Shown here: piece after piece, positions 1 through 32,000 of the stretch
Layout of the letters: each line of letters begins with the position of its first letter
How positions within the stretch are numbered: the stretch's first letter is position 1
Assembly: GCA_016196885.1 (NCBI GenBank)
Contig: JACPWU010000004.1
Span: forward strand, 1-32,000
Direction: 5' to 3'
Source: Chlamydiota bacterium
Lineage (GTDB): Bacteria > Auribacterota > JACPWU01
Length of the DNA stretch: 32,000 nt
Made by a program: the position numbers and the translations under genes
The notes under the pieces: model-generated
Database searches by the model: none
The model's input: the letters and a program-made list of their open reading frames with translations, nothing else
What the model was told of the DNA's origin: nothing

Positions 1-117
1 CATTAGGATGGAACCCTTATGTCATATTCTGAACCGAAACAAATCTTGAAGAGCCCCGTGCGGGAAATCTGCATGCGGGGATCCGTGAGGGTTCTACCTT
101 CTGATCCCTACAAGGAC
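1..117 (+). ncRNA. Candidate 3' terminus of a group II intron (domain V 51-83, domain VI about 84-117). The 5' part lies outside the window.
   Basis: 51-83 (gagccccgtgcgggaaatctgcatgcggggatc) folds as a 9-bp lower helix starting with an AGC triad, a 2-nt bulge (AU) on the 3' strand, a 4-bp upper helix and a GAAAU loop. A following hairpin leaves A110 unpaired about 7 nt before an AC at 116-117. Confidence 0.4.
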
Positions 118-135
118 AGGAGGTAGTTCTACTCG

Positions 136-1287
136 ATGAAAAATATTCGAAGGGCTTTTTGGATTTCCAAGATTGAGGAGCTTTGGGAAAAACGCTCTAT
201 TGTGTGGCTTTCGGGCGTGAGAAGAGCGGGTAAGACCACATTGGCTCACAGCTTAGAAAAAATCGAATATTTCGATTGCGAATTGCCTCGTGTGCGTCAA
301 ATGATGGAAGATCCAGAAGATTTTCTTGAATCGTTTCACGGGCAAAGAATCATTCTTGATGAAGTTCATCGTTTAGATCATCCGGCCGAAATTCTTAAAA
401 TTGCTGCCGATCATTATCCCAAGCTTAAAATTTTGGCGACGGGTTCTTCAACGCTAGGGGCTTCAAAAAAATTTAGAGATACTTTGACGGGTCGAAAGGC
501 CGAACTTTGGCTGACGCCCATGATTTCATCTGACCTCAAGAGTTTCGCGAGGGAAGATTTGGGGTATCGATTTTTGCATGGAGGTTTACCTCCTTTTTTT
601 TTGTCAGATGAAGTCCCTGAAAGGGATTTTCAGGAGTGGATGGATGCCTATTGGGCCAAGGACATTCAGGAGCTCTTCCGTTTGGAGAGACGCCACTCCT
701 TTCAAAAATTTTCAGAGCTTTTGATGGTTCAAAGCGGTGGCATTTTTGAGGCAACAAATTTTGCACGTCCTTGTGAAGTCAGCAGGTCTACCATCTCTAA
801 TTATCTTCAAGTGCTTGAAGAAACTTTTGTGATGCATGTGGTCAGGCCTTTTAATTCTCATCGTGCTGCCGAAATTGTCGCTGCGCCCAAGGTGTACGCG
901 TTTGATACAGGCTTTGTGTCTTATTATCGAGGTTGGTCTTCACTGCGCCGACAGGATTTTGGAATTCTCTGGGAACATTTTGTTTTGAATGAGCTTTATG
1001 CCCATTTGCAAAGACGGGATCTTCACTATTGGAGAGACAAGCGAGGTCATGAGGTAGATTTTGTTTTTCTGAAAAGGGGAAAAAATTCTATGGTTCCTAT
1101 CACCCTTGAATGTAAATGGGCTTCTTCGGAATTTGATCCGACTTCTTTAAAGGCCTTTCGTCATCCCTATCCCCGCGGAGAAAATTTTGTGGTGTCGCAT
1201 GGTATTAAGAGATCGTATGAACGTCATTACGATGAAATCAAGGTTGTTTTTGTTTCTTTGGAGGAGCTTATTCAAAGATTGCAATGA
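136..1287 (+). CDS. AAA+ ATPase with a DUF4143-type C-terminal domain
   Basis: 383-aa ORF with Walker A GVRRAGKTT and Walker B-like IILDEVH. The C-terminal half has the typical DUF4143 layout. SD aggagg lies at 118-123. Confidence 0.8.
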   Translation: MKNIRRAFWISKIEELWEKRSIVWLSGVRRAGKTTLAHSLEKIEYFDCELPRVRQMMEDPEDFLESFHGQRIILDEVHRLDHPAEILKIAADHYPKLKILATGSSTLGASKKFRDTLTGRKAELWLTPMISSDLKSFAREDLGYRFLHGGLPPFFLSDEVPERDFQEWMDAYWAKDIQELFRLERRHSFQKFSELLMVQSGGIFEATNFARPCEVSRSTISNYLQVLEETFVMHVVRPFNSHRAAEIVAAPKVYAFDTGFVSYYRGWSSLRRQDFGILWEHFVLNELYAHLQRRDLHYWRDKRGHEVDFVFLKRGKNSMVPITLECKWASSEFDPTSLKAFRHPYPRGENFVVSHGIKRSYERHYDEIKVVFVSLEELIQRLQ

Positions 1288-1619
1288 AACACGATTCTTT
1301 TCAAGAATATGTAAGTGAGATGTTAGAACCTCTGGGAGAGATTGAATGCCGAAGAATGTTCAGTGGTTATGGGATTTATCGGGGGGATGTTTTCTTTGGA
1401 ATTATTTCCAAGGCCAAACTCTTTTTTAAGGTAGGTCCATTAACCCAGAAGGATTATCTCGCCAAAGGCAGGAAGCCTTTTCGTCCATCCGTCAAACAAG
1501 TCCTTAAGACATATTACGAAGTGCCTGCCGATGTTTTAGAAGATGCAGATGAATTAAAGAATTGGGCTCTTCGGGCAGTTGAGGAGCAGAAGAAAATAAA
1601 GAAGGAAGGAAGGTTTTGA
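1284..1619 (+). CDS. TfoX N-terminal domain protein
   Basis: 111-aa ORF with a TfoX_N-like core (RRMFSGYGIYRGDVFFGII). ATGA start/stop overlap with the upstream gene. Confidence 0.7.
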   Translation: MKHDSFQEYVSEMLEPLGEIECRRMFSGYGIYRGDVFFGIISKAKLFFKVGPLTQKDYLAKGRKPFRPSVKQVLKTYYEVPADVLEDADELKNWALRAVEEQKKIKKEGRF

Positions 1620-1652
1620 AGTTCCCTGTTGTGTCATTTCGAAGAAGGGCTT

Positions 1653-2066
1653 CTAAAATTCTTGCTTTACATCTAATCTCATTTCCTTCTTTCCCTTACG
1701 ATGGGATTTGTCTTCCAGCATTTTGAGTTTTGTTCGGCGGGAGCGGCGTTTTTTCTGCTTTCGAATTTTGTGTTTTTCTTTTTCTTGGGCCAAGTGAATG
1801 CCGTAGAGATGTTTCTCCATTTTATCAAGTAGGAGACGGCGGGCAAAGAAGCGATTCAGGGCTTGAGATCTTTCCCTTTGGCATTTGACTTGAAGGCCAG
1901 TAGGGCGATGGGTCAGGACCACACAGGTGGAGAGCTTGTTGACATTTTGCCCTCCGTGACCGCCTGAGCGAATGAATTGCTCGTCGAGGTCAGATTCTCG
2001 AAGACCCCATTTCTCCATTTGCTTAAGCAAAGATTCTTCTTTTTGAGGAGAGACAGGAAATTTCAT
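1653..2066 (-). CDS. arfB: Alternative ribosome-rescue factor ArfB (peptidyl-tRNA hydrolase, class I RF domain)
   Basis: 137 aa with a GGQ motif (GGHGGQNVNK) followed by a long basic C-terminal tail (KIRKQKKRRSRRTKLK). Confidence 0.85.
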   Translation of the reverse strand: MKFPVSPQKEESLLKQMEKWGLRESDLDEQFIRSGGHGGQNVNKLSTCVVLTHRPTGLQVKCQRERSQALNRFFARRLLLDKMEKHLYGIHLAQEKEKHKIRKQKKRRSRRTKLKMLEDKSHRKGKKEMRLDVKQEF

Positions 2067-2145
2067 ATTTGAGCTCCAGTGTCTTCATGTTATAACATCG
2101 AATAGGAATTGGAAAGTCCTGACTGAAAGTGAATGGAGAAAATTC

Positions 2146-2910
2146 GTGATCATTTTATCTTGGAATGTCAATGGTATCCGAGCGGTCGAGAGAAGGGGAT
2201 TTCTCGAATGGCTTGAGAAAGAATCGCCTGATATTCTTTGTGTCCAGGAAACCAAGGCCCATCCAGATCAACTGGATGCGATTCTTCTGGCGCCTCCGGG
2301 CTATTATGCGTTTTTTAATGCGGCTGAAAAGAAGGGTTACAGCGGTGTTGCGACATTTACGAAACAGAAACCATTGACTGTGAAAACAGGTTTTGGAGTT
2401 TCAAGATTTGATGGGGAAGGGCGTGTGCTTCTGACGGAGTATCCAGAATTTACACTTCTCAATATTTATTTTCCCAATGGAAAACGCAGTGGAGAGAGAC
2501 TCCAATATAAATTGGATTTCTATGACGAGACCCTTCGCTTTGTGGATCAGTTAAAGAAAAAGGGGCAACAGGTTATTATTTGCGGAGATTATAATACAGC
2601 GCATCGGCCCATAGATCTGGCTCGCCCTAAAGAGAATGAAAAAATTTCGGGCTTTCTTCCCATCGAGCGTCAATGGCTAGACCAATGGGTGAGTGAGGGT
2701 CAGGTGGATATTTTTAGAAAATTTTGTGCGCTTCCAGATCAGTACACCTGGTGGGACATGCAAAGCCGGGCCAGAGAAAGAAACGTGGGCTGGCGGATTG
2801 ATTATCATTTTGTGACAGAGGATTTGGTCCCTTTTGTGAAAGGGGCTTCCATTTTACCCGATGTACAGGGATCGGATCATTGCCCGGTGAGTGTGGAATT
2901 AAAAACATAG
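2146..2910 (+). CDS. xth: Exodeoxyribonuclease III
   Basis: 254 aa with a GTG start. Shows the N-terminal SWNVNGIRA, QETK and C-terminal SDHCPV motifs of the ExoIII/APE family. Confidence 0.9.
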   Translation: MIILSWNVNGIRAVERRGFLEWLEKESPDILCVQETKAHPDQLDAILLAPPGYYAFFNAAEKKGYSGVATFTKQKPLTVKTGFGVSRFDGEGRVLLTEYPEFTLLNIYFPNGKRSGERLQYKLDFYDETLRFVDQLKKKGQQVIICGDYNTAHRPIDLARPKENEKISGFLPIERQWLDQWVSEGQVDIFRKFCALPDQYTWWDMQSRARERNVGWRIDYHFVTEDLVPFVKGASILPDVQGSDHCPVSVELKT

Positions 2911-2923
2911 AATCAGAAAAACA

Positions 2924-2996
2924 GGGTCAAGCTGCAAGGGTCAAGGGTCAAGAAACCTGTGTTTCTTCGTTTTTCTTGACCCTTGACCCTTGACCC
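2924..2996. repeat. Inverted pair of heptamer tandem arrays (GGGTCAA x3 plus GCTGCAA, facing TTGACCC x3) forming a roughly 18-bp hairpin
   Basis: Units at 2924, 2931, 2938 and 2945 face units at 2976, 2983 and 2990. Lies between the convergent xth and MFS genes. Confidence 0.85.
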
Positions 2997-4209
2997 TTCT
3001 TAGTCCCCATCCGATTAAAATAGGAACAGAGATAAAAGAGGCAGTCACGAAGTAAGGCAGTCGAAAAGAAAAGTGGTAGAGAAGTCCCGCCCAGGAAGGC
3101 CCTAGCACTCTGGCCAAACTTGCAATCCCTTGAGATGTTCCCATCATGGCGCCTGCTTTTCGCGCGTCAGATTCTTTGGAGATGAGACTGTTCAGGGTCG
3201 GGACGTTCAAGCTTCCTCCCAAACTCATGATGCTCAAAAAAAGAAGAAGGGATGATTTTGAAGTTGAGAGGGGAATGAGAAAAAGCCCAATCATCAGAAG
3301 GATATTGCCCAATAAAAAAAGTTTTTCCTCAGAGAATTTTTGGGTTAGATGTTTGATCAATCCTCCTTGAATGATGACAGCGATCATGCCCATCAAGGCA
3401 AAGAAAATTCCGACTTCTTCAGCGGTCAAATGAAGTTTCTGGCTGCAAAAAAGAGGAAAGGCGCTGTAAAGATTGGCTTGGGCAAAAATAATGAGAAAGA
3501 GCGATAGAATTAATTTGGGGAGGCGGTTGTGATGAGCCTCTTGAGGCAAAATGGATTGCCAAAAGGCTTTTGAAAAGACACTCACCTTCACGAGTTTTTC
3601 ATTTTTCTCACGTATTTTTTCTTGAGTGACTGTCTCTGGAAGTTTAAAAAAAACCAGAAGAAAGCTGGAAAGGGATAAAAAGGCTGCAAAGAATCCAGGA
3701 ATGGCAAAACGATATTCCTGGGTGAAATGAAAAAAGTGGATGAATTTAGGATGGATCAGTAACGATGCAACCGCGGGCCCCACCACAAATCCAATCCCAA
3801 ACGCAGCTCCAATGAGTCCCATTCCTTTGGCCCGATCTTCAGGGGTGGTAACGTCTACCACATAAGCTTGAGCAGTTGAAATATTTCCGCCCATGACGCC
3901 AGCCAGCATGCGAGAGATGAAGAGTAAACCCAGAGAGCGCGAGAACGCGAACAAAAGATAAGCGGCTGCGGCCCCGAGAGTGCTCACCAACATGATGGGG
4001 CGGCGTCCGACGTGATCCGAGAGGCCCCCCCAAAGAGGCGAAAACACAAGCTGGGAGAGAGAATAAATGCTATAGAGAAGCCCCACTTGCAAGGGCGTGG
4101 CATGGAAGGCCGATGCATAAAAGGGGAGCAGCGGCAGAATGATCCCAAATCCCATGAGATCAATTAAGACTGCAAGAAAAACAGTAAAAAGACTGCCGGA
4201 CTTTTTCAT
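2941..4209 (-). CDS. MFS transporter (drug/H+ antiporter-like)
   Basis: 422 aa, multi-TM, with MFS motif A GGLSDHVGRRPIM. The last roughly 17 codons are encoded by the heptamer repeat, so the true C-terminus is uncertain. Confidence 0.85.
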   Translation of the reverse strand: MKKSGSLFTVFLAVLIDLMGFGIILPLLPFYASAFHATPLQVGLLYSIYSLSQLVFSPLWGGLSDHVGRRPIMLVSTLGAAAAYLLFAFSRSLGLLFISRMLAGVMGGNISTAQAYVVDVTTPEDRAKGMGLIGAAFGIGFVVGPAVASLLIHPKFIHFFHFTQEYRFAIPGFFAAFLSLSSFLLVFFKLPETVTQEKIREKNEKLVKVSVFSKAFWQSILPQEAHHNRLPKLILSLFLIIFAQANLYSAFPLFCSQKLHLTAEEVGIFFALMGMIAVIIQGGLIKHLTQKFSEEKLFLLGNILLMIGLFLIPLSTSKSSLLLFLSIMSLGGSLNVPTLNSLISKESDARKAGAMMGTSQGIASLARVLGPSWAGLLYHFSFRLPYFVTASFISVPILIGWGLRRVKGQGSRKTKKHRFLDP

Positions 4210-4215
4210 TTCCTA

Positions 4216-4797
4216 CTAGGCGTTTTTTGAAACAATCATTTTATGGATCGTGACAGGTGTCACAGGTTTGTCATTTTCGTCTCGTTTGACATGGGAAATT
4301 TTAGAAATGATATCCAGCCCTTGGGTCACTTGGCCAAAAACAGAATGATGGCCATCCAGCCAAGGGGTTGGCACTTCCGTGATGAAGAATTGGCTTCCAT
4401 TGGTGTTCGGGCCGCTGTTGGCCATGGAAAGAACGCCGGGTTTGTCATGCTTGAGTTTGGGAGAAAATTCGTCTTCAAATTGATAACCCGGGCCGCCCCG
4501 ACCTGTGCCTGTGGGGTCGCCTGTTTGTATCATGAAGTTGGGGATCACGCGGTGAAAAATGAGCCCATTGTAAAAGCCCTTTTGGGCCAGGGTGACAAAA
4601 TTAATAACGGTTTTAGGTGCTTCATCCGAATAAAGATCTGCCTCTAGCGTCCCCATGGATGTTTCAATTTGAACGTGAATCACGTTTAAACTCCTCTCTT
4701 GAGATAGGGGGGTGTCGGTTGATGTTTCTCCCCAGCTTTTTATTTGAAAAGGATGAAAGGTAATCAATGCCACAAGTATTGTAATAATCGTCTTCAC
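4216..4797 (-). CDS. Secreted cyclophilin-type peptidyl-prolyl cis-trans isomerase
   Basis: 193 aa with an N-terminal signal-like hydrophobic segment and the motifs [15 protein letters not shown] and GSQFFIT. Confidence 0.9.
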
Positions 4798-4826
4798 ATA
4801 TCTCCCTAATCATAATGGATAATAGG

Positions 4827-4960
4827 CATATGCACTTGATTCCCCTTTGTAGTCGCCCGATTCATCGGGCAAACCCATGCAAGGGGCACAGCCCCATGAA
4901 TGGGGCGACTACAACTTCTTGCCATGGCGCTTGCTATCTAAGGGGAATCAAGTGCATATG
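4827..4960. repeat. Nested inverted-repeat element (REPIN-like)
   Basis: Perfect 20-bp arms catatgcacttgattcccct (4827-4846) and aggggaatcaagtgcatatg (4941-4960). The inner inverted pair 4849-4870 / 4891-4912 has members that are each a 6-bp hairpin. Confidence 0.8.
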
Positions 4961-6700
4961 AGGATCCCGAAGGTCAAGTCCCATGAGATTTGCGATTTCG
5001 ACAGGTTTTTTTGAGCCTCCCAGAGAAAGCATTTCTAAATATTTAGGCGTAAAATCTGTCTTATTCATTTTGTATTTTTGAAAAAGGCTCAAAACAAAAA
5101 GTTGGGCAAAGGCATAGGCATAACAATAAAAAGGGGTGTGAACAAAATGCGGAATATATTTCCATCCCTGGCGATAGCTTTCCGTAAGGATGACGCTCTC
5201 TTGATAAATTTCACGGTTTGCTTCGATCCAGGCATCTGAGAATGCCTGATCCGACAACTCTCCTTTCTCAAGCCCTTGGGTGTGGGCTGAGAGCTCAAAG
5301 TGGGTGAGCGCAATTTGTCGAAAAACGGTTGCAAAATTATCATCTATCTTCCCACAGATGAGAGCGAGGCGTTTTTCAGGAGCATTTTGATTTTTAAGAA
5401 TTTTTTCGAAAATGAGCATTTCTCCAAACACAGAGGCTGTTTCAGCCAGGGTCAGAGGTGAGTCTGATTCTAGGATGCCAACCCTTTTTCCAGCCAGATA
5501 TTGATGAAGACCGTGGCCTAATTCGTGGGCAACCGTCATCACGTCACGCAAACTGCCTGTGTAATTGACCAGAATATAGGGGTGAAGGTTGGGTGTGGTC
5601 GAGGCGCAAAATCCTCCACCCTGTTTGCCTTCTCGAATCTCTGCATCAATCCAGCGTTTGGAGAAAAATTGCTCTGCAATTTTTCCCGCGTCTTTTGAAA
5701 AGTCGTCGTAACCTTCAAGAACTATTTTTTTACATTCCTCAAAGGGAATTTTGCCCTCCTCTTGATCGATCGGGGCATAACGGTCATAGTCATACAGTTC
5801 ATCCAAGCCCAAGAGTCTTTTTTTGAGCTGGTAGTATCGCGTCACGATGGGATGGGCTTTTTTAACAGTGTTGATAAGGTTCATGACGTTTTCCTGATCC
5901 ATCTCATTGGCCAAATTTATCGGGTCCATGGGGTGATTGTATTTTCGAATTTTGAGTATGGAGCGGTGATCTGCCAAAATCATGTTGTAAATGTAAGTCA
6001 ACAAATGGGTGTGGGTTTTAAGCCCTTCAGCCAGGCTCTCAGCCGCTTTTTTTCTTTCTTCACGATTTTTAGAGTGTGCAAGCGAAAGAATCTCAGATTT
6101 ATTTTTCTTGCTCTTTTTGCCTTCAAGTTCAATTTCAAAAGTCATGTTGTTCGAAGTTTCATCGAACAGTCGAGAGAAGGCCCTTGCACTGGTATTGGCC
6201 TTGATGGAGAGAATATTTTCTTCCTCTTCCGTCAAGGTGTGCGGGGCATAAATTCGGATTTTTTCTAGAAAATGCCTTTTCTTTTCTAAAGAGGGGTCCT
6301 TCATAAAATTTTGAATTGTTGTATCGTCGAGCCTTGTCCAGTAAACTTCGAAGAAAACCAAATGGAGTTGGGCGTCAGTTAAAGAAACCTGAATTTTCTG
6401 TAAGAAAGCACCTCTCTCAGGATTGTTTTTCTCAGCAAAACACAAATAGGCAAAGGCTGAGAGTTGTGTCATGATCATGAGAATTTCTTCGTAGTCTTTT
6501 AAAAGGTCATTCAATTTTAAATTTTGTCCAGAGGGTTTCTCAGCAAGCAATGCCTCAAAGGAGGGCTTGTATTTTTGGGAGAAAGTTTGGGATTTTTCCA
6601 AAACAAGTTTCAAGTCTTCCGAAATTTTTGGGCTGTCTATCGAGGCATAAAGATCCGACAAATCCCATTGGACCCCTTTGGCAAAATTGTCATCAGACAT
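4934..6700 (-). CDS. pepF: Oligoendopeptidase F (M3B family)
   Basis: 588 aa with zinc motif HELGHG and M3-like length and layout. The last 8 codons plus the stop are supplied by the right arm of the 4827-4960 element. Confidence 0.85.
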   Translation of the reverse strand: MSDDNFAKGVQWDLSDLYASIDSPKISEDLKLVLEKSQTFSQKYKPSFEALLAEKPSGQNLKLNDLLKDYEEILMIMTQLSAFAYLCFAEKNNPERGAFLQKIQVSLTDAQLHLVFFEVYWTRLDDTTIQNFMKDPSLEKKRHFLEKIRIYAPHTLTEEEENILSIKANTSARAFSRLFDETSNNMTFEIELEGKKSKKNKSEILSLAHSKNREERKKAAESLAEGLKTHTHLLTYIYNMILADHRSILKIRKYNHPMDPINLANEMDQENVMNLINTVKKAHPIVTRYYQLKKRLLGLDELYDYDRYAPIDQEEGKIPFEECKKIVLEGYDDFSKDAGKIAEQFFSKRWIDAEIREGKQGGGFCASTTPNLHPYILVNYTGSLRDVMTVAHELGHGLHQYLAGKRVGILESDSPLTLAETASVFGEMLIFEKILKNQNAPEKRLALICGKIDDNFATVFRQIALTHFELSAHTQGLEKGELSDQAFSDAWIEANREIYQESVILTESYRQGWKYIPHFVHTPFYCYAYAFAQLFVLSLFQKYKMNKTDFTPKYLEMLSLGGSKKPVEIANLMGLDLRDPHMHLIPLR

Positions 6701-6822
6701 AGTATTTCTCCTGAGAAAGGGGGCATTATATCACGGAAAGAAAAATGAATATTTAATTTTTAGAAGAACGAGGTCATTCTCATTGAGCAGTGCAATATTG
6801 AAAAACTCATGCATAGAACAAT

Positions 6823-8637
6823 ATGAACTCTTATCGTCCTGAAGAAAAACTTCTGATTGCTTGTACGCGCTTAGCCCGCATTTCTCATCACATTTCTGCT
6901 GCAAGCGCCGATTCCGCCTCGTCTCTCCGTGCAGACTTGGTCGGCCACGCTCAACATACTGTAAAGTATGCCTCGCATGGCCTCGGTCGTCTTCCTCGCA
7001 TCCAAGGCGGACTCAGGCGTTCCTCGCCGACGAAATTTGATGAGAAATGCGGGCTAGGCATCTTCCCGGGTCGGACCCAAGAGATCCAGACATTGCTTCA
7101 TGGTCAAATAAATTGGAATTATTTTCTCCAAATCATATTTCGACATCGACTTTCGAGCCTTGTTTATAGCGTTCTTAAAAAGTTTTTCGTTCAGGATGTG
7201 CCCGCGCCCTTTCTTGCGGAACTCTACGAGTCTTTTCAAATAGAATCCCGCAATACCCTTTTGAAGGTTCGAGAGCTCATCCCTCTCTTAAATTTATTTG
7301 AGGGACGAGGGATCCCGGCCATTCCTTACAAAGGGCCTATTTTGGCCATGGCACTTTATGGGGATATTTCACTGCGTGAATATCTGGATTTGGATATTTT
7401 AATTCGTCGAGAGGATGTCATGAAGGCCAGAGGCATTTTGACGTCTCAAGGTTACGAGCCCCGTTTTTCTCTCTCGGTCTGGCAACAGGCGTTCTTGCTT
7501 GAATATGATTGTGAGCAGTCTTTTTCAAAAGAAGGCGTTCGTGTGGATCTTCATTGGGGAACAGATCTTAAGCACCTTTCCTTCTCTCGTTTTAGCGACC
7601 AGAACTTGTGGGAGAATCTGGATGAGATAAATTTTGGAGGAAGAACCCTTCGTACTTTTTCGCCCGAAAATTTGCTTCTCATCCTTTGTTTTCATGGAGC
7701 CAAGCATGGATGGAGTTGCTTGAATTGGATTTGCGACATGGCGTGCCTCATTTGTAAACATTCTCAGATAGATTGGCAAGGGGCGTTCAGGAAGGCCAGA
7801 GAGTTGAACGGGGAGAGAATGCTTTTACTCGGGCTTTGCCTGGCTCGAGATCTCTATACAGTGGAATTACCAGATGAATTGATTCAGAGAATCGATCAAG
7901 ATCTACAGGTGTTGTCCCTGGCCAGAAGAATCAAGAAAAGGCTTTTCCAAAAACGCGATGCCTGGACAAGATTTTGGAATGATGTGATTTATCTCCGGGC
8001 CATGGAGGGACTGGGCAATCGGTTTCATCATGGTTTGAGGTATGTGATGCCCACCCCCGCCGAATGGCTCGCCATCCCACTTCCACAAATTCTTTATCCG
8101 CTTTATTATTTCTTGAGGCCCATGCGCCTTCTGGTAAAATATGTTTGTCGTTTGTTTCGAAAATCTCCAAAGTTAGATTTGTCCCTGTTTGTGCCAGCAC
8201 CTCTTTGGGTGGTGGAGAAGATGTTGGAGCTTGCCCAGGTGAAGAGCGATGATGTTGTCTATGATTTGGGCTGCGGGGATGGCCGGATGGTTGTTATGGC
8301 GGCTCAACGGTGGGGGGCTCGGGGGATAGGTGTAGATGTTGATCCTCAGCGTATCAGAGAAGCAAAGGATTACGCCCAGCGAGAAGGGGTAGAACATCTT
8401 GTCAAATTTTTGAGGCAAGATGCAAAGAAAACGCAAGTGTCTACTGCCACTCTTTTGATGCTGAACTTGCCCTCCACCGCTTATCCTAAGCTTAAGCCAT
8501 TGTTGGAACGGCTTAGATCGGGGACCCGGATTGTGACGCGCATCTTTTATCTGGATCATTTGACTCCTCTCAAACAAGAGGTATTTAAAGATGATGAAAA
8601 ATTCACCCACGTCCTTTATCTTTATGAAGTACCTTAG
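6823..8637 (+). CDS. Nucleotidyltransferase (PF14907-like) fused to a class I SAM-dependent methyltransferase; carries an in-frame 185-bp repeat element
   Basis: 604 aa. The N-terminus EEKLLIACTR...INWNYFLQIIFRHRL and YLDLDILIRRED are typical of lasso-associated nucleotidyltransferases. The C-terminus has VVYDLGCGDGRM and GIGVDVD methyltransferase motifs. Confidence 0.75.
   Translation: MNSYRPEEKLLIACTRLARISHHISAASADSASSLRADLVGHAQHTVKYASHGLGRLPRIQGGLRRSSPTKFDEKCGLGIFPGRTQEIQTLLHGQINWNYFLQIIFRHRLSSLVYSVLKKFFVQDVPAPFLAELYESFQIESRNTLLKVRELIPLLNLFEGRGIPAIPYKGPILAMALYGDISLREYLDLDILIRREDVMKARGILTSQGYEPRFSLSVWQQAFLLEYDCEQSFSKEGVRVDLHWGTDLKHLSFSRFSDQNLWENLDEINFGGRTLRTFSPENLLLILCFHGAKHGWSCLNWICDMACLICKHSQIDWQGAFRKARELNGERMLLLGLCLARDLYTVELPDELIQRIDQDLQVLSLARRIKKRLFQKRDAWTRFWNDVIYLRAMEGLGNRFHHGLRYVMPTPAEWLAIPLPQILYPLYYFLRPMRLLVKYVCRLFRKSPKLDLSLFVPAPLWVVEKMLELAQVKSDDVVYDLGCGDGRMVVMAAQRWGARGIGVDVDPQRIREAKDYAQREGVEHLVKFLRQDAKKTQVSTATLLMLNLPSTAYPKLKPLLERLRSGTRIVTRIFYLDHLTPLKQEVFKDDEKFTHVLYLYEVP
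6872..7056 (+). mobile_element. MITE-like (miniature inverted-repeat transposable element) 185-bp element, copy 1
   Basis: Perfect 19-bp TIRs tagcccgcatttctcatca / tgatgagaaatgcgggcta, with a central hairpin catact-gtaa-agtatg. A near-identical second copy lies at 14485-14669. TA occurs at both ends. Confidence 0.7.
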
Positions 8638-8694
8638 AAAAGGTGTAACGCAATAAAAACCTATCAAGCCTTCGGATTAAAATTTAGCACTGAT

Positions 8695-9510
8695 TTGGAA
8701 ATTCCAGAATTTTCCCTGGCCTCATTTCTTCCGGAATCAGCGGATGCAGAGATCTTCTGTGGCAAGGTCCCTGATTTGAAGCCTCATTCTAAACAACTCG
8801 TTCTCGATATTAAGGAGGTCGCTCGTTTTTTAATCACGGAGGGCAGAAAAATTATTTATGAGCCTTGTAGAAATTCTGATCAAGACACCCTTCGTTTGTT
8901 TTTACTCGGCTCTTGCATGGGGGCTCTCATGCAGCAGCGAGGTCATGTCGTGCTTCATGGGAATGCGATTTCTAGGGATGGGAAAACGTGTCAAGTGTTT
9001 GTGGGAGATCGAGGGGCAGGGAAATCAACCCTGGCGGCTTGGTACTACCAACAAGGTGCTTATGTCCTGGCCGATGACGTGTGTGCGATTGGTTTTGATC
9101 GAAATGGAAAGCCTTATGTGATTCCAAGTTTTCCACAGATAAAGTTATGGCAGAAAGGGGCAGAGCTTCTTGAAATCAACACTTCTTATCTTCGTCGCGT
9201 ACGCCCTGGGGATGATAAATTCGGACTTCCCATTCACTCTCAATATTGTGACCATCCCTTGCCCTTGACAGAAGTGATAGAAATTAAGAGCCGATCCTTC
9301 ACGCGTATCCCCCTCACTGGCACAGAAAAAATTAAAATATTGATCCAGCATAGCTATCGCTACCATTTTCTGCGTGCGATGGTATTGGAATACACTTATT
9401 CAAGAAGTTTAGCTCGTTTAGCACAGCAAGTGGATTTTGCAAAAATGGGCAGGGTCAACTTGGATTTTCTTAGCATTCCGGCGAAGAGGCCTTACGATGC
9501 AAAGTCTTAA
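8695..9510 (+). CDS. HPr-kinase-like serine kinase (lasso peptide kinase candidate)
   Basis: 271 aa from the first canonical start (TTG) with P-loop GDRGAGKST. Kinase-like N-terminal sequence continues upstream to 8653, so the start is uncertain. Confidence 0.75.
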   Translation: MEIPEFSLASFLPESADAEIFCGKVPDLKPHSKQLVLDIKEVARFLITEGRKIIYEPCRNSDQDTLRLFLLGSCMGALMQQRGHVVLHGNAISRDGKTCQVFVGDRGAGKSTLAAWYYQQGAYVLADDVCAIGFDRNGKPYVIPSFPQIKLWQKGAELLEINTSYLRRVRPGDDKFGLPIHSQYCDHPLPLTEVIEIKSRSFTRIPLTGTEKIKILIQHSYRYHFLRAMVLEYTYSRSLARLAQQVDFAKMGRVNLDFLSIPAKRPYDAKS

Positions 9511-10108
9511 TTTTTTTAGACACTGCGGTCTCTTTATTCAGGAGAATTTTTTGGATGTGCAAACCTGTGCTAAAATACAAGATGAAATGAGATCTGCTGT
9601 TGGGAAAGACGGACAGATCTACTCTCAAAGAGAACAAACTTTTGTCGTGGATCATGAGATCAGAAAAGTGAAATCATTTCAGGTTTCACAAGCGACAGAA
9701 GGGTATGTCAAAGATCGCCTTCTTAAAATTCGGCCAACCCTGGAGAATTATTTTCAGGTTCAACTGACGGGGCATCGCAGACCTGTATTTCTTTTTTACG
9801 AGAAGGGGGACTTTTATAGAGCGCATTCTGATGTGGGTGGTTTGGATTCAAAGGTTCCGCATATGGCCTCTCGCAAAATCTCCATAGTGATATTTCTGAA
9901 TGCCGAGTCGTCTCTCCCAAGTTCTGAAACCTATTGCGGGGGTGCATTGACCTTTTTTGGAATTCTGAATAATTCCAAGTGGAAGCCGTATGGATTTCCA
10001 CTCAAAGGAGAGAAAGGATTGTTGGTTGCTTTTAGGTCAGAGGAAATACACGAGGTTTTGCCTGTCACGTCAGGAGTGCGCTCGACCCTTGCGGTGTGGT
10101 TTAATTGA
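9497..10108 (+). CDS. 2OG-Fe(II) oxygenase, prolyl-4-hydroxylase-like
   Basis: ATG at 9497 with SD aagagg at 9484-9489. Shows HxD (AHSDV), a distal His (EIHEV) and Arg (RSTLAVW). Overlaps the kinase 3' end by 14 nt. Confidence 0.8.
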   Translation: MQSLNFFRHCGLFIQENFLDVQTCAKIQDEMRSAVGKDGQIYSQREQTFVVDHEIRKVKSFQVSQATEGYVKDRLLKIRPTLENYFQVQLTGHRRPVFLFYEKGDFYRAHSDVGGLDSKVPHMASRKISIVIFLNAESSLPSSETYCGGALTFFGILNNSKWKPYGFPLKGEKGLLVAFRSEEIHEVLPVTSGVRSTLAVWFN

Positions 10109-10124
10109 GAATTGGTTTTTACCA

Positions 10125-10310
10125 TCAAGAATTTGCATCGTTTGGGTAAACACCCCCGTCCACTGGGAGGCTCATCGTTCCACTCCCTGTGGAGTGGAGT
10201 TCAATTTTTTCAAGCGTAGGGGGCACCCATGGCTTTTTTTGAAGCACAGTCCCGATAGAGGTGTCTTTTCCTCCGTCCAGTTTCTGAGAGGGGAGGTGAG
10301 AGCTTTTCAT
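10125..10310 (-). CDS. Lasso peptide precursor candidate (61 aa)
   Basis: Internal ATG of the 81-aa track ORF with an aaggaa SD-like motif upstream. The leader ends KKPWVPPTLEKIELHSTG, and the proposed core is SGTMSLPVDGGVYPNDANS. Lies 19 nt downstream of B2. Confidence 0.65.
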   Translation of the reverse strand: MKSSHLPSQKLDGGKDTSIGTVLQKKPWVPPTLEKIELHSTGSGTMSLPVDGGVYPNDANS

Positions 10311-10329
10311 AGCATAGGTTCCTTTTCTT

Positions 10330-10794
10330 TTAAATTTTATTTTGATGGGAATACATTCCCACAATGACATAATTCAAATGCGGCTGAGCACCTACAACGG
10401 GAATGTTCTTATAGCATACCCAGGCATGGGCATCGTATTTTTTATGTGAGGAATCTGATTTTTTTAAACCAAGATACACAGTGCCAGATAACCTTCTTCG
10501 AGCCAGCATCCATTGGGCTGCCATGGCTTGATCCAGACATTTGCTATGCCAAGGCAGGTTACAACGCACGATATCAATACCCTTCTGAATAAGGCGAAAT
10601 GTATTCGGATCGGAGGTTGTGTCTTCTTTACGCAAGGGAGGATCTATCCTCTTAGAGCCAAGATATTTTAAAAGGATTCGGGAAGGAACAAATTGTATCA
10701 AGAGCTTGGCCAAAAAGAGATGGAAAAACGCTTCTCGACACAAGGAGCGTAACTCTGGGGACAACCGTCGATAAGTTTTAAATTTAGCTCGCAT
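10330..10794 (-). CDS. Lasso peptide leader peptidase B2 (transglutaminase-like Cys protease)
   Basis: 154 aa with SKCLDQAMAAQWMLARRR and YDAHAWV motifs (Cys/His of the catalytic triad). Overlaps the B1 gene by 11 nt. Confidence 0.85.
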   Translation of the reverse strand: MRAKFKTYRRLSPELRSLCREAFFHLFLAKLLIQFVPSRILLKYLGSKRIDPPLRKEDTTSDPNTFRLIQKGIDIVRCNLPWHSKCLDQAMAAQWMLARRRLSGTVYLGLKKSDSSHKKYDAHAWVCYKNIPVVGAQPHLNYVIVGMYSHQNKI

Positions 10795-11083
10795 GACGGG
10801 TGACCTTTAACAGATGATGTGCATTTAACATATTTAAAAAGGTTCCTGTCTCCTGCTTACACTGCTCAGGACCTATTGTATAGCACTGCGTCAATTGGCT
10901 GAGGAGATCTTGAAGGGATATGGGCTTTTCCAAAAGCTCCCAGATCTTCGTTCCTACAGGGTTCAAACCAAAATAACAACCTGAGGCTTCATCCAACATC
11001 ACGGTCTCATCATCAATTTTGGTCGTGAATAGATCGTCCCTGTGAACCAGTCTATCGCTCAGATCAAAGAGAGTGTTTCCCAT
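10784..11083 (-). CDS. PqqD-family RiPP recognition element (lasso B1)
   Basis: About 99 aa from ATG 11083 (SD aagagg), with a GTG alternative at 11107. Contains the YFGLNPVGTKIWELL PqqD-like core. Confidence 0.8.
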   Translation of the reverse strand: MGNTLFDLSDRLVHRDDLFTTKIDDETVMLDEASGCYFGLNPVGTKIWELLEKPISLQDLLSQLTQCYTIGPEQCKQETGTFLNMLNAHHLLKVTRHAS

Positions 11084-11272
11084 GATGGATTCGCCTCTTT
11101 CCTGCACTGTTTGGAATCAATGGATCAATAGGGTTGGTCACCTTTCACTTGATTCAGACCTCATTATGCCTCAACATGGGACTGTCGTCAATATTCATTT
11201 AGCATCCGCATGGGGGACTGGACAATGATGATGAAGGCCCGGTATATTTTGGTTCAATAAGAGAGGTCCAGG

Positions 11273-12607
11273 GTGAAGGTTCTTGAATTTCATGGCATAG
11301 ATCATTTAGAAACAGATTCCATCAGCAAGGCGAATCTTTTTCCGATCATTTCTCAACTAGATATTCTGAGACAAAAGGGGCATCGTTTAATCCACAAGGC
11401 GGGTTTCATCCTGGGTCAAGATTTTGTCTGTGTCAAGAGGGGATCTAAACTTGAGATAAAAAATATTTCAGGGTTGAAAGTCTGTCGTAAAGCCCATTTG
11501 CTAGAAGCCTTTCGCGCCTTCATAAAGGCCGATCGAGTGGAGCCTGGTTTTCAGGCAACCCCTGACGAGTTTCTTCTATATCTGGCTCAAAAATCCTGGC
11601 CTTTAAGGGCCTCTTTATCTCTTGTACAGGATGAGCTTTGTGGACTGTGGAAGATTGCGCTTTTGGAACGGAGCCGCATTCGAGACGCTTGTGAATATCA
11701 ATACACTTTACCGGAGTGGTTGAGGGATATGGTGATTCTTTTGCCGCCAGAACAGTTTGAAGGGAGATGGGATTCCCATCATCCGAATGTCCTTCGCAGT
11801 CGTTCTTCTATCCAGATAGGACGTTTAGGGATTCAAAAACAAAAGGTGATGGTGATGGAAACATGGATGGATTTAATTCACACCGTTGGAATTTCATCTT
11901 CCGTTTTATCTTTTCAAAATCAGGGGGATGCCCCTCCCCTTTTTCATTATCAAGGCCAGGAGGTCATGCGTCAGGCCATCTCACAATCCTTGGGTTCACC
12001 GTTAGCGGTACGTCGTTCAACAGCATCTCTCAATGTTGGTTATTGGCAAGCTCGAGAAGAGAAACCTCGTTCTTATTTTGACCCTGAGCTTAGAGAACAT
12101 TTGCGCAAAGAAGTGGATTCTCTCCTTCCGACTCAAGGCACTCTTCTTGATATAGCAAGTGGTTCTGCTCCAGTATGCTCAAGGGAAAATCGTGTAGTGA
12201 AAGGCGTTGGATTGGTTGAAAAATCTATGCGTGCCAATAAAATTTTATCTGAGTTCAAAGTTCATGACTTTAATCAAGATCCGAATATTCCTTATCGTGA
12301 AAGATTTGATGCGGCAGTGATCTCTTTTGCTGTGATGTACTTTACCTATCCTATTGAACTCTTGTGTTCTATTCGTCAGCATCTTAAAGGAGGTGGGAGG
12401 TTGGTGATGATTTTCTCAGAACTTTTTTTCGATGCCTCCGTGTCCGTTAATGCTTGGAATTTCCCTAGGGTTTACGGTTTTAGAAATCGCTGCGAGGTCA
12501 TCTTAAATTACTTCGAAAGGGCAGGAGGATTTGGGAAGGTTCATCAAAGGACGGTGAACGATCACTTTTTTATATTTTTTGCAGATGCTCAACCAGAAAT
12601 GATATAA
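11273..12607 (+). CDS. Protein with a C-terminal SAM-methyltransferase-like domain and an unassigned roughly 280-aa N-terminal region
   Basis: 444 aa with a GTG start after gagagg. Shows motif I-like LLDIASGSAP plus FDAAVISFAVMYF and GGRLVMIF. The N-terminal part matches nothing I recognise. Confidence 0.6.
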   Translation: MKVLEFHGIDHLETDSISKANLFPIISQLDILRQKGHRLIHKAGFILGQDFVCVKRGSKLEIKNISGLKVCRKAHLLEAFRAFIKADRVEPGFQATPDEFLLYLAQKSWPLRASLSLVQDELCGLWKIALLERSRIRDACEYQYTLPEWLRDMVILLPPEQFEGRWDSHHPNVLRSRSSIQIGRLGIQKQKVMVMETWMDLIHTVGISSSVLSFQNQGDAPPLFHYQGQEVMRQAISQSLGSPLAVRRSTASLNVGYWQAREEKPRSYFDPELREHLRKEVDSLLPTQGTLLDIASGSAPVCSRENRVVKGVGLVEKSMRANKILSEFKVHDFNQDPNIPYRERFDAAVISFAVMYFTYPIELLCSIRQHLKGGGRLVMIFSELFFDASVSVNAWNFPRVYGFRNRCEVILNYFERAGGFGKVHQRTVNDHFFIFFADAQPEMI

Positions 12608-14415
12608 CTGAGATAACCACACAGCCCTAGACAACGCATGTAATTCAAGCGATATTCTACAGCAATATCGTGGTTCTGTTTTTCAATAAAGGGTAAGGCC
12701 TTCCACCGACTCAGGATTTTAGAATAATCATAAAAATCCCAAACCACGGGTAAATCCTTCCATTGTTCAAGTTGCATCAGACGTTTTGAATGATGGGTGT
12801 TGTATTGTAAATACCAGTCTGCTGATTGCTCGCCCCGATAGGGATTGTGGCGGATGGCTTGAGGCACAATATCATCCAATCCTTCACGAACGAGTAATCG
12901 GCGCTCTAATTTGCCATAGCCTTTCCAATAAACCCATTTGGGAATGTTATAACAGAATTTTACAATTTCTAAATCACGCGTTGGGTCTAGCTCATGAATG
13001 CCATACCACAATGCCATCGGGGTCATGTAGCTTAACCGTGGCGTGCTTCCACGTCCTAAAAGCATCCATACATGTTCATTGAATCCAGCAGCGATTTCTT
13101 GACGCATGATCTGACGCGCCATCTTTGATTTTTTAAAAACAGGATGACATTGTTTTAAATAATCACCATATGCCGTGTAGGGCCTCAGCCAATTCTTCAA
13201 GGTCGAAAGGTTAGAACGAATGTTTCGCAAACCCTCGAAACCTCCCTTCCAAGATAGACTTGCATTTCCACCTCCCGCAGATAATAAGATGCGCCCTTCG
13301 TGGGTGAGGGTCTCATCGTATGAAGCCAGAATCCAATCAAAATGGGTCACGTTACGAACGGGCTGGTCAATGTAAGGATAGAATGTTTTTAAGAGTTCAA
13401 AAATATCTGTTTCCGGAGATGCTTGATAAGCCTTGTGTTGAATATTAGGATAAGCCTTAAGTACTTCCTTAACCAAATGCATTTCGTGATAATACCAGCC
13501 GGGATGGAAACTCGGGCCCTCCAGTCCGAGTGGAATTTCTGTAAAACCATGAAGGACTTGATTGCGTTGGGCAAGAATTTTAGCGGCCATCGATGCTACT
13601 GAACTGGAGTCGAGGCCTCCACTGATATGGGCATGAACAGGAAATGAAGTTCTTAAACAGTTGCTCACGGCCTCTTCAAACAATGAGGAAAAATCCCTGT
13701 AATAATCTTCTCTTCTCTGATGGCGAATTCTGGATCGATTGCGGGTCAATTCCCAGTAGGAGCCTAAATGTATTTGATGGTTCTTTAAGTAGAGGTCACT
13801 TGCAGGAGGAAGTTTCTCGACCTCTCGATAGCTGGTTTGAGTCAGAGGAGCCGAATCCAAAGCGAAATGTGCGAATAGATTTTCATTGATGGAGCAAGAA
13901 TCACATAAGATTCGAAAGGGACTGAAGTAATTGGCAAAGATCAAATAATGGTTTTTCTGATAAGCATAGAAACAAGGTTGATTCCCCAGCGGATCGGTCG
14001 CGATCCATAAAGATTGATGAGAGGGATCCCATATGGAAAATGAAAAATGACCTTGTAAATGATGAACGCAATCTTTATCCCATTTCTCGTAGGCAGCTAG
14101 AACGAAGGCGCAGTCAGACATGGTTTTTGATTCCGCTAAGGAAAGGCCCAGGGCTTCAAGAAGGGTATTGCGATTTGTTAAGTAGATATGGCCAACGATG
14201 AGGCAACTTGATTGACGAGACCTGTAAGGCATTAACCCTTGTGAGCATTCAGGGGTGACAAAACGTTGCGTACAAACCAGGCCCACATTTTTTTCTATGA
14301 AAACGGCTTTGTGATCTGGCTTCCATTTTGGGCTTCTAAAGGCAGTTTGAATCAGCTTGTCACGATCGATAGGCTTTTCATCTAATCGAATCATTCCACA
14401 AAATGCATTTATCAT
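12589..14415 (-). CDS. Lasso peptide cyclase C (asparagine synthetase B-like)
   Basis: 608 aa with a GATase-like N-terminal domain and PP-loop SGGLDSSSVA. Confidence 0.85.
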   Translation of the reverse strand: MINAFCGMIRLDEKPIDRDKLIQTAFRSPKWKPDHKAVFIEKNVGLVCTQRFVTPECSQGLMPYRSRQSSCLIVGHIYLTNRNTLLEALGLSLAESKTMSDCAFVLAAYEKWDKDCVHHLQGHFSFSIWDPSHQSLWIATDPLGNQPCFYAYQKNHYLIFANYFSPFRILCDSCSINENLFAHFALDSAPLTQTSYREVEKLPPASDLYLKNHQIHLGSYWELTRNRSRIRHQRREDYYRDFSSLFEEAVSNCLRTSFPVHAHISGGLDSSSVASMAAKILAQRNQVLHGFTEIPLGLEGPSFHPGWYYHEMHLVKEVLKAYPNIQHKAYQASPETDIFELLKTFYPYIDQPVRNVTHFDWILASYDETLTHEGRILLSAGGGNASLSWKGGFEGLRNIRSNLSTLKNWLRPYTAYGDYLKQCHPVFKKSKMARQIMRQEIAAGFNEHVWMLLGRGSTPRLSYMTPMALWYGIHELDPTRDLEIVKFCYNIPKWVYWKGYGKLERRLLVREGLDDIVPQAIRHNPYRGEQSADWYLQYNTHHSKRLMQLEQWKDLPVVWDFYDYSKILSRWKALPFIEKQNHDIAVEYRLNYMRCLGLCGYLSYIISG

Positions 14416-14484
14416 AAGAGATGCCGATGGAGAAAAAATGAAAGAAATTTACAGGATCGAAGTATAACATCACAGCCGTTCTCC

Positions 14485-14669
14485 TAGAGCGCATTTCTCA
14501 TCACATTTCTGCTGCTCTTCTCCGATTCCGCCTCGTCTCTCCGTGCAGACTCGGTCGGCCACGCTCAACATACTGTAAAGTATGCCTCGCATGGCACGGA
14601 GCGTCTTCCTCGCATCCAAAGCGGACTCAGGCGTTCCTCGCGACGAAATCTGATGAGAAATGCGAGCTA
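14485..14669 (+). mobile_element. MITE-like 185-bp element, copy 2
   Basis: Same length and orientation as 6872-7056, differing only in three short patches and a few point changes. TIRs tagagcgcatttctcatca / tgatgagaaatgcgagcta. Confidence 0.7.
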
Positions 14670-14696
14670 GAGGGGGTAGAAGTTCCGGGTCTGTAC

Positions 14697-14750
14697 CTCC
14701 CCCAACCCCTCCTCAACGAATAGCCCCTTTGGGGTACAAAGGAGGGGAGA
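14697..14750. repeat. C-tract/G-tract nested hairpin element
   Basis: cccctcct (14706-14713) pairs with aggagggg (14740-14747). An inner hairpin cccc-ttt-gggg lies at 14724-14734. Confidence 0.55.
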
Positions 14751-14804
14751 CTGGACTTTCATCACTCACGATGATTCTCAAAAATCATGTTTGATTAATT
14801 GAAG

Positions 14805-15197
14805 TTAAAGCTTTGTTCCAGAAAAAGACTTGGTGACCGTAACCCCATCCAAAGTGGTTTTCTGGGTTCCGGCAAAGGTCTGCCCACTCGCATCAAAGGT
14901 GAAACTCATGGAAAGGCTGAATGTTTCTCCCTCTACCGTGACGGTTTGAGCCGGGACTGTCACAGTGCTTCCTGAAACGGTTCCCGTCGTTGTAAGGGCA
15001 AGAGTTTTATCGGTGATCACCATTTGACTTCCGCTCTGACTTAAGCTCCAGAGATGGGTTTCTGAAACGCCTGCCTCTGTAAAAGTCACGTTATAATTGC
15101 CTGAAAAGTCTGCTGCGGGGCCTTCTGTATCATTGTCGCAACCCGTGATAAGGAGAGCAAAAAGGGTCATGGCTGCCCCTATTTTTGTGATTCGCAT
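14805..15197 (-). CDS. Small Thr/Ser-rich lipoprotein, function unknown
   Basis: Lipobox LLITGC follows a hydrophobic signal. ATG at 15197 has an upstream aaagga SD; the track ORF extends to a TTG at 15206. Confidence 0.6.
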   Translation of the reverse strand: MRITKIGAAMTLFALLITGCDNDTEGPAADFSGNYNVTFTEAGVSETHLWSLSQSGSQMVITDKTLALTTTGTVSGSTVTVPAQTVTVEGETFSLSMSFTFDASGQTFAGTQKTTLDGVTVTKSFSGTKL

Positions 15198-15443
15198 GTT
15201 GCTCAAATCCTTTCCCTCTTTCCCTTTTAATTTGGGAGAGCTACTCTATAATGAACAAGGAAAGAGGGTCAAGTTCATTGTGTTTCTTTGTCCGCGATCA
15301 ATTTGCGAATGATTTCTGATGCCTTTAAATGTCCTTTCTGGTTCCAGTGCCCGTCATTTTTGAAATGATACTGCAATTGTAAAGGTCAGAGTAGGCGGCG
15401 AGCCCTTTTCTGGCGGGCTAAAAGTTTACGAATATGAATCCCT

Positions 15444-17261
15444 TCAAATGCGAGGCGTTCCTTCTAATGCTTCTTTACGCGATTGCAGTTGATAAAGCTT
15501 AGCATAAATTCCTTTTTTGGAAAGCAGTGTGGAGTGTGTTCCCATTTCGACAAGTTCTCCATGATGAAGAACCAGGATGCGACTCACGCTTTTTAAGGTA
15601 GCCAGGCGATGAGCGATAATGAACACCGTGCGGTTTTGAAAAGCCTCTTTCGAAATCCGTTCAATCCATTTTTCTGTCAAGGAATCCATGTGAGCGGTGG
15701 CTTCATCCAAAATGAGAATGGAGGGATTTTGAACGAGCGTTCGAATGAAGGCAATCATTTGACGCTCACCACTGGACAGATTCGCCCCCTTTTCAAAGAT
15801 TTCCTTTTTCAAGAAAAGGGGGCCTGACTCAAAGGGAGCCCTTGCAAAATCGGGCAGGGCCTGAAAGATTTCTCGTCCTTTTTCATCCCAAAGAAAAATA
15901 TTTTCTTCCACAGTACCTGAGAAAAGAAAAGGTTCTTGCTGAATGTAACCAATCTTTTGTCGGAGCATGCGTTTATCGGAAGTTTCAGAAATGTTTTTTC
16001 CATCGATGAGAATTTCTCCTTGCTCCAGGTCATAAAATTGCATGAGAAGATGAACAAGGGTCGTTTTCCCTGCACCTGTGTACCCAACGATTCCGATTTT
16101 CTCTCCCGCCTCGATGCAAAAATTCAGATTCACCAAGACCCAAAGAGACTCTTTTTCTTGTGAATAACGAAAAGAGACATTTTGAAATTCAATGGATCCT
16201 TGTAGGGAAAGTTTTTCTATTTGAGTTTCTTGCGGACGAATTTGTTTTTCGAGCGGCCGATCCAGAAATTCAAAGATACGTTCGCAGGAGGTCATGGCCG
16301 TGAGAAAGAGATTGTATTTTTCCGTGATGTCTCGAATCGGTGAATAAAGAGAATGGAGGTAAGCCATGAATGAGACCAGCATTCCGAGTGAAATGGAATT
16401 TTTTAAAGAGAGGAAACCTCCGTACCAAATTAAAAGCAACATGGAAAGACTGCTTAAGAAAGTAATGGTGGGCTGAAAATAGGCGAAGGATTCAAGGGTC
16501 TTGATTTGGGTTCGTGTGTAATCTTTAGAAGTGCGGTCGAAAAGATCATGAAATGTTTTTTGACGGTTGAAAATTTGAATGAGACTCATGCCTGAAATAT
16601 TTTCGGCGAGCGTTGCATTCAGTTGAGAAAGGGCCTGTCGGGAATCTCGAGCCGTTTCTCGAATCCTTCGGCCAAAAAATCTTGAGAAAAAGGCCATGAT
16701 GGGAAAAACACTTACGCAAATGAGGCCCAGGGAGGGATGAAGAACCATGAGCCAAACGATGATTCCCGCAACCACACAAATATTTCCAAGCGTGACCGCC
16801 AGGCCGCTCGTGAAGAGGTCTTGGAGGCTTGAAGTGTCATTCACCAAGCGGGTGACCAGTCTCCCAATGGGATTTTGGTTAAATTCATGAAGCGGATAGA
16901 ATTGATATTGTTTCAAGAGATCCTGTCTTAGGTCATGAATCACCTCTTGACCCAATTTCGTGAAGCTCAAGTTTTGAAAATAGGTGGCGAGGGCATTGAG
17001 GGCATCAAGGGTCAAAAGGATGAATCCAAAAGGTAAGAGGAGCGCCGCTTTTTTGGGAAGGAGGGCAAGGTCCACAGCTTTTCCCAAAAGCCAGGGAATG
17101 GAAAGAGAGGCCCCCGTGGTAAAAAAAACCAATGAGAGGCTGACGATAAAAAGTTTTCGATATTTTGTGATATAAGGCCAAAGCCTTTTTGTGAAAAGTT
17201 CGAAGACTTTAAGACGGAGCCTATTTTCTGGACCAGAGTCGTCAGGATCTTGCCAGTTCAT
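15444..17261 (-). CDS. ABC exporter, fused permease/ATPase (type I exporter half-transporter)
   Basis: 605 aa with a 6-TM N-terminal half, Walker A GYTGAGKTT, signature LSSGERQ and Walker B ILILDEA. Confidence 0.9.
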   Translation of the reverse strand: MNWQDPDDSGPENRLRLKVFELFTKRLWPYITKYRKLFIVSLSLVFFTTGASLSIPWLLGKAVDLALLPKKAALLLPFGFILLTLDALNALATYFQNLSFTKLGQEVIHDLRQDLLKQYQFYPLHEFNQNPIGRLVTRLVNDTSSLQDLFTSGLAVTLGNICVVAGIIVWLMVLHPSLGLICVSVFPIMAFFSRFFGRRIRETARDSRQALSQLNATLAENISGMSLIQIFNRQKTFHDLFDRTSKDYTRTQIKTLESFAYFQPTITFLSSLSMLLLIWYGGFLSLKNSISLGMLVSFMAYLHSLYSPIRDITEKYNLFLTAMTSCERIFEFLDRPLEKQIRPQETQIEKLSLQGSIEFQNVSFRYSQEKESLWVLVNLNFCIEAGEKIGIVGYTGAGKTTLVHLLMQFYDLEQGEILIDGKNISETSDKRMLRQKIGYIQQEPFLFSGTVEENIFLWDEKGREIFQALPDFARAPFESGPLFLKKEIFEKGANLSSGERQMIAFIRTLVQNPSILILDEATAHMDSLTEKWIERISKEAFQNRTVFIIAHRLATLKSVSRILVLHHGELVEMGTHSTLLSKKGIYAKLYQLQSRKEALEGTPRI

Positions 17262-19026
17262 CTTCTATCCTTTGCAGTTCAAGAAGTTCTCGATAAAGTC
17301 CGGGCGTCTTCGCCAAATTTAGAGGCATGCCTGTTTGAATCAGCACCCCTTCTTTAAACACCAAAATTTGGTCGAAGTCCCAGAGTTTTGAAAGGCGATG
17401 GGTGATAAGAATTAAGGTTTGGTTTCGAGATAATTTTTCATGAGAGAGGTGGTGTAAGATTTCTGATTCTGTATGAGAGTCTACACTGGAGAGCGCGTCA
17501 TCTAAAATCAAAAGAGGGGCATCTACGGCCAGGGCCCGGGCCAAGGTCACCCGGGCTCTTTCACCTCCCGAAAGCGTAAGCCCTCGTTCACCCATTTTGA
17601 GGTCCAAATTCCATCGTCCCGCTTCTTTGTCCAACCCGGAACGTTTCAAAAGTTCAAAAAGCCAAACATCCCCTTTCATTTCAGGAAAGGGCCCCCCCAT
17701 TAAAATATTCCATCTCAAGGTTTCTCTGAATAGAAAAACATCTTGGGGGACAAAAGCAATTTTCTTTCTTCGTTCTTCCAGAGGAAGTTTCGAAAAATCG
17801 CTGCCTTCCCAGAAAATCATGTGGGGAGGTGTTTCATGAAGGCCCGCCAAAAGGCGAATCAACGTACTTTTGCCGGACCCGATGGTTCCAACGATGGCGG
17901 TGCGACTTCCTTTCTGAATTTGAAAGTTGATGTTTTGAAGTACAGGGCGGGATGAACCAAGATAGGTGAAAGTCAAATGACGTACTTCTAAAAAGGGAGC
18001 ATTTATCTGAGAAGGGATTGAGAATGCGTTACCCTCAGAAGTCTTATTTTCTTCTTTCTCTTGCAACACTTGGCAAATTCTCTCCAAAGAAGTTTTTCCG
18101 CGTTGATAATAGGTGACACTGAGTCCAAAGGCAGTCATGGGCCAGACGAGTTGATCGAGATAACGGGTGAAGGCCGCAAAAGTTCCGAGGCTGATGGAGC
18201 CCATGATCACGTCTTTACCGGCAAAAATCAAAAGAGAGACCAGGCCCAGTGAAACGGCCAATGTGAAAAGAGGGTCGAAAGCGGCCTGGGCGCGGGCGAG
18301 CTTTAAATTGAGACGGACGAATTCTTTTCCGATTTTTGAGAAGCGATTCAATTGTGTCCATTCTCGTGTGAAGGCCTTGATGATGCGAATCCCTTCTAAA
18401 TTTTCTTGAGAGAAGGCACAGAGTTTCGAAAATTGATTTTGAACTTTTTCAAAACGTTCGTGAATCAACTTTTCGATCCGGGTGATGATGAAAGGAACCA
18501 TGAGCATGGGGGCTAGGGAGAGGAAGGCCAATTTATAGGATAAGATAAACAGGGTGGGTGGAATGCTCATGAGAAAGAAGGTGGCATCCGCCAAGACCAG
18601 CAATCCTGGGCCCAAGGCAAAGCGGACCGCTTCGGTGTCATTGGTGGCCAAAGACATCAAATCTCCGATCGTGTTCCGATTGTAAAAAGAGGGGGGTAGC
18701 TTTTGAAGTTTAGAAAAATAATCGTCCCGGATTTTTTCCGCTACTTTAAAAGAGCCTCTCATCAGAAACATACGCCAAAAATATCGGCAAATGCTTTGGC
18801 CGATAGCGATGGTGATATAGGCCACCCCGAGCCAAAGGAAGGGAGAGAAATGTTTCTCTCCTTTTAAGGCAAGTGAGGCCCGATCAATAAATTCTTTTAA
18901 TACAAGAGGAGGGAGGATTTGTAGAAAATCCACAATAAAGAGGGTGAGAATGCCAAAGGCAAATTCTCGCTTATAGGGTTTAGCATAGTGATAAAGAGTT
19001 TTAAGTGTTTGTGAAAAAGTTATCAT
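17242..19026 (-). CDS. ABC exporter, fused permease/ATPase; probable heterodimer partner
   Basis: Start taken at ATG 19026 (MITFSQTLKTLYHYAKPYK). Walker A GTIGSGKST, signature LSGGERAR and Walker B LLILDDA. 20-nt overlap with the downstream ABC gene. Confidence 0.85.
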   Translation of the reverse strand: MITFSQTLKTLYHYAKPYKREFAFGILTLFIVDFLQILPPLVLKEFIDRASLALKGEKHFSPFLWLGVAYITIAIGQSICRYFWRMFLMRGSFKVAEKIRDDYFSKLQKLPPSFYNRNTIGDLMSLATNDTEAVRFALGPGLLVLADATFFLMSIPPTLFILSYKLAFLSLAPMLMVPFIITRIEKLIHERFEKVQNQFSKLCAFSQENLEGIRIIKAFTREWTQLNRFSKIGKEFVRLNLKLARAQAAFDPLFTLAVSLGLVSLLIFAGKDVIMGSISLGTFAAFTRYLDQLVWPMTAFGLSVTYYQRGKTSLERICQVLQEKEENKTSEGNAFSIPSQINAPFLEVRHLTFTYLGSSRPVLQNINFQIQKGSRTAIVGTIGSGKSTLIRLLAGLHETPPHMIFWEGSDFSKLPLEERRKKIAFVPQDVFLFRETLRWNILMGGPFPEMKGDVWLFELLKRSGLDKEAGRWNLDLKMGERGLTLSGGERARVTLARALAVDAPLLILDDALSSVDSHTESEILHHLSHEKLSRNQTLILITHRLSKLWDFDQILVFKEGVLIQTGMPLNLAKTPGLYRELLELQRIEDELARS

Positions 19027-19142
19027 GATTTCTAACTCCCCCAACCAGACTGTCCGAAAATTTCCCTCCCCCTTGCGACCGAGCCGGGTGCCGCAAAGCG
19101 GCCGGCGAGGAAGTGGTCGGAGCCCGTCAGGGCGCAAACCAT

Positions 19143-19327
19143 GGGGAGGGTTAGGGAGGGGGTGGATTTCTAAAATCAAATATCAAAAATCAAAAATCAA
19201 AATGACAATGTAAAATTTAAAATGTTTCTGGATTCTAAGCATATATAAAATTTTGCATTTTGGTATTTACATTTTGATTTTTGATATATTTTCCACCCTC
19301 CCCTAACCCCTCCCATCTAGGGAGGGG
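19143..19327. repeat. Large imperfect palindrome with G4-type G-tracts and AT-rich heptamer arrays
   Basis: The left arm is ggggagggttagggaggggg followed by (AAAATCA-type) x4. The right arm is TTTTGAT x2 followed by ccaccctcccctaacccctccc. The terminal hairpin is cccctccc-atcta-gggagggg. Confidence 0.75.
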
Positions 19328-19360
19328 AAAAACAGCATTTTCGGCCCAGCCTGCGGTACC

Positions 19361-19398
19361 TCCCCTCTTATTTTTTAAGAGGGGACAGAGGGGAGTTA
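19361..19398. repeat. CCCCTCTT/AAGAGGGG hairpin element with a GGGGAGTTA tail, copy A
   Basis: tcccctcttattttttaagaggggacagaggggagtta. A second copy lies at 26761-26793. Confidence 0.7.
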
Positions 19399-19549
19399 AT
19401 TCTCCTTAAAGTATTCAAACATAGAACCCGAAAGAGAGACCCAATGTCAAGCAGGGAATCATTACATTTTATATTGAAACTCTGGATGGGATTCGATATG
19501 ATTCGGGCTCTTTTTAGAAATTAAACCCTTTAAAAGCAGGAGGCGGGCA

Positions 19550-20257
19550 GTGAAAAACGCAAGATCATTTTTGTTGGGTTTGGGGCTTATGATGATGGTA
19601 GGGCAGTCCTTGGCCTTGGGAGCAACTTTAACAGGAAAGGTCCATTTAGAGGGAACCCCTCCTCCCCAGGAAAAAATTAAGATGGATGCAGACCCGGTGT
19701 GTCAAATGCAGCATAGCTCGGATGTTTTTGCCGAGAGATGGGTGGTGAATGGGAATGGGACCCTTCGCAATGTTCTCATCTATATAAAGGAAGGATTGGG
19801 CGATAAAACTTTTCCTGCCCCCAGTGAGCCTGTGGTTCTGGATCAGAAGGGATGCCAGTATCATCCCCATGTCATGGGAATTCAGGTGGGTCAGACTTTG
19901 AAAATCGTCAACAGCGATGACACATTGCACAATGTTCATGGGAAAACCAAAGAAATGTCGCTCTTTAACTTGGCCATGCCCTTTAAAGGGTTGGAACTGG
20001 AACAGAAATTTGAAAAGGCAGACATGATTAAATTTGTGTGTGAAGTTCATCCTTGGATGGCTGCCTATGCAGGGGTATTTAATCATCCTTTTTTTGCGGT
20101 CTCGGGGGAGGATGGCAGTTTCGAAATTAAGAATTTGCCTGCAGGGACTTATGGGGTTGAGGCCTGGCATGAAAAGTTGGGCACTCAGACTCAGAATGTG
20201 ACCGTGACAGAGACAGATTCTAAGGCTGTGGATTTTTCTTTCAAGGTGACTGAATAG
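19550..20257 (+). CDS. Secreted cupredoxin-like (type-1 copper motif) protein with carboxypeptidase-regulatory-like beta-sandwich signatures
   Basis: GTG start 7 nt after aggagg, with a signal peptide. The C-x2-H-x2-M motif (CEVHPWM) resembles amicyanin CTPHPFM, with an upstream HNVHG. Also shows GSFEIKNLPAGTYGVEAW. Confidence 0.55.
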   Translation: MKNARSFLLGLGLMMMVGQSLALGATLTGKVHLEGTPPPQEKIKMDADPVCQMQHSSDVFAERWVVNGNGTLRNVLIYIKEGLGDKTFPAPSEPVVLDQKGCQYHPHVMGIQVGQTLKIVNSDDTLHNVHGKTKEMSLFNLAMPFKGLELEQKFEKADMIKFVCEVHPWMAAYAGVFNHPFFAVSGEDGSFEIKNLPAGTYGVEAWHEKLGTQTQNVTVTETDSKAVDFSFKVTE

Positions 20258-20286
20258 TTTTTTCTGAACGCTAGACGCTGAACGCT

Positions 20287-20955
20287 ATGTTGAATTGGTG
20301 GCTTCCAGAAGGTATTTCAACCTACAGTGGCAAGGTGGATGGTATTTTTTACATCATCTTGGCCATCACGGGTCTCATGTTCTTTTTGGTAGAAGGGGCC
20401 ATTCTTTTCTTTTGCCTTCGCTATCGTCATACCCAGCACGCGAAAGCCACTTTTGTAGAGGGGAATACCAAGCTGGAAGTGATTTGGACATTGATTCCAG
20501 CTGCAATTCTCATTTTCCTGATGTTTAAAAGTCAAGGGGTGTGGAGCGAGATGAAATCTCACATGCCCGCGAATCCGGATCTTCACATCGAGGTGACGGC
20601 TCAACAATTTGCCTGGAATATTCATTATCCGGACTCCGAAGTGACCACCTTGAATCAATTGCATATCCCTGTCGGGAAAAAAGTTTTAGTGCAAGTGACC
20701 TCAAAGGATGTCATTCACAGTTTTTTTATTCCTCAATTTCGCCTGAAGCAAGATGCGGTTCCGGGTTCTAAAATCAATGTCTGGTTCGAAGCCACTCAAG
20801 TGGGCCATTACGAGCTTGTGTGCGCGGAGTTTTGCGGTCTTGCGCATTATCGGATGAGGGGCTATTTGAAAATTGAAACACCTGAGGAATTTCAGGCTTG
20901 GCTCGACCAGTCTAAGAAAGAAGCCGAGAAGAAGGGGGACGAGGATGAGTGGTAA
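20287..20955 (+). CDS. coxB: Cytochrome c oxidase subunit II (no fused cytochrome c domain)
   Basis: 222 aa with two N-terminal TM helices. CuA site: HSFFIP ... CAEFCGLAHYRM. Confidence 0.9.
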   Translation: MLNWWLPEGISTYSGKVDGIFYIILAITGLMFFLVEGAILFFCLRYRHTQHAKATFVEGNTKLEVIWTLIPAAILIFLMFKSQGVWSEMKSHMPANPDLHIEVTAQQFAWNIHYPDSEVTTLNQLHIPVGKKVLVQVTSKDVIHSFFIPQFRLKQDAVPGSKINVWFEATQVGHYELVCAEFCGLAHYRMRGYLKIETPEEFQAWLDQSKKEAEKKGDEDEW

Positions 20956-20960
20956 GGACA

Positions 20961-21023
20961 GTCGTGAGTTGTGAGTCGTGAGGGGTGAGTTTCTTAAAAA
21001 CAGTTATGAGTCGTCGGTCGTGA
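20961..21023. repeat. Two direct blocks of GTNGTGA-type heptamers
   Basis: GTCGTGA GTTGTGA GTCGTGA GGGGTGA at 20961-20988, and GTTATGA GTCGTCG GTCGTGA at 21003-21023. Lies in the coxB-coxA spacer. Confidence 0.8.
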
Positions 21024-21039
21024 GTTTTAGAGGAATAAA

Positions 21040-22665
21040 ATGAAATCGTTCATGCACAAATATGTCTTTTCCACTGATCATAAAATGATCGGTTTGCAAT
21101 TTCTTTTTACCGCCTTTCTTTTCATGCTGTTTGGAGGCCTTTTGGCCATGGCCATCCGATGGCAATTGGCTTGGCCTGGGACAAAATTGCCTGTTCTGGG
21201 GGTGATCATGCCTGAAACCTACAATGTTATTTTTACCATGCACGGCACCTTTATGATTTTCTTTGTGGTCATTGCCATCATGGTGGGTGCCTTTGCGAAT
21301 TTCACGGTCCCTCTTTTAATTGGTGCGCATGACATGGCTTTCCCAAAAATCAACATGGCCTCTTATTGGCTTTTCTTCATCTCTTGTGTGATTATGTTGG
21401 CCAGTTTTTTTGCTCCAGGAGGCGCTGCGGCGACAGGTTGGACGGCTTATGCCCCTGTGAGTGTGAAGGCTCCGATGGGACAGTCCTTATGGTTGATCAG
21501 CCTGATTGTTCTGGGCGTTTCATCCATTTTAGGTTCGTTAAATTATTTGACCACGATTGTGAATTTACGTGCACCGGGCATGCATTTTTTTAGAATGCCC
21601 ATGACGGTTTGGGCCATTTTCATCACGGCGATTCTGGTTCTTCTCGCAACGCCTGTTTTAACAGCGGCTTTGGCCATGCTTCTTTTGGACAGAGTCTTGG
21701 ACACTACCTTTTTCTTGGCCGGAACTGGACAACCCGTTCTTTGGCAACATGTGTTTTGGTTTTATTCTCACCCGGCTGTTTATATTATGATTTTGCCGGC
21801 CATGGGAATTGCTTCTGATGTTCTCTCTGTTTTCTCACGCAAACCTCTTTTTGGATATCATGCCATGGTTTATGCGCTGAGTGCGATTGCAGGATTGGGC
21901 TTTATTGTCTGGGCACATCACATGTTCGCAACGGGGTTGAATCCAACTTTGGGAACTACCTTCATGGTGGCGACCATGTTTATTGCAGTTCCCACGGGCG
22001 TGAAGATTTTTAACTGGTTGGGGACGCTTTGGGGAGGTTCCATCCATTTTTCATCTGCTATGCTGAATGCGATTGCTTTTGTGTCCATGTTTGTCATTGG
22101 CGGTTTGAGCGGGGTTTTTTTGGCCGCTGCTTCTCTCGATATTTATTTGCATGATACTTATTTTGTGGTCGCGCACATCCATTATGTTCTTTTTGGCGGC
22201 AGTCTTTTTGGTATTTTTGCGGGGATTTATTATTGGTATCCCAAAATGTTTGGCCGCATGATGAATGAAAAATTAGGCAAGATCCATTTCTGGCTCACGT
22301 TTGTTTTTTACAATCTAACCTTTTTCCCCATGCATATCATCGGGATTCATGGGATGCCGCGGCGATTCTACGATTACAAACAATATGAATTTTTAAGAGG
22401 CTTGGAACCCTTGCAGCTTCTGATCTCCATCAGTGCCTTTGCCCTTTTTATTTGTCAGCTTCCGTTTGTGTATAATTTCTTTGTGAATCTTTTTGTTGGG
22501 AAAAAAGCGCCCAACAATCCTTGGCAGGCCAATACGCTTGAGTGGACGATTCCCTCGCCCGCGCCTCATTTGAATTACGCTAAAGTCCCCATCGTATATC
22601 GCTGGCCTTATGAATACAGCTTGCCCCATGCCAAAGAGGATTGGCTGGCGCAGGATCAACCGTGA
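21040..22665 (+). CDS. ctaD: Cytochrome c oxidase subunit I, A2-type
   Basis: 541 aa. FWFYSHPAVYIMILP (a YS motif in place of the GHPEVY glutamate) marks the A2 subfamily. Also HHMF and HDTYFVVAHIHYV. Confidence 0.95.
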   Translation: MKSFMHKYVFSTDHKMIGLQFLFTAFLFMLFGGLLAMAIRWQLAWPGTKLPVLGVIMPETYNVIFTMHGTFMIFFVVIAIMVGAFANFTVPLLIGAHDMAFPKINMASYWLFFISCVIMLASFFAPGGAAATGWTAYAPVSVKAPMGQSLWLISLIVLGVSSILGSLNYLTTIVNLRAPGMHFFRMPMTVWAIFITAILVLLATPVLTAALAMLLLDRVLDTTFFLAGTGQPVLWQHVFWFYSHPAVYIMILPAMGIASDVLSVFSRKPLFGYHAMVYALSAIAGLGFIVWAHHMFATGLNPTLGTTFMVATMFIAVPTGVKIFNWLGTLWGGSIHFSSAMLNAIAFVSMFVIGGLSGVFLAAASLDIYLHDTYFVVAHIHYVLFGGSLFGIFAGIYYWYPKMFGRMMNEKLGKIHFWLTFVFYNLTFFPMHIIGIHGMPRRFYDYKQYEFLRGLEPLQLLISISAFALFICQLPFVYNFFVNLFVGKKAPNNPWQANTLEWTIPSPAPHLNYAKVPIVYRWPYEYSLPHAKEDWLAQDQP

Positions 22666-22677
22666 AAATACTATCAA

Positions 22678-22751
22678 CAGTCCACGGTCCATCGTCCATA
22701 GAGATAAATGATTCCTTTAAAACTGTGGACCATGGACTGTGGACCATGGAC
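22678..22751. repeat. Inverted heptamer arrays (NNGTCCA x3 facing NNTGGAC x4)
   Basis: CAGTCCA CGGTCCA TCGTCCA at 22678-22698, facing TGTGGAC CATGGAC TGTGGAC CATGGAC at 22724-22751. Confidence 0.85.
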
Positions 22752-22767
22752 TGGTTGTAGGTTTTGA

Positions 22768-24714
22768 ATGGACGACACAAATCTTAAAATCTTTTCTTTG
22801 GTGGGGCTTCATCGCTTCCTCAAATTTACAGCCGTTGCGACCTTTTTTCTTTTATGTGCAGGGGCCTTGGTGACGAGTACGGGATCGGGCCTGGCAGTGC
22901 CGGACTGGCCGCTTTCCTACGGGCAGTTTTTTCCGCCCATGATCGGCGGGATTCTCTACGAGCATGGCCACCGCATGATTGCAGGGTGTGTGGGGATTCT
23001 CGCCTTTGTTCAAGCGGTCTTGCTTTTTTTGAAGGAGCCCAGGCGATGGGTGAGGGTCGTGGGGATGGTCGCCTTTCTTGTGATTGTTCTTCAAGCGGTA
23101 TTGGGCGGCATGACGGTTCTTTTCCTTTTGCCTCATGCTGTTTCAATCAGCCACGCCGGCTTGGCCGAAATCTTTTTTTCTCTCATGGTGAGTTTGGCTC
23201 TTTTCACCTCGCCCCGTTGGAAGAGTTCCGTGGAATCTGGCCCGAGTGTAGGAGAGGCTTTTTCGAATGAACTTTCTCTCAAACAAGGGAAGGTTCGTCT
23301 CCGGTTTTTAAGTACTGCGGTCACGCTTTTGATTTACGTTCAAATTCTTTTGGGTGCTTTTTTTCGCCATACGGGTTCTGGGATTTTGGCTCATATTTTG
23401 GGTGCAAGTGTTGTCACACTTGGAATCGGTTGGTTGGTTTCTCATGTCTTAAAAAAGTATTTTTATGAGCGCCACCTTTTGAAGTTGGCGTTGACTCTGA
23501 TGTTTCTTTTAATTTTGCAATTGCCTTTGGGGGTGGCTTCTTACTGGATCAAAATGGCGACTCTCGATTTGGATCAACCGCATCCTTTGAAGGTAATTTT
23601 GACTGCCGTACATTTAGCCTTGGGCGCTTTGATGTTGGCGACCTCTCTAGTTTTGACATTGTGGGCTTTTGCGAAGGATTATTCGGTGTCGGGTCCTGTC
23701 CCTCCTCACCCCCATCGACGGCATCAGTCTCGTCATGGTTTTTTTCAAGGAATGTCCAGGATTTTGTCTCGACTTGCTGGCGTTCGATGGGGGGCCCCCA
23801 GTCGGGCCACCCGACATGAGCGTCCTTTCAAAAAAATCTCCAATTATTTTGAAATGACCAAACCTAGAATTGTCATGATGGTTCTAGTGACAACCGCCAT
23901 GGGCTTTTGTCTGGGCAGTTGGGGAGCCTTTAATTTTGCCCTTCTTTTTCAGACCCTTTTGGGAACAGCTCTGGTGGGTGGGGGGGCTTGTGTACTCAAT
24001 GAATACATTGAAATAGATGCAGATGGATTAATGAAAAGAACCTGCTCCAGACCGCTTCCTGCAGGTAAAATTGAACCCCCCAAGGCACTTCTCTTTGGAA
24101 TCATGCTTTCAATTTTAGGAATTTTGCATTTGGTTTTTTGGGTGAATCTCTTGACCGGAATGTTGGCTTCTTTGACCTTGGTCAGTTATATTTTTATTTA
24201 TACTCCTTTGAAGAAAAAAACCACTCTTTGTACGTTGATGGGGGCCATTCCCGGTGCTATTCCTCCCGCGATGGGTTGGGCAGCTGCCAGAGATCATTTA
24301 GGGGGTGGGGCATGGATTCTTTTTGGTATTTTATATATGTGGCAGCTGCCTCATTTTTTGAGTTTGGCAGGAATTTACAGAGAAGATTATCAAAGAGGAG
24401 GTTTCCAAATGTTACCCGTTTTGGATAAGGATGGGAGATTGACGGGACGTCAGATCTTACTTTATACTGTCGCTTTAATGTGCGTGAGTCTGGTTCCCAC
24501 GTTGCAAGGGTTAACGGGCGCAGTCTATTTTTTTGGAGCCTTAGCGTTAGGTTTTATTTTTTTGGGAGTTGGGGTGCGTTCTCTTTTCCCAGCTCGCAGG
24601 AGTGGGAAAGAAGATTCAGCGGTCCAATTGCTTGCGGTTTATCGGAAACTTTTCCGTGTGTCTATTTTGTACTTACCACTTTTGTTGGTTTTGATGTGGG
24701 TGGATAAAATTTAG
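22768..24714 (+). CDS. Fusion of heme A synthase (COX15/CtaA-like) and protoheme IX farnesyltransferase (CtaB/CyoE)
   Basis: 648 aa. The N-terminal half has AVPDWPLSYGQ and HGHRMIAG. A basic, His-rich linker follows. The C-terminal half has the UbiA-family NEYIEIDADGLMKRTCSRPLPAG. Confidence 0.8.
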   Translation: MDDTNLKIFSLVGLHRFLKFTAVATFFLLCAGALVTSTGSGLAVPDWPLSYGQFFPPMIGGILYEHGHRMIAGCVGILAFVQAVLLFLKEPRRWVRVVGMVAFLVIVLQAVLGGMTVLFLLPHAVSISHAGLAEIFFSLMVSLALFTSPRWKSSVESGPSVGEAFSNELSLKQGKVRLRFLSTAVTLLIYVQILLGAFFRHTGSGILAHILGASVVTLGIGWLVSHVLKKYFYERHLLKLALTLMFLLILQLPLGVASYWIKMATLDLDQPHPLKVILTAVHLALGALMLATSLVLTLWAFAKDYSVSGPVPPHPHRRHQSRHGFFQGMSRILSRLAGVRWGAPSRATRHERPFKKISNYFEMTKPRIVMMVLVTTAMGFCLGSWGAFNFALLFQTLLGTALVGGGACVLNEYIEIDADGLMKRTCSRPLPAGKIEPPKALLFGIMLSILGILHLVFWVNLLTGMLASLTLVSYIFIYTPLKKKTTLCTLMGAIPGAIPPAMGWAAARDHLGGGAWILFGILYMWQLPHFLSLAGIYREDYQRGGFQMLPVLDKDGRLTGRQILLYTVALMCVSLVPTLQGLTGAVYFFGALALGFIFLGVGVRSLFPARRSGKEDSAVQLLAVYRKLFRVSILYLPLLLVLMWVDKI

Positions 24715-24722
24715 GAGATACT

Positions 24723-25322
24723 ATGAGTCATGCGGCAACAGCGAGTGATGTAAAGGGTTTGAGCCATCCCCTGGGGGTCAACAATGCGAAATTGTGCATG
24801 TGGCTTTTTTTGTGTTCAGAGGTGATGTTTTTCGCAGGATTGATCGGATCTTACATCGTGCTTCGGCTGGGAAGTTTGACTTGGCCGACCCCGGGCGAGA
24901 TTCTCAACATCCCTCTGACAGGGGTCAATACGTTTATCTTGATTTGCAGCAGTGTCACCATGGTAAAGGCCTTCGCCTGGGCGCACATGGGAAATCAAAC
25001 CAAGATCAAAAGGCACCTTTTTCTAACCTTTCTTTTTGGCGTGATCTTTCTTTCGATCCAGGCCATCGAATATTACAAGTTGTATCATCATCATGGGTTA
25101 CATCCTTCGGGCAATCTTTATGGGACCTGTTTTTATATCCTTACAGGCTTTCATGGCTGCCACGTTTTGGGAGGGGTGATTGCAGTCTTTGTTCTTTGGA
25201 TCCGGTCTTTGTTGGGACATTTTACAAAGGGGCGTCATGCCCCGGTTGAATTGGTGGGGCTTTATTGGCATTTTGTGGATTTGGTGTGGATTATTTTATT
25301 TACGATTGTTTATTTGATATAA
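24723..25322 (+). CDS. coxC: Cytochrome c oxidase subunit III
   Basis: 199 aa, multi-TM, with TGFHGCHVLGGV and GLYWHFVDLVWI motifs. Confidence 0.9.
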   Translation: MSHAATASDVKGLSHPLGVNNAKLCMWLFLCSEVMFFAGLIGSYIVLRLGSLTWPTPGEILNIPLTGVNTFILICSSVTMVKAFAWAHMGNQTKIKRHLFLTFLFGVIFLSIQAIEYYKLYHHHGLHPSGNLYGTCFYILTGFHGCHVLGGVIAVFVLWIRSLLGHFTKGRHAPVELVGLYWHFVDLVWIILFTIVYLI

Positions 25323-25338
25323 TCTCTTCGGGAGATTC

Positions 25339-25626
25339 ATGATGGACCAGGAAAAAGTTGAAAATTTCACGCATCCCAATTATGTTGCAGTTTGGATATG
25401 GCTTTTGGTTTTAACGGTGTTGGAGGTCTGTGCCCTTTATTTGCCTTGCGCCAAGGTTGTAAAAATTTCCGCATTGGTATTTTTGGCCATTACGAAGGCT
25501 CTTCTTGTGGCCATGTATTTTATGCATCTTAAATTTGAGCGCTTGGTTCTGATCGCAGTGATTGTTTATCCTGTGGTTTTATCGTTGGTGTTGACCCTTC
25601 TCACGCGTCTAAGTCTTAAGATCTAA
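25339..25626 (+). CDS. Cytochrome c oxidase subunit IV (prokaryotic type)
   Basis: 95 aa with 3 TM segments, YVAVWIWLLVLT and MHLKFE motifs, and operon position after coxC. Confidence 0.7.
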   Translation: MMDQEKVENFTHPNYVAVWIWLLVLTVLEVCALYLPCAKVVKISALVFLAITKALLVAMYFMHLKFERLVLIAVIVYPVVLSLVLTLLTRLSLKI

Positions 25627-25645
25627 CGCTATTTCGGGCAATCCC

Positions 25646-26287
25646 TTGACTTTGGATTCCAAAATCTTTCAGAGACTTTTGTGGGGCCTCCTCGTTTTTG
25701 TGATGTCGGGGGTTTTCGGTGCTTTTGTTTGGTCGAAATGGCAAAGTGTCTCCCCGCCTCTTCCTATTTATGGAACGCTTCCTGATGTTGAATTGACAGA
25801 AAGAAATGGAAAAACTTTTCTCCTCTCAGATTTGAATGGGAAAATCTGGATTGCCAATTTCATTTTTACGCATTGTGGGGGACAATGTCCCCTCATGAGC
25901 TCAGAAATGAAGAGGATGCGAGGTGAGTTGTCTCCCAGCGATGATTTGAGATGGGTGTCTTTTACGGTGGATCCCCAAAGGGATACGCCAGAAGTTTTAT
26001 CCAGTTACGCTCAAGGTTTAGGGGCCGGGGATGACTGGTTATTTCTTACGGGAGATCAGGATAAAATTTTTAATTTGGCAAGAAAGGGATTTTACCTAGG
26101 CGTGGAGGAAGGCGGGACAAAAGTGGAACCCATCATGCACAGCAACCGCTTTGTCTTGGTGGACCGCCAGGGCCATATTCGGGGGAGTTACAGTGTTTTG
26201 GGAGATTTTTCGGGATCGGGTTCTGTGGATTTATCAGCTCTGGCCCAATTGAAAAAAGATGTGATGAATTTATTGAGGGAAAAATGA
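25646..26287 (+). CDS. SCO1/SenC copper chaperone (thioredoxin fold)
   Basis: 213 aa with a TTG start (uncertain), an N-terminal TM anchor, CGGQCP (CxxxC) and a downstream conserved His (MHSNRFVLVD). Confidence 0.85.
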   Translation: MTLDSKIFQRLLWGLLVFVMSGVFGAFVWSKWQSVSPPLPIYGTLPDVELTERNGKTFLLSDLNGKIWIANFIFTHCGGQCPLMSSEMKRMRGELSPSDDLRWVSFTVDPQRDTPEVLSSYAQGLGAGDDWLFLTGDQDKIFNLARKGFYLGVEEGGTKVEPIMHSNRFVLVDRQGHIRGSYSVLGDFSGSGSVDLSALAQLKKDVMNLLREK

Positions 26288-26700
26288 GTTTCATCCCTCT
26301 TTCCATTTTCCCAAAGTTAAATGCTTCTTTAAATGCGACTTCGGCGTGTTTTCTCCTGGCGGGATATATTCTGATCCGCAAAAAGAAAATTTCGGCCCAT
26401 CGTTTTTGCATGCTGGGCGCTTTAATCGTTTCTTTCGTCTTCCTCATTTGTTATCTTTATTACCATGCGCATCATGGCGTGACCCGGTTTCAAGGTCAGG
26501 GATGGCTTCGACCTTGTTATTTTTCGATTCTCATTTCGCATACGGTTTTGGCGGTGCTTGTTTTCCCTATGGCGCTTGTGACGGTCTATCGGGCCTTTAG
26601 GGAGGATTGGAGTCGCCATAAGCGGTTGGCCCGCTGGACGTTCCCGATATGGCTTTATGTGTCTATCACAGGTGTGATCGTTTATGCGATGCTTTATTAA
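26284..26700 (+). CDS. DUF420 (CtaM-like) membrane protein
   Basis: 138 aa with 4 TM segments, ATGA overlap with the SCO1 gene and the usual cox-operon context. Confidence 0.7.
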   Translation: MSFIPLSIFPKLNASLNATSACFLLAGYILIRKKKISAHRFCMLGALIVSFVFLICYLYYHAHHGVTRFQGQGWLRPCYFSILISHTVLAVLVFPMALVTVYRAFREDWSRHKRLARWTFPIWLYVSITGVIVYAMLY

Positions 26701-26709
26701 CCCCTCCAT

Positions 26710-26793
26710 CTCCCCTTAAATTAAGGGGAGGGTAAAAACATTCCCTTGAGTAAGGGAAACTCCCCTCTTATTTAAGAGGGGTAGGGGGAGTTA
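26710..26793. repeat. Three consecutive C/G-tract hairpins; the last is copy B of the CCCCTCTT/AAGAGGGG element
   Basis: ctcccctta-aat-taaggggag (26710-26730), ttccctt-gagt-aagggaa (26741-26758), and tcccctcttatttaagaggggtagggggagtta (26761-26793). Confidence 0.7.
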
Positions 26794-26843
26794 GCTTTTT
26801 TAACAACATTGACCTTCGACAGGTATTTTTCTAATATGAACTC

Positions 26844-27089
26844 ATGAAGTATTTACGCAATATTATTTTCATCGTGACTTTTTCCCTGCTTGAAAAAAGC
26901 TTTGCCTGGTCTTGTCCTAACTGTAAAGATTTTTTAGCAACCGAGAGTGCCAGCGCTTTGGCTCGGGGATATTATTGGAGTATTTTGATGATGGTGTCTC
27001 TTCCTTTTGTGCTCGTGGGAATGATTTCCTTTTTGATTTTTTTGAATGTTCGTTCAAAGAGAAAACTTAGCACGGAAGATCCTCTCTAA
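26844..27089 (+). CDS. Small membrane protein with a periplasmic CPNC motif (hypothetical)
   Basis: 81 aa with a signal-like N-terminus, CPNC and one C-terminal TM segment. No clear SD. Confidence 0.4.
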   Translation: MKYLRNIIFIVTFSLLEKSFAWSCPNCKDFLATESASALARGYYWSILMMVSLPFVLVGMISFLIFLNVRSKRKLSTEDPL

Positions 27090-28368
27090 ACATTTGAAAA
27101 AGAAAATATTCAATTCCTTCTCTTCTTCTAGAAATCCCTGGTTCTTCGTTCCTTCTCTTTATTTTGCTGAGGGGCTTCCCTATGTCTTGGTCAATACGGT
27201 CTCGGTGATTCTCTACAAACGTTTGGGGATTGCGAATGCGAAAATCGCCTTTTGGACAGAGCTCGTTGCCTTTGTGTGGGTTTTTAAGATGTGTTGGGGT
27301 CCTCTCGTAGATACACATTCGACCCAAAGAAATTGGATTGTCGGCACCCAGGGCGTTTTATTCATTTTTATTTTGTTCATTGCTTTTTCACTGAGTCTGA
27401 CATCTTTCTTTTTATTTTCACTTTTGGCCTTGAGCGGTGTTGCGTTTTTTTCAGCCACGCATGATATTGCGGTGGATGGCTTTTACTTGCTATCTCTTTC
27501 GAAAGAAGAACAGTCCTTTTATGTGGGGATTCGATCACTCTTTTATCGAATTGCCATGATCTTTGGTTCTGGAGCGCTGGTGTATACAGCCGGCTCTCTA
27601 GAAGCCTCTCTTGGAAATGTGACATTAAGCTGGACGGTGGTGTTGATTCTTGCCTCTCTTTTCATGGGTCTTCTTTCCCTCTATCATCGCTGGGTTCTCC
27701 CTTTCCCCGATCAAGATGCAATGACGCCTGTCAGGAGTACTTTTCAAGGGCATCCATTTTTAGAAATTATTTTCTCCTATTTTCGCCAAAAAAAGATAGG
27801 GGGGGTGCTCTTGTTTATCCTTCTGTATCGTTTTGGGGAGGCCATGCTGGTCAAAATGGTTGCGCCCTTTCTGTTGGACAAAAGAGAAATGGGAGGGATG
27901 GCTTTAACAACAGCTCAAGTGGGATTGATTTATGGAACCTTGGGCGTTTTGGGGTTGATTGCAGGTGGGATTCTGGGAGGGATTCTGATTTCAAAGCTGG
28001 GTCTTAAAATTTGTATTTGGCCGATGGCCCTGGCCTTGAATCTGCCAGACCTTCTCTATGTTTATTTGGCATATGTGCATCCCCCTCTTTACTGCGTGGG
28101 TTCTTTTATTGTGTTAGAGCAGTTTGGATATGGAATCGGTTTCACTGCATTTACTGTTTTTTTAATGCAGGTTTCCAAAGGAAGGTATCCCACATCTCAT
28201 TTTGCCATTTCAACAGGGATCATGGCTTTAGGAATGAGAATCCCTGGGATGGTGAGCGGATATCTGCAACAGGTCTTAGGCTATCCTTTATTTTTCATTG
28301 CCGTGTGTTTTGTCACTTTGCCTGGGATGCTGTTGATTCCTTTTCTTCCACTCGAGGATGGGAAATGA
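27046..28368 (+). CDS. AmpG-family MFS transporter (muropeptide permease-like)
   Basis: 440 aa. The SLYFAEGLPYVLVNTVSVILYKRLG ... WGPLVD pattern is typical of AmpG-like MFS proteins. The start is uncertain (44-nt overlap with the upstream ORF; alternative TTG at 27094). Confidence 0.8.
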   Translation: MFVQRENLARKILSKHLKKKIFNSFSSSRNPWFFVPSLYFAEGLPYVLVNTVSVILYKRLGIANAKIAFWTELVAFVWVFKMCWGPLVDTHSTQRNWIVGTQGVLFIFILFIAFSLSLTSFFLFSLLALSGVAFFSATHDIAVDGFYLLSLSKEEQSFYVGIRSLFYRIAMIFGSGALVYTAGSLEASLGNVTLSWTVVLILASLFMGLLSLYHRWVLPFPDQDAMTPVRSTFQGHPFLEIIFSYFRQKKIGGVLLFILLYRFGEAMLVKMVAPFLLDKREMGGMALTTAQVGLIYGTLGVLGLIAGGILGGILISKLGLKICIWPMALALNLPDLLYVYLAYVHPPLYCVGSFIVLEQFGYGIGFTAFTVFLMQVSKGRYPTSHFAISTGIMALGMRIPGMVSGYLQQVLGYPLFFIAVCFVTLPGMLLIPFLPLEDGK

Positions 28369-28376
28369 GCAAAGGT

Positions 28377-29111
28377 TTATCTAGAAGAAAACGAACTGAT
28401 TTTCACTTCTCCCATCAAGAAAGCCCCATCTTCTAAAATCAAATGCCTCGTTTCAAGGGATCCGAGAAAAACGGCCTTGCTTTTTAATTCTACCGTTTGA
28501 GAGGTCTGGATTTTTCCATGGAATTGTCCCGCCAGGGTGATTCTCTCGACTTTAAATCCTTTTTTAAGATGACATTGGACATGGGATTCTAGAATCAAAT
28601 GAGGGGCTTGGAGGCCTCCTTCGAAAATGGCCCCTGCCTTGAGGGTGATCCTCTCTTGCGCGGTGAGTTTCCCAATAAATTTTCCTGCAATGTTAGCCTC
28701 TTTGACCTTGGCGGTTGAATTGAGAACTGTGGTATTCGTCGGAACGTCGAGCGATCCATGGGTTTCAAGGTCTCGACTGAGCATATCTTTGACATGATAA
28801 TCTTGAAGGTCATTTCTGTAACCGCATTTCTTGCACATGACAGACTGGGCACCCGGAGAAGTTGCAAGCTCCACCTGACATCTAAAGCACGGGACATTTT
28901 TATAGGCGATTTCTTTGGTTTGGGTGAGGGCCCGAGGGTGTAGCGCTTTTTGAATGTCAATCAAGAGATGACATTTGGAACAGAAAATAGAAAGACCGTC
29001 TGGGCGAACCTCCTGCAGGCTTTTACAGTGAGGGCAAGAAAGGGCAACAGTTCGCCCTGTTGCCTTGCGAGGCTGAGCGAGAGGGGCTGGGTTCTTAGGC
29101 ATGGTATTCAC
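28377..29111 (-). CDS. Double zinc-ribbon N-terminus fused to a bactofilin domain
   Basis: 244 aa with CPHC..CSKC and CFRC..CKKC pairs. These are followed by bactofilin-like beta-helix repeats (IAGKFIGKLTAQERITLKAGAIFEGGL...). Confidence 0.7.
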   Translation of the reverse strand: MNTMPKNPAPLAQPRKATGRTVALSCPHCKSLQEVRPDGLSIFCSKCHLLIDIQKALHPRALTQTKEIAYKNVPCFRCQVELATSPGAQSVMCKKCGYRNDLQDYHVKDMLSRDLETHGSLDVPTNTTVLNSTAKVKEANIAGKFIGKLTAQERITLKAGAIFEGGLQAPHLILESHVQCHLKKGFKVERITLAGQFHGKIQTSQTVELKSKAVFLGSLETRHLILEDGAFLMGEVKISSFSSR

Positions 29112-29114
29112 AGG

Positions 29115-29184
29115 ATAGCGTACAGCGTATAGCGTTCAGCGTACAGAAAAAAATCCCCTCGTTATAAACGGACCGCTGTACGCT
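29115..29184. repeat. Inverted heptamer arrays of the NNAGCGT family
   Basis: ATAGCGT ACAGCGT ATAGCGT TCAGCGT ACAG at 29115-29146, facing GACCGCT GTACGCT at 29171-29184. Confidence 0.85.
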
Positions 29185-29578
29185 ACTTTCTTGCCTCAAC
29201 CAATTCATTGAAAGGGGCCTTGGAAAATTTAGAGACCACCTCCGATATTTTTTTACCATCGGGATTAACTTCCGATTTCCCGCAGAAAACGACGCCCTCT
29301 TCAATGACAAGCCGAGAGGCTTTGATGTCGCCTAGAAGCTGGGCTTGTGCCTTTAATTCCACTTTGTCTCGAGCGGTGATATTGCCTTGCACTTTTCCTT
29401 CAAGGGTAGCGCTTTGAACGTTAATGTCCCCTTTCACTTCGCCCGTAGGGCCCAGGACAAAGTGGCCTTCAGAAATCACTTGCCCTTCGATTTTTCCGTC
29501 CAGTCTCAAGGTGTTGGTAAATTTTAAAGTTCCTTTTAATTCTACTTCTGCGTTAAGAATATTTTCTTGATTTGTCAT
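29183..29578 (-). CDS. Bactofilin (polymer-forming cytoskeletal protein)
   Basis: ATG at 29578, 7 nt after aggag. Repeats: VELKGTLKFTNTLRLDGKIEGQV ... LEGKVQGNI ... LLGDIKASRLVIEEGVVFCGK. Confidence 0.85.
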   Translation of the reverse strand: MTNQENILNAEVELKGTLKFTNTLRLDGKIEGQVISEGHFVLGPTGEVKGDINVQSATLEGKVQGNITARDKVELKAQAQLLGDIKASRLVIEEGVVFCGKSEVNPDGKKISEVVSKFSKAPFNELVEARK

Positions 29579-29695
29579 AAATCGCTCCTTGATTTTGATA
29601 TTTGATTTAAGCACACCGCTTTGGATTTGTCACGGGAAAAGGGCCTTTTCGCTTGAATCTGCCGATTCTGATGTGATAGTGTGCCTACGTACCGA

Positions 29696-29758
29696 TGTGT
29701 CAATGTGCCAATGAAAAAAAGATATCATGGCGTTGGCACATAGGTACATTGGCACAAT
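29696..29758. promoter_or_regulatory. Cluster of TTGGCACA / TGTGCCAA half-sites upstream of tpx (candidate operator or hairpin)
   Basis: atgtgtcaatgtgccaatg (29695-29713) faces gttggcacat (29732-29741) and cattggcacaatg (29747-29759). tataat lies at 29761-29766. Confidence 0.35.
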
Positions 29759-29778
29759 GTTATAATAAGGAGGTATTT

Positions 29779-30297
29779 ATGTCTCAAGAGAGAAAAGGGG
29801 CTGTGACATTTAAGGGAAATCCTCTCACACTCGTGGGTCCAGAGCTCAAGGTTGGAGCCCAGGCGCCTGAGTTCCAGCTTTTGGCGAATGATTTATCCGT
29901 GGTAAATTTGGCCAGTTCAAAAGGCAAGACGCGTCTTTTTAATGTGGTCCCTTCTTTGGACACGCCTGTCTGTGATTTACAGACGAAGCGTTTCAATGAA
30001 GAAGCGGGGAGATTCCCCTCTCAGATTCAGGTTTATACGGTCAGTTGTGATCTTCCCTTTGCGCAAGCAAGGTGGTGTGGTCAGGCCAAAGCAGATCGAA
30101 TTAAATTCCTTTCAGATCATCGTGATCTCTCCTTCGGTCAAGCCTATGGTCTTTGGATCAAAGAGCTTCGGCTTTTGACCCGAGCGGTGGTCATCGTGGA
30201 TGCCAATGATAAAGTTTCCTATATTCAGGTGGTTAAGGAAGTGACGAATCAACCTGATTACGAGGATGTGTTGAATTCTTTAAAGCAGAAGGTTTAA
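29779..30297 (+). CDS. tpx: Thiol peroxidase (atypical 2-Cys peroxiredoxin)
   Basis: ATG at 29779 after aaggagg. Shows VTFKGNPLTLVG, the peroxidatic-Cys motif PSLDTPVC and a resolving-Cys region YTVSCDLPFAQ. Confidence 0.9.
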   Translation: MSQERKGAVTFKGNPLTLVGPELKVGAQAPEFQLLANDLSVVNLASSKGKTRLFNVVPSLDTPVCDLQTKRFNEEAGRFPSQIQVYTVSCDLPFAQARWCGQAKADRIKFLSDHRDLSFGQAYGLWIKELRLLTRAVVIVDANDKVSYIQVVKEVTNQPDYEDVLNSLKQKV

Positions 30298-30301
30298 TAG
30301 A

Positions 30302-30387
30302 ATAGCGTACAGCGGTAAGCGTACAGCGTACAGTTAAAAAAGTAAGATTTGTTTTTACTGACCGCTGAGCGCTATACGCTGTACGCT
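30302..30387 (+). terminator. Long hairpin built from NNAGCGT / NNNCGCT heptamer arrays, followed by a T-rich tract
   Basis: Left arm 30302-30333, right arm 30360-30387, then tttcttttgg. Lies directly after the tpx stop. Confidence 0.6.
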
Positions 30388-30404
30388 TTCTTTTGGAATG
30401 AATC

Positions 30405-32000
30405 ATGAATAAATCTAAGCTCTTACGAGATCTTCTCCATCGTCCCGGCCCCGTTTTAGTGACCGGGGCCCATGATGCGATGAGTGCCAAGCTGATTGAA
30501 GAAGCGGGTTTTGACGGCATTTGGGCGAGCGGCTTTGGCATCTCAGCCGCCCAGCGCTGCCTTCCGGACGCCAATTACATGACGATGACGGAAAATCTTG
30601 AAATTGCCAAAAACATGAATGAGGTCGTCCACATTCCTGTGATTGCGGATTGTGACAATGGCTACGGCAACGCCTTGAATGTGATGAGAACCGTGGCTCA
30701 ATATGAGAAGGCAGGTATTGCAGGTATTTCTATTGAAGACAATATTTTTCCCAAAAAGTGCAGTTTCTATCCAGGTTTTAAAAGGGAACTGGTGTCGCTC
30801 GAAGAGATGGAAGGAAGGATTCGGGCTGGAAAATCTGCTCAGGGGGGGTCAGATTTTGTCCTGATTGCCCGTACAGAGGCCTTGATTGCGGGTTGGGGGA
30901 TGGAAGAGGCCTTGAAACGGGGTCGGGCTTTTGCCCGAGCGGGGGCCGATGCTGTTTTGATTCATTCCAAATCTCGAGCCCCCGATGAAGTGATTCAATT
31001 TGCAAAATCGTGGGATCAAAATATTCCTTTGGTTGTGGTGCCGACCATTTTTGATTCCATCAGTGCGGATGAGTTGCACGAGGCCGGTTTTAAAGTGATT
31101 ATTTTTGCCAATCAGCTGATTCGTTCGTGCATTCGCTCGATGCGGGAAATGCTGGGGGAATTGCGGCAGAAAAAGTATGCCGGTGCGGTGAATGATCATT
31201 TGGTTACTTTGGAAGAGGTTTATAAACTTGTGGGTGTGGATGAAATGAAGCAGGCGGAAGACACGTTTCTTCCTGTCTCCGGAAATGATGTCAAGGCGAT
31301 TATTGTCAATGCCGGATTTGAAAAGCATTTGATGCCTCTCATTGAAGATCGGCCCAAAGGGATGTTGGACATTAAGGGGAAAACCATTCTCGAACGCCAG
31401 ATAGAGGTGCTCAACGCCTGCGACATCAAGGATATTTCAGTGGTCCGGGGTTATCGCTCGGAAGCCATCCGTGTTCCTAATCTTCGCTATTATGAAAATC
31501 CAGATTATGAAGAGAGCTATATTTTGTCTTCTTTCTTTTGTGCGAGCCCCCAGATTCAGGATCGGGTGCTTTTTCTCTATGGAGACATTCTCTTCGACCG
31601 TGTGGTTTTGGAGAAACTTTTACAGTCGTCGGCGGATATTTCTCTCGTGGTTGACCTGGCTTGGTATGATGCCCATCGCCAGGGTGCTATCCCTGAAGGG
31701 CTCGAGCGGGAATTGGTGATGATGGAAGAACCTCCTCAGGCGACGTATCGTTACCTCCCTTCAGAAGAGAACCACCGCATTTTAAAAATCGGGCAGAATT
31801 TGGATCGTAGATCAGCGCATGGAGAATTTATTGGAATGGCGATGTTTTCTCCCACCGCTTCACAAGTGTTCATTCAAGAATATGAAAGATTGAAAAAGGA
31901 AGATCCAGGCGGACCCTTTCATGAAGCGCCTTCCTTGAAAAAGGCATCGCTCACGGACATGATTCAGGAATTGGTGGATCGTGGATTTCCGGTCAAGGGG
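30405..32000 (+). CDS. PEP mutase/isocitrate-lyase superfamily domain fused to a nucleotidyltransferase domain (3' partial, runs off the window)
   Basis: My own translation (not in the ORF track) is open for 532 codons to the window end. The N-terminus has GAHDAMSAKLIEEAGFDGIWASGF, ADCDNGYG and IEDNIFPKKCSF. From about residue 290 it reads KAIIVNAG...DRPKGMLDIKGKTILERQI, which is sugar-nucleotidyltransferase-like. Confidence 0.8.
   Translation, partial: MNKSKLLRDLLHRPGPVLVTGAHDAMSAKLIEEAGFDGIWASGFGISAAQRCLPDANYMTMTENLEIAKNMNEVVHIPVIADCDNGYGNALNVMRTVAQYEKAGIAGISIEDNIFPKKCSFYPGFKRELVSLEEMEGRIRAGKSAQGGSDFVLIARTEALIAGWGMEEALKRGRAFARAGADAVLIHSKSRAPDEVIQFAKSWDQNIPLVVVPTIFDSISADELHEAGFKVIIFANQLIRSCIRSMREMLGELRQKKYAGAVNDHLVTLEEVYKLVGVDEMKQAEDTFLPVSGNDVKAIIVNAGFEKHLMPLIEDRPKGMLDIKGKTILERQIEVLNACDIKDISVVRGYRSEAIRVPNLRYYENPDYEESYILSSFFCASPQIQDRVLFLYGDILFDRVVLEKLLQSSADISLVVDLAWYDAHRQGAIPEGLERELVMMEEPPQATYRYLPSEENHRILKIGQNLDRRSAHGEFIGMAMFSPTASQVFIQEYERLKKEDPGGPFHEAPSLKKASLTDMIQELVDRGFPVKG

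Follow-up and report, generated by a model that had tools for sequence, protein, structure and literature searches.

The region between positions 6823 and 14415 of the window (the whole 32,000-nucleotide stretch analyzed here) is, as judged from its sequence, probably a lasso peptide biosynthetic locus of the kinase/nucleotidyltransferase subclass, the paeninodin/pseudomycoidin or "HPr-rel-A" type. The precursor (A), the PqqD-like protein (B1), the leader peptidase (B2), and the cyclase (C) constitute a core machinery that is apparently intact, and the tailoring arm looks compromised or at least altered (Table 1). All of the open reading frames (ORFs) listed in the initial annotation were recovered where it had placed them, and across the whole cluster the ORFs are free of frameshifts and internal stops. 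Profile searches supported its central proposal of a lasso cluster with an HPr-kinase/PF14907 signature, a Ser-ending precursor, and an added Fe/2OG oxygenase: Asn_synthase, PqqD, Transglut_core3, NTP_transf_5, and 2OG-FeII_Oxy_3 all matched. Its statement that the gene set has no known product also held, since no characterized product with a matching set was found in the literature searched. The "multiply decorated" product that it had envisaged was overstated; with a MITE in frame within the nucleotidyltransferase-methyltransferase gene (N-MT) and an ATA codon in the kinase gene (K), such a product may go unmade. The sequence comes from an uncultured MAG labelled "Chlamydiae bacterium," and because the contig is MAG derived, both the taxonomic label and single-base calls such as the ATA hinge on the quality of binning and assembly.

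Table 1. Features of the putative lasso peptide locus and its flank
Feature	Coordinates	Strand	Basis or remark
N-MT, PF14907 nucleotidyltransferase + class-I SAM methyltransferase, 604 aa	6823..8637	+	Pfam, NCBIfam
MITE copy A, 185 nt with the TA at each end counted	6872..7056		In frame after N-MT codon 16
K, HPr-kinase-like lasso precursor kinase	8653..9510	+	Annotated start TTG 8695 (271 aa); homology from ATA 8653
Fe(II)/2-oxoglutarate oxygenase, P4H/PKHD type, 203 aa from ATG 9497	9437/9497-10108	+	PF13640
Precursor A (candidate), 61 aa	10125..10310	-	Leader motif, core features, alignment with related precursors
B2 leader peptidase, transglutaminase-like Cys protease	10330..10794	-	Transglut_core3 3.6e-15; NF033537
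B1, PqqD-like leader-recognition protein	10784..11107	-	PF05402 1.7e-16; lasso_PqqD_Bac 2.7e-18
444-aa protein	11273..12607	+	N-terminal ~240 aa, fold unknown; C-terminal ~190 aa, divergent class-I methyltransferase fold
C, lasso cyclase, 608 aa	12589..14415	-	GATase_7/6 + Asn_synthase; NF033535 at 3e-69
MITE copy B	14485..14669		70 nt upstream of cyclase start codon
Tandem ABC half-transporters, SmdB-like + SmdA-like	15444-17261, 17242-19179	-	ABC_membrane + ABC_tran; pair also given as 15444..19026

For the core genes, the initial reading of C, B1, and B2 stands. In addition to the PP-loop SGGLDSS, which is visible in its translation, the Asn-synthetase-like cyclase matched GATase_7 (66 bits) and Asn_synthase (52.7 bits; GA, 21) in Pfam; its score against NF033535 (234 bits) falls under the strict 525-bit cutoff of that model. 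Its identity to the cyclases of two other loci is 57% (L001, a sister chlamydial locus) and 44% (L012). B1 scored 60.7 bits against PF05402 (GA, 23.4), and B2 scored 69 bits against the lasso model NF033537 (cutoff, 33), with its Cys (KCLD) and His (AHAWV) residues invariant in the alignment.

The 61-aa precursor candidate was likewise upheld. Its leader carries WVPPTL, a WxxPxL motif of which the P and L are invariant in an alignment with seven precursors of related clusters, and the predicted cleavage context is ...HSTG/SGTMSLPVDGGVYPNDANS, with Thr at position -2. The predicted core of 19 aa, which begins SGTMSLPVD and ends ...NDANS, would form a Ser1-Asp9 ring and has a C-terminal Ser, as do most of the related precursors (...DES, ...YSS, ...SAS, ...VFS, and ...RQS). 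Between motif and Thr there are two residues fewer than in the canonical YxxPxL-x9-T arrangement, a spacing that the L012 precursor shares; the core of the latter is Gly1-Asp8, and cleavage one residue later may give an alternative Gly1-Asp8 core here as well. The calculated mass of the core less one water is 1861.815 Da for the Ser1-Asp9 form and 1774.783 Da for the Gly1-Asp8 form.

The P4H-like oxygenase bore out its earlier description. It matched PF13640 (2OG-FeII_Oxy_3; 6.9e-12, 46.6 bits; GA, 27) and PRK05467 (4e-8), and its HxD...H...R motif is intact, with H-S-D, the distal His, and the Arg each matched in an alignment to the PKHD hydroxylase 3dkq. No intact lasso-linked homologue was found elsewhere, and the only metagenome relative (31% identical) lies in a non-lasso context.

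The identification of K as an HPr-kinase-like P-loop protein was confirmed, although it is weaker than had been implied. As a single sequence, K has no Pfam match: it is sub-threshold both to PF07475, a domain carried by many of its 511 homologues, and to TIGR04352 (4.8e-5, 22.6 bits). However, a 36-sequence K family profile searched against the PDB placed HPr kinase/phosphorylase structures at the top (4.7e-5), the family shares the signature HG...GxSGxGKS...ADD, and K, when modelled by AF2 with TTG 8695 as its start (pLDDT, 92.5), has a PEPCK/HprK-type fold. Furthermore, K orthologues that are 52 to 59% identical adjoin B1, B2, and/or C in three related loci (L008, L010, and L012). Homology to K extends upstream of 8695 as far as ATA 8653, a stretch absent from the initial annotation. 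This ATA aligns with the ATG of the orthologues, indicating that the ancestral ATG has been lost and is now ATA, and a start at TTG 8695 drops 14 conserved residues; either inefficient translation or an N-terminally truncated K may result.

The fusion of a PF14907-like nucleotidyltransferase to a SAM methyltransferase was also corroborated, with NTP_transf_5 spanning aa 96 to 345 of N-MT (2.5e-59, 201 bits; GA, 31.2), followed by Methyltransf_25/31/11 at aa 470 to 545 (Pfam) and an aKMT-like match (5e-30; NCBIfam). The fusion is not peculiar to this locus, since more than 100 such fusions exist and those of Acidobacteria occur in recurrent C-A-K-(N-MT) lasso modules; N-MT adjoins C-A-K in L049 and L050 (Acidobacteria) and adjoins C in L001 and L003. 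The L049 and L050 modules, which are uncharacterized, have the fusion architecture in common with our locus (33 to 42% identity), encode a kinase homologue of about 320 aa, and have a precursor whose leader carries Y/WxxPxL, but they have a different gene order and lack the Fe/2OG oxygenase and the 444-aa gene. Because this module is recurrent, the extras at our locus are limited to the oxygenase, which is unusual, and the 444-aa gene.

Within N-MT there is a 185-nt inverted-repeat element that the initial annotation had not mentioned. Its net insertion of 183 nt (61 codons) corresponds to a private 61-aa insert relative to six homologues of 551 to 577 aa, and it separates from the remainder of the protein an N-terminal motif whose residues (E7, L10, L11, and C14) are the same in all seven aligned sequences. 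The terminal inverted repeats are roughly 37 nt long. The two copies in the window are 94% identical, and TA lies on both sides of each; a 92%-identical copy is present in another Chlamydiae MAG (that of L008), and about 30 related copies (~70% identical, with the same termini) are present in an Acidobacteriota MAG. Short, noncoding, TA flanked, bounded by terminal inverted repeats, and dispersed in several copies, the element has the sequence features of a MITE. Rickettsia palindromic elements, which Ogata et al. reportedly described in 2000 as in-frame selfish repeats in protein genes, are comparable in that a short palindromic mobile repeat lies in frame within a protein gene, the bacterium in each case belonging to an intracellular lineage. 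The element described here belongs to another family, with TA-flanked inverted-repeat termini and with ~70%-identical relatives that are abundant in Acidobacteriota MAGs.

The insertion may inactivate N-MT. Alternatively, the cluster could be fully functional, with the MITE-encoded residues tolerated as a surface loop, in the way that Rickettsia proteins accommodate their palindromic elements, K translated from ATA or from TTG 8695, and a hydroxylated lasso peptide with a decorated, methylated phosphoserine as the product, which would then represent an uncharacterized class. Consistent with this possibility, the length of the insertion is divisible by three, and of the six frames of the element the gene uses the sole stop-free one; the N-MT ORF runs unbroken across its two domains, in which methyltransferase motif I and PF14907 remain conserved; and K, modelled confidently even from the TTG, has an otherwise intact reading frame that keeps the P-loop and all family-invariant residues. 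However, an open frame and orientation would arise by chance about 1 time in 6, so the frame is weak evidence of selection; moreover, the insert splits off the invariant N-terminal motif of N-MT, the TTG start costs K its conserved residues, and the same genes are in outright decay at the sister locus L001. On balance, we regard full function as somewhat unlikely.

A more pessimistic explanation is that the locus is a decaying remnant that yields no mature peptide, mobile elements and deletions being in the process of eroding the lasso clusters of this chlamydial lineage. MITEs occupy N-MT and the promoter region of C, the start codon of K has changed, and C is split from B1-B2-A by the 444-aa gene, which is foreign and of opposite orientation. 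At L001, neither B1 nor B2 was found within the ~21.7-kb locus examined, the precursor core would start with Asn, and a mere remnant of the oxygenase persists beside the precursor homologue, downstream of a 65%-identical N-MT, which suggests both that these clusters are in flux and that an N-MT...Oxy-A arrangement is ancestral to the clade. At L008, unrelated genes (AAA_14/DUF4143 and DUF6922) interrupt the group formed by K, B2, and B1, and there is no cyclase in the vicinity. Against wholesale decay, neither length nor catalytic residues have been lost from A, B1, B2, C, or the oxygenase, and the absence of frameshifts and internal stops applies to the entire cluster; we consider a dead locus distinctly unlikely and retain the reading of an intact core with an altered tailoring arm.

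The 444-aa protein, described initially as a second methyltransferase-domain protein, does appear to contain a class-I methyltransferase fold in its C-terminal part. The match is sub-threshold in Pfam, and the fold was recovered by exhaustive HMMER searching and by AF2 with Foldseek (pLDDT above 90; Foldseek probability, 1.0 to Bud23, MM_2633, and others). The tailoring role assigned to it is conjecture. A word-index search of 5.8 billion proteins returned no full-length relative, and the exhaustive search returned only one partial N-terminal relative (P0246); the contexts of this protein and of a second relative (P0242) were checked, and both are non-lasso, while other relatives occur as modules within very large multidomain proteins. 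Because the relatives are not lasso linked, a role in the pathway is unsupported; most likely, the gene was inserted between C and B1 in this lineage alone, and it is not an established tailoring enzyme. That it is a dedicated lasso tailoring enzyme with a new peptide-binding module at its N terminus is improbable: its position between C and B1, the 166-nt intergenic region from which it and B1 diverge and in which each strand has promoter-like hexamers, and the predicted SAM methyltransferase fold are outweighed by its absence from every related lasso cluster examined, by the contexts of its relatives, by a degenerate motif I (LLDIASGSA, compared with xLDxGxGxG and a family consensus of LDLMxGxxS), and by the low predicted pLDDT (below 50) of its N-terminal 240 aa.

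The two half-ABC exporters noted beside the cluster are present, but their link to it is uncertain. They are SmdA/SmdB-like, are only 30 to 34% identical, over part of their length, to the lasso-linked exporter of related clusters, and are parted from the cyclase by the MITE and a lipoprotein gene; it is possible that they serve as the cluster exporters.

Among characterized systems, the locus shares with the paeninodin type (Paenibacillus dendritiformis; PadeK, ThcoK, and SyanK) a split B1/B2, a cyclase, an HPr-kinase-like kinase, and a Ser-ending precursor. It differs in the host label (Chlamydiae, as against Firmicutes or Proteobacteria), in a distantly related kinase (sub-threshold to PF07475/TIGR04352), in the ATA at the kinase start, and in the addition of N-MT, the oxygenase, and the 444-aa gene. 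With pseudomycoidin (Bacillus pseudomycoides; PsmK and PsmN), it shares a kinase, a PF14907-type nucleotidyltransferase, and a C-terminal Ser target (PMC9266682, PMC11912497); here, however, a SAM methyltransferase is joined to the nucleotidyltransferase, which also bears a MITE insert. The canucin A cluster of Streptomyces canus includes an Fe/2OG oxygenase, CanE, that hydroxylates the linear precursor with the aid of B1 (PMC9266682, PMC8498205, PMC11912497). The likeness of our P4H/PKHD-like enzyme (PF13640) to CanE is one of cofactor class and cluster context, and the canucin cluster lacks a kinase and a nucleotidyltransferase.

From these comparisons we infer each chemical step of the following pathway. 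B1 would bind the precursor via the WxxPxL motif, and K would phosphorylate the C-terminal Ser while the precursor is still linear, as HPr-kinase homologues do on linear precursors (PMC9266682, PMC8498205, PMC11912497) and as is expected of paeninodin-type kinases (PMC8498205, PMC9266682); BsfK phosphorylates Ser3 instead (PMC10368454). The oxygenase would hydroxylate a core residue of the linear precursor, with Pro7, Pro14, or an Asp/Asn as candidates. After B2 had cleaved behind Thr-Gly, the cyclase would close the ring between the amine of Ser1 and the side chain of Asp9 to give the 19-residue lasso. Finally, the PF14907 domain of N-MT would decorate the phosphoserine in the manner of PsmN, which is reported to add a hexose to the phosphate (PMC9266682, PMC8498205, PMC11912497), with a methyl group contributed by the fused methyltransferase. 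Transfer of the PsmN chemistry to N-MT is tentative.

In conclusion, it can be imagined that an active locus produces a Ser1-Asp9 lariat bearing a hydroxylated residue and a C-terminal phosphoserine that the MITE-bearing N-MT converts into a methylated phosphodiester or glycosyl adduct, with a member of the Chlamydiota as the producer. We consider this outcome rather unlikely as a whole; were it true, a lasso peptide from the Chlamydiota could act in interactions with the host or with competitors.

The locus is a lasso peptide cluster that combines an HPr-kinase-like kinase (K) and a nucleotidyltransferase-methyltransferase fusion (N-MT) with an Fe/2OG oxygenase, in a MAG labelled Chlamydiae, and two of its tailoring genes, those for N-MT and K, are altered. 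The observation made in the initial annotation was confirmed, with every listed ORF recovered in place, and its interpretation was borne out in part. The families assigned there to the lasso cyclase (C), the PqqD-like protein (B1), and the leader peptidase (B2) agreed with Pfam and NCBIfam matches, and alignment of B2 showed that its invariant Cys and His are both kept.

Features of the lasso locus and its flank, with the evidence for each
Feature	Position	Strand	Evidence
N-MT	6823-8637	+	PF14907 nucleotidyltransferase (2.5e-59) and class-I methyltransferase with intact DLGCGDG motif
Fe/2OG oxygenase	9497-10108	+	PF13640; HxD...H...R aligns to PKHD hydroxylase 3dkq
Precursor A, 61 aa	10125-10310	-	plausible ribosome-binding site; aligns with related small ORFs
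B2	10330-10794	-	above curated cut-off of lasso B2 model NF033537
B1, PqqD-like	10784-11107	-	profile match 1.7e-16
C, lasso cyclase	12589-14415	-	GATase_7/6 and Asn_synthase; NF033535 at 3e-69; PP-loop SGGLDSS in translation
Lipoprotein-signal ORF, 133 aa	14805-15206	-	LLITGC; no family match; between MITE copy B and ABC genes

When precursor A was aligned with seven small ORFs of related clusters, the W/YxxPxL leader motif kept its Pro and Leu in every sequence, and a C-terminal Ser was present in six of the eight. The Thr at position -2 gives the predicted core SGTMSLPVDGGVYPNDANS, with a Ser1-Asp9 ring. Cleavage one residue further on, which would yield a Gly1-Asp8 core, was considered; the Ser1 start is favoured on sequence grounds because of the Thr at -2 and because the motif-to-Thr spacing is the same as in the precursor of L012, a comparison locus whose core is a textbook Gly1-Asp8. 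The calculated lasso masses are 1861.815 Da for the Ser1-Asp9 form and 1774.783 Da for the Gly1-Asp8 form. L012 encodes two tandem 35-aa precursors with identical leaders (11000-11397, minus strand); the core of one begins with the canonical Gly1 (GKTNNWPD...), that of the other with Leu (LKTSSSSD...).

The proposed fusion of a nucleotidyltransferase to a methyltransferase is real, and its architecture is common to more than 100 proteins of 540 to 630 aa. In two Acidobacteria loci (L049 and L050), the fusion comes after C, a small precursor ORF, and a ~320-aa homologue of K; therefore, C-A-K-(N-MT) is a recurrent module, still uncharacterised. The claim that the tailoring set is unusual thus holds for the oxygenase, a genuine extra, but not for the N-MT fusion, which is common elsewhere. 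As a lasso tailoring enzyme, N-MT is widespread (hundreds of homologues), and tractable N-MT clusters could show what is built on phosphoserine. A literature search combining "lasso peptide" and PF14907 found no papers. The PsmN protein of pseudomycoidin is simpler and unfused, whereas the nucleotidyltransferase studied here is joined to a methyltransferase; reviews and a paper from 2025 report no demonstrated in vitro activity for PsmN (PMC9266682, PMC8498205, PMC11912497).

The N-MT gene is interrupted by a MITE. Two direct-orientation copies of this 185-nt element, 94% identical, lie at 6872-7056 (copy A) and 14485-14669 (copy B); they have terminal inverted repeats of roughly 37 nt with TA at both ends and fold much better than shuffled sequences (z = -4.7). 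Alignment with six homologues showed that copy A encodes a private 61-residue insert directly following EExLLxxC, an N-terminal motif that is invariant; the insertion adds 183 nt net, and the frame that is read is the only stop-free one of the six. Copy B is located upstream of the cyclase gene, 70 nt from its start codon, and just past the copy (14700-14712) is a CCCCAACCCCTCC motif similar to that of the inverted repeat at 19141-19313 described below. A 92%-identical copy is present at 1951-2132 of L008, a locus in another Chlamydiae MAG. More distant relatives with the same termini (~70% identity; L014-L045) number ~30 in the Acidobacteriota MAG CBDEGM01, and a few more occur in Bryobacterales and uncultured MAGs. 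The TA-flanked inverted-repeat termini of the family read GCATTTCTCATCA...TGATGAGAAATGC, and no partner transposase could be assigned to it. The possibility that the two copies form the ends of one composite transposable unit around the cluster was rejected, since copy A, inside the N-MT gene, leaves the first 16 codons outside, and since the nearest third copy, that in L008, is solitary and intergenic.

The kinase was placed in the HPr-kinase family, as initially proposed, by four lines of evidence. K alone had no Pfam match, only TIGR04352 at 22.6 bits; used as a single query against PDB sequences, it matched nothing but the P-loop of dephospho-CoA kinase (E = 0.06), and a family profile was needed. 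Many of its 511 homologues carry PF07475, and the best PDB matches of a 36-sequence profile, with the signature HG...GxSGxGKS...ADD, were HPr kinase/phosphorylase structures. The AF2 model of K is confident (pLDDT 92.5) and resembles PEP carboxykinases; the HprK catalytic domain is a member of the PEP carboxykinase fold superfamily. In three other loci, K orthologues (52 to 59% identity) directly adjoin B1, B2, and/or C. The homology of K starts 14 codons before the annotated TTG (8695); the window there reads IKTYQAFGLKFSTDLEIPEF and the closest orthologue MKTYRAFGLNFISDLEIPEF, and an ATA (8653) stands where the orthologues have their ATG start. The K frame opens right after the N-MT stop (TAG, 8635-8637), in the same frame (8638-8697), and no ATG, GTG, or TTG occurs between the preceding stop and the ATA. 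Judged from this sequence, K appears to have lost its start codon. The ATA codon, like the MITE junctions, could reflect an assembly or consensus error.

The Fe/2OG oxygenase assignment was upheld by the PF13640 match and by the alignment of the iron- and 2OG-binding residues. The proteins of the cluster have identical entries tagged HYS08_065xx, on a 38-kb contig of a MAG labelled "Chlamydiae bacterium," and the closest relatives of its genes are found in two other MAGs labelled Chlamydiae (L001 and L008) and in a third assembly (L003/L010). None of the related clusters examined has an intact oxygenase copy. In L001, K and most of the oxygenase are deleted; the last 50 codons of the latter remain (62% identity), with an N-MT of 65% identity on one side and a 47-aa homologue of the precursor on the other, and therefore the N-MT...oxygenase-precursor arrangement is older than the split of these lineages. 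No B1 or B2 was found in the ~21.7 kb of L001 examined, and in L008 K, B2, and B1 are interspersed with unrelated inserted genes. JGI metagenomes yielded one oxygenase relative (31% identity), in a non-lasso neighbourhood. The L010/L003 locus (GCA_964640155.1, contig CAZXEQ010000003.1, roughly 160 to 185 kb), from a related genome, is a large double lasso locus with two cyclases, three HprK-like genes (the P-loop of one, GVGSST, is degenerate), two 51-aa precursors, two sulfotransferases, an Asp/Arg hydroxylase (PF05118), a free PF14907 protein, and an N-MT fusion.

The 444-aa protein (11273-12607, plus strand), initially described as a second methyltransferase, retained its fold assignment; its membership in the tailoring set was not supported. 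A word-index search returned only the protein itself; exhaustive HMMER found 619 relatives, nearly all limited to the C-terminal 190 residues. This region is modelled by AF2 with pLDDT >90 and matches Bud23, MM_2633, and many SAM-bound methyltransferases at a Foldseek probability of 1.0; it is predicted from the model to be a divergent class-I methyltransferase fold, with a degenerate motif I. The N-terminal 240 residues are unmodelled, and one 801-aa relative shares part of them. The relatives are free proteins of ~270 aa or modules within proteins of 2,800 to 6,900 aa, and neither of the two neighbourhoods checked (relatives P0246 and P0242) has a lasso context. Antisense to its neighbours C and B1, the gene sits between them with a 19-nt overlap with the cyclase 3' end, and is regarded as a lineage-specific insertion with only a putative role in the pathway.

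The two half-ABC exporters noted beside the cluster are most like SmdA/SmdB-type heterodimers, but their membership in the cluster is uncertain. They are only 30 to 34% identical, over partial length, to the one exporter encoded inside related clusters, and MITE copy B together with a lipoprotein gene lies between them and the cyclase. An inverted repeat (19141-19313), with GC-rich arms GGGGAGGGTTAGGGAGGGGGTGG / CCACCCTCCCCTAACCCCTCCC around an AT-rich core, lies upstream of ATG 19026 (MITFSQ...), within the long N-terminal extension of the mechanical ABC ORF call (17242-19179); because of this placement, ATG 19026 is more likely the true start. Rfam found nothing within the cluster; its only match in the window was to a group II intron (RF00029, 49-137, plus strand, 40 bits, exactly the gathering score), apparently the 3' end, with the intron body predicted upstream of the window. 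AAA_14/DUF4143 ATPase genes occur near the chlamydial lasso loci (window 136-1287, plus strand; L001 8118-9266; L008 12165-13325), and the insertion of the L008 copy between B2 and B1 suggests a mobile or invasive gene. Promoter-like sites were no commoner than in shuffled sequences and therefore serve as positional hints only.

By analogy with the established logic of the kinase/nucleotidyltransferase lasso subclass, the pathway most likely proceeds as follows, every chemical step being predicted. B1 would bind the precursor leader; while the precursor is linear, K, its gene altered, may still phosphorylate the C-terminal Ser and the oxygenase would hydroxylate a core residue. B2 would then remove the leader, C would close the isopeptide ring, and N-MT, its gene likewise altered, may still decorate the phosphoserine. 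The product, if made, would unite three modification types that have yet to be found in combination.

In conclusion, tailored lasso clusters now extend to MAGs that carry the Chlamydiae label; relatives were seen in at least two more of these and in one other assembly. The literature searched describes no lasso peptide from Chlamydiae/Chlamydiota; matches were incidental, the most relevant concerning lasso clusters in amoeba symbionts of other phyla. The altered tailoring genes are a practical warning against expressing the native sequence alone, and the cluster is a reasonable product-discovery target if a repaired construct is tested beside the native one. Taken together, the in-frame MITE, the apparent loss of the K start codon, and the decay seen in a sister locus provide a snapshot of RiPP cluster erosion in these genomes.

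Follow-up and report, generated by a model that had tools for sequence, protein, structure and literature searches.

The window, i.e. the whole stretch of DNA that was analysed, comprises 32,000 nucleotides of a contig from a Chlamydiota metagenome-assembled genome (MAG). It contains a gene in which a nucleotidyltransferase is fused to a methyltransferase. Inside this gene, at 6871-7057, lies a 179-bp palindromic element with TTAG/CTAG flanks (copy A), and a second copy (copy B) is located further downstream. The protein is identical to NCBI MBI1883853.1 from a 'Chlamydiae bacterium' MAG; the same sequence has been deposited under two NCBI accessions, on two contigs. The features of the locus, with the host gene defined by Pfam and orthologue alignment, are:

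6823-8637, plus strand: host gene, in which NTP_transf_5 (PF14907) is fused to a SAM-dependent methyltransferase; 604 codons with the insert counted
6871-6874, plus strand: left target-site duplication, TTAG, whose TTA encodes Leu17 of the host protein
6875-7053, plus strand: body of the miniature inverted-repeat element (MITE), 179 bp, a long imperfect palindrome
6875-6890, plus strand: left terminal inverted repeat CCCGCATTTCTCATCA, 16 nt; the same repeat bounds IS1380-family elements
6945-6960, plus strand: central hairpin CATACT GTAA AGTATG, in a core conserved through the element family across different phyla
7038-7053, plus strand: right terminal inverted repeat TGATGAGAAATGCGGG, in which TGATGA puts stops into one of the three phases
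7054-7057, plus strand: right target-site duplication, CTAG, whose CTA encodes Leu78
14484-14670, plus strand: copy B, a 179-bp body with CTAG/CTAG, intergenic between an ORF at 14805-15206 (minus strand, 133 aa) and an Asn-synthase-like gene at 12589-14415 (minus strand)

The ends of copy A form a perfect inverted repeat. The 19-mer TAGCCCGCATTTCTCATCA at 6872-6890 returns as its exact inverse at 7038-7056; the repeat spans 19 nt when the TAG of the duplication is included and 16 nt without it. The window holds four matches to this 19-mer with up to 3 mismatches, against 0.02 expected, and two of them belong to copy B (14485-14669), which is approximately 90% identical to copy A over the whole length. 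These matches bear out the preliminary description, which had placed a MITE-like element inside the nucleotidyltransferase gene at 6872-7056.

Folded as RNA, the element forms one long hairpin of -84.9 kcal/mol (z = -7.3). The arms keep their pairing across subfamilies, with compensatory changes in 22 of 53 pairs, and at pair 88/102 of the central core 8 sequences have A-U and 6 have G-C. The GC content of the element is 0.57, compared to 0.46 for the ORF outside it and 0.45 for the window. Its sole open frame is the 62-residue read-through, which matches no protein family, and no transposase gene is present. No Rfam family matches the element; Rfam identified nothing in the window but a group II intron domain, at 49-137.

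Comparison with orthologues reveals a clean empty site. The net insertion amounts to 183 nt, or 61 codons, whether the duplication is taken as 4 bp or as TA. In agreement with the earlier claim of an in-frame gain of exactly 61 codons, these 61 residues are absent from all 14 orthologues examined, and the alignment is otherwise colinear. The additional segment, found in the window protein alone, is located between LLIACTR and the linker preceding EIQTLLHGQINWNYF. Deletion of the 183 nt yields MNSYRPEEKLLIACTRLGIFPGRTQEIQTLLHGQINWNYF, which aligns colinearly and without gaps to P0002, a 65% identical orthologue from a sister MAG. The protein without the insert reads MNSYRPEEKLLIACTRLGIFPGRTQEIQ... 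and is 543 aa long. The inserted peptide is LARISHHIS...FDEKCGL, and its junctions with the host read …LIACTRLARISHH… and …DEKCGLGIFPGR…. Since the 14 orthologues do not contain the 61 residues, excision restores colinearity, and the GC content deviates as described above, the segment is an insertion and not a native part of the protein. On this comparison, a MITE-type element has entered a pre-existing gene.

Translation of the ORF at 6823-8637 (604 aa) crosses the element without meeting a stop, as had been noted before, and the host frame is the only stop-free one among the six of the element. It had also been stated that no ATG follows until far into the catalytic domain. The first in-frame ATG past the insert is codon 176, but TTG and GTG codons occur from codon 91 on.

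The strong secondary structure and the in-frame position could also point to an intron or intein that is removed before the mature protein is formed, leaving the protein unaltered. We regard this as scarcely credible. In addition to the missing Rfam match for the element, Pfam finds no Hint/intein domain in the host protein, and 61 residues are too short for an intein. The terminal inverted repeats, the target duplication and the existence of intergenic copies are features of a transposon.

The insertion is not confined to one gene. The element translations were first used in a word-indexed search; with an exhaustive phmmer search for its 62-residue peptide, 15 library proteins carrying that peptide were then identified. 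They represent at least 10 distinct host proteins, about ten of which are additional to the window gene and occur in related Chlamydiae MAGs and assemblies. The hosts include the MiaA tRNA isopentenyltransferase and a periplasmic binding protein, in both of which the insert splits the domain in two (the Pfam domain in the case of MiaA), as well as an Rce1-like protease, a glycosyltransferase-like protein of 694 aa, a HesB-like protein, a CBM9-like protein, an LplA-like ligase and two proteins of approximately 6000 aa. Orthologues of the LplA-like ligase are 220-224 aa long and do not contain the 60 residues; in the insert-bearing protein, the conserved C-terminal KYxSxEW motif, with its invariant Y, S and W, still follows the insert.

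Chlamydial loci yielded ten distinct full copies, on contigs from two NCBI 'Chlamydiae' MAGs (GCA_016178005.1 and GCA_016178055.1) and from Logan assemblies. The contig JACOUD010000014 bears 3 copies within 15 kb, and the sister MAG JACOUC01 bears copies at different sites. In the sister MAG GCA_016178055.1, the orthologues of the window gene and of the LplA-like ligase are both free of the insert, and the element resides in miaA and another gene; the insert-bearing LplA-like copy is known from Logan contigs only. Empty sites are thus seen among the orthologues of two host genes, in each case including the sister MAG. The differing sites between MAGs indicate insertion-site polymorphism, as expected of a mobile element. 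The element has the characteristics of a MITE: terminal inverted repeats, a target-site duplication, a small size, no transposase gene, and dispersed copies with empty sites.

The wider family extends beyond Chlamydiota. The two repeat cores were used to scan a single genome of each species and matched at 32 loci with 33 copies, so that the element is repeated well beyond the two window copies. A single Acidobacteriota MAG accounts for approximately 29 of the 33; the remainder lie in three further MAGs, of which one is assigned to Bryobacterales, one is also acidobacterial and one is unclassified. The window-type subfamily is 58-72% identical to these genome-scan copies from Acidobacteriota and unclassified MAGs. 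None of the Acidobacteriota copies is found inside a long ORF, and most of them lengthen their site by 179 nt, a number not divisible by three. A BLAST search of a plasmid collection returned one solo end-like match, on a Pseudoalteromonas piscicida replicon, with no partner repeat and no annotation; scanning of viral contigs with the repeat returned nothing.

The abundance of relatives in Acidobacteriota MAGs, together with a GC content above that of the host (0.57 vs 0.45), raises the question of an assembly artefact, in which a repeat of a co-assembled GC-rich organism, e.g. an acidobacterium, was misspliced into a chlamydial contig. This is highly improbable. The junctions are exact, the target is duplicated and the frame is preserved. 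The window-type subfamily is distinct from the genome-scan copies, as shown by the identities given above, and occurs in several contigs, two NCBI MAGs and independent Logan assemblies. The identical protein under two accessions further argues against a splicing error.

The preliminary description had assumed a 181-bp body bounded by TA. TA is indeed present at both ends of both window copies, but the duplication is best read as 4 bp, which gives a body of 179 bp (6875-7053). We surveyed the flanks of 35 copies, i.e. the 33 from other genomes and the two of the window. The four bases outside CCY...RGG are equal on both sides in 24 of them, with the consensus YTAR, and the body begins with CC and ends with GG in nearly all copies. 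The outer positions covary: the first is C/C in 24 and T/T in 6 copies, the fourth G/G in 19 and A/A in 12. Fifteen perfect duplications are non-palindromic (CTAA/CTAA or TTAG/TTAG), and a full-length element described below, L144, is flanked by ATAG/ATAG. Because of these non-palindromic pairs, a duplication of TA only is untenable for the wider family. Within the chlamydial subfamily, the bases just inside the TA are complementary in all ten copies and the outer bases often differ; copy A, with TTAG/CTAG, agrees at three of four positions, and all seven intragenic copies are imperfect. Taken alone, this subfamily is ambiguous, and its 4-bp reading rests on the wider family since its outer bases often differ. 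Judged over all copies, the target duplication most probably is the 4-bp YTAR rather than TA.

A candidate for the mobilising enzyme emerged from a metagenome scan with TARCCYGCATTTCTCATCA, which returned at least 120 loci bearing the terminal inverted repeat. Among the matches listed, several metagenome loci contain two repeats at a distance of 1.7-2.4 kb. We tested four full-length elements, each delimited by CCYGCATTTCTCA(T/C)CA:

L080, 1127-2844: flanks CTAG/CTAG, IS1380-family transposase
L047, 1728-3459: IS1380-family transposase
L116, 181-2532: IS1380-family transposase, also matching PF13701
L144, 1567-4014: flanks ATAG/ATAG, IS1380-family transposase

The transposase genes of all four match NF033539 with 347-393 bits (cut-off 180). 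In seven further loci, which were fetched by the repeat alone, tblastn detected IS1380-like genes beside the repeat. A search for transposases beside unpaired repeat matches in two genome-scan loci, L001 (Acidobacteriota) and L007 (an unclassified MAG), met with ordinary genes. IS1380-family elements make direct repeats of 4-5 bp and have ends starting with CC. The element family fits this description in its 4-bp duplication and its CC...GG body ends. IS1247, a listed member of the family, makes 5-bp repeats (PMC3281130). For piggyBac, which duplicates TTAA and has CCC-type ends, IS1380 serves as the prokaryotic outgroup (PMC10813416). The YTAR consensus has also been described as the target-duplication motif of IS5 (PMC10359306), with the same length of 4 bp, but the transposase linked to the repeats studied here is of the IS1380 family.

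Earlier, an IS630/Tc1-type transposase that duplicates TA had been suggested as the mobilising enzyme, which would make the element a Stowaway-like MITE. The TA at both ends of both window copies is in line with it, and the ten chlamydial copies, with their complementary inner and often differing outer bases, would fit duplication of TA at a YTAR target. The 15 CTAA/CTAA or TTAG/TTAG copies and the ATAG/ATAG full-length element speak against it, and each tested full-length element with these repeats codes for an IS1380-family transposase. No IS630-family gene was found among the repeat-bounded transposase genes. We consider the IS630/Tc1 mechanism very unlikely and largely refuted.

With L080, L047, L116 and L144 the window element shares identical terminal repeats, the CC ends and a 4-bp duplication around a TA core. 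It differs from them in the absence of a transposase, in a size of about one tenth and in an interior that is unrelated to the subterminal regions of the insertion sequences. Derivation of the MITE by internal deletion of such full-length elements was considered and rejected, as only the terminal repeats are common to both. Neither a transposase nor a full-length IS1380 element was found in approximately 120 kb of chlamydial sequence, and the matching full-length elements were seen in other metagenomes only. For this reason, it is from the repeats and the duplication that we infer an IS1380-type enzyme, and not IS630, as the probable agent in the chlamydial genome.

The reading phase of the chlamydial copies is uniform. 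All seven intragenic copies with available DNA have the same orientation, with the first base of the duplication in phase 0 such that YTA forms a Leu codon, and add 180 or 183 nt in a single stop-free frame; this in-frame sample is subject to ascertainment bias, as the protein search detects readable copies and misses disruptive insertions. The chlamydial subfamily generally adds 180 or 183 nt, with one intergenic copy adding 181. Only one phase is readable because the ends of the element themselves carry the stops: phase 1 encounters the TAR of the duplication, and phase 2 the TGATGA of the right repeat. Of the four admissible combinations of phase and orientation, an element such as copy A can be read in one. 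A single insertion that leaves the frame intact is thus no unlikely event, and readable insertions would be enriched by purifying selection.

The fate of the host gene was left by the preliminary description as an alternative between a tolerated insertion and an inactivated gene. The evidence leans towards the former, short of proof. Outside of the insert, the host protein keeps all family-invariant residues and both domains over its 543 codons. An AlphaFold prediction based on a 15-sequence alignment has a mean pLDDT of 80; the insert residues 24-80 are below 50, and the flanking helices reach 81-91. The model maintains the host fold, from which the insert loops out, with low confidence, between helices 1 and 2. 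Selection at the peptide level was assessed by codon position in the seven in-frame copies and gave no signal, with 23, 19 and 23 variable sites at the three positions. On account of this even spread, the peptide resembles a tolerated passenger rather than a domain under selection.

It is possible that the insertion killed the gene, with the ORF left intact by chance (a multiple of three and a stop-free frame) in an event too recent for decay. The readable fraction of one in four means that such an intact frame is not rare, and the insert shows no codon-position signal of selection. It also directly follows the conserved N-terminal helix, and its very stable hairpin of -85 kcal/mol, near the 5' end of the mRNA, could impair expression. 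Against an inactivated gene, the remaining 543 codons are preserved as described, and the flanking 4-mers have already diverged (TTAG/CTAG), indicating that some time has elapsed. The element is further found in frame in housekeeping genes (miaA and the lplA-like gene) with downstream conserved motifs intact, and the predicted host fold accommodates the insert as a loop. We consider a dead gene somewhat unlikely. A tolerated insertion in a still-functional gene, the function being predicted from sequence and model, is appreciably more probable; by implication, the lasso-peptide-like cluster at this locus probably retains the gene as an intact accessory gene.

We propose the following sequence of events. 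An IS1380-type DDE transposase acting in trans would insert the MITE at YTAR via a 4-bp staggered cut, here at codons 17-18 of a functional nucleotidyltransferase-methyltransferase gene. With the target YTA in the Leu phase, a stop-free orientation and an addition of 183 nt, the gene has gained 61 codons and kept its frame. Between helices 1 and 2 of the N-terminal part, the extra peptide would be tolerated as a loop of little order, so that the gene most likely still works. The same process would have left the in-frame copies in about ten other genes of the chlamydial lineage, in a manner resembling the Rickettsia palindromic elements (RPEs). Taken as a whole, we regard this account as quite probable: the window element would be a non-autonomous DNA transposon with the IS1380-family terminal inverted repeats CCYGCATTTCTCATCA, mobilised in trans by an IS1380-type enzyme and tolerated by its host protein.

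In-frame fusions created by intragenic MITEs are documented, with RPEs as the extreme case, and it has been suggested that similar processes may exist elsewhere (PMC10969869). Like the window element, RPEs are short (~150-180 bp), palindromic and inserted in frame in many unrelated, often housekeeping genes. In both cases the hosts belong to bacteria of intracellular lineages, and the conserved added peptide is thought to be structurally tolerated (PMC10969869). Unlike RPEs, the window element has Chlamydiota MAGs as hosts, clear terminal inverted repeats, a 4-bp duplication and an identifiable partner family, IS1380. The element works like an RPE; the likeness is one of behaviour, and we do not claim membership of that family. 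ERIC, Coxiella QMITE1 and the Anabaena MITEs are likewise small, with terminal inverted repeats, an open frame and in-frame host fusions (PMC10969869). They would appear to be other sequence families, with other or unknown transposase partners. A limited literature check, which is no proof of novelty, found no paper on in-frame MITEs in Chlamydiae, and a literature search with the repeat sequence returned unrelated human and synthetic sequences only. The phenomenon is already known from Rickettsia, and the chlamydial element is a new example of it.

Environmental Chlamydiota thus provide a second, independent lineage in which a palindromic mobile element has been repeatedly written into proteins, next to the textbook case of Rickettsia. 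What makes the system of interest is that the element recurs in housekeeping genes, that its family is found across phyla and that the link to a transposase is experimentally tractable. The recognisable repeats, the duplication and the candidate transposase family, the piggyBac-related IS1380, make the origin and reversibility of the insertions experimentally testable.

A more far-reaching scenario, which we consider rather improbable, has three parts. Instead of having survived at random, the chlamydial subfamily would be a gene-adapted MITE lineage, with an added length that is a multiple of three, one stop-free frame and a Leu target, able to spread among the coding sequences of a compact genome as a loop module of 60-61 residues that can be translated. 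It would have been acquired across phyla, related copies being abundant in Acidobacteriota, and may be excised seamlessly by the IS1380-type transposase, in the manner of its eukaryotic relative piggyBac. If seamless excision does take place, such protein insertions would be reversible. For the annotation of MAG proteins, the 60-61-residue peptide LxRISHxIS...SDEKCGL can serve as a marker and should be labelled as element-derived.

The gene interrupted by the first MITE copy is set in a lasso-peptide-like RiPP cluster (8695-19179). No precursor peptide was identified.

Members of the RiPP cluster (window coordinates; minus strand where indicated).
8695-9510, HprK-related kinase
9437-10108, 2OG-Fe(II) oxygenase
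10330-10794, minus strand, transglutaminase-like protease
10784-11107, minus strand, PqqD
11273-12607, methyltransferase
12589-14415, minus strand, Asn-synthase-like cyclase (lasso cyclase-type)
15444-19179, minus strand, two ABC exporters

The second MITE copy (14484-14670) is located directly upstream of the Asn-synthase-like gene, with a 133-aa ORF that has no family match on its other side. Its presence there could alter expression of the operon.

Related copies and ends of the element can be observed in other genomes. The Acidobacteriota MAG CBDEGM01 carries a related MITE subfamily of at least 27 copies, which are apparently intergenic throughout and fall into two size classes: one adds 179 nt, and the other, owing its extra length to a 13-nt internal insertion, adds 192-194 nt. 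At the intergenic chlamydial copy L034 (2896-3079), the two flanking 4-mers are altered complementarily, to CTGG...CCAG. This change suggests that the two arms evolve in concert, or that the flank bases act as a part of the hairpin. In the Pseudoalteromonas piscicida replicon NZ_CP074588.1, a solo TGATGAGAAATGTAGGCTAG (locus L033, 3010-3030) is near-identical to the right end of the MITE; the sequence occurs at three sites in this replicon, and no partner repeat is found within 3 kb. The full-length IS1380-family element at the metagenome locus L116 additionally contains a DUF6788 ORF (312-680, minus strand), upstream of its transposase gene and divergent from it.

The window contains further repeats. 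A second family of approximately 45 nt, made of AGCGTACAGCGT-like units, is present in direct and inverted orientation at 29107-29153, 30294-30340 and 30352-30395, where it surrounds the genes for a bactofilin and a redoxin. Between genes at 2923-2997 and 4827-4960, the sequences CAAGGGTCAAGGGTCAAGAAA and CATATGCACTTGATTCCCCTT form perfect inverted repeats of 21 nt, which probably represent terminators or intergenic palindromes of another kind. An AAA_14/DUF4143 ATPase gene (136-1287) is directly preceded, at the left window edge, by a plus-strand segment (49-137) that matches the group II intron domain V/VI family of Rfam with a score exactly equal to the gathering score of 40 bits.

Positions 20287-26700 of the window contain an operon for an aa3-type cytochrome c oxidase, which is complete and is composed of COX2, COX1, a CtaA/CtaB fusion, COX3, SCO1 and DUF420 genes; the MAG in which it occurs is labelled as Chlamydiae.

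Follow-up and report, generated by a model that had tools for sequence, protein, structure and literature searches.

Paeninodin from Paenibacillus dendritiformis (PadeA/B1/B2/C/D/K) and pseudomycoidin from Bacillus pseudomycoides (psmC-A-K-B1-B2-N-D) are the closest described systems to the locus analyzed here. The published paeninodin precursor consists of the leader MKKQYSKPSLEVLDVHQTM and the core AGPGTSTPDAFQPDPDEDVHYDS, and its leader carries K-18, Y-15, P-12, L-10, E-9, H-4, and T-2 (PMC11594732). The paeninodin genes are arranged in the order C-A-B1-B2-D (construct name, PMC5067487), the cluster is without an NTP transferase (PMC6993621), and its kinase acts on the linear precursor (PMC9266682, PMC6993621). 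Lasso kinases need a His-Lys-Asp-Asp motif (review, PMC9266682). The C-terminal Ser of pseudomycoidin undergoes (poly)phosphorylation, followed by the PsmN-dependent addition of a hexose (PMC6993621).

Discrete lasso recognition elements (RREs) bind the leader motif [Y/W]xxPx[L/V/I/A/F/Y] (PMC13381572). In the crystal structure of the PbaB1-leader complex from Paenibacillus alginolyticus (PDB 9x90, 2026), K-18 anchors the N-terminal part of the leader, W-15, P-12, and L-10 fill two hydrophobic pockets, and E-9/V-8/L-7 extend the sheet (PMC13381572). A Gly of the PbaB1 G42 type is the RRE signature of Bacillota paeninodins and helps to exclude noncognate Tyr-type leaders (PMC13381572); paeninodins are described as Bacillota restricted in the same 2026 paper (PMC13381572). 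Clusters for linear polyphosphorylated peptides (LPPs), for their part, have signal peptidase I in place of B2 and the cyclase and a YxxPxVLxHQxIxFETxxS leader (PMC13381572). Within the searchable literature, we found no reports of lasso peptides in Chlamydiae.

The stretch of DNA that we analyzed, hereafter the window, is 32,000 nucleotides long and belongs to a contig assigned by GenBank to a Chlamydiae MAG. Its B1, B2, C, K, NTP transferase, and ABC genes all lie within 12 kb, and the following features are central to our argument.

6823-8637, plus strand: NTP_transf_5 nucleotidyltransferase fused to a C-terminal SAM methyltransferase, here N-MT (Pfam PF14907, E value of 2.5e-59)
8695-9510, plus strand: K, HprK-like peptide kinase (40-59% identity to homologues)
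9437-10108, plus strand: 2OG-Fe(II) oxygenase (Pfam PF13640), overlapping the end of K and converging on A with a 16-nt gap
10125-10310, minus strand: precursor gene A, 61 codons plus stop (leader MKSSHLPSQKLDGGKDTSIGTVLQKKPWVPPTLEKIELHSTG, core SGTMSLPVDGGVYPNDANS)
10330-10794, minus strand: B2 leader peptidase, a transglutaminase-like Cys protease (Pfam PF13471, Transglut_core3)
10784-11107, minus strand: B1, PqqD-type RiPP recognition element (Pfam PF05402), with an 11-nt overlap with the B2 start
11273-12607, plus strand: 444-aa protein with a C-terminal class I methyltransferase domain (weak Pfam methyltransferase matches)
12589-14415, minus strand: C, lasso macrolactam cyclase, Asn-synthetase-like (Pfam GATase_7 plus Asn_synthase)
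15444-17261 and 17242-19179, minus strand: two ABC transporter genes, the first matching Pfam ABC_membrane plus ABC_tran

On the basis of its sequence and setting, we consider it highly probable that the open reading frame (ORF) at 10125-10310 on the minus strand encodes the precursor, A, of a class II lasso peptide in a split-B kinase/nucleotidyltransferase cluster like those of paeninodin and pseudomycoidin. An earlier reading made from the nucleotide sequence without database searches (the sequence-only reading) had proposed a lasso precursor with a paeninodin-type leader, and this proposal is supported by a family profile, pairwise alignments, the register of the leader, related loci, and intact B1, B2, C, and K genes. 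With paeninodin, the cluster shares the split B1/B2, the cyclase, the ABC exporter, and the HprK-like kinase; with pseudomycoidin, it shares the combination of a kinase and an uncharacterized NTP transferase. It differs from paeninodin in its order, C...B1-B2-A, in its extra tailoring genes, and in its chlamydial host.

The precursor gene itself can be resolved into the following elements.

10319-10324, minus strand: Shine-Dalgarno-like AAGGAA, 8 nt before the ATG, read directly
10185-10310, minus strand: leader, 42 aa with the ATG start (start chosen on the basis of AAGGAA spacing and gene calls)
10212-10229, minus strand: WVPPTL (residues 28-33), the [Y/W]xxPx[L/V/I..] motif containing W-15/P-12/L-10, in the same register as in PbaA
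10128-10184, minus strand: core peptide, 19 aa (S1; D9 codon at 10158-10160; S19 codon at 10128-10130)

According to the sequence-only reading, the gene starts at an ATG inside an 81-aa ORF that overlaps the 3' end of B2, and the coordinates agree: the 81-aa ORF (10125-10370, minus strand) shares 41 nt with the 3' end of the B2 ORF, its in-frame ATG at 10310 lies 19 nt beyond the B2 stop and is preceded at 8 nt by AAGGAA, and the 61-aa translation is identical to the one given in that reading. The gene had also been called hidden, which it is not. GenBank contains a coding sequence with the identical 61-aa product, "hypothetical protein HYS08_06550 [Chlamydiae bacterium]", and gene callers predicted the same peptide on two independent Logan contigs (two sequencing runs). 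What can now be assigned to this previously hypothetical protein is a function, very probably that of a lasso precursor. When the 61-aa peptide was used as the query of a word-indexed homologue search, the self-match was the sole result and no close orthologue emerged, and none of the curated NCBIfam precursor models recognizes the peptide.

We give a very small probability to the view that the ORF encodes a lasso precursor whose details differ from those above, with translation beginning from ATG 10370 (81 aa) or from the GTG codon of Val22, a plug residue other than Y13, or modifications on Pro, Asp, or Asn and not only on Ser19. The 81-aa ORF is indeed open, the GTG (6 residues before W28) would give a 21-aa leader that is short like the 19-aa leader of paeninodin and retains the same recognition motif, and the cluster contains an oxygenase and two methyltransferase domains. 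However, the AAGGAA spacing favors ATG 10310, three independent gene calls chose that start, and the motif, the cleavage site, and the core are identical under every start option.

Counted back from the predicted cut (T41-G42 before S43), the leader carries K-18, W-15, P-12, L-10, E-9, K-8, I-7, H-4, and T-2, with the motif bound by discrete RREs present as WVPPTL. Thr41, at position -2, is aligned by the profile described below to the conserved Thr of the family and stands 13 residues past the Trp, as it does in 19 of 26 W-type relatives, in agreement with the Thr placed at -2 before S1 by the sequence-only reading. K-18, an aromatic residue at -15, P-12, L-10, E-9, H-4, and T-2 are shared with paeninodin. 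That reading gave the paeninodin leader as KKEWQEPTIEVLDINQTM, which is wrong, as the published leader has Tyr and not Trp, but the spacing argument built on it holds residue for residue. The two precursors differ in that paeninodin combines Tyr-15 and a leader of 19 aa with Ala1 and a core of 23 aa, whereas the window peptide combines Trp-15 and a leader of 42 aa with Ser1 and a core of 19 aa. With PbaA, the partner of PbaB1, the window leader has K-18, W-15, P-12, L-10, and E-9 in common.

PbaB1 (9x90_B) is also the best solved relative of the window B1, for which gene callers used an ATG start giving 99 aa, and the alignment of the two is gap free. Among the PbaB1 pocket residues, I48, L65, Y69, F83, L87, and L92 are kept, and I44 and V71 are replaced by V and I, respectively. 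Asn49 stands in place of PbaB1 Gly42 and Glu86 in place of Gln79, a difference from the Bacillota paeninodin RRE in which, as judged from sequence, the window B1 resembles the less selective RREs of other phyla. Against the NCBIfam model lasso_PqqD_Bac, B1 scores 65.9 bits, under the cut-off of 80. Set against the RRE-Gly and host criteria of the Bacillota paeninodin subfamily (PMC13381572), the window thus presents an Asn and a chlamydial host.

As the peptide has no close orthologue, the comparison with relatives was built from the kinase instead. An alignment of kinase homologues was used to retrieve 80 genome loci and 80 metagenome loci, most of which also encode B1, B2, and/or C. A regex scan (lazy pattern) for small ORFs beside the kinase-associated lasso genes, the two precursors of locus L011 included, revealed a family with a basic patch, a [W/Y]xxPx[L/I/V/F/M] motif, a Thr two residues ahead of a small or polar residue, an Asp or Glu 8 or 9 residues further on, and usually a terminal Ser. 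A profile built from 27 precursor-like ORFs of other organisms, none of them from the window, was then run over the six frames of the window, which contain 971 stop-to-stop segments of 20 aa or more. The profile matched the candidate alone (E value of 5.5e-7, 25 bits; runner-up E value of 1.8), and it gave 27.7 bits for the characterized paeninodin precursor and 26.1 bits for the window peptide. As the profile seeds were picked by a regex that requires a terminal Ser and that the candidate also satisfies, this test is supportive but not fully independent. In local alignment, the window peptide and PadeA scored 45 compared with 21.3 +/- 4.1 for shuffles, a score reached by 0 of 2,000 shuffles; alignments with the precursors of loci L011, L051, L003, L037, and L166 were reached by 1 to 10 of 2,000. 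Aligning the precursor to those of kinase-associated clusters, a check suggested along with the sequence-only reading, therefore favored it, the pairwise scores lying above nearly all shuffles.

These results leave barely any weight to the idea that chance alone keeps this frame open in the spacer between B2 and the oxygenase, with the true precursor elsewhere or the cluster a decaying remnant. In favor of this idea, the ORF is short, no orthologue of it was detected, a sister chlamydial locus looks degraded, and dispersed repeats flank the cluster; yet the ORF is the sole profile match among the 971 segments, its Shine-Dalgarno sequence, ATG, WxxPxL motif, T-2, D9, and terminal Ser stand in the exact register of the family, the profile search yielded no other precursor candidate in the 32-kb window, and the biosynthetic ORFs are full length with their catalytic residues intact.

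Turning to the core, cleavage past T-2/G-1 is predicted to yield SGTMSLPVDGGVYPNDANS. In W-type relatives of the same register, the acidic acceptor residue (Asp or Glu) occupies core position 8 in 9 cases and core position 9 in 8, and the core opens with G in 5 cases, S in 4, T in 3, and N in 3, with A also occurring; cores starting with SG and carrying E9 were found in loci L037 and L046. The pairing of S1 with D9 in the acceptor position, as put forward in the sequence-only reading, fits this pattern. Paeninodin has a 9-residue ring closed on Asp9, a Gly2, and a C-terminal Ser, and the window peptide has the same arrangement, its ring being predicted only. The window peptide ends in ...DANS, and a terminal Ser is found in about 18 of the 23 W-type ORFs located close to lasso genes (a hand count from a regex list without the Ser requirement) and in 6 of 7 W-type profile matches outside the seed set, compared with a background of 8.9%. 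The C-terminal Ser can accordingly be upheld as a family feature that is strongly enriched among the relatives.

The sequence-only reading regarded the position of A after B2 as unusual, which was overstated. Gene order is highly variable among the kinase loci (B1-B2-C-A, A-B1-B2-C, K-C-A with convergent B1-B2, and A-B2), and locus L166 has a WxxPxL ORF directly past B2. In the window, the order is C...B1-B2-A, with three plus-strand genes (N-MT, K, and the oxygenase) converging on A. L166, an 842-nt contig, contains the closest relative of the window B2 (56% identity), and 17 nt past this B2, on the same strand, lies an ORF preceded by a Shine-Dalgarno sequence that reads PWILPQL...ET and ends at the contig end. 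Its alignment score with the window peptide was reached by 5 of 2,000 shuffles, and its match to the profile is weak (E value of 1.9). A small ORF past B2, the conservation of which in relatives the sequence-only reading had made a touchstone, is hence present in L166, with thin support.

Other relatives were considered as sources of an orthologous precursor or of the same arrangement and were set aside. In locus L083, from the second Chlamydiae MAG (HYS07), a 79-aa ORF in the neighborhood is unrelated to the window peptide, so that L083 provides no synteny support. The L083 region 10001-15581 contains K, B2, B1, and an ABC gene and is interrupted by DUF6922 and AAA_14/DUF4143 genes; neither a cyclase nor a recognizable precursor was found within 10 kb, and the locus looks rearranged or decaying. 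In L167 (B2 55% identical), K converges directly on B2 with no A between them. L171 (B2 42% identical) has an ORF with WNAPTL upstream of B1, but its core is without an acidic residue and the locus is without a cyclase.

The enzymes that would act on the precursor appear to be complete. B2 scores 69 bits against NCBIfam NF033537 (lasso_biosyn_B2; cut-off of 33), its C86 and H123 are invariant in 58 of 58 homologues, and GenBank annotates its gene as encoding a lasso B2 protein. C scores 234 bits against NCBIfam NF033535, under the cut-off of 525, and is full length, with the PP-loop SGGLDS intact in the translation. The presence of B2 and C led us to rule out an LPP-type linear peptide as the primary reading: of the LPP characters, the window has neither the leader motif, its leader carrying Trp, nor the replacement of B2 and the cyclase, and no signal peptidase I was found among the ten cluster ORFs scanned against Pfam.

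The presence of a cyclase has to be weighed against its position. A, B1, and B2 form a unit without C, which lies in a separate transcription unit behind a gene on the opposite strand. A genuine RiPP precursor might then give a mature product that is linear, freed of its leader and itself phosphorylated or glycosylated but uncyclized, comparable to the Bacillota LPPs and to cyclase-less kinase/B1/B2 clusters. Such clusters occur among the relatives: of the 52 kinase loci flanked by 7 kb or more on each side, 21 had no detectable cyclase, and 11 of these 21 keep B1 and B2; one of them, L051, has a clear W-type precursor beside B2. C is also missing from L083, the second chlamydial locus, where K, B2, and B1 are present. 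Against a linear product in the window stand a cyclase that is full length, contains GATase and Asn-synthase domains, and retains its PP-loop; a core Asp exactly at position 9 behind T-2; and the missing LPP hallmarks (signal peptidase I and the YxxPxVLxHQxIxFETxxS leader). We regard such a product as improbable. Cyclase-less kinase loci include L013-L017, L023, L035, L043, L051, L069, L083, L119, L144, and L148, and they may represent linear phosphopeptide pathways that use B2 instead of signal peptidase I.

For the window cluster, we thus retain the reading as a lasso pathway, to which several tailoring genes would contribute. Of 42 homologues of K, 22 match PF07475 (Hpr_kinase_C), and H88, K110, D127, and D128 are invariant across the 42. 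These residues correspond to the His-Lys-Asp-Asp motif of lasso kinases, the pair D127/D128 being equivalent to D158/D159 of PsmK from pseudomycoidin. The window K itself has no Pfam match and only a weak TIGR04352 match, and no solved structure was detectable by sequence for either K or B2.

The window departs from pseudomycoidin in the fusion of its NTP transferase to a methyltransferase domain and in two further tailoring genes, which encode a 2OG oxygenase and a second methyltransferase. We infer that the NTP_transf_5 family includes PsmN, to which the window protein would be related at the level of Pfam PF14907 (E value of 2.5e-59). The fused protein has methyltransferase domains at residues 460-600 (Pfam) and a DLD motif, and it scores 104 bits, under the cut-off, against an NCBIfam protein-lysine methyltransferase-like model. 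Its methyltransferase part was matched in 1 of 67 other NTP-transferase loci (the short contig L135). As a repeat copy lies inside the 5' 235 nt of the 604-aa N-MT ORF, the true start of N-MT is uncertain.

The oxygenase has a homologue in one other kinase locus only, L080. Canucin A biosynthesis involves CanE, an Fe/2OG hydroxylase that acts on the leader-bearing lasso precursor with the assistance of B1, and the window likewise encodes an Fe/2OG oxygenase; the window enzyme, comparable to CanE in its general enzyme class, belongs to PF13640 (prolyl-hydroxylase-like, PiuC/YbiX-like). The gene for the 444-aa protein is divergent from B1, converges on C, and separates C from B1-B2-A. In an exhaustive search, residues ~255 to 435 of this protein matched methyltransferase domains, some of them within proteins of 2,800 to 6,900 aa, and its N-terminal 250 aa are an orphan region with almost no relatives among 1.8 billion representatives; no homologue of the protein was found in any other retrieved locus. 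The ABC transporter pair at 15444-19179 is likely an exporter, and ABC genes adjoin most of the related clusters.

Taken together, these features allow us to propose a pathway. B1, B2, and A would be cotranscribed: B1 shares 11 nt with B2, and A follows 19 nt past the B2 stop with its own Shine-Dalgarno sequence. The 42-aa leader is predicted to dock on the B1 RRE via W-15, P-12, and L-10, with E-9, K-8, and I-7 extending the B1 beta-sheet. Before leader removal, the side chain of Ser19 would be phosphorylated by the HprK-like kinase, after which the NTP_transf_5 domain may decorate the Ser19 phosphate further, as PsmN does with hexose; this sequence of phosphorylation and NTP-transferase step follows the order of events in paeninodin and pseudomycoidin. 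Hydroxylation by the 2OG oxygenase and methylation by the two methyltransferase domains may also take place. B2 (Cys86/His123) would then cleave past T-2/G-1, and C would join the Ser1 amine to the Asp9 side chain round the threaded tail, giving a predicted product with a 9-residue ring and a 10-residue tail, GGVYPNDANS, which the adjacent ABC transporters would export.

The cluster is set among repeats. A ~187-nt element with terminal inverted repeats of 26 to 37 nt (TAGnnCGCATTTCTCATCACATTTC) is present at 6872-7058 and 14485-14670 of the window; the two copies are in direct orientation, are about 92-94% identical, and bracket a 7.6-kb lasso core extending from N-MT to C, with the ABC transporters outside. 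A third copy (92%) occurs in the second Chlamydiae MAG (L083 1951-2132), and both ends of the 7.5-kb Logan contig L001 fall within the repeat. The element looks MITE-like and has no match in Rfam. The GC content is uniform (42-47%), and a scan of it gave no island signature. At 49-137 on the plus strand, the window matches the Rfam group II intron model RF00029 over 77 positions with 40 bits, which equals the gathering score.

Some possible RNA signals were also observed. At 10177-10200, inside A at the codons of the leader/core junction, there is a GC-rich hairpin of 9 to 10 bp. On the plus strand, where it lies ~70 nt past the oxygenase stop, a T-run comes after it, so that it looks like a terminator of the convergent operon; on the minus strand, i.e., in the A mRNA, it has a folding energy of -16.6 kcal/mol (z = -3.3). 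In the divergent spacer between B1 and the 444-aa gene (11163-11248), two promoter-like sites stand back to back: a minus-strand site ahead of B1 (TTGACG-17-CATAAT) and a plus-strand site ahead of the 444-aa gene (TGGACA-18-TATATT). In a promoter and terminator scan, counts were not above those of shuffles.

The closest relative of the window kinase comes from the second Chlamydiae MAG (57% identity), and the next ones come mostly from Gammaproteobacteria and Legionellales. The kinase relatives in genome loci L004-L024 derive mostly from Legionellales/Legionellaceae MAGs and also from Pseudobdellovibrionaceae and Marinamargulisbacteria MAGs. W-type leaders ending in Ser occur beside kinase genes outside the Bacillota, in Legionellales, other Gammaproteobacteria, Chloroflexota, Campylobacterota, and others. 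Amoeba symbionts have been reported to carry lasso clusters (PMC8831229), and an exchange of such clusters among protist-associated bacteria is possible. A bolder reading, which we hold to be unlikely, is that the cluster makes an undescribed combination of modifications, with Ser19 phosphorylated and decorated by the NTP transferase-methyltransferase, a hydroxyl group added by the prolyl-hydroxylase-like 2OG oxygenase, and a second methyl group added by the orphan methyltransferase; and that, given a 7.6-kb segment bracketed by MITE-like elements in an environmental chlamydia and the closest kinase relatives in Legionellales MAGs, the peptide might be a factor exchanged horizontally among protist-associated bacteria and directed at hosts or competitors and not a conventional antibiotic.

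Very probably, the window cluster represents a known kind of system, in which the host phylum, the long leader, the additional tailoring genes, and the combination of a W-type leader with an Asn-type RRE are new. It leaves the understanding of lasso biosynthesis unchanged. The precursor gene completes a lasso cluster in Chlamydiae, and the enzyme set encoded around it provides a natural test case for PsmN-like attachment to phosphoserine and for the purpose of modified lasso peptides.

Follow-up and report, generated by a model that had tools for sequence, protein, structure and literature searches.

A probable PEP mutase with a cysteine in its gating loop, encoded in a predicted 2-aminoethylphosphonate lipid gene cluster

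Introduction

The window (the whole 32,000-nucleotide stretch of DNA analysed here, from a Chlamydiota bacterium assembly) ends within a gene that joins a barrel of the isocitrate lyase/PEP mutase (ICL/PEPM) superfamily to a nucleotidyltransferase-like domain. The gating loop, or lid, of the barrel departs from the EDKx5NS motif of canonical PEP mutases and carries a cysteine where the C-C lyases of the superfamily have one, raising the question as to which reaction the protein catalyses and to which pathway it belongs. From comparisons of sequence and gene context we conclude that the N-terminal domain is likely to be a working PEP mutase, converting PEP to phosphonopyruvate with Cys in place of Asn122 (Mytilus numbering), and that it represents a conserved class of variants found in several phyla. 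The fusion gene very probably encodes the C-P-bond-forming enzyme of a 2-aminoethylphosphonate (AEP) lipid pathway.

The fusion gene and its domains

The original prediction described an open reading frame, missing from the list supplied with the window, that is open from an ATG at 30405 to the window end and encodes an N-terminal domain of the ICL/PEPM superfamily followed, from about residue 290, by a nucleotidyltransferase-like domain. All of this holds. The frame (30405..32000, + strand) has no stop within the window, and on the contig it extends a further 75 nt, its final 24 codons and stop codon lying at contig 32001-32075, to give a product of 556 aa. Residues 7-252 (30423..31160, +) form a PEP_mutase barrel (PF13714, 2.9e-60; 204 bits, cut-off 31.5), and residues 296-556 (31290..32000, +, cut by the window end) form a LicC/PntC-like nucleotidyltransferase domain. 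Within the latter, NTP_transf_3 (PF12804) matches residues 316-410 at 1.1e-09 (39.1 bits, cut-off 27), and the alignments of LicC, ST0452 and Tde1415 to the fusion protein all begin at residue 296.

The nearest solved structures are the PEP mutases 5UNC and 1M1B, 5UNC being matched at 1e-82 by sequence and at 1e-31 by Foldseek, in which the closest folds to the AlphaFold model are again PEP mutases. The score against the PEP-mutase equivalog TIGR02320 is 273.1 bits, below the cut-off of 319.55; this score and the lid motif both justify the earlier doubt that the enzyme is a standard PepM. Against the phosphonopyruvate hydrolase equivalog TIGR02321 the protein scores 252.2 bits, short of the cut-off of 374.4, and it has Cys instead of Thr at the Asn122 position.

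The gating loop and the active site

The gating loop of the fusion protein reads SIEDNIFPKKCSFYPG, and within it the motif EDNIFPKKCS (30735..30764, +) replaces EDKx5NS. Asn113 (codon 30741-30743, +) stands for Lys116 of the Mytilus enzyme and Cys119 (codon TGC, 30759-30761, +) for Asn122, the two substitutions that had been predicted. The loop sequence was also quoted correctly at the outset, but its coordinates were one codon off: IEDNIFPKKCSF corresponds to 30732-30767, whereas 30735-30770 encodes EDNIFPKKCSFY. The lid aligns without gaps to those of the mutases 5UNC (EDKRFPKVNSF) and 1M1B (EDKLFPKTNSL) and of the hydrolase 2DUA (EDKTFPKDTSL), and Cys119 sits at the position of the cysteine in the KKCGH motif of the lyases.

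The other mutase ligands are kept, namely D55, D82, D84, E111, K117, S120, R156 and H187, which are equivalent to D58, D85, D87, E114, K120, S123, R159 and H190 of Mytilus, respectively. The roles assigned to these positions are those of metal ligands, Arg159 and His190, with Asn122 and Ser123 as putative contacts to the phosphoryl group (PMC7916636). D55, D82, D84, E111, R156 and H187 are present in every mutase- and hydrolase-type sequence that we sampled, including those with a Cys lid. Asn122Thr is commonly given as the main change that sets the hydrolase apart from the mutase (PMC7916636), and since Asn122 is regarded as a phosphoryl contact, a change at this position could alter the outcome of the reaction.

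The lyase-like look of the loop noted in the original prediction is genuine in that it resembles the EDQ..K[KR]C pattern, and it had led to lyase chemistry being considered. In such an enzyme, whether a C-C lyase or of hydrolase type, the Cys at the lyase position would act as general acid/base; K-K-C at the lyase lid positions, the similarity of EDN to EDQ and the scores below both the mutase and the hydrolase cut-offs all speak for it. We nonetheless consider this improbable, and the active site provides the first reasons. The lid reads KKCSF, lacking the Gly-His of K[KR]CGH, and the residue equivalent to Mytilus His190 is His187 (codon 30963..30965, +), which is His in all sampled mutase and hydrolase types; the lyases sampled alongside them carry an EDQ..K[KR]CGH lid and, in 9 of 12 cases, Glu in place of His187.

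A different concern is that the mutase-like domain could be weak or dead and act as a scaffold or regulator, phosphonopyruvate being taken up or supplied by an enzyme that has escaped recognition. Two motif residues thought to be important are indeed replaced, and the signature of the fused nucleotidyltransferase domain is degenerate too. Set against this, none of the metal and substrate ligands varies between phyla and conservation of the lid is strong, a combination that fits purifying selection on the active site, and a search of six genomes, described below, found no alternative mutase. We judge a dead domain quite improbable, and a working mutase remains the reading that we prefer.

Cys119 is accompanied by Asn113, Tyr122, Arg127 and Phe44 (numbering of the fusion protein). 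The lid of the variant class is EDN-x-FPK-[RKQ]-CSFY, compared with EDK-x-FPK-x-NSF in canonical mutases; the positions that separate the two are 113, 119 and 127 together with Phe44 and Tyr273, nearly all of them in or beside the lid, and Tyr122 is invariant within the Cys-lid clade. Because lid residues 118-125 have pLDDT <50 in the AlphaFold model of the whole fusion, we make no geometric argument for the lid Cys.

Distribution of lid types

The odd lid is not a chance feature of a single gene. It is conserved as ED(N)x5CS in all 120 of the 120 nearest homologues, which are full-length fusions of 58-76% identity with source names of Chlamydiota and Nitrospirota MAGs, and is thus no accident. 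Scanning a single genome for each species recovered 19 loci with ED(N/S)x5CS, from Nitrospirales, Binatia, Omnitrophota, Acidobacteriota, Rokubacteria, Planctomycetota, Thermodesulfobacteriota and Polyangiales, the last including the cultured Sorangium cellulosum So ce56, whose genome is complete. Members of the class are named inconsistently at NCBI, as either 'isocitrate lyase/PEP mutase family protein' or 'phosphoenolpyruvate mutase'.

We also took a census of lid types among the best 150 representatives of 50%-identity clusters. EDKx5NS is found in 88 of these, ED(N/S)x5CS in 23 and EDNx5NS in 15, and there are a few each with N..HS, N..SS and other lids. The EDN..NS relatives retain the catalytic Asn and still fail the canonical motif, with lids that are otherwise near-identical; one of them, EDNVFPKRNSFYVG, differs from the Cys-type lid EDNVFPKRCSFYVG solely at the N/C position. 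Ser-containing lids (N..SS) exist among the representatives, and the Ser codons AGY are a single nucleotide change away from those of Asn (AAY) and of Cys (TGY) alike. Lids within the mutase group that fail EDKx5NS in further ways are EDN..NS, EDN..HS, EDN..SS, EDQ..NS and EDH..NS (for example P0129, P0131, P0146, P0150, P0178, P0210 and others, and L118-L122).

Phylogeny of the Cys-lid proteins

A phylogeny together with an active-site alignment had been proposed in the original prediction as a way of placing the protein, and the two agree: the Cys-lid proteins, with the remaining mutase ligands retained, group with mutases and hydrolases against the lyase outgroup with 100/100 support. This position on the mutase side of the split is a further argument against lyase chemistry.

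The order of events within the mutase group is less clear. In two quick trees the EDN-type lids form a grade at the base, below an EDK clade with good support, which suggests many switches between Cys and Asn, but in the bootstrapped tree the backbone and the branching order inside the group are not resolved. An AU test gives no grounds to reject a single Cys clade (p 0.68), and constraining all Cys-lid rows to form one group yielded the tree of higher likelihood. Given these results we claim neither an ancestral position for EDN-type lids nor repeated switching. The Cys-lid lineage may conceivably have retained a lyase-type lid Cys that was present in the common ancestor of the PEP mutases, or the Cys may endow these enzymes with something absent from canonical mutases, for instance redox gating or an altered partitioning between transfer and hydrolysis; we put this forward tentatively and think it rather unlikely. 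If the Cys were such a relic, the Cys-lid enzymes would be a living intermediate between the C-C lyases and the C-P mutase, and C-P bond formation would need neither Asn122 nor the motif based on it.

Gene neighbourhood

Upstream of the fusion gene a tpx-like gene ends at 30297. Between its stop codon and the fusion ATG there is a 93-nt hairpin followed by a U-rich run, UUUCUUUU (30303..30395, +; -44.4 kcal/mol, z -7.4), whose end is only ~10 nt from the ATG. This hairpin probably serves as the terminator of the tpx-like gene, marking the upstream edge of a phosphonate operon; a promoter scan of the spacer upstream of the fusion gene found no sigma-70-like promoter.

Six genes follow downstream on the same strand up to the contig end. 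A phosphonopyruvate decarboxylase (Ppd) is split into two subunits of the TPP-enzyme type, 170 and 191 aa long (L002:2160-3359), which jointly span the Ppd model end to end and, when read through, reach 310.8 bits (cut-off 312.5). Next is a class-V aminotransferase that exceeds the cut-off of the AEP aminotransferase model TIGR03301 (369.3 vs 360.8), followed by a 469-aa fusion of a nucleotidyltransferase with a CDP-alcohol phosphatidyltransferase (L002:4426-5835), in which the signature is the canonical AAGVGKRL...PK. Several of the downstream genes overlap by a few bases, and the overlaps of 4 nt between the Ppd beta-subunit and aminotransferase genes (L002:3356-3359) and of 43 nt between the aminotransferase and nucleotidyltransferase-CDP-OH genes (L002:4426-4468) suggest translational coupling. 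Among the six genes before the contig end there is no alpha-ketoglutarate/Fe(II) oxygenase.

Directly after the phosphonate genes are those for an HpnL-like flippase-type membrane protein (192.5 vs a cut-off of 195.65) and for HpnA (461 vs 367.65), located at L002:5845-7826, which is contig 35845-37826. A squalene-hopene cyclase is encoded on another contig of the genome (G000:C42:53307-55217; 768 bits, cut-off 431), and these genes together give hints that the AEP head group could be placed on a hopanoid-type acceptor.

The original prediction left the pathway open between phosphonates and other chemistry, and proposed that a canonical phosphonate pathway downstream, together with confirmed activity, would count against its doubts. 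The genomic half of this is what we find: with a split Ppd and an aminotransferase above the TIGR03301 cut-off, the downstream genes are those of the canonical AEP pathway.

The decarboxylase does leave room for a sulfonate analogue of this pathway, running from sulfopyruvate through sulfoacetaldehyde to taurine. Its subunits score about equally against the models for sulfopyruvate decarboxylase alpha, sulfopyruvate decarboxylase beta and Ppd, below all three cut-offs, so that for the split subunits HMM scores cannot separate the two activities, and the split architecture is one that we take to resemble ComDE. The aminotransferase, by contrast, passes an equivalog cut-off that is specific for AEP, split Ppd also adjoins EDN..NS and canonical EDK..NS mutases, and we know of no member of the superfamily that forms sulfopyruvate. 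A sulfonate product thus seems very improbable, and an AEP product remains our interpretation.

Linkage to phosphonopyruvate decarboxylase

To compare function across lid types, we counted Ppd homologues in the 10-kb flanks of each locus. They are present at 14 of 19 ED(N/S)..CS loci and 11 of 16 canonical EDK..NS loci, compared with 0 of 33 EDK..T/SS hydrolase-type loci and 0 of 12 EDQ lyase loci (0/45 for the latter two together). Of the five Cys-lid loci without a flanking Ppd, one is cut by a contig end, three are in genomes with a split Ppd elsewhere, and one is on a 0.9-Mb fragment. At the EDN..NS loci, which are from metagenomes, Ppd is adjacent in 5/5.

The same association is seen across 79 genomes of the phylum, in which Ppd is present in 7/7 with a mutase-type hit vs 3/72 of the others. 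All three genomes (3/3) of the family to which the window's genome belongs carry a Cys-lid fusion with an adjacent split Ppd, and other families of the phylum have canonical EDK..NS fusions paired with a single-chain Ppd (G012, G031, G032). No EDK..NS mutase was found in six genomes with Cys-lid genes: the window's own (94% completeness), the complete So ce56 genome, a Nitrospirales chromosome and three MAGs. Lyase or hydrolase-type chemistry is at odds with these counts, and would leave the Ppd and aminotransferase of these six genomes without a source of substrate.

The window's genome also has a true methylisocitrate lyase (EDQVVSKKCGH) elsewhere, in a prpD-prpB-prpC cluster, which is a further point against a lyase role for the fusion. 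A separate observation concerns a stop-free frame at G000:C24 ~95900-101000, reported as 3821 aa, which has a full isocitrate lyase domain in its middle (PF00463, 598 bits); it represents either a single giant protein made by fusion or a series of genes that share the frame.

A proposed pathway and the role of the fused domain

Family assignments and gene order suggest how the pathway would proceed. Phosphonopyruvate would be made by the mutase domain, in which the Cys119 thiol is predicted to occupy the hydrogen-bonding place of Asn122, beside the migrating phosphoryl group. The adjacent two-subunit Ppd would then pull the unfavourable mutase reaction forward, and the aminotransferase would produce AEP. 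The nucleotidyltransferase/CDP-alcohol transferase fusion would form CMP-AEP and attach the head group to a membrane alcohol, and the HpnL-like protein, next in gene order, would be the flippase.

As for the nucleotidyltransferase domain fused to the mutase, the pyrophosphate-site signature of PntC and LicC is GXG(T/S)RX4-8PK, and Tde-PntC with Arg15Ala retains <10% activity (PMC6697681). The fused domain has AGFEKH at residues 303-308 (31311..31328, +), where LicC and PntC have AGLG(S/T)R; in AGFEKH...PK the second Gly has become Glu and the Arg corresponding to Arg15 has become His. The Arg position varies across the Cys-lid fusions and is also non-canonical in the sampled C-terminal fusions of canonical mutases, and the signature loop (residues 306-324) is modelled by AlphaFold at pLDDT <50. 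Because the signature is deviant, the Arg is variable and the cluster has a separate canonical nucleotidyltransferase, CMP-AEP may be made by an enzyme other than the fused domain, which may also not be a standard cytidylyltransferase.

Relevance to surveys of phosphonate producers

Most published counts of phosphonate producers rest on the EDKx5NS filter. Both Rice et al. 2019 (PMC6697681) and Li and Horsman 2022 (PMC8942020) kept only those PF13714 proteins that have it, and 22 fused proteins were removed by the filter in the former study. Acker et al. (preprint 10.1101/2020.11.04.368217) accepted up to two missing motif residues within 5 kb of Ppd, a rule by which the Cys-lid class is operationally anticipated in one survey, and in a KEGG-based lake study the Nitrospirota genes are simply called pepM. 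We found no description or enzyme assay of a Cys-type lid in the literature searched, which left much subscription literature outside, and no structure in the PDB. Within the literature and PDB searched, the Cys-lid proteins are therefore a conserved class with no characterised member.

Motif-filtered censuses would miss the Cys-lid clade. With EDKx5NS present in only 88 of the 150 nearest representatives, whole lineages with full AEP clusters would go uncounted, among them Nitrospirota, Polyangiales (including the cultured Sorangium cellulosum So ce56), Planctomycetota, Acidobacteriota and the family of the window's genome. The finding also bears on the role assigned to Asn122, as the class is a natural experiment on the residue to which a contact with the migrating phosphoryl group is ascribed, and one that includes a cultured organism.

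Comparison with known systems

With the methylisocitrate and isocitrate lyases the fusion protein shares a lid Cys at the same position, the two basic residues before it and an amide residue after ED. It differs in having Ser-Phe rather than Gly-His after the Cys and His187 rather than the Glu of most sampled lyases, in its place on the mutase side of the tree and in its gene context. The phosphonopyruvate hydrolases (PalA, TIGR02321, 2DUA) have a barrel that is 41% identical, with the same ligands, but their lid is EDK..D/V-T-S-L, Ppd is near none of the 33 hydrolase-type loci, and the score here is 252 against a cut-off of 374.

The closest resemblance is to PEP mutase itself (PepM/Ppm, EC 5.4.2.9; TIGR02320; 1PYM/1M1B of Mytilus, 5UNC of Streptomyces). 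The fold of the barrel is the same, the Mg2+ and substrate ligands are held in common, Arg159 and His190 included, and so are the gene partners Ppd and AEP aminotransferase. A C-terminal PF12804 fusion, which is found in about a third of catalogued PEP mutases (PMC6697681), is a further shared feature. The differences are the EDNx5CS lid in place of EDKx5NS, the score below the equivalog cut-off, and the co-variation of Tyr122, Arg127 and Phe44 with the change of motif.

At the level of gene clusters the counterpart is the 'Burkholderiales_CDP-OH' group of predicted phosphonolipid clusters (Li and Horsman 2022, PMC8942020), with which this locus has in common genes for a Ppm-PntC-like fusion, Ppd, AEPT, a second nucleotidyltransferase and a phospholipid-type transferase. 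The locus departs from that group in having no alpha-ketoglutarate oxygenase gene, in its split Ppd, in the fusion of the second nucleotidyltransferase to the CDP-alcohol transferase, in the HpnL-like and HpnA genes that follow, and in a mutase of the Cys-lid type, which the motif filter of that inventory would drop for this reason. The core of the predicted CDP-OH phosphonolipid family (Ppm, Ppd, AEPT, two nucleotidyltransferases and a CDP-alcohol transferase) is nevertheless present here in full.
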